DNA of 64,000 nucleotides from NCBI GenBank assembly GCA_002269645.1, contig NIVC01000068.1, positions 248,001 to 312,000 of the forward strand, given 5' to 3'. Of the stretch, positions 1-64,000 are shown in pieces. The stretch is from Macrostomum lignano. Lineage: Eukaryota. Each line of letters opens with the position of its first letter. Within the stretch, counting starts at the first letter, position 1. The notes beneath the pieces were generated by a model. The model saw only the letters and a program-made list of their open reading frames with translations. It had not been told where the DNA came from and searched no databases. The position numbers were made by a program, and so were the translations under genes.

Positions 1-272
1 GCGAGATCAAAGGATTCGATAAAGTATGCGGAGTGGGTTGGCGGCGAGATCAAAAGATCCGATAAAGTGTGCGGAATGGGCTGGCGGTGAGATCAAAGGA
101 TTCGATAAAGTGTGTGGAGTGGGTTGGCGGTGAGATCAAAAGATTCGATAAAGTGTGCGGAGTGGGTTGGCGGCGAGATCAAAAGATCCGATAAAATGTG
201 CGGAGTGGGTTGGTGGCGAGATCAAAAGATTCGATAAAGTGTGCGGAGTGGGTTGGCGGCGAGATCAAAAGA
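1..272. repeat. 43-bp tandem minisatellite, about 6 copies, truncated by window edge
   Basis: Unit GCGAGATCAAAAGATTCGATAAAGTGTGCGGAGTGGGTTGGCG repeated directly. Confidence 0.9.
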
Positions 273-343
273 TAAATCTTTTAGCAGCATGCTTAAAAGT
301 CTTTAAATTGAACTAAAATAAATATTTATGGAAACACGTGCAG

Positions 344-3300
344 ACAACCAGTGCCAGACCACTATGTGGTGCGATTGGAAAGACAAGACGGCGGTCTAAC
401 CAATGTTGGTAAAGTCACCTGCCGCAGTCGAGCTGATGAGGCACGAAACAAGGCAGATGCGATTGAGTGCCCCTCTGGATACCTGCCAGGAGATCGGTAC
501 TATTATAGACGGCTGAACGAGTCCTGCTCTCATGGGGTGAGGCGTGTACTTTTTTATACTGGGCATTTCCCAATCCTGTCTGCCTCAGTGTCTGCCTCAG
601 TGTCTGCCTCAGTGTCTGCCTCAGTGTCTGCCTCAGTGTCTGTCTCAGTGTCTGTCTCAGTGTCTGTCTCAGTGTCTGTCTCAGTGTCTGTCTCAGTGTC
701 TGTCTCAGTGTCTGTCTCAGTGTCTGTCTTAGTGTCTGTCTCAGTGTCTGTCTCAGTGTCTGTCTCAGTGTCTGTCTTTGTGTCTGTCTCAGTGTCTGTC
801 TCAGTGTCTGTCTCAGTGTCTGTCTCAGTGTCTGTCTCAGTATCTGTCTCAGTGTCTCAGTGTCTGTCTCTGTTTCTCAGTGTCTCACCTGTCTGTCTAT
901 GACCAGGTATTATCGTGACCAATCTATTTGCCTGTCCATCAGAGACCTTCTAAAACCTCAATCTCATTTAGGCAAAATGAGAGTTCAAATAATCGAACCT
1001 TTTGCGCCAATCAAAATTTCGGCAAAAAACTTCCAATGATTCTCTCTTGAAGTAGCCATTGAACAGAAGGAGACTATAAGCTTCCATGTCGAAGAGTCAA
1101 TGATTAAATACCCACCTCTGTAGCAGCAGCCCTACTCTCCTCTCCCAAGTCGGTACTCAGGAAAAAAGAGCTTATGAAAGAAGAGCAGGGATTCAGCTAA
1201 ATTATTTTTTATCCATCTTACTAAGCCTCCTGTCTATCCTCTCTTCTCGACTGGTCAACTTTTATCACGAACGGCTAGTTGGGTGCGAGTTCCGCGCCCG
1301 CAAACTCGAACTCTCTTAGGTCCGAACACATTTGTCTGAATTATGCTCAACTCCAGCCTATACTTTGAGATCCTGTTCCATCTTGGAAAGGTTTTCTCTC
1401 GTTTTTTTGCTTTCTCAGTCTCAGAATTGCCAGCTGAGCAATAAATAATGTATGATGGCTCGTATAAAAAGTTCTCGGACTACCAGGACAAGTTGTGTTC
1501 CCAGTCTGCCTGACTGTTTGTTTCCTGAGAAACTCGGTTGAATTTGCATTTCACATGTTTTTCTCTGCATTGCAAGTTGATGTATTGCCCTGCGGGGGAT
1601 GGCAAGCAGGCATGGGTGTGTAGGACATGGGGGTCTGGAGTTCGATCTCTGCATGGCTTTTGTACCAGTCTATTTGGTCAGTAAAGTACTTTGTGTCTGC
1701 GTCTTTGTGTCTGTGTGTCTGTGTGTCTTTATGTCTTTGTGCCTGTGTGTCTTTGTGTCTGTGTCTTTGTGTCTTTGTGTCTGTGTGTCTTTGTGTCTGT
1801 GTGTCTGTGTGTCTTTGTGTCTTTGTGTCTTAGGGTCTGTGTGTCTTTGTGTCTTTGTGTCTGTGTGTCTTTGTGTCTTAGGGTCTTTGTATCTTTGTCT
1901 GTCTGTCTGTCTGTCTGACTGTCTGTCTGTCTTTCAGTGTCTGTCTTTCTGTCTGTCCGCCCCTATGTCTGCTTGTCTGCATATGTGCTTCAAATATGTG
2001 TTTTTTGTTGAAGTTTAGTTCATCATATTAAAGTATTCAAAGTACTGATTGTGAATTTATATTTCTTTTTGGCACAGAACTCGGTGGGCGAGCCAGCCGG
2101 CAAGCGGAAATCCTACGCATTTCAGTGCGGTCAGAAAACGGCCCTTTTAAGGCGCCTGTTCAACATGACTATGGACGAAGATGAGCTGCTGCCGATGGCC
2201 GAGAGGGCTGGACAAAATGACTGCGGCTATGCAAAAGTCAAGTGCTTGGCCTGTTTGAGTCAGCCTTCCTGCGAGCACAGATGTTAGTTCATTGTGTACT
2301 TTTGTTGGCTTGTCTTATTACGATCTTACCTCTCAAGTCCTTTGTTCTCCCGTTAACTTTGTTTCTCATGAGATTGCATTCTATCTATCATGAGATTGCA
2401 TTCTATTTATCATGAGATTCCATTCTATCTATCATGAGATTCCATTCTATCTATCATGAGATTCCATTCTATCTATCATGAGATTCCATTCTATTTATCA
2501 TGAGATTCCATTCTATCTATCATGAGATTCCATTATATCTATCATGAGATTCCATTATATCTATCATGAGATTCCATTCTATCTATCATGAGATTCCATT
2601 CTATCTATCATGAGATTCCATTATATCTATCATGAGATTCCATTCTATCTATCATGAGATTCCATTATATCTATCATGAGATTCCATTATATCTATCATG
2701 AGATTCCATTATATCTATCATGAGATTCAATTCTATCTATCATGAGATTCCATTCTATCTATCATGAGATTCCATTCTATCTATCATGAGATTCCATTCT
2801 ATCTATCATGAGATTCCATTCCATCTATCATGAGATTCCATTCCATCTATCATGAGATTCCATTCCATCTATCATGAGATTCCATTCTATCTCTCATGAG
2901 ATTCCATTCTATCTATCATGAGATTCCATTCTATCTATCATGAGATTCCATTCCATCTATCATGAGATTCCATTCCATCTATCATGAGATTCCATTCCAT
3001 CTATCATGAGATTCCATTCCATCTATCATGAGATTCCATTCCATCTATCATGAGATTCCATTCCATCTATCATGAGATTCCATTCCATCTATCATGAGAT
3101 TCCATTCCATCTATCATGAGATTCCATTCTATTTCTCATGAGATTCCATTCTATCTATCATGAGATTCCATTCTATTTATCATGAGATTCCATTCCATCT
3201 ATCATGAGATTCCATTCTATTTATCATGAGATTCCATTCTATCTATCATGAGGTGTCATAGTCTTTTTTCAATTGTCTTTTTGCAGATTCAAGCTGCTGC

Positions 3301-6300
3301 AAGCTGGACTGCTTCACGAAGGAACCCTGCGCCACTTACTACAGATCCAAGTGCGTCACGGCTGAGCCCACCTGCGGCAAGGGTAAAAACTAGCAATCAT
3401 TCATTCATGTTCAATCATTCATCATTAGCAATCCATCTGATCAATTCATCATTCATGTTGGCTAGATTAGCAATCCATCTGATCAATTCATCATTCATGT
3501 TGGCTAGATTAGCAATCCATCTGATCAATTCATCATTCATGCTGGCTAGATTAGCAGTTATAAAACACCTTTTAAAGAAGATTAAGCGCTGCTATGTATT
3601 TTTTGAAAGCGCATCATACTACTTATGCGTCTTAAAGCAGTAGCGAGACAAAGAAAGGCTAGCTATTTTATTTGTTTGTCATAAAAACAATTATTGAAAT
3701 AGTTTTTAAACAGCTTGTCGCACGTACCAGGCCGAAAAATTTGGGGATTATATTCCCATTGGTGATTGAAATCTTGCAATGGGAAACCCATTTCACGCTT
3801 GAAGCGAATCCCAAATGAGGAGTGGGGCTTGGAGACTGCTTGGAGGTGGTCGCTGTCCTCCCCACACCCATAAGATTCTTCCTGACGGTTTCTCAAAATC
3901 AAAGATTAAAACAAAAATAATAATAATACGCACTGCTAGCTTCACGCCAGTTACAGGAGCTGTTTGCACACGAAGCAGGGGGTTTTTGTGTCAAAGCCAA
4001 ATTGGCACTCCGTGTGCTGTCACATTCGTTTGAGGAAAATTGTCCCCAGGTGGGTTGCCGTGAGAATCACAGCCAAGAGGACCAACCCCACCCCCCCAAT
4101 GCACAGAGAGTGCACATGCCTGACGATTAGAAAGTCAAAGGACCGATGTACACCCTGTGTGAGCGTTAATTATTTAAGAATCCTTGCCTTCGAAACTTAC
4201 AGGCACTGTTGACACGTTCACCCTGACACCAACATTTGCTGGACTGGCTTCTCCTAGTAGCAACCTGTCCGATTTTGCATGCCATTTAGCCTACAACAGA
4301 CCGGAGCAACTGTACCAGCTCAGCTATTCCTTCAGGCTAGCAGCAAAGGGGGACAGCGGAAGCGGCGCATGGCGGGGTCCCATTGAGTCCACGACGATTC
4401 CAGCCAGCAACTCAAGTTTTCACCGTCAAGGTCAGATGAACTTCGGCGCTTTGAAACTGAGCCACGATACTGGAATAGATTTGCCTAGTAACTACCTGCT
4501 GAGGGGGCGGCTACGCACGGATCGTACCGGTTCTGTCACCGGTTACCGGTTCCGGTACCACCGGTTGCGCCGGTTTGCAGACGGAGGCGACGGCAAATTT
4601 CAGCCGGATGCGCCAGTCGAAGGAAAAAAAATGTGCGTGGCTTTGATTTTCTGAAAAGCTACGAGTTTAATTTCTTGGAAAATATTGCATCTTCTCTATG
4701 AAATTTACAATTCAGAAGTTTTTTATTCTCAAAGAATTCATGCGATTCCCAAGGAGGATTTTTTCTAAGAACTCAACCTATTTTCATCTATAAGCAGTTT
4801 CTTTCTATAAAAGAGAGATTATTTAAACAATCTAAAACAGCGTTCTAGGAAGTATGGTCGACCTGTTTAAGGAAGTCTCCAATGAAATTTCTTGACGAGT
4901 TTTCCAAGAAACCTTATTTTAGTTTGTTTTTGAGAAACCGAAAGGAAATTGTGTATGTTATTTCTAGGAAATCCTGAAACACTTCCAGGAAAAAGTATCT
5001 TTTGTTTCTTGGAAAACGTGTCTTTTGCTTCTAGGAAATCGTATCTTTTGTTTCTAGGAAATCGTATCTTTTGTTTCTAGGAAATCGTATCTTTTGTTTC
5101 TAGGAAATCGTATCTTTTGTTTCTAGGAAATCGTATCTTTTGTTTCTAGGAAATCGTATCTTTTGTTTCTAGGAAATCATTACACTTTTTAAGAAACCGC
5201 AATTTTATTTGATGGATAGGGAAGTTTAAAATGGTAACTCTAGAAAAAATGCTTTCCAGGAAATCGCCCCCTGTTAACTATTTATTGAGTTATCAAAGTC
5301 ATTCTCAAACCCATCTCAAACAACCGAACTTGCAGGTACTCCGTGGCGGTGCAAGTTCGCAGCCCATTTGCCATATCTTCGTCCAGTTGGTCTCGCCTCA
5401 ACTGCCAGTTAAACGCCAGCTTGCTGGTGCCCAATGCGACTATCTACTCAGACGGGGAGGGTGTGGGAGACGATTTCGATGCGCCGGCTGTTAATCGGCA
5501 TCGCGAAGGCTTTCGGTACACCGTGCGGACTGCCGGATATCCGTATCTCAGTATGAGAGTGGCAGGTGAGAATGCATTGTACTTGTCTGAGTAGGTCATG
5601 TACTTATCTGAGTAGGTTATGTACTTGTCTGAGTAGGTTATGTACTTGTCTGAGTATGTTATGTACTTGTCTGAGTAGGTTATGTACTTGTCTGAGTAGG
5701 TTATGTACTTGTCTGAGTAGGTTATGTACTTGTCTGAGTAGGTTATGTACTTGTCTGAGTAGGTTATGTACTTGTCTGAGTAGGATATGCACTTGTCTGA
5801 GTAGGATATGTATTTGTCTGAGTAGGTTATGTACTTGTCTGAGTAGGTTATGCACTTGTCTGAGTAGGTTATGTACTTGTCTGAGTAGGTTATGTATTTG
5901 TCTGAGTAGGTTATGTACTTGTCTGAGTAGGTTATGTACCAGATTGTGTACCTATGGGGCAGCGGAATTATTAGTTCACTAGTCCGAGAGCCGGCTCCAT
6001 CTGGTGCTCACACCCGGGAGTTCGCGCCCCTCCCCCATCCCCAGCTGAGCCCCAAGCCATCGATCAGTTAATCCGAAGTCTCTGGCAATCGCAATCAAAA
6101 TCCTTTAACTTCCTTCAAGCCGCAGCTCTCGTAATCTCATTATGCAAATTTGTGTCCGGGCGGGCTAATTTTCTTGCACAACTCATGTCTGGACTCGCTC
6201 GCCCTAGCAACGGCCCCAATACACGTCTCTCACCATTCCCATTGTAGCTTTCATATTTTTTGTCGGGAGAATCCCTTTCCCTACTTCTTCGGTGAGAGAG

Positions 6301-9300
6301 AGTTTCGTTTTAGGGGGGATTTCGCCAAGCAAAGCTGTCAAACCTGAAGCCCCTTGGCCCCCACTGTGCTGATCGGTGCAAGCGTTGAGGATTTTTCTCT
6401 TATAAAGTGAAGAATTAGCAATGTTCCCCTCCCCCACAGCCATCTCTCAGAAGCCATCTCCATCTTCTCAATGTCGTTATTTATTCTCTAATTTTAGACT
6501 TCTGAGGTCCTCTGGCTTCAGATGTTTTTTCTGAGGATAACATTCTAGGCTTCTCAATCTTTTTCGCCTTAGTCTGCGCCTGTTTCACAAGCAATAATGA
6601 CTTTCTGTGGTGTACTGGAATTGAAGAATTTGCTATGGATATTTTGCTTGCTTAAAGAATCTGAATCACCTTTTACCTCTGTTCTGTTCTCTGTAACTGT
6701 CTCTATCCCTGTCTCTATCCCTGTCTCTATCCCTGTCTCTATCCCTGTCTCTATCCCTGTCTCTATCCCTGTCTCTATCCCTGTCTCCATCCCTGTCTCT
6801 ATCCCTGTCTCTATCCCTGTCTCTATCCCTGTCTCTATCCCTGTCTCTATCCCTGTCTCTATCCCTGTCTCTATCCCTGTCTCTATCCCTGTCTCTATCC
6901 CTGTCTCTATCCCTGTCTCTATCCCTGTCTCTATCCCTGTCTCTATCCCTGTCTCTATCCCTGTCTCTATCCCTGTCTCTATCTGTACTCTATCCCCGTC
7001 TCTATCCATGTCTCTATCCATGTCTTTATCCCTGTCTCTATCCATGTCTCTATCCCTGTCTCTATCTGTTCTCTATCCCTGTCTCTATCTGTTCTCTATC
7101 CTTGTCTCTATTCCTGTCTCTATCTGTTCTCTATCCCTGTCTCTATCCTGTCTCTATCCCTGTCTCTATCCATGTCTCTATCCATGTCTCTATCCCTGTC
7201 TCTATCCCTGTCTCTATCCCTGTCTCTATCCATGTCTCTATCCATGTCTCTATCCCTGTCTCTATCCCTGTCTCTATCCATGTCTCTATCCCTGTCTCTA
7301 TCTGTTCTCTATCCCTGTCTCTATCTGTTCTCTATCCTTGTCTCTATTCCTGTCTCTATCTGTTCTCTATCCCTGTCTCTATCCTGTCTCTATCCCTGTC
7401 TCTATCCATGTCTCTATCCATGTCTCTATCCCTGTCTCTATCCCTGTCTCTATCCCTGTCTCTATCCATGTCTCTATCCATGTCTCTATCCCTGTCTCTA
7501 TCCCTGTCTCTATCCCTGTCTCTATCCCTATCTCTATCTGTTCTCTATCCCCGTCTCTATCTGTTCTCTATCCTTGTCTCTATCTGTTCTCTATCCCTGT
7601 CTCTATCTGTTCTCTATCCCTGTCTCTATCCCTGTCTCTATCCCTGTCTCTATCCCTGTCTCTATCCCTATCTCTATCTGTTCTCTATCCCCGTCTCTAT
7701 CTGTTCTCTATCCCCGTCTCTATCTGTTCTCTATCCCTGTCTCTATCCCTGTCTCTATCCCTGTCTCTATCCCTGTCTCTATCCCTGTCTCTATCCCTGT
7801 CTCTATCCCTGTCTCTATCCCTGTCTCTATCTGTTCTCTATCCCAGTCTCTATCCCTGTCTCTATCCTTATCTCTATCTCTAAATCTATCTCTAAATATA
7901 TTCTTTTTGCTCTCTAACTCTTGTTCCGACTCTGTCCATCAGACATGTCTACATATTGGCATCTGACTATATTCTTGAGCAACATTGTTTAGGCCAGTAC
8001 ATGTAGCCACACGCAGTATTTTATAAAAAGTCCTTACCAGGAGCTTTAATACTCTTCACTAAATCTTCCTTATGCAAATTTTGACTCAAATCATAAATCA
8101 GTCTGCCACCTGTCAGGTGAAGCAATCAATTATTAGTTATAAGCACTGGTCCAGCAGAGCCTGTCTAGAGTCAGGTCAAATATTGCTAATATATTAAAAA
8201 ACAACTGAGGCTAAGTTCGCAGATCAGCAACCAAATTTGATGCGATGAACTGCAATCTGTACTGACTTCAACAGCTAGGCTGATGAAGCTGCTGAACAGG
8301 GGAAAAATCTATCCATGCATTCTTCCACGCACTAGTGTTTTCCCTCAAAAAACCCCCAGTTCTGTAACTCAGCTCTGCTCTGCCCCCCTCTCCTCTGCTC
8401 TATCCATCGTGTTGTTTTTGTTTCGAAGTGGGATAGTTGGGAGATTTACTTTTGCAAAAATATACCAAAAACAGAGTATTCTTTTTGTCGGTGCTCACGA
8501 TAGCTCTCGACAGGATTGCACAGCTAAACAAGTAGGTTTTGTATAGGCTCATAAATGTTGGCTTGGAACGAAAAATAAGTTGACATAAGTGGTATTTCAT
8601 AATTTTTGCGTACTGAAGGGAAGAGAGGGAGAGAGGGGAAGAGAGGGAGAGAGGGGAAGAGAGGGAGAGAGGGGAAGAGAGGGAGAGAGGGGAAGAGAGG
8701 GAGAGAGGGGAAGAGAGGGAGAGAGGGGAAGAGAGGGAGAGAGGGGAAGAGAGGGAGAGAGGGGAAGAGAGGGGAAGAAAGGGAGAGAGGGGAAGAGAGA
8801 GAGAGGGGAAGAGAGGGAGAGAGGGGAAGAGAGGGAGAGAGGGAGAGAGGGGAAGAGAGAGAGAGAGGGGAAGAGAGAGAGAGAGGGGGAAGAGAGGGAG
8901 AGAGGGGAAGAGAGGGAAGAGTCCTTTTAACCGCAAAGAATTGACACGATAATGCAGATGTTAAAGCGAAGTGCCAAAGAGAGAGAGAGGGAGAGAGATG
9001 CAGAGAGGCAGAGAGGGAGAGAAAGAGGGAGAGATGGAGAGAAAGAAGAAGATCCATCAGCATCTTGGCACACGCAACCGCTTACCTCTGAGTTTTGTTG
9101 CGTGCAGAAACTGATAATTAACTTGAAATAGGAAAGGCGCGCTCACTCATCCCAACCCCTCAACCTTTAACCCAGGCCATCTCTGCTGTAGTTGCTTTGT
9201 CGTACTGACAATGGTGGCGTCAAATCAAATCAAGTCAAATAGAAACCTTCTGTTTCTCAAGTTAAATAAGACCTTTAGAGATAGAGAGGGAGTGAGAAGA

Positions 9301-9367
9301 CGGTCAGGGGGAGAGGGAGAGGTAGAGTTAGAAGGATCCATGAATGAGAGAAGGAGAGAGGCAGAGT

Positions 9368-9408
<41 letters not shown>

Positions 9409-10060
9409 AGAGAAAAGGAAAGAGGGAGAAGAAGAGAGGGAGAGCGAGTGGGAGTGGAAGAGAGGGAGGGGAGAGGGAGGGGAGAGGGAGGGGGAGAGGG
9501 AGGGGGAGAGGGAGGGGGAGAGGGAGGGGAGAGGGAGGGGGAGAGGGAGGGGAGAGGGAGGGGAGAGGGAGGGGAGAGGGAGGGGAAGAGGGAGGGGTAG
9601 AGGGAGAGAGGGAGAGGGAAAGAGAGGATAGATGGAAGGGTTGAAGGCTTCACGGTTCTGAGCAGTGACTTTACAATTGTCTGAGGAAATTGCTATAAAA
9701 ATACATGCATAAAAATTACATAAAAGTCGGAAATCCATCTGTCTTCCTCAACAAGTCGAAGTGAGAATTCTCCCAACCAATCACAGCTGCCCACCAGCGG
9801 TCGGCCCCCAACCCCCTGACAGGATTATTATAATCCTTTGCTAAGAAATCCCAACTTTAATCCCATAGCCAGATTTACAAGACAGATTCGGCTAAAAGAA
9901 GATACTAATCATTATTAATTTTGTTTTATTTCAGACAATAGGTCCTTGGTTCGAGACTATTTTTGTCGAACTGACGTGGCCCGTGAGTCACAACTGGTGG
10001 AGGCTGCAGCAAGGGTGACAAAGTCGACTCAGGATGGCTACTGGACTGTGACGGTTGAGG
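344..10060 (+). CDS. Multi-exon gene (5' end outside window): Cys-rich, fibronectin type III-like extracellular protein. Exons 344-536, 2078-2282, 3287-3382, 4203-4632, 5336-5565, 9935-10060
   Basis: All six exons have AG/GT boundaries and chain with matching phases (0,1,1,2,1,1) into one stop-free reading frame: ...VPDHYVVRL...CSHG-NSVGEP...[19 protein letters not shown]...CGK-GTVDTF...[19 protein letters not shown]...[22 protein letters not shown]...MRVA-DNRSL...YWTVTVE. The FN3 call rests on motif resemblance only. Confidence 0.7.
579..880. repeat. 12-bp tandem repeat (GTCTCAGTGTCT)n, intronic
   Basis: Direct inspection; source of the SVSV/CLSQ ORFs. Confidence 0.9.
1690..1960. repeat. 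Degenerate (GT/CT)-rich simple repeat, intronic
   Basis: TGTGTCTTTG/TGTC units. Confidence 0.8.
2367..3250. repeat. 22-bp minisatellite, about 40 copies, intronic
   Basis: Unit CATGAGATTCCATTCTATCTAT. Confidence 0.95.
3393..3555. repeat. 42-bp tandem repeat, about 4 copies, intronic
   Basis: Unit TAGCAATCCATCTGATCAATTCATCATTCATGTTGGCTAGAT. Confidence 0.85.
4092..4166 (+). repeat. Short dispersed element; related copies at 39954-39993 (-) and 46144-46214 (+)
   Basis: 4127-4166 TTAGAAAGTCAAAGGACCGATGTACACCCTGTGTGAGCGT matches the reverse complement of 39954-39993 at 38/40; a looser match over about 70 bp lies at 46144-46214. Confidence 0.75.
5030..5180. repeat. 23-bp tandem repeat, about 6 copies, intronic
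   Basis: Unit GGAAATCGTATCTTTTGTTTCTA. Confidence 0.9.
5578..5938. repeat. 21-bp minisatellite, about 17 copies, starting just after a splice donor
   Basis: Unit TACTTGTCTGAGTAGGTTATG. Confidence 0.95.
6697..7890. repeat. 12-bp minisatellite (GTCTCTATCCCT)n with variants, about 1.2 kb
   Basis: Direct inspection. Confidence 0.95.
8616..9050. repeat. Polypurine (GA-rich) repeat, 18-bp unit GAAGAGAGGGAGAGAGGG
   Basis: Direct inspection. Confidence 0.9.
9270..9640. repeat. Polypurine GA/GGGA low-complexity tract
   Basis: Direct inspection. Confidence 0.85.
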
Positions 10061-10098
10061 GTGAGTGTGTACTTTTTGGTCTGTACTTTCTGTACTTT

Positions 10099-10700
10099 CA
10101 ATGTCCATAGAATATGGCTTCCAATGTCCATAGAATATGGCTTCCAATGTCCATAGAATATGGCTTCCAATGTCCATAGAATATGGCTTCCAATGTCCAT
10201 AGAATATGGCTTCCAATGTCCATAGAATATGGCTTCCAATGTCTATAGAATATGGAATCCAATGTCTATAGAATATGGCTTCCAATGTCTATAGAATATG
10301 GAATTCAATGTCTATAGGGTCTGTGGCTTCCAATGTCCATAGAATATAACTTCTAATGTCCATAGAATGTGGCCTACAATGTCTATAGAATATGGCCTCC
10401 AATGTCTATAGGGTCTGTGGCTTCCAATGTCCATACAATATGGTCTGCAAATGTCCATAGAATATGGCCTGCAAATTTCAATAGAATATGACCGGCAAAT
10501 GTCCATAGAATATGGCCTGCAAATTTCAATAGAATATGACCGGCAAATGTCCATAGAATATGGCCTGCAAATTTCAATAGAATATGACCGGCAAATGTCC
10601 ATAGAATATGGCCTGCAATTGTCCATAGAATATGACCGGCAAATGTCCATAGAATATGGCCTGCAATTGTCCATAGAATATGACCGGCAAATGTCCATAG
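10099..10700. repeat. Compound 23/24-bp minisatellite
   Basis: Units CCAATGTCCATAGAATATGGCTT (23) then CAAATGTCCATAGAATATGGCCTG (24). Confidence 0.9.
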
Positions 10701-10919
10701 GATATGGAATTAATACTTAAAAATTAGCAAGTATTAATGATATAACAAAATGACCTTTGGCTATCGTGGATCTCAGGGAATATTATATTGCATTGTTTAT
10801 CACTAAAACTGAATAAATTTCTGTATCGAGCTGTATAATATAGGCAGCTTATTGATTAGCCATTTGAAATTTAAACACGCGGAGTATCTCATTATTGATT
10901 TTTCGATTTCTCACCTAAG

Positions 10920-12812
10920 CTTCATCAAAGGGGAGGTCAAGCATTTCTTGTCCAAGGTCTGCAACATTAGGATGTTTCCAGGATTTTTCCTATTACAAGT
11001 ATCTGATTGAAGCAGAAATTCCATCTGAGTCAGGCCTTTTTCATGTAGGCTATGTAGCCCCCTTGATTTGCCGTTACAATTGAGCATCATTCGTTTCATC
11101 GCATGACCCAGAGACACAGAGTCTTGATATCTTTATTCTAAAAAGACTTGATAACTTGACAAACTGTTAAACCGTAATTGTAGTACATGTATATTGATAT
11201 TCCTTCAAATAAAAAAAATAATTGAATACACCTGCCCTTATGGGCAGATTTGCAACCGACAGCCCAGCCGCAGCTATGGCGCGGCGCATCTGAAGGCTGC
11301 GTACGGCTGTTCAGTCGCCATCGCCACACACCCTCAATTATCCAGCTAATGCTGGCACCCATTTTACAACTGAGTGAACTGAAGCAATGCAGAGTTAAGT
11401 GTCTTGCTCAAGGACACAAATTGTTCCAGTGGGATCGGGAATCGAACCCCCGACCTTCAAGTCGTAAGTCCGACGTTCTGACCACTAGGCTACAACCCCA
11501 GTAAACTTTCTTTTCTTCAAAAGAAATTAGCAAACCTAGCATTGTTGATTTTCGGAATGGATTCCGAAGAATTCCGATAGAATTTTACTAGAGATGAAAT
11601 TGAGAGGCGGAAGTGTCAGGTATATAGAAACCTCATCATGGTAGCTGGATGGATCTGTGAACTAGAATTTCTGGCAGATTTAGAAGTTGATGCAGCAGCC
11701 CATGAACTAATTCGAGTTTGGGGTGGCGAGAGAGAGAAAGTATGTGTGCGTGTGTGTGTGTGCGTGTGTCGGTGTGCCGATTAGGTTGAACAGGAGAGGC
11801 AGACGAACACCGCGCCCTCAAAGGTAGCGGAGCGGCGGAGCAAGTGTCTAGAAAAATATAAGTTATGATTTATTGCTGATGCAAAAATATTATTGTAATT
11901 TCTGACGTGCGCCCGGTTTGGAGGTTGGTCAAATCTGAAGGGGGGGGGGGTAGGGAGAATTAGGGATTTGTCATAATCAAGATTTCTGAACGGTAGACGG
12001 TTACAGACAGGTACAAGGGAAAGCGTAGACTCGAAGTTGTGGCTACTTATTGGTTGGAGTTCAATATTATTTATATAAGCACTATGTAGTTTTAATGGAT
12101 ATTTTGTGTTAACGGCTTAGGTGCCCGCATTCGTTGGCTAAAATTCCAGCACAGATTCACCTTGAAACTGTTGGGCTATATATTATTAGCAGTGAGTTGC
12201 ACGCTCATTCCTATGACTCCTAAGCACTCATACTCACCACGGGGTGTACAGTGACCCTGACATTGTGACCCTGACATTGTGACCCTGACATTGTGACCCT
12301 GACATTGTGACCCTGACATTGTGACCCTGACATTGTGACCCTGACATTGTGACCCTGACATTGTGACCCTGACATTGTGACCCTGACATTGTGACCCTGA
12401 CATTGTGACCCTGACATTGTGACCCTGACATTGTGACCCTGACATTCTGACCCTGACATTGTGACCCTGACATTCTGACCCTGACATTCTGACCCTGACA
12501 CACTGACACACAAGCGCCAAATAAACGTGGCCACACGCGGATTCGAACTCAGGAGTCATTGGTGCGAGAGCCGTATATACCGCTGAGCAGCTCTGCCTCT
12601 GTTGTGCTATATTTTTCTAAATAAATGCTTCATCGTTAAATGAAGAGGGCTATTTTTGCATCGTATTTTCATTGTTAATTATCGCAAGGTGCCAAAGTTA
12701 AGCTCGGGGTGATCAAGCATGTGTATCTCAATCCAACAATTACCGACATGCAGTTTGCCAATGCTTGGCTGATCAGAAATAGAGAGATCGGGACAGATAG
12801 GACGGGAATAGA
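10920..12812 (+). CDS. Candidate further exons of gene 1: 10920-10998, 11592-11722, 12689-about 12812
   Basis: AG acceptors and phase chain 1-2-1 continue the 10060 donor without stops (ASSKGRSSISCPR...YYK-DEIERRKCQVYRNL...RVW-GAKVKLGVIKHVYLNP...). Some donors are weak (GTGGCG) and the last donor is unresolved. Confidence 0.35.
11200..11499 (-). mobile_element. tRNA-derived SINE with CORE-like central domain
   Basis: Minus strand begins GGGGTTGTAGCCTAGTGG (A box) ... GGTTCGATTCC (B box), then GTGTCCTTGAGCAAGACACTTAAC...CTCAGTTGTAAAATGGG, which resembles the MIR/CORE consensus, and ends in an AT-rich tail. Confidence 0.8.
12251..12505. repeat. 14-bp minisatellite (GACCCTGACATTGT)n, about 18 copies
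   Basis: Direct inspection. Confidence 0.95.
12525..12600 (-). mobile_element. tRNA-like Pol III head (SINE head or tRNA pseudogene)
   Basis: Minus strand GGCAGAGCTGCTCAGCGGTATA (A-box-like) ... GAGTTCGAATCC (B box); no convincing full cloverleaf; abuts the 14-bp array. Confidence 0.5.
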
Positions 12813-13249
12813 AAAGAGGGTAGATCAACCTAAACTTAAGACAGTAACATCGTTACCCAACCTGCAGGCATGACACACCGCCACGCCAGCTTGTAAGCTA
12901 AACACAGAATGGGGGGGAGGATTTGCTACAGCTACCAAACGCCAAAAACAGAGAAAGAGAGAGAGGCTCATTGTAGCTCATACCGGGGAAAAAGTCTTTG
13001 AGAGATGGCTGCCTAGCCGTGGTAGAAATCGATGAGGGTGGCTATGAACCGTCGTTGGTTAGAAATAAAGAAGAGAAAGTGTGAAGACTGAGAAGTTAGA
13101 GAAAGGACACAATACAACTGGGCTGATGTGGATTCCTACTCATATTTGAGTGCATCTTTAAGAATGCTGATCAGCAGATTAGCCTGTGGATGTCTACTAC
13201 TGGGCTGCGGATGTCTTGCTGTGTTTATAGCCCCCATGCCACCAAAGAG

Positions 13250-13935
13250 GGCTCCTGAGGCCAGTCTATATCACTAATTTGTTAGCTAGTGCAGATGTCT
13301 CACTGTGTTTTCAGCTCATATGCCCCCAAAGGGGGGCTCCTGAGGCTAGTCTATATCACTAATTTGTTAGCTATTGCAGATGTCTCACTGTGTTTTCAGC
13401 TCATATGCCCCCAAAGGGGGCTCCTGAGGCTAGTCTATATCACTAGTTTGTTAGCTAGTGCAGATGTCTTACTATGTTTTCAGCTCACATGCCACCAAAG
13501 GGGGGCTCCTGAGGCTAGTCCATATCACTAATTTGTTAGCTAGTGCAGATGTCTTACTATGTTTTCAGCTCACATGCCACCAAAGGGGGGCTCCTGAGGC
13601 TAGTCCATATCACTAATTTGTTAGCTAGTGCAGATGTCTTACTATGTTTTCAGCTCACATGCCACCAAAGGGGGGCTCCTGAGGCTAGTCTATATCACTA
13701 ATTTGTTAGCTAGTGCAGATGTCTTACTATGTTTTCAGCTCACATGCCACCAAAGGGGGGCTCCTGAGGCTAGTCTATATCACTAATTTGTTAGCTAGTG
13801 CAGATGTCTTACTATGTTTTCAGCTCACATGCCACCAAAGGGGGGCTCCTAAGGCTAGTCCATATCACTAATTTGTTAGCTAGTGCAGATGTCTTACTGT
13901 GTTTTCAGCTCACATGCCACCAAAGGGGGGCTTCT
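13250..13935. repeat. 85-bp tandem satellite, about 8 copies
   Basis: CTCCTGAGGCTAGT recurs at 13591 and 13676 (period 85). Confidence 0.9.
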
Positions 13936-14614
13936 GAGTCTTCGGCGCCTCGAATCGCCTAAGGCTGCCTCAAGAAAATCTAGAAATAGTCTACCGATAT
14001 GTAGCGTAGTGCACATCTCAAATATACAGAGAACCGATCATACGCAAGTCCCCTTATGACAAAGGAATGAGAGTTTTAGTCAAGTCATTTTGAAACTGCC
14101 TTGCAAGTCAGTTTCAAAGAGGATTTGGGCAGCGATGTGGATGACTGGCATATATATATGTCTATAGTGTCTGATCAGCCTCTCTGCAAGTGCGGCATGA
14201 GGCCGCTTCCTTGAGTTAAAGTAGTCAATTTTCTTACTTAACACTTTCCGCGTCACGAAAGCTCTGTGAGAATGAATTAAATTATATTGAGATAGAGAGA
14301 AACGACACTGGCCCGCCCCTCTTGTCGGGTTTCTGCACTTTGTCGAAGACTATAGGCTATATTTGGAGAGGATTTCAAAGCTGCATATAGATATCATCCT
14401 GCATAAAAATTTGCTGAACCGGCAAGCCAGAGCTTTCTGTTATTAAATTTACCTTGTTCAACTATAGTGGGCTGGATAGTTTGTACTAGATATCTTTCTT
14501 CTGGTTCTATTGCTGCTGGCATTGCTGCTTATATTTGCGTACTTTATTTCCCAATAGTTATATTTGTGTCTTCACGTTACTTGATTTTGTGTCCTCATTT
14601 TGTACTGTTTGTCT

Positions 14615-16595
14615 CTCTCGTTTCTGATCATCTTGTCTCTCTCGTTTGTGATAATCTTGTGTCTCTCGTTTCTGATCATCTTGTGTCTCTCGTTTCTGAT
14701 CATCTTGTGTCTCTCGTTTCTGATAATCTTGTGTCTCTCGTTTGTGATCATCTTGTGTCTCTCGTTCTTCTGATTATCTTGTGTCTCTCGTTTGTGATCA
14801 TCTTGTGTCTCTCGTTTCTGATAATCTTGTGTCTCTCGTTTGTGATCATCTTGTGTCTCTCGTTCTTCTGATTATCTTGTGTCTCTCGTTTGTGATCATC
14901 TTGTGTCTCTCGTTTCTGATTATCTTGTGTCTCTCGTTTCTGATAATCTTGTGTCTCTCGTTTCTGATAATCTTGTGTCTCTCGTTTCTGATCATCTTGT
15001 GTCTCTCGTTTCTGATCATCTTGTGTCTCTCGTTTCTGATAATCTTGTGTCTCTCGTTTCTGATAATCTTGTGTCTCTCGTTTGTGATCATCTTGTGTCT
15101 CTCGTTTCAGATAATCTTATCTCTCTCGTTTGTGATCATCTTGTGTCTCTCGTTTCTGATCATCTTGTGTCTCTCGTTTGTGATCATCTTGTGTCTCTCG
15201 TTTCAGATAATCTTATCTCTCTCGTTTGTGATCATCTTGTGTCTCTCGTTTCTGATCATCTTGTGTCTCTCGTTTCTGATCATCTTGTGTCTCTCGTTTG
15301 TGATCATCCTGTGTCTCTAGTTTCTGATCATCTTGTGTCTCTCGTTTGTGATCATCCTGTGTCTCTCGTTTCTGATCATCTTGTGTCTCTCGTTTCTGAT
15401 CATCTTGTGTCTCTCGTTTGTGATCATCTTGTGTCTCTCGTTTGTGATCATCCTGTGTCTCTCGTTTCTGATCATCCTGTGTCTCATTTCTGATCATCTT
15501 GTGTCTCTCGTTTCTGATCATCTTGTGTCTCTCGTTTGTGATCATCTTGTGTCTCTCGTTTGTGATCATCTTGTGTCTCTCGTTTGTGATCATCTTGTGT
15601 CTCTCGTTTCTGATCATCTTGTGTCTCTCGTTTGTGATCATCTTGTGTTTCATTTCTGATTATCTTGTGTCTCTCGTTTCTGATCATCTTGTGTCTCTCG
15701 TTTCTGATCATCTTGTGTTTCATTTCTGATTATCTTGTGTCTTTCGTTTCTGATCACCTTGTGTCTCTCGTTTCTGATCATCTTGTGTCTCTCGTTTCTG
15801 ATCACCTTGTGTCTCTCGTTTGTGATCATCTTGTGTCTCTCGTTTGTGATCATCTTGTGTCTCTCGTTTGTGATCATCTTGTGTCTCTCGTTTGTGATCA
15901 TCTTGTGTCTCTCGTTTGTGATCATCTTGTGTCTCTCGTTTCTGATTATCTTGTGTCTTTCGTTTCTGATCACCTTGTGTCTCTCGTTTCTGATCATCTT
16001 GTGTCTCTCGTTTCTGATCATCTTGTGTCTCTCGTTTCTGATCATCTTGTGTCTCTCGTTTCTGATCACCTTGTGTCTCTCGTTTCTGATCATCTTGTGT
16101 CTCTCGTTTGTGATCATCTTGTGTCTCTCGTTTGTGATCATCTTGTGTCTCTCGTTTCTGATTATCTTGTGTCTTTCGTTTCTGATCACCTTGTGTCTCT
16201 CGTTTCTGATCATCTTGTGTCTCTCGTTTCTGATCATCTTGTGTCTCTCGTTTGTGATCATCTTGTGTCTCTCGTTTCTGATCACCTTGTGTCTCTCGTT
16301 TCTGATCATCTTGTGTCTTTCGTTTCTGATCACCTTGTGTCTCTCGTTTCTGATCATCTTGTGTCTCTCGTTTCTGATCATCTTGTGTCTCTCGTTTGTG
16401 ATCATCTTGTGTCTCTCGTTTCTGATTATCTTGTGTCTTTCGTTTCTGATCACCTTGTGTCTCTCGTTTCTGATCATCTTGTGTCTCTCGTTTCTGATCA
16501 TCTTGTGTCTCTCGTTTGTGATCATCTTGTGTCTCTCGTTTCTGATCACCTTGTGTCTCTCGTTTCTGATCATCTTGTGTCTCACTTCTGATCAT
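14615..16595. repeat. 24-bp minisatellite, about 80 copies (2 kb)
   Basis: Unit TTTCTGATCATCTTGTGTCTCTCG; source of the DHLVSLVS/RETQDDQK ORFs. Confidence 0.95.
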
Positions 16596-16642
16596 CTCAA
16601 TTGGATCAACACTGCGCTGCACTGAAATCTGCATTCCCGCAG

Positions 16643-21323
<4,681 letters not shown>

Positions 21324-21414
21324 ATTGTAGAGGGGGAACTGAGTTTGCATTTTGAATGAGTCAAGACACTCATGCCACGTATATGGATTTTTTCGTTAAG
21401 CCGAAAAACTCATA

Positions 21415-22425
21415 AACCCATCTAAGACCCCTAGAACCGACCATAAATCACCCTTAGAGCCATCCATAAACCACCCTTAGAACCAACCATAAACCACCCT
21501 TAGAACCAACCATAAACCACCCTTAGAACCAACCATAAACCACCCCTAGAGCCATCCATAAACCACCCCTAGAGCCATCCATAAACCACCCCTAGAGCCA
21601 TCCATAAACCACCCCTAGAGCCATCCATAAACCACCCCTAGAGCCATCCATAAACCACCCCTAGAGCCATCCATAAACCACCCCTAGAGCCATCCATAAA
21701 CCACCCCTAGAGCCATCCATAAACCACCCCTAGAGCCATCCATAAACCACCCCTAGAGCCATCCATAAACCACCCCTAGAGCCATCCATAAACCACCCCT
21801 AGAGCCATCAATAAACCACCCCTAGAGCCATCCATAAACCACCCCTAGAGCCATCCATAAACCACCCCTAGAGCCATCCATAAACCACCCCTAGAGCCAT
21901 CCATAAACCACCCCTAGAGCCATCCATAAACCACCCCTAGAGCCATCCATAAACCACCCCTAGAGCCATCCATAAACCACCCCTAGAGCCATCCATAAAC
22001 CACCCCTAGAGCCATCCATAAACCACCCCTAGAGCCATCCATAAACCACCCCTAGAGCCATCCATAAACCACCCCTAGAGCCATCCATAAACCACCCCTA
22101 GAGCCATCCATAAACCACCCCTAGAGCCATCCATAAACCACCCTAGAGCCATCCATAAACCACCCCTAGAGCCATCCATAAACCACCCCTAGAGCCATCC
22201 ATAAACCACCCCTAGAGCCATCCATAAACCACCCCTAGAGCCATCCATAAACCACCCCTAGAGCCATCCATAAACCACCCCTAGAGCCATCCATAAACCA
22301 CCCTAGAGCCATCCATAAACCATAGAGCCATCCATAAACCACCCCTAGAGCCATCCATAAACCACCCCTAGAGCCATCAATAAACCACCCCTAAAACCAT
22401 CCATAAACCGACCTAGAGCCATCCA
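21415..22425. repeat. 23-bp minisatellite, about 43 copies
   Basis: Unit CCATCCATAAACCACCCCTAGAG. Confidence 0.95.
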
Positions 22426-22732
22426 TCTAGTCCAATAAGACAAACTAAATTGTGTTAACTAAATCCGCAAATAAACAAACTTTGATTTTAGCCCTCTGTA
22501 ATAAGACTTAACTAAATTGTGTTAACTAAATTGAAACAATGCAAATTTCAAACAAACTTTTATTAGTTAATTCCAGTCATTCGTTGTACAAAAAAATTCA
22601 GCGCATTGCTAAACGTATCTAGCTGTTAATGTTGCCTTTGTTAAAATGGCTGACAAACGATGTAATAAAAAATATTTTGTCGCATTTTTTGTAAAAAAAT
22701 ACTGAACAATGAACGCGCCATTGAAGAGGTCT

Positions 22733-22996
22733 CTGACAGGATTTGATAACCACGCCTGACAGGATTTGATAACCACGCCTGACAGGATTTGATAACCATG
22801 CCTGACAGGATTTGATAACCATGCCTGACAGGATTGATAACCATGCCTGACAGGATTGATAACCATACCTGACAGGATTGATAACCATGCCTGACAGGAT
22901 TGATAACCATGCCTGACAGGATTGATAACCATACCTGACAGGATTGATAACCATGCCTGACAGGATTGATAACCATGCCTGACAGGATTGATAAAC
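22733..22996. repeat. 22/23-bp minisatellite, about 12 copies
   Basis: Unit CCTGACAGGATTGATAACCATG. Confidence 0.9.
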
Positions 22997-23397
22997 ATGA
23001 TGGTCTACAGGAATTATGAAGAAAAATTCAATATGTAATTCAGTAAACAAATTATGCATTTCTGTTTCACGTGTGTTGTGTAAATTTGTAAACCATATTT
23101 AGTCGGATATTGATCCTCTCTCGCGCATAACTTTCTGTCAGATCTTACTGAGCAAATATAAAATAAATTTGTATCCTTCAATTTGGAGTCAACTGCAATG
23201 TTGATGAGCTTAAATTCATATTGCGGCACAGCCTTAAAAGGCTGTTTAGTGACAAACACTTTTGAAGTAGGATATATTCCATACTGTACATCAGCACAAT
23301 GAGGGCGCGCAGAGCTGCGTCTGACTCAGCGTGTCAAGAAGCCAAGAAGTCTACATGACTAAATTCCTTACACTCTTTTGGGAATCAGTGTTGTTGG

Positions 23398-23630
23398 CAC
23401 TCATTTTGGCGCCGGAGGCACTCATTTTGGCGCCGGAGGCACTCATTTTGGCGCCGGAGGCACTCATTTTGGCACCGGAGGCACTCATTTTGGCGCCGCA
23501 GGCACTCATTTTGGCGCCGCAGGCACTCATTTTGTCGCCTTCGACAGGCACTTATTATGGCGCTACAGGCACTCATTTTGGCGCCTCCGACACACTCATT
23601 TTGGCACTGCAGCCACTCATTTTGGTGCCG
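23398..23630. repeat. 21-bp minisatellite, about 10 copies
   Basis: Unit GCACTCATTTTGGCGCCGGAG. Confidence 0.9.
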
Positions 23631-25888
23631 AAACTGCCATATTTTGGGGCCCTGAAGCAAAATTATTGATTTCCCTATTGGGTTACAAGGTGGAGGGGAC
23701 AAAGCATTGGCAGAAATGCCGTCAGTGCTGGTTGTACATGTAGGACGATACCATTGCCTGTGGGTACCTGCACAGCCCTCCTGCAAATATACATGTAATT
23801 CGATTAAAACAAAAAGCTGGTTATCAGTCTCTAAATTCATGCAGATTTTCTGTACAAATTGGTGCAATATAACAAATGAATTGCTACACTTACTTTGTAA
23901 CTAAATGCACTACTGTTGTTTATGAGGCGTACCTGGTATAGTCGGTCGGACACCCACACTACAGTCATAAATTCATACATTTATAGATAATAATAGAAAG
24001 AAGACAACCTGACAGGGGGGGACTGCTTTAGATATGCGCGCCCAGTGTAGCCACTTCATCGTTTGCGATTTTATAATCTTACTATACATGTATATATTTT
24101 TCTGAAAGTGCGCAAATTCGTGCAATTTTAAGTGTGCGCAACCGCGGCTCTTTTTAGCTACTATAAATATAATTTAACATCAGAATTAGTTTTAGAAACG
24201 ATCTGCGCATTAAAAAACGCTGTAGTTTTCTCAATTTACGCCCTGCATGCCAATTCTGCGCTTACTTGTGTGAGATGTCGCTTGTTCTGAGATGCGTCTC
24301 AACTACTACACGGGAAGGTGACGAGGATGCGATCGAAAAGCCGTATCTACAAGCAAACATCATTCGGATGCGAACTGATGATAAACGAGAGAAATTGATT
24401 AGAGAATTGCAGTTAGACTGGGTCAATACGAGTTCTTTCCAGAAAGGAATACAGGTGAATCCCACTTATTATTATATTTTTTGATTCGCAAAATGTTTTC
24501 TGCTGTATATACTGAATTATCGAATGCAAACTATTCCTCGAAATTATAGCTAAAACTCCTCAACCAGTCGATTGTTGATCTATTGGCCTGGCAATTGGAG
24601 CAGCAGTGCACACCTGCAGTAGCAATGCTGGACAGTTTTGATTGTCCTTGTGCGAACTGTATTGTATTGTCATGCGATCGTTCTTCATTTTAGCGCACTT
24701 TATTATTCTAAGATGTTTCTCAACGATCATTTGATTTGAAGAATGATTGCTATACATCTACATGTGCTTTTTAAATAACAGTCTAGTACGAGTAGCCTGC
24801 AGAATTGTTCACATGAAATTGTTATAAATATCTCCCGAAGCTCATGCCTGTTATTTGAAAAATCAATGTTAAAAGATTTTGTCAGTTTCATTGTTTAAAG
24901 CATGTACGCTCTTGTTTCAAGGCTATATTAAATATATGGCTAATTTTTCATAGTTTTTTACCTTTGGCTCAATTTGGATGCATTCTTAAGCAAGCATCTT
25001 AAAACCATCGTGTACACAGTAGAGTTTTTTGGGCAATGGCCGGCCAAATTAGAGGTATTTTCGTCGTAAGTTAAATTCACGCGTTAAAAGTTGTGGTAGG
25101 AATAACAAAGCGTACCAAAGTGAATTGATTCTGTGTCGCTGCTTAGAGAATATTGCTCAAAATGGATGAAAATAAAACTTGCATTCTTTCTATTAATAAT
25201 CCTGTGCAAATACTGCAATTTGTACTTGTTTTCTCTATTGGTTCTGCAAATTTAGTTTGCTATTTATTTCATTCATTTATTGTGTTCGAGTTCGACTCTT
25301 CGCTAAAAATACAGAATAAGAGTTCCAGGAGAGCGCTTAAGATAAAAGTAAAAGTCATTATAGCAGTGTCAAGCTATAGCGAGAGTTGTATTTCCCTTTA
25401 GCTATTTATTTATTTCTCCCTTCAACCTTCGAGACTCCTCTTGCTTTGAAACTAAAATATAACTAGCCATCAATCAATCGTAATACACTTTAGAACTGTT
25501 TATTTTTTATTGTTACCATCTTTACACTCCCATCAAACGAATCATTAACACATTTAAATGGCCAGTGCAAGTAATGCTTCGGGCTCTGAACCGCCAAACT
25601 CTGAAAGAAAATTTTCGTAAGTGCAAGAACCATCCATGCAATCGCCCATCGGTAATATCAGGGATTTGATACAATAATTTACTAGATTTAAAACTAAATA
25701 ACTTGATAATTAACATTATCACTATTACTGTTTTATATTATTTTATTGGTCACTCATATTTTTTGCTGAAGTTTTGGAGATGGTGCATGGTTTAATTATT
25801 AATAATAAAAATTACACTTTTGGTTTCTTAAAATTTATCATTTTGTTTACAGCAATTAAAACTTCATTACCATTTATAAACGTTGCAG

Positions 25889-27648
25889 AACAAGTGGAGA
25901 AAGTCTCTACCAAATTCTTGGACTCGAAAAAGGTGCCTCTTCAGAGCAGGTTAAAAAGGCCTATAGAAAGGTTTGTAGCTATTTATATTCTCTAAATATT
26001 AGGCCCCTATATGGATATTCAATGTTATCATTAATCCCTAATAACTTGTTGAAATTTTTTCATATTTTTTAGTTGGCATTGCAATATCACCCAGACAAAA
26101 ATCCAGATCCTAGTGCTGCAGACAAGGTATGAAAAAGACATTATATAGTTTAATTTATAATAATAAATTATAAACACAATATGGCACATATCTGTATTGC
26201 ACACCACCTTGCAGATCAAAGAGCTCAACAGAGCCAATCATGTGCTTAGCGATGAGAAAAGGAAAGCCATCTATGATAAATATGGCTCTGTTGGTTTGCA
26301 AATTGCATCACAAATTGGCGAGGACAATGTCACAACATATTTTATGCTAGACAATGTCTGCTGCAAGGTAAGAAAATATTCTGAAAATTTTATTTTCTTT
26401 GTCAGATGGGTAAGTTCTCAAGCAGAATTTTTAGATGGTTGAAGAACTTATAGGGAATTTCTCAAATAGAATTTATGTTGACCAAGAGTTCAAGGGTTAT
26501 TTCTCTGATTGCTAAAAGTAGAGTATGCAGAGAATTTCTTAGATGACCATGAGTTCAAATGGAATTTCTCATGATCAGATGGCTAAAAGTTCAAAGGGAA
26601 TTTCTCATATAGCCAAGAGTTCAAGTTGGATTTCTCATGATCAGATGGCTAAGAGTTCAAGGGGAATTTCTCATGATCAGATGGCCAAGAGTGCAAGGGG
26701 AATTTCTCAGATGGCCAAGAGTTCAAGGGAAATTTCTCAGATGGCCAACAGTTCAAGGAGAATTTCTCTTGATCAGATGGCCAAGAGTTCAAGGGGAATT
26801 TCTCATGATCACATGGCTGGTAGTTCAAGGGGAATTTCTCAGATGGCCAAGAGTTCAAAGGGAATTTCTCAGATGGCCAAGAGTTCAAAGGGAATTTCTC
26901 ATGATCAGATGGCCAAGAGTTCAAGGGGAATTTCTCATGATCAGATGGCCAAGAGTTCAAGGGGAATTTCTCATGATCAGATGGCTAAGAGTTCAGGGGA
27001 ATTTCTCATGATCAGATGGCTAAGAGTTCAGGGGAATTTCTCATGATCAGATGGCCAAGAGTTCAAGGGGAATTCTCATGATCAGATGGCCAAGAGTTCA
27101 AGGGGAATTTCTCAGATGGCCAAGAGTTCAAGGGGAATTTCTCATGATCAGATGGCTAAGAGTTCAAGGGAAATTTCTCAGATGGCCAAGAGTTCAAGGG
27201 GAATTTCTTATGATCACATGGCTGGGAGTTCAAGGGAAATTTCTCAAATTGCAAATGAGCAAATGAGCTAAATTAATTGACTCACCACTTCAGCCCAATG
27301 TTTAAATAATCTGTTAATGTTCTTTAAAAACATTGCAGATTTTATTGGTCGCGTGCTTTGCACTCACCTGCTGCTGTTTCTGTTGCTGCTGCTGCTGCTG
27401 CTGCGGCAAATGCGTGCCAAAAGACACGGACGATGATGGAGATTATGCTTATTATGTAAGTTTGAAAATTTACTGGGTTTGTCAAGTTATAAGCCAGCCC
27501 TAAGCATGACATGTCTGTCTGATTTCAACAGCAGCCCGAAGCTACAGGCGCCGAGTCGACAGTGACTTCTCAGCCGCAGGGCTCCGCAGACAATGCCACC
27601 GAGCGAACCCGACTGAAGGCGGACGAACAGGCTACTTATAATCAGTAG
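25889..27648 (+). CDS. DNAJC5: Cysteine string protein (DnaJ homolog subfamily C member 5). Exons 25889-25970, 26073-26126, 26215-26367, 27339-27455, 27532-27648; first coding exon not located
   Basis: Spliced product [88 protein letters not shown]...[28 protein letters not shown]...; J domain with intact HPD plus cysteine string; canonical splice sites, all in phase. Confidence 0.95.
26540..27250. repeat. Modular 36/30-bp minisatellite in DNAJC5 intron
   Basis: Unit ATGGCCAAGAGTTCAAGGGGAATTTCTCATGATCAG and a variant 6 bp shorter. Confidence 0.9.
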
Positions 27649-27754
27649 CATAGTTAGTAGATGAGCGCGCGTTCTTTAAAAGTATTAAAAATAGTTGTAC
27701 ATTATTGATGATTGATGACGTTGACATGACATTGTCTGGGGAGGGTAGCGTGTT

Positions 27755-28335
27755 GACCCCAACCAGAAGAATCATGGAGGGTATAGCAGTGACCCTAATC
27801 TGAAGAATCATGGAGGGTATAGCAGTGACCCTAATCTGAAGAATCATGGAGGGTATAGCAGTGGCCCCAACCAGAAGAATCATGGAGGGTATAGCAGTGA
27901 CCCTAATCTGAAGAATCATGGAGAGTAAAGCAGTGACCCTAATCTGAAGAATCATGGAGGGTATAGCAGTGACCCCAACCATGCAGAAGAATCATGGAGA
28001 GTAAAGCAGTGACCCTAATCTGAAGAATCATGGAGGGTATAGCAGTGACCCTAATCTGAAGAATCATGGAGAGTATAGCAGTGACCCTAATCTGAAGAAT
28101 CATGGAGGGTATAGCAGTGACCCCAACCAGAAGAATCATGGAGAGTATAGCAGTGACCCTAATCTGAAGAATCATGGAGAGTAAAGCAGTGACCCTAATC
28201 TGAAGAATCATGGAGGGTATAGCAGTGACCCCAACCAGAAGAATCATGGAGGGTATAGCAGTGACCCCAACCAGAAGAATCATGGAGGGTATAGCAGTGG
28301 CCCCAACCAGAAGAATCATCGAGGGTATAGCAGTA
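27755..28335. repeat. 36-bp minisatellite, about 16 copies, just 3' of DNAJC5 stop
   Basis: Unit GAAGAATCATGGAGGGTATAGCAGTGACCCTAATCT. Confidence 0.9.
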
Positions 28336-29304
28336 AACCGTTTTTTGCCAAAGTGCACTGAAACCATATACATGTCATATTTCATTCACACTATTATACG
28401 AAATGTTTTTGTTAATTTTCACAACAATATTTAAAAAAGCGTTATCTATATAGTCGAATTAATAGGTGTGTTTATTTATCTATAAATTTGTAACGTTGTT
28501 GTCTCTGATTCATTCATTGTTACTTCAAGTAGTTAATTTTCTATCGGTTTTAAACTTATACACGTACGGATCACGTCGTTCGTCTTCGCTCATATGGACC
28601 TCTGGATTATGCTTGGATCGTTTTTAATCCAGGTTTCTCAAGGGTCCTTTTGGCCATGCCCGGATGCCCATTTAGCTCTATTTGGACTGTGCTTCGATTT
28701 CATTTAGAATTTTTACAACCAATTTAATTTTTTCAGCTCCTAATGGTAATGTTATAAAATGGCTAACTCCATGACCATGACATCTGCTTACATGCTAATC
28801 TTTTTCTCTTTCAAATATTCCATTAGAATCTTACTTCAAATCTTTTTATGCCGAATTTATTTATGCTTTTAAAATTTAGTGTATGCAGCAAGTACACTGT
28901 TTATTTGTCTACATGTATATTGTTTAATGGGTACCTACATAAGTTTTTAAGACACTTATTTTCTTTTTGATAATTTTACTCGTATATTACATATCCGAAA
29001 TCTTGACAATGGACGCACTAAAAATGGTAGAACACATGTTGAACAAACACAAATAAAATACTACATCTTCGAGTTGGAACATGTCCACAACAGAGGCTGG
29101 AATAATAATGAACAACAGAAAATATGTAGTACGGAAAAAAACATTGAAATGGTGTACCTGGTCGGTGTAGATTTTGCTTAAAAAATATACTAGCTTTCTG
29201 CCTGTCGTGTAGCAAATTCATTCGTATTTTTTTCCAAGGCTTCAAGACTTTCAAACTGGCACGGAAAATCGATTGACGATGTGTGCTGGGGTTAGGAGGC
29301 CACT

Positions 29305-29715
29305 AAGGGACACCGATATAAATTGGGTGGCGGGTGGTGGGTGTTCAGCCTGCGGAGGGACACCGATATAAATGGGGTGGTGGTGTTGCAGCCCGCGGAG
29401 GGACACCGATATAAATGGGGTGGTGGGTGTTGCAGCCCGCGGAGGGACACCGATTTAAATGGGGTGGGTGTTCAGCCCGCGGAGGGACAACGATATAAAT
29501 GGGGTGGTGGGTGTTGCAGCCCGCGGAGGGACACCGATGTAAATGGGGTGGTGGGTGGTCAGCCCGCGGAGGGACACCGATGTAAATGGGGTGGTGGGTG
29601 TTTCAGCCATCGAGAGGAAACCGACAGAAATGGGGTGGTGGGTGTTTCAGCCATCGAGAGGAAACCGACAGAAATGGGGTGGTGGGTGTTGCAGCCCGCG
29701 AAACCGATATAAATG
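29305..29715. repeat. About 44-bp degenerate minisatellite, about 9 copies
   Basis: Unit GGGACACCGATATAAATGGGGTGGTGGGTGTTGCAGCCCGCGGA. Confidence 0.85.
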
Positions 29716-29820
29716 GGATGGTGGGCTTTAAAGCCCGCTGGGAGACACCAATACAAACGGGATTGTAGGTCTAACAACCAGATAACACAGTTGCATTCGC
29801 AGAAACTATTAGGCAGTGAA

Positions 29821-34005
<4,185 letters not shown>

Positions 34006-34087
34006 TGGTTATAGGAAGGGTCGCAGTGTCGATGGTCTGCCTGGTTTTAAATAAAAGCATTTGGGCAATTCTGTAGGAGATTCGCTG

Positions 34088-34430
34088 TCTGACAGGGGAT
34101 ACCTGTGTGTCTGACAGGGGATGCCTGTGTGTCTGACAGGGGATGTCTGGATGTCTGTGTCTGACAGGGGATGCCTGTGTGTCTGACAGGGGATGCCTGT
34201 GTGTCTGACAGGGGATGCCTGTCTGACAGGGGATGCCTGTGTGTCTGACAGGGGATGCCTGTCTGACAGGGGATGCCTGTGTGTCTGACAGGGGATGCCT
34301 GTATGTCTGACAGGGGATGCCTGTCTGACAGGGGATGCGTGTGTGTCTGACAGGGGATGCCTGTGTGTCTGACAGGGGATGCCTGTCTGACAGGGGATAT
34401 CTGTGTGTCTGACAGGGGATGCCTGTGTCT
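34088..34430. repeat. 22/18-bp minisatellite
   Basis: Unit CTGACAGGGGATGCCTGTGTGT and shorter variant. Confidence 0.9.
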
Positions 34431-34819
34431 GCCGGTGCTTATCGAATTACACAGAAGAGAATGTGCTTCCAACAGGAAATTCTTCTGTCAAACTTCTTTC
34501 GAACATTAGCATTTATTACCATCGGTAGCCTTTTCTGCTCAATTTTTTCCCCGACCTAATGAGCGCTTAAAAGATTGCGCGATTTCTTATAAATTATAGT
34601 CGTCAGGCAGAAGAGCATGCATGCCCTGCCCGGCTGGCCTCAAGCTCTTAGCAAGGGGCGCGGACGCATGAAATCGTACTGTACCAACCAAGCCCGGCAT
34701 TGCAAATGCAAGCGGCAAGAACTGTGAACTACTAGAGGCCACGACCGCCTCCCCTGCCCCCCACCACCCCGCGGAGAAACACGCGAGCGCACGCGCGCCC
34801 AAGTGGAGTGCAGCAGCAG

Positions 34820-34990
34820 CTTGGATTCTAAGCCAATAAGAAGTGTAGAATGTAGGCTTTTTGACCCTCCCCGCCCTGACAAATAAATGTACAGTGTAGA
34901 GAAAATGCGCTCCTGACAGTCCCCCCCGCGCTACAGGGGGGTGATAATAAGGTTGGCCTGGAATGAGGGGCGGGGCGGGGCGGGGGGCGA
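34820..34990 (-). promoter_or_regulatory. Candidate GC-box/CCAAT promoter for the minus-strand poly-Gln gene
   Basis: GC boxes (GGGGCGGGGCGGG about 34967-34987; CCCCGCCC about 34869) and AGCCAAT at about 34830 lie upstream of a CpG-rich stretch with a GTACAG donor near 34684; acceptor at 34041 precedes the ATG exon. Confidence 0.35.
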
Positions 34991-37861
34991 TAGACCAGGA
35001 GTGTACAATTTACAATGTACATGTTTAGCCGTGTGGAATATTTCAAGGGCGGGCTTACAAAGCGCATTCATTTAAACCAAATCTAAAAGAAACGGGGGTT
35101 CTCCTCAACAGCTCCCTGCCTCGCTCTGCACGCAACGGAGCCAACAACCCCCTGGGCCCCCACCACCCCTCCCAACAAGCGCTCGGAACACCGCCTCAAC
35201 ACAGGCGCACACACATGGTCGCAGCCGCCAACCCCCCCCCCTCTATTCCGATCCTTGGTCTTGGACTCGCCAGTCGACCATTTGAAAGCAAAAAAATTGT
35301 GGAAAGAAGAGTCAGAACGGGAACGCACGCCGTCGTTTCGATTGCTTACTTACCAATCTTCTTTTGACTTTCAGTATTTTTTTGGCCAATATTTGATGCA
35401 TACTATGAGCAATTATGCAGGGGTACGTGTCATTGTATCGATATAACATGGTTTTAAACTTAGCTTAGAGAATCATTTTGATTAGAAAAGGAAATATTCG
35501 TCTTACAAAATTAGCGAAAAAGATACGCTGATTTAAAATTATAATCCTTTAATAGAGGCCAATGTCCCGATGTACATCACATTTACTCATGCAAAATGTT
35601 CTGACAACTGACGAATGGATGGCCGGATCGCAATAAAATTAATCATACTATAATACATTCGAAGAAAGCACCGTTTTTCGGACTCTTAATCAAACTTTAA
35701 CCTTCTACTCTTTTGGGCTGACCTAAATTTGGAAATTTGATTAGTTCTCTAAAATGAAAAATTAGTAACTAGTATAACTCCTGATGCCACCGTCACAGAT
35801 TAATTATAACCAGAGATTAGTAAATGCTGAGCAAGGAAACAAGAAACCTAGTTTATCATTGTGTCGTATATCGAATCAAACGTTACAGAGAAGAGCAGAA
35901 TAACTTACTTTAATTTGAAGCACGGTAGACTCAGCTTCGAACTATATTCAGAAAAATCTCAACAAATAACAGCAATGTCTGGAATCTTATCTTAATCCTT
36001 TTCGAATCTGAATGTCTTGAAGAGGGTTCAGCAGTTTGCTAAAACTTCAATGCAATTTGCTCAACATATAGGTACCTTTTTCACCACTAAATACGGGGGG
36101 GGACGCACGCACGTACACCTTAATACAGAACATTACACTTTAAGCCAACGCGCCCACGGCTCTTAAAAAAAATCAGGCGGACAGAGAGGCCAGCGAGAGC
36201 GTGCGGGTGGACGTGGGGAGAGGGGTGGGGGTTGGGGCTGCGCGGACGGGGTTGAGGGGGTAAGGGCCTGAGCTGGAACAACTAGGAGCTGGAACAGGCC
36301 ATGCAGAGGGCGACTGTACACCAGTGGGTAATGGGGTAGTTGGCCTGCTGAACATTAACTTGCAGGGTGAAATGTACACACAGACCATTATAGACGGGTG
36401 CAAACTGCAAAGCCAAGCGAAGGCTAAGCAAAACGTTTTCTATAGCAGTAGGAAAGTTAAAAAAAAGTAATAAAAGCAATTAGAGCACTTATTACTAATT
36501 AACTGGGAGTTAAGCTAAACAGCGTACTACACTACCATTAAGAGTAATTAAAATTAAAGCACAAAATTTAACAATTATCACTGGTTAGTGGGTCCTCAAT
36601 TCGAACTGTGATATGAACTCAGGTTAAAGGCCATGCAGGTTCGGTGCAACTTCTAAAGACAAAATGAGCATAAAAGCTCAGAGGTTAGACTGTACAGCAA
36701 CTTGAAACCCAAGAGTACAGTAAACTGGTGCTCCTGTACACTTAAGGACAGATGTACCGCATATCAATGCTAAACTGTTACATGTATTTAAGCCTAACAG
36801 ATTTTGCCACCTTGAAAATTTCTCACACTGTAATACACACGCTAACACCGGGCCCTAAGCCTAAGCTGTTACAGACAAAAATTCTGTGAAAATTGAGAAA
36901 AAAACAAGAAAAACAGAACAATCATTTACATAGTTTTGCTTTTCTGCGCTAGCGCACACACACGCACACAGGAACAGCAGTTGCAGAAACTCTTAAGAGA
37001 CGACGATATATAATAAGATTAATAGTAATGAAGCTTTATATATTGTTGTTGCAAACTTTAAATAATTATAGGCAAACTGCAATTTAAATTTATATACGCA
37101 TATACATAATAATACAGTATCAGATTAGTGTAATCTGACTGATAATGGGAGGCCATAACTATAAAACAAAAAAGAAACCATGTTTATCAATACACACAAT
37201 TTAAACAGCAAAATGGCAGGGTTATTGTTAAATGCAATAGCAAATGTCTATTAGATAAATATTACTGATATATCTAATAAACATGATCAATTACTCGCAT
37301 TTCACACTGTCTTTTACCATAGAAATTGTTTTTTAGTATACTATAGAACACAGCTACTGAGAGTAGTATAAGTAAGGCATTGGTGCATTATAGTTCAATA
37401 TTTATTTAGTTATTAATAATACAGATATACTAGTAATCATCAGTTCAGAGGCCTACACATATTATCTGTGCAAATTGTAAATGCAGTAAGAAACACTAAA
37501 TAATAACAATAAAAGCGTTTAGATTATTTATTTAATGAAATCATTGTACAATTTACAGATCATGATCTATCAATTTTAGCTTTAAAAAACCTGCCTAAAA
37601 TATCAAGGTGAATCTTCTGCAACCAAAATAAATATTGAAACTACAGTGATGGGCGCAAATAATGCCATTATAAACTGTCTGGCCGTTTGTATAAGTAATT
37701 GAGAACCAGAGCGCACACTCCACAAGTACAATTATAAAAGGTACAGTTATTAATATAATGTTAAAAAATTAAACCTAAAAGCCAGAACAAAGATTTAAAA
37801 ATGTTTAGATATAATTGGTGCCATACTTTCCGCAACTTTTAATGATGATTAATCGTTAAAA

Positions 37862-38500
37862 TGGGGTTAGAGAGTACAGTGGTGGCTGGGAGGCGGTTAG
37901 AGAGTACAGTGATGGCTGGGAGGCGGTTAGAGAGTACAGTGATGGCTGGGAGGCGGTTAGAGAGTACAGTGGTGGCTGGGAGGCGGTTAGAGAGTACAGT
38001 GGTGGCTGGGAGGCGGTTAGAGAGTACAGTGATGGCTGGGAGGCGGTTAGAGAGTACAGTGATGGCTGGGAGGGGGTTAGAGAGTACAGTGATGGCTGGG
38101 AAGGGGTTAGAGAGTACAGTGATGGCTGGGAAGGGGTTAGAGAGTACAGTGATGGCTGGGAGGCGGTTAGAGAGTACAGTGGTGGCTGGGAGGGGGTTAG
38201 AGAGTACAGTGATGGCTGGGAGGGGGTTAGAGAGTACAGTGATGGCTGGGAAGGGGTTAGAGAGTACAGTGGTGGCTGGGAGGGGTTAGAGAGTACTGTG
38301 ATGGCTGGGAGGGGGTTAGAGAGTACAGTGATGGCTGGGAAGGGGTTAGAGAGTACAGTGGTGGCTGGGAGGGGGTTAGAGAGTATAGTGATGGCTGGGA
38401 AGGGGTTAGAGAGTACAGTGGTGGCTGGGAGGGGGTTAGAGAGTACAGTGGTGGCTGGGAGGGGGTTAGAGAGTACAGTGGTGGCTGGGAGGGGGTTAGA
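37862..38500. repeat. 30-bp G-rich minisatellite, about 21 copies
   Basis: Unit GGTTAGAGAGTACAGTGGTGGCTGGGAGGC. Confidence 0.95.
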
Positions 38501-39217
38501 AAGTTGAAATATTCGTTATATTTGTTTTGGCCTTAAAATGACAAAAAGTGCATCCAAAAAAGAAAGTACCAACGTACACAGAGTCTATACAGATAAGATA
38601 AAGGAATATTTAAGTTCAGAGCTAATGGTATCTTTGAGAAAAAGATTTTACAAACAGGAATATGCTAATTACACAAATTGGCTTGATTGCACTCCGACTA
38701 ACTAACAATTTAAAAAATCAATCGGCAAAACTGACCATTTTTCAGTTAAAGAATTTACTGTTATTGCAAGGTGCACTTAGCATTGAAGCAAAGGATATTG
38801 ACAAGCTAGCAAAGCAAAGCAAACTGTTAAGCAAAGCAAAGCATTGCGAAACAATACAGTGACAGCTATGCATATTAAATAGCTAAAAGACTAATAACAA
38901 AGCGCAGCAATACAGGCAACGATTTAAAGAAGAATTTCTAATAAAAATCCGCTATAAATTTTATTGAATAATAAAAAACTGATTCAAAACATTAATTTAC
39001 ATAGCATATACACGCACTATACATAGTGGGGGTTATGAATACATAAATATAAATATATCATAAAAATGATTTGTTGTTAAAAAGAGGCAGCGAGTGAGAG
39101 ACAGGCAGACAGAAGAAGAATTTAAAAAATATAAAAAAACTCTTCTTAAACAGGTTCCTCAAGTCTGTTCAACATTAGCATTATAATATTAATATTCAAC
39201 TGTTAACTAGCGAATCA

Positions 39218-40094
39218 TCAGAGCGTAGTGTACGTGAGTTCCTGACGGTCCAGTCCAGATGCAGCGCCGCTAGCAGAGGAGGCTGAGACAGCGCCGCCAG
39301 CAGAGGAGACGGCCACGGTGAGGGCGGGAAGGCCGGAGACGGCCTGAATGGCGCCGCTGGGTCCACCGGAGAGGGCGGCAGCGGCGGCAACGGAGGTGGC
39401 CAGCTGGCTGGGGTCGGACACCAGCAGCAGGTTGGTGAAGTTCGGGAAGCCCAGCTGCTGACCGCTGATCAACTGGAAGGAGGGAGCCACGGCCGCTGCG
39501 GCGCCCCAGGGGTCCGTTGGCGCGCTCGGCGCCCCGCTGGCGCCGCCTCCGGCTGTCGCGGCGGCTGCGGCAGCGGCGGCCGGCTGATAATAGAGAGGCT
39601 GACACAGCTGCCATTCGCCTTGCTGGTTCATCACAGCGTATTGGGGAGTTCCGGCGAACGACGTGATGTTGGGGAGGCTGGCAATGACCGCCTGCTGCTG
39701 TTGTTGCTGCTGCTGCTGTTGGTGATGCAGCATCTGCTGATGCTGCTGCTGCTGCTGCACAAGCTGCTGCTGTTGAAATACCTGCTGGAGATAGAGAACA
39801 AATTATTTCATACTTTTATAGCATTTAGTGAGTTGTAAATAATCACGATCACGCAACGCCACAGGCGAAACCGTCCAACAACCAGCGCTGGCAACAAATT
39901 TGCACACTCCGCCGACTCCTGGGCACTTACAAGCAGGGTACGCACGCAAACACACGCTCACACAGGGTGTACAGCGGTCCTTTGACCTTCTAAATAGGTG
40001 CGAATCGCACACACGGAATCAGCATGGTGTACTCTTTACCTGCTGTTGCTGCTGCTGTTCTTGCTGTTTCATTGTGGCAACTTGTAGAAGCACA

Positions 40095-40125
<31 letters not shown>

Positions 40126-42903
40126 GGGCGGACTTGGCACCTCGACCTGATTTAATACGCTTTCCACTATTCGAAGACGCCGGCCCACTTTGGCCAGCTA
40201 AAGCAGCTTTGCTTTTGCCTTTGCCCTTGCTTTTGCCGCCGCCGCCGCTGCTGCCGGCGACGCCAATTTCGTCGATATTTGCGGCAGCGACTTCGCCAAC
40301 TGTAACGGCGCCTGTAGTAGCGTCGGTGCCGTTAGCGCCTGCGCCTGCGGCGGCTGCTGCGGCGGCTTCTGCTTTCCGTTTGCGACGACGCTCGGCTTTG
40401 AGCACAGATTTGGGATCGGGCTGGCTCACCCGCATCTCAGTGTAGTCTGTGAATACCTGGCCAAGCGATGAGGATTGGCATTGTTGGGATTTGAGGATGT
40501 CACTGCTGCAGGTCTGTTACCTAGCCAATATTATTCGTGAACGATGAGTAGATGCTAACAGGTAAATGAGCAGAGCATGAGCAGACTCAATGAGTAGAGC
40601 ATGAAGAGACTTAATAGGCAGAACATGAGCAGACTCAATGAGCAGAGGATGAGCAGACTCAATGAGCAGAGCATGAGCAGACTTTATAGGCAGAACATGA
40701 GCAGACTCAATGAGCAGAGCATGAGCAGACTCAATGAGCAGAGCATGAGGAGACTTAATAGGCAGAACATGAGCAGACTCAATGAGCAGAGGATGAGCAG
40801 ACTCAATGAGCAGAGCATGAGCAGACTCAATGAGCAGAGGATGAGCAGAGCATGAGCGAACTCAATGAGCAGAACATGAGCAGACTTAATGAGCAGAATC
40901 AATGAGCAGAATCAATGAGCAGACTCAATGAGCAGAACATGAGCATACTCAAGGAGCAGACTCTACTCAATGAGCGGACTCAATGAGCAAAATCAATGAG
41001 CAGAATCAATGAGCAGACTCAATGAGCAGAGTATGAGCAGACTCAATGAGCAGAACATGAGCAGACCCAATAAGCAGAGCATGAGCAGACTCAATGAGCA
41101 GAACATGAGCACTCAATAAGTACAGAATTAAAAAGACGAGATGACATTAAAAAAGACAACAAGTTTCATTGATTAATTTATCAGCTCACCAGCTCAGCGT
41201 TGGGCACAGGGCCTGTCCTGCCCAAGATTTGGTCTCGCATTTTGCGCAGAGCAATGTAGAACGGCAGTTTATCTGCAGCTCTGGGCAGCTGGGCGCACCT
41301 GGCACTGGAGGAGGGCATCACGAATACGGCGATGTCGTCTGTGCCAGGCAGGGGGCCCGGCTGCTTGCCCATGTAGAAATTCTTGTTGCCAACAAATGCC
41401 TCGTAGATGCCTGCGGGAGGGAGACGGCAGCTTCTCTGCAGTAGATTGAGAATCTCATCCTCACATCGTAGAGAGTCTCAGATAGTATAGAGAAGAATCT
41501 CAACCATGGGATTGCATAGAAAAGAATCTCACCCCTAAGATTGCATAAAAGAGAATCCTACCCTTAAGATTTCATAGAGACAGTATCTCACCCTAAGAAG
41601 ATATAGACATTTAGAGGTTAAGAATCTCACCCATAGACTCAGTGTTAAGAATCTCACCCATAGACTTAGTGTTAAGAATCTCACCCATAGACTCAGTGTT
41701 AAGAATCTCACCAATAGACTTTAGGGCTAGCAACCTGGCCAGTATATTACACCCGAAGAGCAAAGTAGTGCTAGCTTACCTTTGCCATTGAAGACAGCAA
41801 TTTTCGGTTTGTGCCGTTTCAGCTTTGTTAACAATATCTCAGCTGCTTCTTTCATCTCTTTCCTGCATTAAATATGATTTAACAAAAACGGCTGTATAAT
41901 GATTTTTTCGATACATATCGGCTAGAAATTAAACAAGCAGTTGTACAGGCTTCTTACCTGGTCAAATCGGCGGCCCCTTTGATCGGGCGGGTAACGACGT
42001 TGGTAAAACCGATGCCGAACTGACAGATCCGATAATCGTCATGGCAACTAAGCTGGGCGCTGATAAGCCCGCTCTCGGTCAGGCAGGACCAGAAGTGGTT
42101 GCCAGGGCCCGCATAGTGATGCCCGGAGTACACGGCGGATAACATGGGGTTGAGGCCGATCTGGGAGGTCAGAGAGCTGCTCAATGTCAGACTGTGAGAC
42201 GGCGACTCAAAGCACACAGGTACTCACCACTACAATGTCCAGGCCGTCAGCGAGGTAGTCTGGTAGGGCGGTGATGGTGCTGGGCAGCGGCTGGTTTTGC
42301 TCGTCCACCAGCAGCTGGCTGCGGAACTTCTCGCAGCGGGAACAGGCGCCGATAGCATTCAGCTCCAGGCGCTGGCGCTTCGTCAGCAGGCTGTAATTGG
42401 AGGGCTGGCTGTGTCAGCTTGGTGAGTGGCTGTGTCATGCAGCTGGGTATGTGGCTGTGTCAGCTTGGTGAGTGGCTGTGTCAGTTAGGTATGTGGCTGT
42501 GTCAGCTTGGTGAGTGGCTGTGCCATGCAGTTGGGTATGTGGCTGTGTCAGCTGGGTGAGTGGCTGTGTCAGCTGGGTGAGTGGCTGGGTCAGCTGGGTG
42601 AGTGGCTGTGTCAGCTGGGTGAGTGGCTGTGTCAGCTGGGTGAGTGGCTGTGTCAGCTGGGTGAGTGGCTGTGTCAGCTGGGTGAGTGGCTGTGTCAGCT
42701 GGGTATGTGGTTGTGTCAGCTGGGTATGTCGTTGTGTCAGCTGGGCGGGTGGCTGTGTCAGTTGGGTGGCTGTGTAAGCTGTGAGTGGCTGTGTCAGCTG
42801 GGTGGCTGTGTCAGCAGACAGCAAATGGGTAGCACCTGACCTTTCCACATTTTTTGCTCCAGGTGGTATCACAACAGGTTTGTTAATAAGCTGTTGCTGC
42901 TGC

Positions 42904-42941
<38 letters not shown>

Positions 42942-43229
42942 CTGTTGCAAAAGCATCAGGTGCTGCTGCTGCTGTTGCTGCGGAGTGGCCGGAGGGGTCG
43001 GCAGGTGCACAGAGGTCACAGATGAGCTGGGCTGAGACACGGGACTCATGAGATGATTGACTTGATGTTGCTGCTGCTGTGGCTGCTGAATGATCACGCC
43101 AGACTGCTGTTCTCCGTTAACCATGCCGTTACCAGGGACATTTTGAACGATCACTGGCTGCTGGGCATAGGAGGCCGCTGAGTTGGTGTGGTGATAAGCA
43201 GGTGCGAAAGTCTGTCCAGCTGCAGTCAT
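39218..43229 (-). CDS. TDG: G/T(U) mismatch-specific thymine/uracil DNA glycosylase (UDG family 2), copy A, 679 aa. Exons 43229-42841, 42390-42228, 42160-41958, 41862-41780, 41410-41190, 40456-40040, 39781-39218
   Basis: Spliced core [40 protein letters not shown]...GIGFTNVV...-KPKIAVFNGK-GIYE...VMPSSSARCAQLPRAADKLPFY matches hallmark TDG motifs; canonical splice sites, exon total 2040 nt in frame. Confidence 0.93.
40563..41118. repeat. Modular AATGAGCAGACTC/AGCATG minisatellite in TDG copy A intron 5
   Basis: 13- and 24-bp modules; homologous array at 46735-47710. Confidence 0.9.
41490..41720. repeat. Degenerate 27-29-bp repeat (AGAATCTCACCC core) in TDG copy A intron 4
   Basis: Homologous to array at 48085-48450. 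Confidence 0.7.
42405..42815. repeat. 21-bp minisatellite in TDG copy A intron 1
   Basis: Unit TGGCTGTGTCAGCTGGGTGAG; source of the LTQP/WLCQLGE ORFs. Confidence 0.9.
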
Positions 43230-43489
43230 AATTGCTTAATAGTTAATAAAAAATTTGCTGCTCGAGTTCACTTGTTTCGCTGCCGTACTGCGATGAAATT
43301 TTATTCTTCAATAAATAAATTTATCAATATTAAGGGTCGTTAAGGCCCGGTTTATCGGTTATAATCGAAGATCGAGTTGCAACTTGGTAAAGAATACAAG
43401 CAGCCTGAAATTGTGTTTTGTTAATGACGATCAATGCAAGTCTATGTCTTTGAAAGCGAATTAACTAACAATTATAGAGGCAGGATTTC

Positions 43490-43930
43490 AGCCAACCACA
43501 GAGCTGGAGATGGTTGGGCAGACAGTCAGCCAATCAGGGATGGTTAGGTAGGGCTCCAGCCAATCAGAGAGCTGGGGAATTTTAGGCAGGTTTCCAGGCA
43601 ATCAGAGAGTTAGGGATGATTGGGCAGGGTCCAAGCCAATAGGAGAGCTGGAAATCGTTGGACAGGGACCCAGCCAATCAGGGATGGTTGAGTAGGGTTC
43701 CAGCCAATCAGAGAGCTGGGAATGGTTAGGCAGGATTGCAGCCAATTAGAGAGCTGGGGATGGTTGGGCAGGATTGCAGCCAATTAGAGAGCTGGGGATG
43801 GTTGGGCAGGATTGCAGCCAATTAGAGAGCTGGGGATGGTTGGACAGGGTTGCAGCCAATTAGAGAGCTGGGGATGGTTGGGCAGGGTTGCAGCCAATTA
43901 GAGAGCTGGGGATGGTTCGGTAGGGAGCCA
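43490..43930. repeat. About 38-bp minisatellite carrying 10 CCAAT boxes, upstream of TDG copy A
   Basis: Unit GCAGCCAATTAGAGAGCTGGGGATGGTTGGGCAGGATT; CCAAT at 43530, 43560, 43636, 43674, 43704, 43742, 43780, 43818, 43856, 43894. Confidence 0.9.
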
Positions 43931-45515
43931 GCCAAGCAGAAAGCTTTGTGGGAGTGATACTTATGAATAGCTAGCAAATAGCACGCCGCCAAAGAAGCAA
44001 AAATGCAATACACAGTCGAGTCAGAAGACAGACAGCAAGCGCATAGAACAGGAGAGACATGTGTATTTGAAAATTTCTCTGCAATACATAAACATTTCCG
44101 ATTCATTTACTGAACTATATATAGAGGCAGAGAATAGTGAGACACATATGAGTAACATGATCATATTAATAAAGGATCCAAAATTACATAATTTCCTCAG
44201 TGCCTGTGCTAATCAAGCAGAAAACAGTTTACTCAATACTAGCACAGCATTTTAATCGGTAAGCTGATTTATTATTTAGAACCAACAATAGTACACAAGA
44301 ATGATCCTATATAATGATATGAATTAAACTTATCTCAAAACTGTAATGACAATATATATAAGACAGCTAAGCAGTAAAAATGCCGCCAACAATTATTTTT
44401 AAAAAAGAAAAAAACACTGGATAGAGACGGAACCATAAAACGAATTATAACAAATACCTAGTAGTAATAAGCAGTATTAAAAATGAGTTAAATATATATA
44501 CGCGACAATAACACCGTTGCCATTAGTCAGCTTTCATGTAAATATATAATTTAATGTACATAGACAGCAAGCAGTGGATCTGTACAGAAGATGGAATGCA
44601 TGCTTAGAGACAATAGAGCTGTGGACCAACATGTATACAGTTTCTATATAATCATATAAAGGGGATTTAACTGGGTCGGGGCCTGCTGCGGTCGCCTTAC
44701 TTAAAACCAATTTTTTATACATTTCAGTAAATATTACTACTAACAGTAGAAAACTGAGAGACATAAAAACAAACAAGCAAAATTAAACAATGAAGCGGAG
44801 AAGCGAGTTAATAGCTACTATTAGTAACCAGCAGTCGGCATGAGAAAAGAATGGGAAATATAATTTTAGCACACAGAAATTTTCAAGTTTGCTAAACAAT
44901 AAAGCAGAAATGAAATTAACTCAACCAGCTCAAGTGCATGCTGATTATCTGTACAGAATTAATTTTAATATGAGTAAAAACTTCACAGCACAGCAGGCAG
45001 CAGGCAATCACTTGAAGCAGCAAAAAATTGGTTTCATAATTCTGTTAGCTGCAGAAGTCAGAATATAATATTTAACACTCAACAAATATTACAGAGGATT
45101 CTATTATTTTATATTATTGTTAAGAAGTGCAATAAAGGTTTTAAAAGCGATTCAAATAACACCAAACATGCACAGTTTGTTTAATTACTATACGCGTGAT
45201 GCATTTAAAAACAAAAAATCAATAATATATTCAACATTATATTTATAGATAAATATATGATCAATGATAAAACAACTTGGCAGCAGAGGCTGGATGCGAC
45301 AGATGAAATATGGCTAAATTTTAAAATCAAACCACAAAGGTTTCAAACATCAAAACGTGCAAATCTTTTAAAACTACTTGTAGTAGCTCCTTGTTAACGC
45401 GTTTGACTTTCGCTTTAAAAGCAGCAAATGAAAACCGATCAACTACTCATAGTAGAATGTCCCAATAAATTTTTTTACCGCAACTAAACCCTGCAGATGC
45501 TACTAAAAAGAGATA

Positions 45516-45989
45516 TTAGAGCGTAGTGTACGTGAGTTCCTGACGGTCCAGTCCAGATGCAGCGCCGCTAGCAGAGGAGGCTGAGACAGCGCCGCCAGCA
45601 GAGGAGACGGCCACGGTGAGGGCGGGAAGGCCGGAGACGGCCTGAATGGCGCCGCTGGGTCCACCGGAGATGGCGGCAGCGGCGGCAACGGAGGTGGCCA
45701 GCTGGCTGGGGTCGGACACCAGCAGCAGGTTGGTGAAGTTCGGGAAGCCCAGCTGCTGACCGCTGATCAACTGAAAGGAGGGAGCCACGGCCGCTGCGGC
45801 GCCCCAGGGATCCGTTGGCGCGCTCGGCGCCCCGCTGGCGCCGCCTCCGGCTGTCGCGGCGGCTGCGGCAGCGGCGGCCGGCTGATAATAGAGAGGCTGG
45901 CACAGCTGCCACTCGCCTTGCTGGTTCATCACAGCGTATTGGGGAGTTCCGGCGAACGACGTGATGTTGGGGAGGCTGGCAATGACCGC

Positions 45990-46025
<36 letters not shown>

Positions 46026-49000
46026 GTGATGCAGCATCTGCTGATGCTGCTGCTGCTGCTGCACAAGCTGCTGCTGTTGAAATACCTGCTGGAGATAGAG
46101 AACATATTATTCTACATCGGTATTAATAACAATTGACAAAAACCTCCCAAGTCACAGAAAGTGCCCATGCCTGACAAGAGAAAATCAGAGCTCCTGTACA
46201 ACCTGTGTGAGAGTGCAGGACTTGTTTGCCATATCCATAGACATACCTGTTGCTGTTGTTGCTGCTGCTGGTGTTGCATTTCTTGTTTCATCCCTGCCAC
46301 TTGAAACAGAACAGTTTGTTGCTGTTGCGACGGCTGCTGCTGTTGCTGCTGTTGAGCAGTTTGTTGAGCCCCAGCTTTAGATTTTGAGCCTTTGCTTCGC
46401 TTTTTCTTCGGCTCGGCTGCTGACGCGGCGGCATTAGCGTTAGCGCCGCTTTGAACTGCTATGCCACCGGCGCCACCGGCTGCCGCTTCAGCGCCAGCAA
46501 CTGCGCCACCAGCTGCTGCGGCCGCCGCCTCCGCTTCGGCGGCTTTTCGTTGACGACGACGCTCGGCTTTGAGCACAGATTTGGGATCGGGCTGGCTCAC
46601 CCGCATCTCAGTGTAGTCTGTGAATACCTGGCCAAGCGATGAGGATTGGCTTTGATGGGATTTGAGGATGTCACTGCTGCAGGTCTGTTACCTAGCCAAT
46701 ACTATTCGTGAACGATGAGTAGATGCTAACAGGTAAATGAGCAGAGGATGAGCAGACTCAATAAGCAGACTCAATGAGCAGACTCAATAAGCAGAGCAGA
46801 CTCAATGAGCAGACTCAATGAGCAGACTCAATAAGCAGACTCAATGAGCAGACTCAATAAGCAGACTCAATGAGCAGACTCAATGAGCAGACTCAATGAG
46901 CAGACTCAATGAGCAGACTCAATGAGCAGACTCAATGAGCAGACTCAATAAGCAGACTCAATGAGCAGACTCAATGAGCAGACTCAATGAGCAGTCTCAA
47001 TGAGCAGACTCAATGAGCAGACTCAATGAGCAGACTCAATGAGCAGACTCAATGAGCAGACTCAATGAGCAGTCTCAATATGCCGACTCAATGAGCAGAG
47101 AATGACCAACCTCTATTAGCAAAACATGAGCAGAGGATGAGCAGACTCAATGAGCAGAGCATGAGTAGAACATGAGCATACTCAATGAGCAGACTCAATG
47201 AGCAGAGCATGAGCAAAATCAATAAGCAGAATCAATGAGCAGACTCAATGAGCGGAATCAATAAGCAGACTCAATGAGCAGAGCATGAGCAGACTCAATG
47301 AGCATACTCAATTAGCAGACTCAATGAGCAGACTTAATGAGCAGACTCAATGAGCAGAGCATGAGCAAAATCAATAAGCAGAATCAATGAGCGGAATCAA
47401 TAAGCAGACTCAATGAGCAGAGCATGAGCAGAATCAATGAGCAGAGCATGAGCAGACTCAATGAGCAGAGCATAAGCAGACTCAATGAGCAGAGCATGAG
47501 CAAAATCAATGAGCGGAATCAATAAGCAGACTCAATGAGCAGAGCATGAGCAGAATCAATGAGCAGAGCATGAGCAGACTTAATGAGCAGAGCATGAGCA
47601 GACCCAATAAGCAGAGCATGAGCAGACTTAATGAGCAGAGCATGAGCAGACTTAATGAGCAGAGCATGAGCAGACTCAATGAGCAGAGCATGAGCACCTA
47701 ATGAGCACAGAATGAAAAAGACGAGATGACATTACCACAGACAAGAGGTTAAATCGACTAATTTATCAGCTCACCAGCTCAGCGTCGGGCACAGGGCCGG
47801 TCCTGCCCAAGATTTGGTCTCGCATTTTGCGCAGAGCAATGTAGAATGGCAGTTTATCTGCAGCTCTGGGCAGCTGGGCGCACCTGGCACTGGAGGAGGG
47901 CATCACGAATACGGCGATGTCGTCTGTGCCAGGCAGGGGGCCCGGCTGCTTGCCCATGTAGAAATTCTTGTTGCCAACAAATGCCTCGTAGATGCCTGCG
48001 GGAGGGACACGGCAGCTTCTCTGCAGTAGATTGAGAACCTCACTCTCACATCGTAGACAGTCTCAGATAGTATAGAGAATAATCTTAACCCCAGGATTCC
48101 ATAGGGGAGAATCTCACTCTTGAGATTTCATAGAGAGGGTATCTCACCCTAAGATTGCATAGAAGAGTCTCAGTCTCAGCCATAAGACTGCATAGAGCAG
48201 AATCTCATCCATAAGACTGCATAGAGGAGAATCTCATCCATAAGACTGCATAGAGGAGAATCCGACCCCTAAGATTGCATAGAGGAGAATCTCACCCCTA
48301 AGATTGCATAGGGGAGAATCCCACCCCTAAGATTGCATAGAGGAGAATCTCACCCCTAAGATTGCATAGAGGAGAATCTCACCCCTAAAATTACATAGAG
48401 GAGAATCCGACCCCTAAGATTGCATAGAGGAGAATCTCACCCCTAAGGCTCTATCCTGCAAATCAAATCAATACCAACAAGCAATAAATCATTGTAGACT
48501 CTAATTACTCACCTTTGCCATTGAAGACTGCAATCTTCGGCTTGTGCCTGGTCAATTTTTGCAATAAAATTTCGGCACCCTGTTTCATTTCTTTCCTGGA
48601 AACAATATTCAATATGGGGTAGAGTTAAAACAAAGATAATTTCGATACATATCGGTAGCTAAAACGCTTAACTAAACAAGGAGACAGTAAACCATACCTG
48701 GTCAGCTCGGCGGCCCCTTTGATCGGGCGGGTAACGACGTTGGTAAAACCGATGCCGAACTGACAGATCCGATAGTCGTCATGGCAACTAAGCTGGGCGC
48801 TGATAAGCCCGCTCTCGGTCAGACAGGACCAGAAGTGGTTGCCAGGGCCCGCATAGTGATGCCCGGAGTACACGGCAGATAACATGGGGTTGAGGCCGAT
48901 CTGGGAGGTCAGAGAGCTGCTCAATGTCAGACTGTGAGACGGCGACTCAAAGCACACAGGTACTCACCACTACAATGTCCAGGCCGTCAGCGAGGTAGTC

Positions 49001-49621
49001 TGGTAGGGCGGTGATGGTGCTGGGCAGCGGCTGGTTTTGCTCGTCCACCAGCAGCTGGCTGCGGAACTTCTCGCAGCGGGAACAGGCGCCGATAGCGTTC
49101 AGCTCCAGGCGCTGGCGCTTCGTCAGCAGGCTGTAATTGGAGGGCTGGCTGTGTCAGCTTGGTGAGTGGCTGTGTCATGCAGCTGGGTATGTGGCTGTGT
49201 CAGCTGGGTGAGTGGCTGTGTCAGTTGGGTGTGGCTGTGTCAGCTGGGTGAGTGGCTGTGTCAGTTGGGTGAATGGCTGTGTCTGCAGCTGGGTATGTGG
49301 CTGTGTCAGCTGGGTGAGTGGCTGTGTCAGCTGGGAGAGTGGCTATGTCAGTTGGGTATGTGGCTGTGTCAGCTGGGTATGTGGCTGTGTCTGCAGCTGG
49401 GTATGTGGCTGTGTCAGCTGGGCGGGTGGCTGTGTCAGCTGGGCGGGTGGCTGTGTCAGCTGGGTGGCTGTGTCAGCTGTGTGTGGCTGTCAGTTGGGTG
49501 GCTGTGTCAGCTGTGTGTGGCTGTCAGCTGGGTGGCTGTGTCAGCAGACAGCAAATGGGTAGCACCTGACCTTTCCACATTTTTGGCTCCAGGTGGTATC
49601 ACAACAGGTTTGTTCATAAGC

Positions 49622-49653
<32 letters not shown>

Positions 49654-49986
49654 ATGCTGCTGCAAAAGCATCAGGTGCTGCTGCTGCTGTTGCTGCGGAG
49701 TGGCCGGAGGGGTCGGCAGGTGCACAGAGGTCACAGATGAGCTGGGCTGAGACACGGGACTCATGAGATGATTGACTTGTTGTTGCTGCTGCTGTGGCTG
49801 CTGAATGATCACGCCAGACTGCTGTTCTCCGTTAACCATGCCGTTACCAGGGACATTTTGAACGATCACTGGCTGCTGGGCATAGGAGACCGCTGAGCCG
49901 GTGTGGTGATAAGCAGGTGCGAAAGCCTGAGGCTGATGTGCAGATGCTGATGTAGGCAAAGTCAGCGCCTGGCCAGCTGCACTCAT
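45516..49986 (-). CDS. TDG: G/T(U) mismatch-specific thymine/uracil DNA glycosylase (UDG family 2), copy B, 678 aa. Exons 49986-49571, 49130-48968, 48900-48698, 48595-48513, 47995-47775, 46627-46247, 46085-45516
   Basis: Same 7-exon structure, phases and catalytic motifs as copy A; exon total 2037 nt in frame; no stops or frameshifts seen. Confidence 0.93.
46735..47710. repeat. Expanded AATGAGCAGACTC minisatellite in TDG copy B intron 5
   Basis: 13-bp unit dominates the first half, 24-bp modules the second half. Confidence 0.9.
48085..48450. repeat. 29-bp minisatellite in TDG copy B intron 4
   Basis: Unit AAGATTGCATAGAGGAGAATCTCACCCCT. Confidence 0.85.
49145..49545. repeat. 21-bp-based minisatellite in TDG copy B intron 1
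   Basis: TGGCTGTGTCAGCTGGG units. Confidence 0.9.
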
Positions 49987-51920
49987 CCTTTCAGCAGATT
50001 GTTTGATCGACGAAATTGAGCAAAAATTAACTAATACCTTGATGGACTCAGGTGTAAGTAACTAACTAAGCTGGATTATACTTATTCAGTAATAAAGCAA
50101 TAATTTTAGTGCTGTGCTGACAGGGTGATAGCGTCAAGTATCTCTGAGGGGATCCTTTGGGGGGAAAATTGATTTACGATCTGAAATAGGAATAGAAAAT
50201 CTTATTTTAATAATAGAATATTGCAATCATTAGCAATTTTTAATTGCTTGAACTTTATTTTTAAATAGTAAGTTTCAATAAAGTAAATGTCAAATGAGTG
50301 ACACAGTTGTGTAGATAATTTTGATTGAATGCTGAAATTTTAATCTAAAAATGCAATTGATTGTGAAATTAAATTAATCAAGTAAAGTACCTATCATAGG
50401 TAATACTAACAGAATATAATTATACCATTTGCAAAATAAGTTCTTTTGAAATACTATAAAAATTATATAGTCATTTTGTCTTTTAAGAAATTTTTGGTTT
50501 AAACATCCACTTGTAGGTATTAGTGCAAAAAACAGGCCATATTGAGACTTAAATTTCTTGTAAAAATTGGTACCACAAAATTTAAGTCCAATATCCAAAT
50601 CAAATGCTTCTTAAAGACTTAGTAAGTGATGAAATACCATGAAATTATGCTTAAATGTGTATCATAACAACATGTATGCAGGAAAAATTATCTGTATTGG
50701 TTCTATAAAGTTTGAAAAAATAACACTTTTCTATTCTTTATAATAGTTTATGCTATTATATTGTGTTGAACTTATACAAAATATTTTTGTTTCAATATAC
50801 TAAATATTTTGTTATACTATGCAAAATAGATTGAGGAATCATTTCTAAATGTATAGCCATAGGGGAATGACTATATAAAGGAGTGAATTTTGAGGATTTT
50901 TGAAGACTTTGAGAAAAAAACAGAGTAGAGTCAAAGAGCTCCTCAAAACTATCAAATAAAGTACAAGCTATATACAAACTTTTATAGAGTTAGATACAAG
51001 TTATTCCTTTCCAGAGTTCTAAGAATTGTTGAAAGAAATTTACTAAAAGGAAATGGGAATAATTTAAAGAGTTATATAAAGAAGAAAAATTGCTCTATGA
51101 CACAAATCTTAATGACACCTAGATTGGAAACCATTATATGTACTAGTAAAAGACTACTTAGACCATAATATATTAGACTGTTACAATAATACAGTAGACT
51201 AGTAAAAATTTAGAAATATAAATTAAATTATATAATTTTAATATACATAATTAATAACATTTATTATTTAATATAATAGTGTCAATTTCATCCTTAGAAA
51301 AGCCTACAATAGGAGTTCTGATACCAAAATATTAGGAAATATTGAAAACAAGAACATTAGTGCATACAATGGATATTAATATCAAGTTGGTACTTCTTTC
51401 ACTTGTTATTTGTAAAATTACCATAACAATCAAGACAGTTTACTAACTATGCTAAATATTAATTGTACACCAATATGAACAATAAGAAAATTCCACATGG
51501 CTTTTATATGCCAGATAATTTTTGCATGTAGGCCACCCTTTTGCATATAGATTATATATCAAAAACAAAATGACAATTGAATTATAAATGATAATCTTAG
51601 GCAGAAAACAAGGAAGTTAACAAATTAGATAAAGTCTATATTTTAGAGCATATTGATAGAATGCTAGAAAATTTTGGTAGGCCTATAAATGATATATTCT
51701 GGAATATGGTATTAGGTAAGCTAAGGTTGATAATAAGAACTACTAGATGTTACAATTGTATCAATATATAAAGAATAGGTTTAGGCCTTATATTAAATCT
51801 TTTAATAATTTGATAGTGTCCCACATTTAGGATCATATTATTTGTACAAGGAATATCTAGCATACATTTGTAACAACTAGCATATATTAGGTTCATATTT
51901 TTTAAGTCTTACAATGTACA

Positions 51921-52040
51921 TCTTTATCTATAAAAATGAAATCTGTGTATGTGTGTGTCTGTGGCCAATTTTGTTTGATATGGACTCCCAAACCACATAA
52001 CCAAATTATACCAAAATTTACACCCACCTTAAACTTTACA
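51921..52040 (+). mobile_element. Possible non-autonomous Helitron-like 5' end relic
   Basis: A/TCTTTATCTATAAAAATGAAATC followed by a short (GT)/GTCT tract resembles 5' ends of non-autonomous Helitrons; no 3' hairpin-CTAG end found. Confidence 0.3.
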
Positions 52041-52159
52041 CCCATCTGTAGAGCAAATTATTGCCTTTCAAAACTGAATATATATTAATATAAGATGACT
52101 GTTTAAATGATAAAAAGGCATGATCATATAAAAATGTCAAATTTTTTTCATACTATAGG

Positions 52160-52821
52160 TAGAGCTGTCAAAATTAGAGATTTTATTTGAGATGAGATTC
52201 GAGACAAGAAAGGCTTATAAGTTGAGAATTTCGAGACAAGACAAGACAAAGTAAATCTAAAAAATATATTTCAGAATTGCATCTTGTCTTGCTCTTATCT
52301 TGCCTTAAATTTCTTGATAAGATACAATTCTAAAATATATTTTTTATATTTTCCAGAATACTTTCTTAATTCTAGTTTAAATTCTTTGCTATTTATTCAT
52401 AAGAATTTATGCTTATAGCATTTAGGCCCTTGGCCATACTATGTCTATTATTAATTCGTCAAAAGACCTGTGTAGATTGTCTTTAAGTCTGCTATGATAC
52501 ACCTTGCTGCAGAACTGAAATGATAACTAAAAAAGTGCATATGCAATGCAAACTTGTATATAATGACATTCGTTAAATAATTGCTCAACATTGGCTAGAT
52601 TTTACCATTTGAAAATTGCCCTATCAAGCGTGTTACAACAAACAGTTGTATTTATATGAAAATTTGCTCCCCTTTTTATATCTTATCACTTTAAAGCTTT
52701 TGAAAAAAGGTATCAGAAAAATTCTTGAATCTCGTCTCGAATTTCTTGACAAAATTTGAGATTTCTCAAGACGAGAAAAAATGTTGAGATCTTGTCTCAT
52801 CGAGATCTTGTGACAGCTCTA
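52160..52821. mobile_element. hAT-type non-autonomous DNA transposon (MITE), 662 bp
   Basis: 11-bp TIR TAGAGCTGTCA...TGACAGCTCTA; 8-bp flanking duplication ACTATAGG (52152-52159) / ACTATAGC (52822-52829); subterminal GAGACAAGA/TCTTGTCTC repeats. Confidence 0.85.
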
Positions 52822-53189
52822 ACTATAGCGTATAGGAACGCAATCATTCTTTCATAAAAGTTTTCTTGAAATGATAGTCTTCTAAAACTAAATATATACA
52901 GACTAACTATTTAAATGTTTTTTAATTAACTTAGGCCTATAAAATGTTTTTTTTCAGTTTGAACAGACAATTAAGACATTTTTTCAATGGTGATTATCTC
53001 CTAAAACTAATAAGTTTGGCCCTAAGGCTAAGCAATGATTGTCATGTAAAATTATTATATATGTAACTAAACAATTATTTTTTTAATATATTATAAATAT
53101 ATAAATGAATGATAATAGTTTCATCAAAAATGAAAAAATATTTTTTTAATTTACGTCAATGTTTACATTGATACTAGACTAGAATAAGC

Positions 53190-53975
53190 GGCTCATTCCA
53201 TATAAGCATGGTCGTAACATGACAGGTTATTTTTACTTATAAAATGAAATCTAATAATAGAATATACTAAACCAATATTTTAAATGAAAGATTATTTTGT
53301 CTAGAATATATTTATAGAGTTTCATATAGATATCATCATTAGTATAGATGCTATTAAACCTTAAATGACACTTATGGTCGTAACGACAGGATTTTTGACA
53401 TATAGAAACTAAAAGGTAAAAGTCTTATAACATTTTTCATTTTTGATATTTTGCAATACATTTTTAAAATTTGACTAAGAACATCTTTAGAAATCATACT
53501 CTTTTATTAGAATATATAAACTCAAAAGGCAACAAAGATACAAAAGAAAAGGCAGCCTTATGGTCGTAACATTATGGTCGTAACATATTTTTTTCTGTCA
53601 ATTCAGTAACTTTGAGGTACTAATACATTAAAAATATAATAGATTAATTGGTCACCAATGCTTTTATCTGATGATACAAGTACTATACTTTTATCTATAG
53701 TTTGTTTCAACCTTCAAAAGCTTTCTATTTGTTTTTAAAAGGTACAAAATCTTAATGATGTCTTTTGCTTCGAAAAATGTCCAAATTTTTACAAAAATGA
53801 CTTTTTGCCAATTGATAACATACTAATCCAACATTTTACCATTCCTTTATTCTTAGATTGTATATATTGCACAATATAAACATTTGGTAAAAAAATAGGC
53901 TAATTAGGCAATGGCAAGCAAAAATATTGACTTTTTTCTATTTTCCAAATATGTCCATCTTATATGGAATGAGCC
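53190..53975. mobile_element. Non-autonomous DNA transposon, 786 bp, 17-bp TIR, 4-bp TSD AAGC, superfamily unassigned
   Basis: GGCTCATTCCATATAAG at 53190 and its reverse complement ending at 53975; AAGC at 53186-53189 and 53976-53979; internal ATGGTCGTAAC repeats. Confidence 0.85.
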
Positions 53976-56464
53976 AAGCATTAACATACAGATTTTTAGG
54001 CAACCATTGGTATATTTCACATATTAGTGCATCTTGTTTGGCATACTTGGTATATATAGGCCTAGTATATAATCAAATATATTTTTTGTAACTTCTAGCA
54101 TATCTATAGGCCTATGCCTAATATGATCCTGACTTCCATAGTCTATTTTGTTATAAGCCTAGTTATGCCAAAAATATGTTATAGTTATGGCTTATGCCAT
54201 TTAATAATTAAATTTTATTAAAATCTGTTTTGAAGTCAAGGCTCATGACTTTAAACTAGGCCTATAAGGCTAACATGATAATAGCTAGACTAAATAGGCT
54301 GAGCTATATATATGATCTAGATGGCTAGACCTATCTTATTGCATGGATGAGTAACACCAACAATAAATTGATATTAAATAGTGAGTAGGCCTGTGCCAGG
54401 TTGACATGCCCATATAATATAACATAAGCCTAAGCTATAAGGAAAGAAAGCCCAAGCATAATGCAAAGACCATTCTAGTAGGCCTAACAGTAGGCCTAGC
54501 AGGGACACTGGACAAGGCCACAAGGGTACATTGATCACAACTTTACAAGACAATGTAAACAAGTACCCAGTACCAGGAGGTACTACCACTACCATCTGAT
54601 GAAATAGGTCCTAGCGGTATAAAGGGGTGCCACCGAATTTGTCAACATCTAATTCGTCAACTCTGGTATAAAGGCTAAGCCTAGGGCCTAATAAAGCCAC
54701 AAGAGCTAGTCTAATCGGCTAATCCAATTGTTTCTATGATGAATTATAAGAAAAAATGCAGAAATTGTTAAATAGCGCAATTATGTGGTCAAACATCGAA
54801 TTGTAAGTTCAACGCACATTATGCACTAGAGGCTCTGTTTCGTAACAAAAGCAATCAAAAAAGGAAAATAAAGTAGCTATTTTTTTTAGAAAATCTTTAT
54901 ACGATGTATAATTAAAATAAAAAGATAAATGTCAAGAAATTTTACTTTTAGCATTCCTTAATAACTGATAGTACACTTTTATGCTATTTATGTTGATGCT
55001 TTCTATTATTTATACAATAAATTAAGCATAAAAATTAGTTTGTTGTTTAACTGCTTTATTCTTCGTGATTTACGGGCTCGATTCATGCATGAAGGAATAT
55101 ATCTATTCTATTCTTTCTATTCCTTCATCCATGGCTTGATTTTTTCGGCTAAGCGAGATGCTGTTGTGTTTCCTTATCTTACAAAGCTAATAGACCATAC
55201 ACCATACCGTTGCAGTTTTACGACAAATCGAAAACAATAGATATATATATATAAATCGATACATATACCTGCAAAAGGGATACATGCCTGCGATTTATAT
55301 ATATATTAGGCACGGATCGAATCTTATCATCATTAGTGCGTACATATACATGCAAAATTTCGTTTGCTTTTACGTGCCGGGTGCAGTTTCTGTGGTTATA
55401 ATACGTACACGTACGGCCATGTCAAGTTGACTTACTGTAAATTGTCCGGCCCGTCGTATAATAAAATAAAATGTACATGTATACATATACACAGTAGTAC
55501 ATGTACGTGCAAAAAACAGCATCAAAAAACGAGGATGTTTATGTAGCAGCAGTCAGGATGAAGGGCAACAGTGGGGTTGTTAGGGGCAGTGCAGATGAAG
55601 AATATCAGTGAGGATGTGAAAGATCAGGGAGCTGGGTGTAGCGCAGCAGTCGACGCGGATTAAGATTCAAAGAGTCGAGGGTATGCTACAGTAATAGCAG
55701 CAGTCACGGATTAAGATCAAGGATCGAGGGTGTAGCGCAGCAGACGTTGAATTAAGGATTAGGGAAATCAGGGTGTAGCAGCAGCGGCAGTTACATTAAG
55801 TGTAGTAGAGATGCCGGTGTAGATGAAGTTAGGTGAAAGCTAATAGAGTTTTTTCTCAGTAAATGCATATGACGTAAAATTCAGTAAACTTCAGTGGAAA
55901 CTCATGCAATGTCATTACCCTAGGGAATTTTAGCTCAGCAATTTGTTCCCAGGTCAACTCATGATTGAGCCTGCGATAAAAAAAACTATGAACCACGCGG
56001 TGGGGTTTATATGCAGGCTGAAATGTTCAGCTGACTAAAATCCCATTAAGCCTAGAATTGCAACTTTTTTTACGACACGCAAGGATGACAGACAGTTTGT
56101 CCTTGACTCTTCCTGACATGATGCAGGTTTATGCGGGCTTGTTCTCGAACCCATGCCCAGCATGCACACGCACATGATGCCTATATTAGTGTACAATAAT
56201 ACCATGGTTATACACACAGCAGGTTCCAGAGGGATCCCAGCTCCAATGCAGGAAACCTGAATAAATTTACAAATTTTTAAACCTTTGAATTCATTTAAGC
56301 TCTGATAGTAACTGTATGGAAGTCCACATTGGGAGGCTGGTGTAAGTAATTCATTTATCTATGCTTTTCAAAGCTCTAATTTTATATCTAGAGGTTCATA
56401 TTTTAGAACTAAAGGCTGTAATTCCAGATATAAAGCTTTAATTCCAAATTTACAGGCTGTAGTC

Positions 56465-57290
56465 TAGAGGCTGTAAATTTAGATCTAAAGACTACAACTA
56501 CAGATCTAGAGGCTATAGCTACAGATCTAGAGGCTATAGCTACAGATCTAGAGGCTATAGCTACAGATCTAGAGGCTGTAAATCCAGAACTAGAGGCTGT
56601 AAATCGAGAACTAGAGGCTGTAAATCTAGATCTAGAGGCTGTAAATCCAGAACTAGAGGCTGTAAATCCATAACTAGAGGCTGTAAATCTAGATCTAGAG
56701 GCTGTAAATCCATAACTAGAGGCTGTAAATCTAGATCTAGAGGCTGTAAACCCAGAACTAGAGGTTGTAAATCTAGATCTAGAGGCTGTAAATCTAGAAC
56801 TAGAGGCTGTAAATCTATAACTAGAGGCTGTAAATCTAGATCTAGAGGCTGTAAATCCAGAACTAGAGGCTGTAAATCCAGAACTAGAGGCTGTAAATCT
56901 AGATCTAGAGGCTGTAAATCCAGAACTAGAGGCTGTAAATCCATAACTAGAGGCTTTAAATCTAGATCTAGAGGCTGTAAATCCAGAACTAGAGGCTGTA
57001 AATCTAGATCTAGAGGCTGTAAATCTAGATCTAGAGGCTGTAAATCCATAACTAGAGGCTGTAAATCTAGATCTAGAGGCTGTAAACCCAGAACTAGAGG
57101 CTGTAAATCTAGATCTAGAGGCTGTAAATCCATAACTAGAGGCTGTAAATCTAGATCTAGAGGCTGTAAACCCAGAACTAGAGGCTGTAAATCTAGATCT
57201 AGAGGCTGTAAATCTAGATCTAGAGGCTGTAAATCCAGAACTAGAGGCTGAAATTCCAGAACTAAAGGCTGAAATTCCCGATCTAGAGGC
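56465..57290. repeat. 21-bp minisatellite, about 38 copies
   Basis: Units AGATCTAGAGGCTGTAAATCT / AGAACTAGAGGCTGTAAATCC. Confidence 0.95.
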
Positions 57291-57716
57291 TTTTACAGTA
57301 CTGTATGCAGTTCCTCCACGGCTAATGGTACATCGAACTCCCTTTTCAAAGCCTCGTTTGTAAGCCAGCTCAGCCCAGGCCGCATTGTGTATCCCATCGC
57401 CCCCAGAGGCGGATCAGCTTTTATTCCCCCCACCCGCCGAATCTCCCATCCGCTTTGCAGTTTCTATCGAATCCATCGAACCCAAATAATGAAAGGGCAA
57501 TCCCAGCCAAGTGGGGAAGAGAGATAAAGGGGTGGAAGGGATATCCGGAGGATTAGGACCGTCTAATTTTATTGACAGAGAGAGAAGGGAAAGAGGTGGC
57601 AGTGACGCAGCCTTCATCCTGAATATGCAGATCGGGGATAGAAAACTTGTATTGCCAACTGCTGCTAGCACTGCGGCTGTAAGACTGCTGACTGACTGTG
57701 GCACTGGGATATTCGG

Positions 57717-58130
<414 letters not shown>

Positions 58131-58420
58131 CGCAAACTCCTCAACCGCACAGTGGCAAACACCGAAGCGAATGTAGAAAAACAGACAAATGAGCCGCATT
58201 TTTCCTAAAGCACGAACTTTTAGACGAATTCAGTTTTGGGAATCGAAACTGGAGCGGCCCGCTGGCATCGATCGATAAAGGGAGTTCCTGGGGCGTCGAC
58301 AGAAATACCCCGGCTCTTCGTCACTCTTTTCGGTGAAACTCTGATCGATTTTCTGCTTTAAAATGATTATAGTGCTCTAAAAGAAGTTAAAGGGATACAT
58401 TTGTATGGAAACTTTAACAA

Positions 58421-59326
<906 letters not shown>

Positions 59327-59510
59327 TCTGTTGGAAAGACATGACAGAAAAGCCGGAGGCTGTTTAAGCCAGTCTTGCAGTGGCTGGAACTTGTCAGCCA
59401 ATAGAAACGAATGAAGGTATAAGTGCAGTATATAAACTCATTCACTCAGTTGGGTTTTTTGCAGCTTTATGTCTATACACAATAATATTGAAGGGCAGTG
59501 ACAATTTCCA

Positions 59511-62500
59511 ATGTCCCAACACAGGCTGCTGTTGTTGCTGACTGCCGCTCTGTTTGCAGCCGCGTCAGCTGCTCCGTGCTTCATCTACCGAGGCTGGAAG
59601 AATCCGTGCCACGAAGTCACCTGCCCGGACAATGCCCAGTGTGTGCCGGCATTGAACATGCACAAGTACAAGTGCACCTGCCCCACGGACTGCTGGGACA
59701 TCGGTGACAGCGATGATAGCGGACAGGTGACGGGGGGCAGACAGTGAGAGGGAGGGGGAGACATGAGAAGGAAAGCACTGTGAGATGAGATGGAAGGCAG
59801 AGTGTGAGATGAGAAGAGAGACTATGAGATGAGACAGAGGGCAGAGTGTGAGATGAGAAGAGAGACTATGAGATGAGACAGATGGCAGAGTGTGAGATGA
59901 GAAGAGAGACTATGAGATGAGATGGAGGGCAGAGTGTTAGATGAGAAGAGAGACTATGAGATGAGACGGAGGGCAGAGTGTGAGATGAGACGGAGGGCAG
60001 AGTGTGAGATGAGACGGAGGGCAGAGTGTGAGATGAGACGGAGGGCAGAGTGTGAGATGAGACGGAGGGCAGAGTGTGAGATGAGACGGAGGGCAGAGTG
60101 TGAGATGAGACGGAGGGCAGAGTGTGAGATGAGACGGAGGGCAGAGTGTGAGATGAGACGGAGGGCAGAGTGTGAGATGAGACGGAGGGCAGAGTGTGAG
60201 ATGAGAAGAGAGAGTAGAGAAAAGTTTACACTGACAGTTTAGCTCAATGGACATAATGAAACTGCATGGATGCAGTATAGGTATCTAGAGTTGAGATTCT
60301 AGAATATTATTTAAGCAACCCACGAGCCCGATGCCAAAGCGATACATGTACATTGTTCGAATGCAGGTGTGCGGCAGCGATGGCATCACCTACGAAAGTC
60401 TGTGCCACCTTCAGCGCGCCTCCTGCCACGCCGCTGTCATGGTGACGCCTGTGTACCGCGGCGTCTGCGACCCCTGCGTCCTGGAAAGCAACGGGAGGCG
60501 GCGCTCCGTGTGCCCGCAGAATCAGCGCTGCGTTTTAGATGCTCTGAGGCGGCCCCGATGCGAGTGCAATTATTCGTGTAGGCGGCTAGATATACTACTA
60601 CTGACTGATCAAGTAGAAAGTGTTGGGCATTTTGTGACTTTTTTGTAACCGCTGAGAAGTGTTTGATGTCCAGTTCCTAGTGGAATCTAGAGGCATGCAA
60701 TTCCTCAGATCTAGAGGCATCCAATTCCTCAGATCTAGAGCTAGGCATCCAATTCCTCAGATCTAGAGGTATGCAATTCCTCAGATCTAGAGGCGTCTTA
60801 ATTCCTCAAATCTAGAAGCATGCAATTCCTCAGATCTAGAGGCATCCAATTCCTCAGATCTAGAGGCGTCTTAATTCCTCAAATCTAGAAGCATGCAATT
60901 CCTCAGATCTAGAGGCATGCAATTCCTCAGATCTAGAGGCATCCAATTCCTCAGATCTAGAGGCATCCAATTCCTCAGATCTAGAGGCATCCAATTCCTC
61001 AGATCTAGAGGCATCCAATTCCTCAGATCTAGAGCTAGGCATCCAATTCCTCAGATCTAGAGGCATGCAATTCCTCAGATCTAGATGCATCCAATTTCTC
61101 AGATCTAGAGCTAGGCATCCAATTCCTCAGATCTAGAGCTAGGCATCCAATTCCTTCAGATCTAGAGGCATCCAATTCCTCAGATCTAGATGCATCCAAT
61201 TTCTCAGATCTAGAGCTAGGCATCCAATTCCTCAGATCTAGAGGCATCCAATTCCTCAGATCTAGAGCTAGGCATCCAATTCCTTCAGATCTAGAGGCAT
61301 CCAATTCCTCAGATCTAGAGGCATCCAATTCCTCAGATCTAGAGCTAGGCATCCAATTCCTCAGATCTAGAGGCATCCAATTCCTCAAATCTAGAAGCAT
61401 GCAATTCCTCAGATCTAGAGGCATCCAATTCCTCAGATCTAGAGGCATCCAATTCCTCAGATCTAGAGGCATCCAATTCCTCAGATCTAGATGCATCCAA
61501 TTCCTCAGATCTAGAGGCATCCAATTCCTTCAGATCTAGAGGCATCCAATTCCTCAGATCTAGAAGCTTCCAATTCCTCAGATCTAGAAGCATGCAATTC
61601 CTCAGATCTAGAGGCATCCAATTCCTCAGATCTAGAGGCATCCAATTCCTCAGATCTAGATGCATCCAATTCCTCAGATCTAGAGCTAGGCATCCAATTC
61701 CTCAGATCTTGAGGCATCCAATTCCTCAGATCTAGAAGCTTCCAATTCCTCAGATCTAGAGGCATCCAATTCCTCAGATCTAGAGGCATCCAATTCCTCA
61801 GATCTAGAGGCATCCAATTCCTCAGATCTAGATGCATCCAATTCCTCAGATCTAGAGGCATCCAATTCCTCAGATCTTGAGGCATCCAATTCCTCAGATC
61901 TAGAGGCATCCAATTCCTCAGATCTTGAGGCATCCAATTCCTCAGATCTAGAGGCATCCAATTCCTCAGATCTAGAGCTAGGCATCCAATTCCTCAGATC
62001 TAGAGGCATGCAATTCCTCAGATCTAGAGCTAGGCATCCAATTCCTCAGATCTAGAGCTAGGCATCCAATTCCTCAGATCTAGAGGCATCCAATTTCTCA
62101 GATCTAGAGCTAGGCATCCAATTCCTCAGATCTAGAGGCATCCAATTCCTCAGATCTAGAGCTAGGCATCCAATTCCTTCAGATCTAGAGGCATCCAATT
62201 CCTCAGATCTAGAGGCATCCAATTCCTCAGATCTAGAGCTAGGCATCCAATTCCTCAGATCTAGAGGCATCCAATTCCTCAAATCTAGAAGCATGCAATT
62301 CCTCAGATCTAGAGGCATCCAATTCCTCAGATCTAGAGGCATCCAATTCCTCAGATCTAGAGGCATCCAATTCCTCAGATCTAGATGCATCCAATTCCTC
62401 AGATCTAGAGGCATCCAATTCCTCAGATCTAGATGCATTCAGTTTCCCAAATCTAGAGGTTCTAGTTCCTCAGATCAATAGATTTCAGTTCCTCAGTCCT

Positions 62501-63598
62501 AAGAGGCCTCCTTAAACTTACTTCAACAGCTCAAACTCGCTCTTCGCAGGCGACCGCATCGGCCCGGACGCTGGCGATCTGGTGTGCGCATCCAACGGCG
62601 TAACCTACTCAGACCAGTGCCGGATGAACCACGACGCCTGCCTTCGCGGCGTCAACACCACGAAGCTGTCCACCGGCGAGTGTCCAACCGGCAAATACTG
62701 CACCGAGTGCCGGCATCCTTACCAGCGCTGCCGAGTTGAGAATGAGCTGACAGGCGTGTCCACCTGTCACTGTCCGGAGTCCTGTCCGCCAGTGCTCAGT
62801 CCGGTTTGCGGCTCCGACAATAACACCTACGAGTCGCTGTGCCACCTGTACAGGCACGCCTGTCTGAACAATCTGCCACCGAAACAGCTGCTGCCAGTCC
62901 ATCGCGGCAGCTGCAGCCGGGAGGGCCTGTGCGGCCGTGGCCGCAGCCAGCCCTGCCTGTTTGGCGGCGTCTGTCGGGTGCGCATCGAGGAGAAGTTGAT
63001 GTCGCATCACCAGATTAGCTACAGCGGCAAGTTCGCCTGCGACCCGCCCGAATGCCTCTGGTCGGAGACGCCAGACGATGCTGAGCCGGCCGGAGACCGC
63101 TGGCTGCTGGCCGTGATTCTGGCCGCCGCAGGCGGAGAGTTCAGCGCCCAGGTGTGCGGTACGGACGGCGTCACGTACAAATCTGAGTGCCACCTGCGCC
63201 GGAGGGCGTTCGAATTGCGGCGCGACATTCGAGTCAGCGAGAGAAGCAGCTGCAATCCGTGCAGGAAGGTCACCTGTCCGCACTTCGGTCTGTGCCGCGT
63301 CAACTCGCGCGGCCAGCCGCAATGCCACTGTCCGACTAACTGTCTGTACAGCCCCGGCGAGACCAGCGTCTGCGGCAGCGACGGTCGAATCCACGACTCC
63401 GGCTGCGAGCTGAGGCGAACCTCCTGTCGGACTAAGCAAGACATTCAGATTTTGCCGATCGAGATGTGCGGCCCGGGAGCTGCCGGCAGAAGGAGGCGTG
63501 GGAATAAAGAAAAGCGCAGCGTCGACCGAGGACGCCAACAGCATCAGCATCGGCTGCGGCATTATCGAAAGCGCAGTTTCCTTGTTGCTCAGCAGTGA
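59511..63598 (+). CDS. Secreted agrin-like protein with five follistatin/Kazal domains, 491 aa. Exons 59511-59726, 60367-60577, 62550-63598
   Basis: Signal peptide MSQHRLLLLLTAALFAAASA; five C-x(n)-C...VCG(S/T)DG/VCASNG-xTY...C modules; splice phases 0 and 1 join correctly (SGQ-VCGSDG; CNYS-C-DRIG); domain 1 CPTDCWDIGDS...VCGSDG...CDPC resembles the invertebrate agrin N-terminus. Confidence 0.85.
59770..60210. repeat. 24-bp purine-rich minisatellite in intron 1 of the agrin-like gene
   Basis: Unit GAGATGAGACGGAGGGCAGAGTGT. Confidence 0.9.
60685..62460. repeat. 24/28-bp minisatellite, about 70 copies, in intron 2 of the agrin-like gene
   Basis: Unit TTCCTCAGATCTAGAGGCATCCAA, variant with GCTA insertion. 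Confidence 0.95.
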
Positions 63599-64000
63599 CG
63601 GAAGATTTTAGAAGCTACAAACTCTAGCGCTGGGGCAACAAAACTTCGTAGCTATGATTCACAAGATTAAATACCCAGATTTGCACACCACTTCCGATCG
63701 AAGCGACTATGAGCGGTAAACTATTTCAAACAAAATTTTCAAACAAAACTTAACAAAACTACTCATATTTAATACTTATTCTCGTAGGCATGTAAATTTA
63801 AATTTATCATTAAACAGCTTTAATAAACAAACAATCAATCACCGCGAGGTTTTATTTACTTCGGTGGTCGGAAAACTTAGAAAAAATCAACGTTTGACTC
63901 TTTTTTAATCACGTGTATGTACATGTACTCTACTATAAGGTTGCATTTAGGAGATGAAGATTATGTATGATGATACTACACATGAGTAACACTGTAAATT

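What the first reader, a model, noticed from the sequence alone, without database searches (positions are those of the whole stretch)
39218..49986. Old tandem TDG duplicate pair with patchwork identity, suggesting recurrent gene conversion
Seen: two intact 7-exon copies about 6.3-6.8 kb apart in the same orientation. Exon 2 differs at about 1/163 nt, the 67-bp intron 2 is identical, and exons 3, 5 and 7 are near-identical. Exon 4 differs at 20/83 nt (mostly synonymous, 4 aa changes), intron 3 barely aligns, and exon 6 is near-identical for about 60 nt then diverges sharply. Homologous intronic minisatellites differ in length (intron 5 about 550 vs 970 bp). Inference: an ancient duplication kept by purifying selection, with conversion homogenising most of the catalytic core while the basic Ala/Gly/Lys linker and upstream regions diverged. 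TDG is usually single-copy in animals.
Basis: partly seen in the sequence, partly recalled or inferred. Interest (0 to 1): 0.7.

Follow-up and report, generated by a model that had tools for sequence, protein, structure and literature searches.

The report
Flatworm TDG tandem pair, gene conversion
Two neighbouring copies of the DNA-repair gene TDG in the flatworm Macrostomum lignano are an old duplicate pair that repeatedly copy stretches of sequence onto each other; it is a clean but ordinary example of a well-known process.

Summary
Two intact 7-exon TDG genes lie head-to-tail on the minus strand: A at 39218-43229 (680 aa) and B at 45516-49986 (679 aa). Identity is a sharp mosaic. Exon 2 differs at 1/163 nt, intron 2 at 0/67 and exon 7 at 8/567. 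Exon 4 differs at 20/83, intron 3 at 42/95, and exon 6 diverges after 74 nt.

The window is Macrostomum lignano assembly Mlig_3_7, contig NIVC01000068.1. A paralogous subgenome contig (NIVC01001001.1, L001) carries the same pair (A', B'), so a four-sequence test was possible.

- In intron 3, exon 4 and exon 6, 158 informative sites group A with A' and B with B', and none group A with B.
- In intron 1, exon 2, intron 2, exon 5, intron 6 and exon 7, 23 sites group A with B and A' with B', against 2 (Fisher p = 3e-27).
- Tract edges differ between the two contigs.
- Synonymous divergence between A and B is saturated in the unconverted islands (pS 0.62-0.82). Elsewhere it is 0.056, and it is 0.05-0.07 between subgenomes.

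The duplication is therefore ancient, and ectopic gene conversion has recurred independently in each subgenome. An assembly artefact and selection alone are both rejected. This is a new instance of a known phenomenon, of modest interest.

The parts
39218..43229 (-). TDG copy A (downstream copy), 7 exons, 680 aa. Exons: 43229-42841, 42390-42228, 42160-41958, 41862-41780, 41410-41190, 40456-40040, 39784-39218. Stop codon TGA.
   Evidence: Manual model with GT-AG introns and an open frame. Pfam UDG PF03167, E = 1e-15. Human TDG in the PDB, E = 7e-57. P0126 matches exons 5-6 exactly.
45516..49986 (-). TDG copy B (upstream copy), 7 exons, 679 aa. Exons: 49986-49571, 49130-48968, 48900-48698, 48595-48513, 47995-47775, 46627-46247, 46088-45516. 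Stop codon TAA.
   Evidence: The Mlig_3_7 annotation on this contig has a 679-residue gene whose 5' end is at window 49986.
41993..43190 (-). Homogenised tract 1 in copy A: most of exon 1, intron 1 with its 21-nt minisatellite, exon 2, intron 2, and exon 3 up to about 41993. The partner in B is about 48733-49930.
   Evidence: A-B differs at 4/390 over exon 2, intron 2 and the first 160 nt of exon 3, against 13/390 for A-A' and 10/390 for B-B'. Site patterns are of the A=B, A'=B' type. The first orthology-type sites are at 41966 and 41965.
41650..41966 (-). Unconverted island 1 in copy A: the last 9 nt of exon 3, intron 3, exon 4 and the 5' part of intron 4. A is still unlike B down to about 41494. 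The partner in B is about 48450-48706.
   Evidence: There are 38 + 18 + 35 orthology-type sites and none of the concerted type. Exon 4 differs at 20/83 between A and B, but only 2/83 between A and A' and 1/83 between B and B'. pS = 0.82.
40383..41493 (-). Homogenised tract 2 in copy A: the last 80 nt or so of intron 4, exon 5, intron 5 with its 13/24-nt minisatellite, and the first 74 nt of exon 6, which encode VFTDYTEMRVSQPDPKSVLKAERRR. The partner in B is about 46554-48078.
   Evidence: Exon 5 differs at 3/221 between A and B, with concerted-type sites. In L001 the corresponding tract is longer and almost identical: about 1 difference in about 600 bp.
39808..40382 (-). Unconverted island 2 in copy A: the rest of exon 6 (the Ala/Gly/Lys/Gln linker) and intron 6. 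The partner in B is 46112-46553.
   Evidence: Exon 6 has 102 orthology-type sites and no concerted-type sites. pS = 0.62 and dS is about 1.3. Intron 6 of A is unlike B, A' and B' (79/156 mismatches), whereas A'-B' differ at 2/156.
39220..39807 (-). Homogenised tract 3 in copy A: the last 23 nt of intron 6 and exon 7 up to the stop codon. The partner in B is 45518-46111.
   Evidence: BLASTN aligns 39217-39807 to 45515-46111 at 97.7%. There are 8 concerted-type sites against 1 orthology-type site, and that one is the second base of the stop codon.
43230..45515 (.). Unique 2.3-kb spacer between the copies. It is the upstream region of A and the downstream region of B, and contains a 38-nt minisatellite at 43537-43935.
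   Evidence: It has no similarity to the region upstream of B or downstream of A. It aligns to the L001 spacer at about 90.6%.

Best explanation
The window is Macrostomum lignano (assembly Mlig_3_7, contig NIVC01000068.1, about 248001-312000). It holds an ancient head-to-tail duplicate pair of thymine-DNA glycosylase genes. Both copies are intact and under purifying selection.

The patchwork identity comes from repeated, short-tract (about 0.6-1.3 kb), non-reciprocal ectopic recombination between the two copies, that is, interlocus gene conversion. Three regions are kept nearly identical, introns and synonymous sites included:
1. exon 1 to exon 3;
2. the 3' end of intron 4, through exon 5, to the first 74 nt of exon 6;
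3. exon 7.

Two islands have escaped conversion for a very long time and are saturated at neutral sites:
1. the end of exon 3, intron 3, exon 4 and the 5' part of intron 4;
2. the exon 6 linker, plus intron 6 in this contig.

Conversion continued independently in each polyploid subgenome copy of the locus after the subgenomes diverged, and the tract edges differ between them.

**Shown:** the gene structures, the mosaic, the site-pattern switch, the lineage-specific tracts and the selective constraint.

**Inferred:**
- The mechanism is repair of a break in one copy using the other as template, by synthesis-dependent strand annealing or double-strand-break repair.
- The islands persist because accumulated heterology blocks heteroduplex extension, possibly reinforced by selection for copy-specific residues.
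For: **Provenance.** L005 positions 1-14490 equal window 49511-64000 at 100%.

**A second locus carries the same pair.** L001 is collinear with the window at 90-99% and holds intact B' and A'.

**Site patterns.** The counts are 158:0 for orthology in intron 3, exon 4 and exon 6, against 23:2 for concerted evolution in intron 1, exon 2, intron 2, exon 5, intron 6 and exon 7. Fisher p = 3e-27. There are 11 runs, and 0 of 100000 permutations were as low.

**Within-pair versus between-subgenome divergence.** Intron 2 differs at 0/67 within each pair but at 4/67 between subgenomes. Exon 7 differs at 8/567 (A-B) and 4/567 (A'-B'), against 12/564 (A-A') and 15/567 (B-B').

**Lineage-specific tracts.**
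- Intron 6 of A' is B-type (2/156 from B'), while intron 6 of A is unrelated (79/156).
- From mid intron 4 to the start of intron 5, A' and B' differ at about 1 site in about 600 bp, while A and B differ at 46/141 in part of that stretch.
- The 5' edge of the tract in L001 lies just after the remnant of the A-specific 27-nt array.

**Neutral divergence.** pS is 0.82 in exon 4 and 0.62 in exon 6, against 0.056 in the rest of the gene. There is no flank homology.

**Constraint.** Omega is 0.15-0.28. The motifs GLNPM (catalytic Asn), GHHY, PGNHFW, GFTN and PSSSARCA align to human TDG.

**Independent gene model.** P0126 joins window B exons 5-6 to window A exons 5-6 with exact matches.
Against: - Only two independent lineages were available. 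The third contig ends in exon 3 of B'' and is identical there to B'.
- All contigs come from one PacBio assembly of one inbred line. Short-read polishing across near-identical paralogues could create or erase a few variants, and I could not inspect reads.
- Alignments inside the minisatellite introns 1, 4 and 5 are unreliable, so tract edges there are approximate.
- A GC-biased-conversion signature was not demonstrable. The single-copy paralogue in L002 shows the same GC3 profile, low in its exon 4 equivalent.
- Two sites in exon 3 (42137, 42083) and several in the minisatellite-rich introns 1 and 5 group A with B' and B with A'. Simple within-locus conversion does not explain these.
- Expression of both copies is only indirectly supported, by RNA-seq-based annotation (PMC5730564).
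Confidence: 0.87

Rival explanations
1. There is no conversion. The mosaic reflects unequal selective constraint along an old duplicate pair: strongly conserved catalytic exons against a free linker.
For: The near-identical exons 2, 3 and 5 encode the conserved glycosylase core. The diverged exon 6 encodes a low-complexity linker.
Against: - Identity extends to introns and synonymous sites. Intron 2 is 67/67, and pS is 0.056 in the homogenised part against 0.62-0.82 in the islands.
- Exon 4 is part of the core yet has saturated synonymous sites.
- A and B share derived states against A' and B' (23 sites against 2), which constraint cannot produce.
- Intron 6 of A' is B-type while intron 6 of A is not.
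Confidence: 0.02
2. It is an assembly artefact. Haplotypes or homeologues of a single TDG gene were stitched in tandem, or polishing homogenised or mixed the copies.
For: M. lignano is a hidden polyploid with three paralogous subgenomes, and 93% of read pairs map to multiple loci (PMC10733133). Two public gene models across this locus are chimeric.
Against: - Subgenome copies differ by about 2-7%, not by saturation. A and B have unalignable flanks, unalignable intron 3 and a 2.3-kb unique spacer.
- The same B-spacer-A order, with orthologous copy-specific exons 4 and 6, stop codons and flanks, is present on a second contig.
- An independently annotated model contains window-type B followed by window-type A.
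- Random mis-polishing would not give locus-consistent shared variants.
Confidence: 0.03
3. Unequal crossing-over, not short-tract conversion, produced the mosaic. Cycles of array expansion and contraction (3-copy and 1-copy intermediates) left hybrid genes.
For: Tandem same-orientation repeats with kilobase-scale identity are substrates for unequal exchange. The intronic minisatellites vary widely in length between all four copies, which shows frequent misaligned exchange locally.
Against: - At least three separate homogenised blocks alternate with two old islands in each gene. The spacer and both flanks stay unique and orthologous between contigs.
- A single crossover would homogenise everything to one side of the junction.
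- Producing interior patches needs paired crossovers, which is operationally the same as conversion.
Confidence: 0.08

Closest known systems
Interlocus (ectopic) gene conversion between tandem paralogues, i.e. concerted evolution with mosaic tracts. Textbook cases, from my own knowledge: primate gamma-globin and alpha-globin pairs, red/green opsins, RHD/RHCE, CYP21A2/CYP21A1P.
   Same: - Same-orientation neighbours a few kb apart.
- Tracts of hundreds of bp to about 1 kb with sharp edges, covering introns as well as exons.
- Paralogues closer to each other than to orthologues inside the tracts, with orthologous grouping outside.
- Independent events in separate lineages.
   Different: - The two lineages compared here are polyploid subgenome copies within one genome, not species.
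- The gene is TDG, for which I found no such report.
- No GC-bias signal could be shown.
Animal thymine-DNA glycosylase (TDG; UDG superfamily family 2, MUG/TDG), e.g. human TDG (PDB 1WYW, 2RBA, 5FF8)
   Same: - Pfam UDG domain.
- About 55% identity over about 205 aligned residues.
- Catalytic Asn motif, GHHY, PGNHFW, GFTN and the PSSSARCA loop are all present in both copies.
- A psi-K-x-E motif (VLKAE) sits where human K330 is SUMOylated. The alignment is off by one residue, so this is my inference.
   Different: - Long poly-Gln N- and C-terminal extensions.
- Two tandem copies, plus at least two more divergent paralogue types in the same species (P0002, P0003).
- Activity is untested.
Other M. 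lignano TDG paralogues: P0002 (BOX15_Mlig014568g2, locus L002) and P0003
   Same: The same family, 69-73% identical in the core, with the same ...VFTDYTEMRV.QPDPKS..KAERRRKRKAE segment after the core.
   Different: - The P0002 gene has no second TDG within 10 kb on either side, and it lacks introns 3 and 5.
- A and B share His in RHKPK where P0002, P0003 and human have Tyr. This suggests A and B are sisters relative to the other paralogues (small sample).

Membership tests
TDG/MUG glycosylases (UDG superfamily, family 2) | UDG-fold domain detectable by profile | tested here: met
   PF03167, E = 9.9e-16, 58.5 bits against a cutoff of 24.3. Human TDG chains, E = 7e-57.
TDG/MUG glycosylases (UDG superfamily, family 2) | Catalytic Asn in the G-[IL]-N-P motif (human N140), plus the GHHY, PGNHFW and GFTN motifs and the Arg insertion loop PSSSARCA (human R275) | tested here: met
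   All are aligned and conserved in the HMMER alignment to 1WYW. They are identical in A, B, A' and B'. Residue roles are from established knowledge of human TDG.
TDG/MUG glycosylases (UDG superfamily, family 2) | Excision of T or U opposite G (and of 5fC/5caC) | not testable with these tools
   Needs a biochemical assay of the recombinant A and B catalytic domains.
Interlocus gene conversion / concerted evolution of tandem paralogues | In some segments the paralogues are closer to each other than to their orthologues or homeologues, while other segments keep orthologous grouping | tested here: met
   23:2 concerted against 0:158 orthologous sites, Fisher p = 3e-27.
Interlocus gene conversion / concerted evolution of tandem paralogues | Homogenisation includes neutral sites (introns and synonymous positions) and has sharp boundaries | tested here: met
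   Intron 2 is 67/67. pS is 0.056 against 0.62-0.82. The switch falls within 27 nt in exon 3 (41993 to 41966) and after nt 74 of exon 6.
Interlocus gene conversion / concerted evolution of tandem paralogues | Independent events with different tract limits in separate lineages | tested here: met
   Intron 6 and the tract from mid intron 4 to intron 5 are converted in L001 only.
Interlocus gene conversion / concerted evolution of tandem paralogues | GC-biased outcome (elevated GC/GC3 in tracts) | tested here: inconclusive
   GC3 is 0.72-0.85 in converted exons against 0.46-0.57 in exons 4 and 6. The unpaired paralogue in L002 shows the same profile, so the difference cannot be attributed to conversion.
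Assembly artefact (haplotype or homeologue stitched in tandem) | Copies differ only at haplotype- or homeologue-level divergence, and the arrangement is not reproduced elsewhere | tested here: not met
   The islands are saturated and the flanks unrelated. The arrangement is reproduced on contig NIVC01001001.1 and in model P0126. Raw reads were not available.

The most novel reading that the evidence does not exclude
The two unconverted islands may be protected by selection rather than merely left behind. On this reading, exon 4 (a helix of the glycosylase domain with 4 fixed A/B differences, conserved between subgenomes) and the exon 6 linker (which directly follows the conserved VFTDYTEM...VLKAE segment that aligns to the SUMO-binding and SUMO-acceptor region of human TDG) define two functionally distinct TDG isoforms. 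M. lignano, a flatworm that unusually retains DNMT1 and DNMT3, would need both. Conversion would then keep the shared catalytic machinery identical, while selection removes tracts that overwrite the isoform-specific parts.
Probability: 0.25. Interest if true: 0.45.

Novelty: new member of a known kind. Interest (0 to 1): 0.33.

Why it matters
- **A well-controlled example of gene conversion.** One polyploid genome supplies its own replicate lineages, so tract lengths, tract edges and relative ages can be read directly. The locus could help calibrate conversion rates against subgenome divergence in M. lignano.
- **A warning for annotation and expression work.** Two public gene models here are B/A chimeras. 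Reads from exons 2, 3, 5 and 7 cannot be assigned to a copy; only exons 4 and 6 are diagnostic.
- **TDG copy number.** M. lignano has at least four distinct TDG genes per subgenome set. This may matter because the species keeps DNMT1 and DNMT3 (PMC9246332).

The phenomenon itself is textbook.

Tried and rejected
1. **GC-biased conversion.** Converted exons have higher GC3 than exons 4 and 6. The control paralogue without a tandem partner has the same profile, so I rejected this as evidence.
2. **Exact-protein look-up of the spliced A and B proteins.** A look-up of the exon 7 ORF found nothing.
3. **The first homologue search** was swamped by poly-Gln words: 147 real hits among 8000 candidates. 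A core-only search found no A-type or B-type proteins from other Macrostomum species. The duplication could therefore not be dated against speciation.
4. **The third subgenome contig** (L003) ends inside exon 3 of B'' and is identical to B' there, so it adds no independent lineage.
5. **Flank homology.** Smith-Waterman comparison of 600-nt and 2.3-kb flanks gave scores equal to shuffles. A larger original duplication unit cannot be demonstrated.
6. **A third TDG copy.** tblastn found none in the window or in L001.
7. **Literature.** Searches for TDG in flatworms and for gene conversion in Macrostomum found nothing on this locus.


Full report
**1. What is there**

The region holds two TDG-family genes on the minus strand. 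I read both copies base by base and built 7-exon models with canonical GT-AG introns and open frames.

- Copy A is at 39218-43229 and encodes 680 aa.
- Copy B is at 45516-49986 and encodes 679 aa.

The exon 5/6 junction (...AEL|VFTDYTEM...) needed an acceptor 10 nt upstream of the obvious one. Annotated Macrostomum proteins confirm that choice. Pfam finds the UDG domain. The core aligns to human TDG structures at E = 7e-57, with the catalytic Asn motif, GHHY, PGNHFW, GFTN and the PSSSARCA loop all conserved.

**2. The observation**

| Segment | A vs B |
|---|---|
| exon 2 | 1/163 differences |
| intron 2 | 0/67 |
| exon 3 | 5/203 |
| exon 4 | 20/83 (4 aa changes) |
| exon 5 | 3/221 |
| exon 7 | 8/567 |
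| intron 3 | 42/95 mismatches |
| exon 6 | identical for 74 nt, then about 32% mismatch with indels |

The homologous minisatellites are real.
- Intron 1 has a 21-nt unit.
- Intron 4 has a 29-nt unit.
- Intron 5 has a 13/24-nt unit, in arrays of 547 and 968 bp.

Similarity between A and B ends at the ATG and at the stop codon (TGA in A, TAA in B). The flanks score no better than shuffled sequence.

The mosaic is far beyond chance. The longest identical run is 219 columns, against a maximum of 100 in 5000 permutations.

**3. Provenance and a natural replicate**

The best database hit is a Macrostomum lignano protein, P0001 (94% identity). Its gene model spans 11.2 kb on contig NIVC01001001.1 of assembly GCA_002269645.1, held here as L001.

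L001 is collinear with the window at 90-99% identity. It contains its own intact tandem pair, B' and A'.

The neighbouring Kazal-domain gene has three annotated copies in the assembly. One of them lies on contig NIVC01000068.1 (L005), which is 100% identical to window 49511-64000. The window is therefore that contig, at about 248001-312000.

The annotation there has a 679-residue gene whose 5' end is at window 49986, which agrees with my copy B model.

M. lignano is a hidden polyploid. About 85% of its genome is present as three paralogous subgenome copies, with mean SNP divergence of 2.2% overall and 1.1% in CDS (PMC10733133). The window and L001 are two such copies. Their divergence here is dS 0.05-0.07.

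The third copy (L003) ends inside exon 3 of B'' and is identical to B' there.

**4. The four-sequence test**

I aligned A, B, A' and B' segment by segment and sorted the informative sites by how they group the four sequences.

| Segments | Sites grouping A with A' and B with B' (orthology) | Sites grouping A with B and A' with B' (concerted) |
|---|---|---|
| intron 3, exon 4, exon 6 | 158 | 0 |
| intron 1, exon 2, intron 2, exon 5, intron 6, exon 7 | 2 | 23 |

Fisher's exact p is 3e-27. Along the gene the two site types form only 11 runs, and 0 of 100000 permutations gave as few.

Intron 2 has no differences within either pair but 4/67 between subgenomes. Protein-level examples are visible. 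PVVIPP, GACS and ISAQ occur in both window copies. PIVIPS, GACP and ISDQ occur in both L001 copies.

Conversion has therefore acted after the subgenomes separated, in both lineages.

**5. Lineage-specific tracts**

- Intron 6 of A' differs from B' at 2/156 sites, whereas intron 6 of window A is unrelated to all three others (79/156 mismatches). In L001 the exon 7 tract therefore ran on through intron 6, and in the window it did not.
- From mid intron 4 through exon 5 into intron 5, A' and B' differ at about 1 site in about 600 bp. Window A and B differ at 46/141 in part of the same stretch.
- The 5' edge of that L001 tract lies just after two degenerate units of the A-specific 27-nt array.
- Many sites where A alone differs (exon 1, the 3' half of intron 4, intron 6) are best read as old A-type sequence that was overwritten in A' by B'.

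**6. Age and constraint**

By the Nei-Gojobori method, pS between A and B is 0.82 in exon 4 and 0.62 in exon 6 (dS about 1.3). Over the rest of the gene it is 0.056.

The duplication is thus at least an order of magnitude older than the subgenome split. The unalignable flanks and intron 3 are what saturation predicts.

Both copies are constrained. Omega is about 0.28 over the whole CDS and 0.15-0.18 over exons 2-5, for both A-A' and B-B'.

There is one oddity. The B linker shows 8.5 non-synonymous against 0.5 synonymous changes between B and B', whereas A shows 5 against 8. The numbers are small.

**7. Alternatives**

- **Constraint alone.** It cannot explain identical introns or derived states shared within a locus.
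- **A stitched-haplotype artefact.** It cannot give saturated islands, unrelated flanks and a unique 2.3-kb spacer. It would also not recur with orthologous copy-specific features on a second contig.
- **An independent check on the arrangement.** UniProt model P0126 consists of an exact stretch of window B (exons 5-6) followed by an exact stretch of window A (exons 5-6). From my own knowledge, such A0A1I8... entries derive from the earlier ML2-based annotation, so this would be a second assembly. I could not verify that here.
- **Unequal crossing-over.** It cannot be excluded for any single tract. It fits poorly with three interior patches per gene and a constant two-copy structure.
- **Raw reads.** I could not examine them. 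That is the main remaining caveat.

**8. Comparison and verdict**

This works like the classic cases of concerted evolution between tandem paralogues and meets the defining tests I could run. The exception is GC bias, where a control with the unpaired paralogue in L002 removed the apparent signal.

The proteins are members of the TDG/MUG family by domain and motifs. Activity is untested.

M. lignano has further TDG paralogues (P0002, P0003), so TDG is multi-copy in this species. The species retains DNMT1 and DNMT3 (PMC9246332), which gives the expansion some biological context.

I found no publication on this locus.

The finding is a new, well-documented instance of a known process, and interest is modest.

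Noticed in passing
window 53190-53975: A 786-bp insertion that is absent from the paralogous contigs L001 and L003. It has perfect 17-bp terminal inverted repeats (GGCTCATTCCATATAAG) and a 4-bp target-site duplication, AAGC. The empty site in L001 (around 6772) has a single AAGC. It looks like a MITE-like DNA transposon that inserted after the subgenomes diverged.
   Followed up: partly
L001 10001-21227 (P0001); P0126: Both public gene models across this locus are chimeras. P0001 joins B' exons 1-2 to A' exons 3-7: its first 218 aa match B' exactly and its last 529 aa match A' exactly. P0126 joins window B exons 5-6 (partial) to window A exons 5-6. The likely cause is spliced-read or transcript mapping across near-identical exons. 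Real read-through transcripts were not excluded.
   Followed up: partly
L002 11888-14507: The divergent TDG paralogue P0002 (BOX15_Mlig014568g2) has no second TDG within 10 kb on either side. Its equivalents of exons 3+4 and of exons 5+6 are contiguous, so it lacks introns 3 and 5 of the A/B genes.
   Followed up: partly
window 46247-46627 vs L001 13349-13729: The exon 6 linker of copy B has 8.5 non-synonymous against 0.5 synonymous differences between subgenomes. Copy A has 5 against 8. This could mean relaxed or positive selection on the B linker, but the numbers are small.
   Followed up: no
window 42137 and 42083 (exon 3): At two sites A matches B' and B matches A' (pattern C/T/T/C). Simple within-locus conversion does not explain them. 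Possible causes are an old A/B polymorphism resolved in opposite directions, recurrent mutation, or exchange between subgenomes.
   Followed up: no
window 62582-63598 (+): This is an exon of a Kazal-type serine-protease-inhibitor-domain gene (Mlig031223g3). It is 99% identical to P0121, and the gene is present in three subgenome copies.
   Followed up: partly
window 350-9700, 14500-16600, 18350-20800, 30000-34500, 56500-59400, 60700-62500: The window is dominated by long micro- and minisatellite arrays, which produce many spurious long ORFs. This agrees with the 15% simple and tandem repeat content reported for Mlig_3_7 (PMC5730564).
   Followed up: no
window 50000-54000: A 4-kb block with very low GC (26%) lies directly upstream of copy B. 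It is conserved at about 97% in L001 and L003.
   Followed up: no
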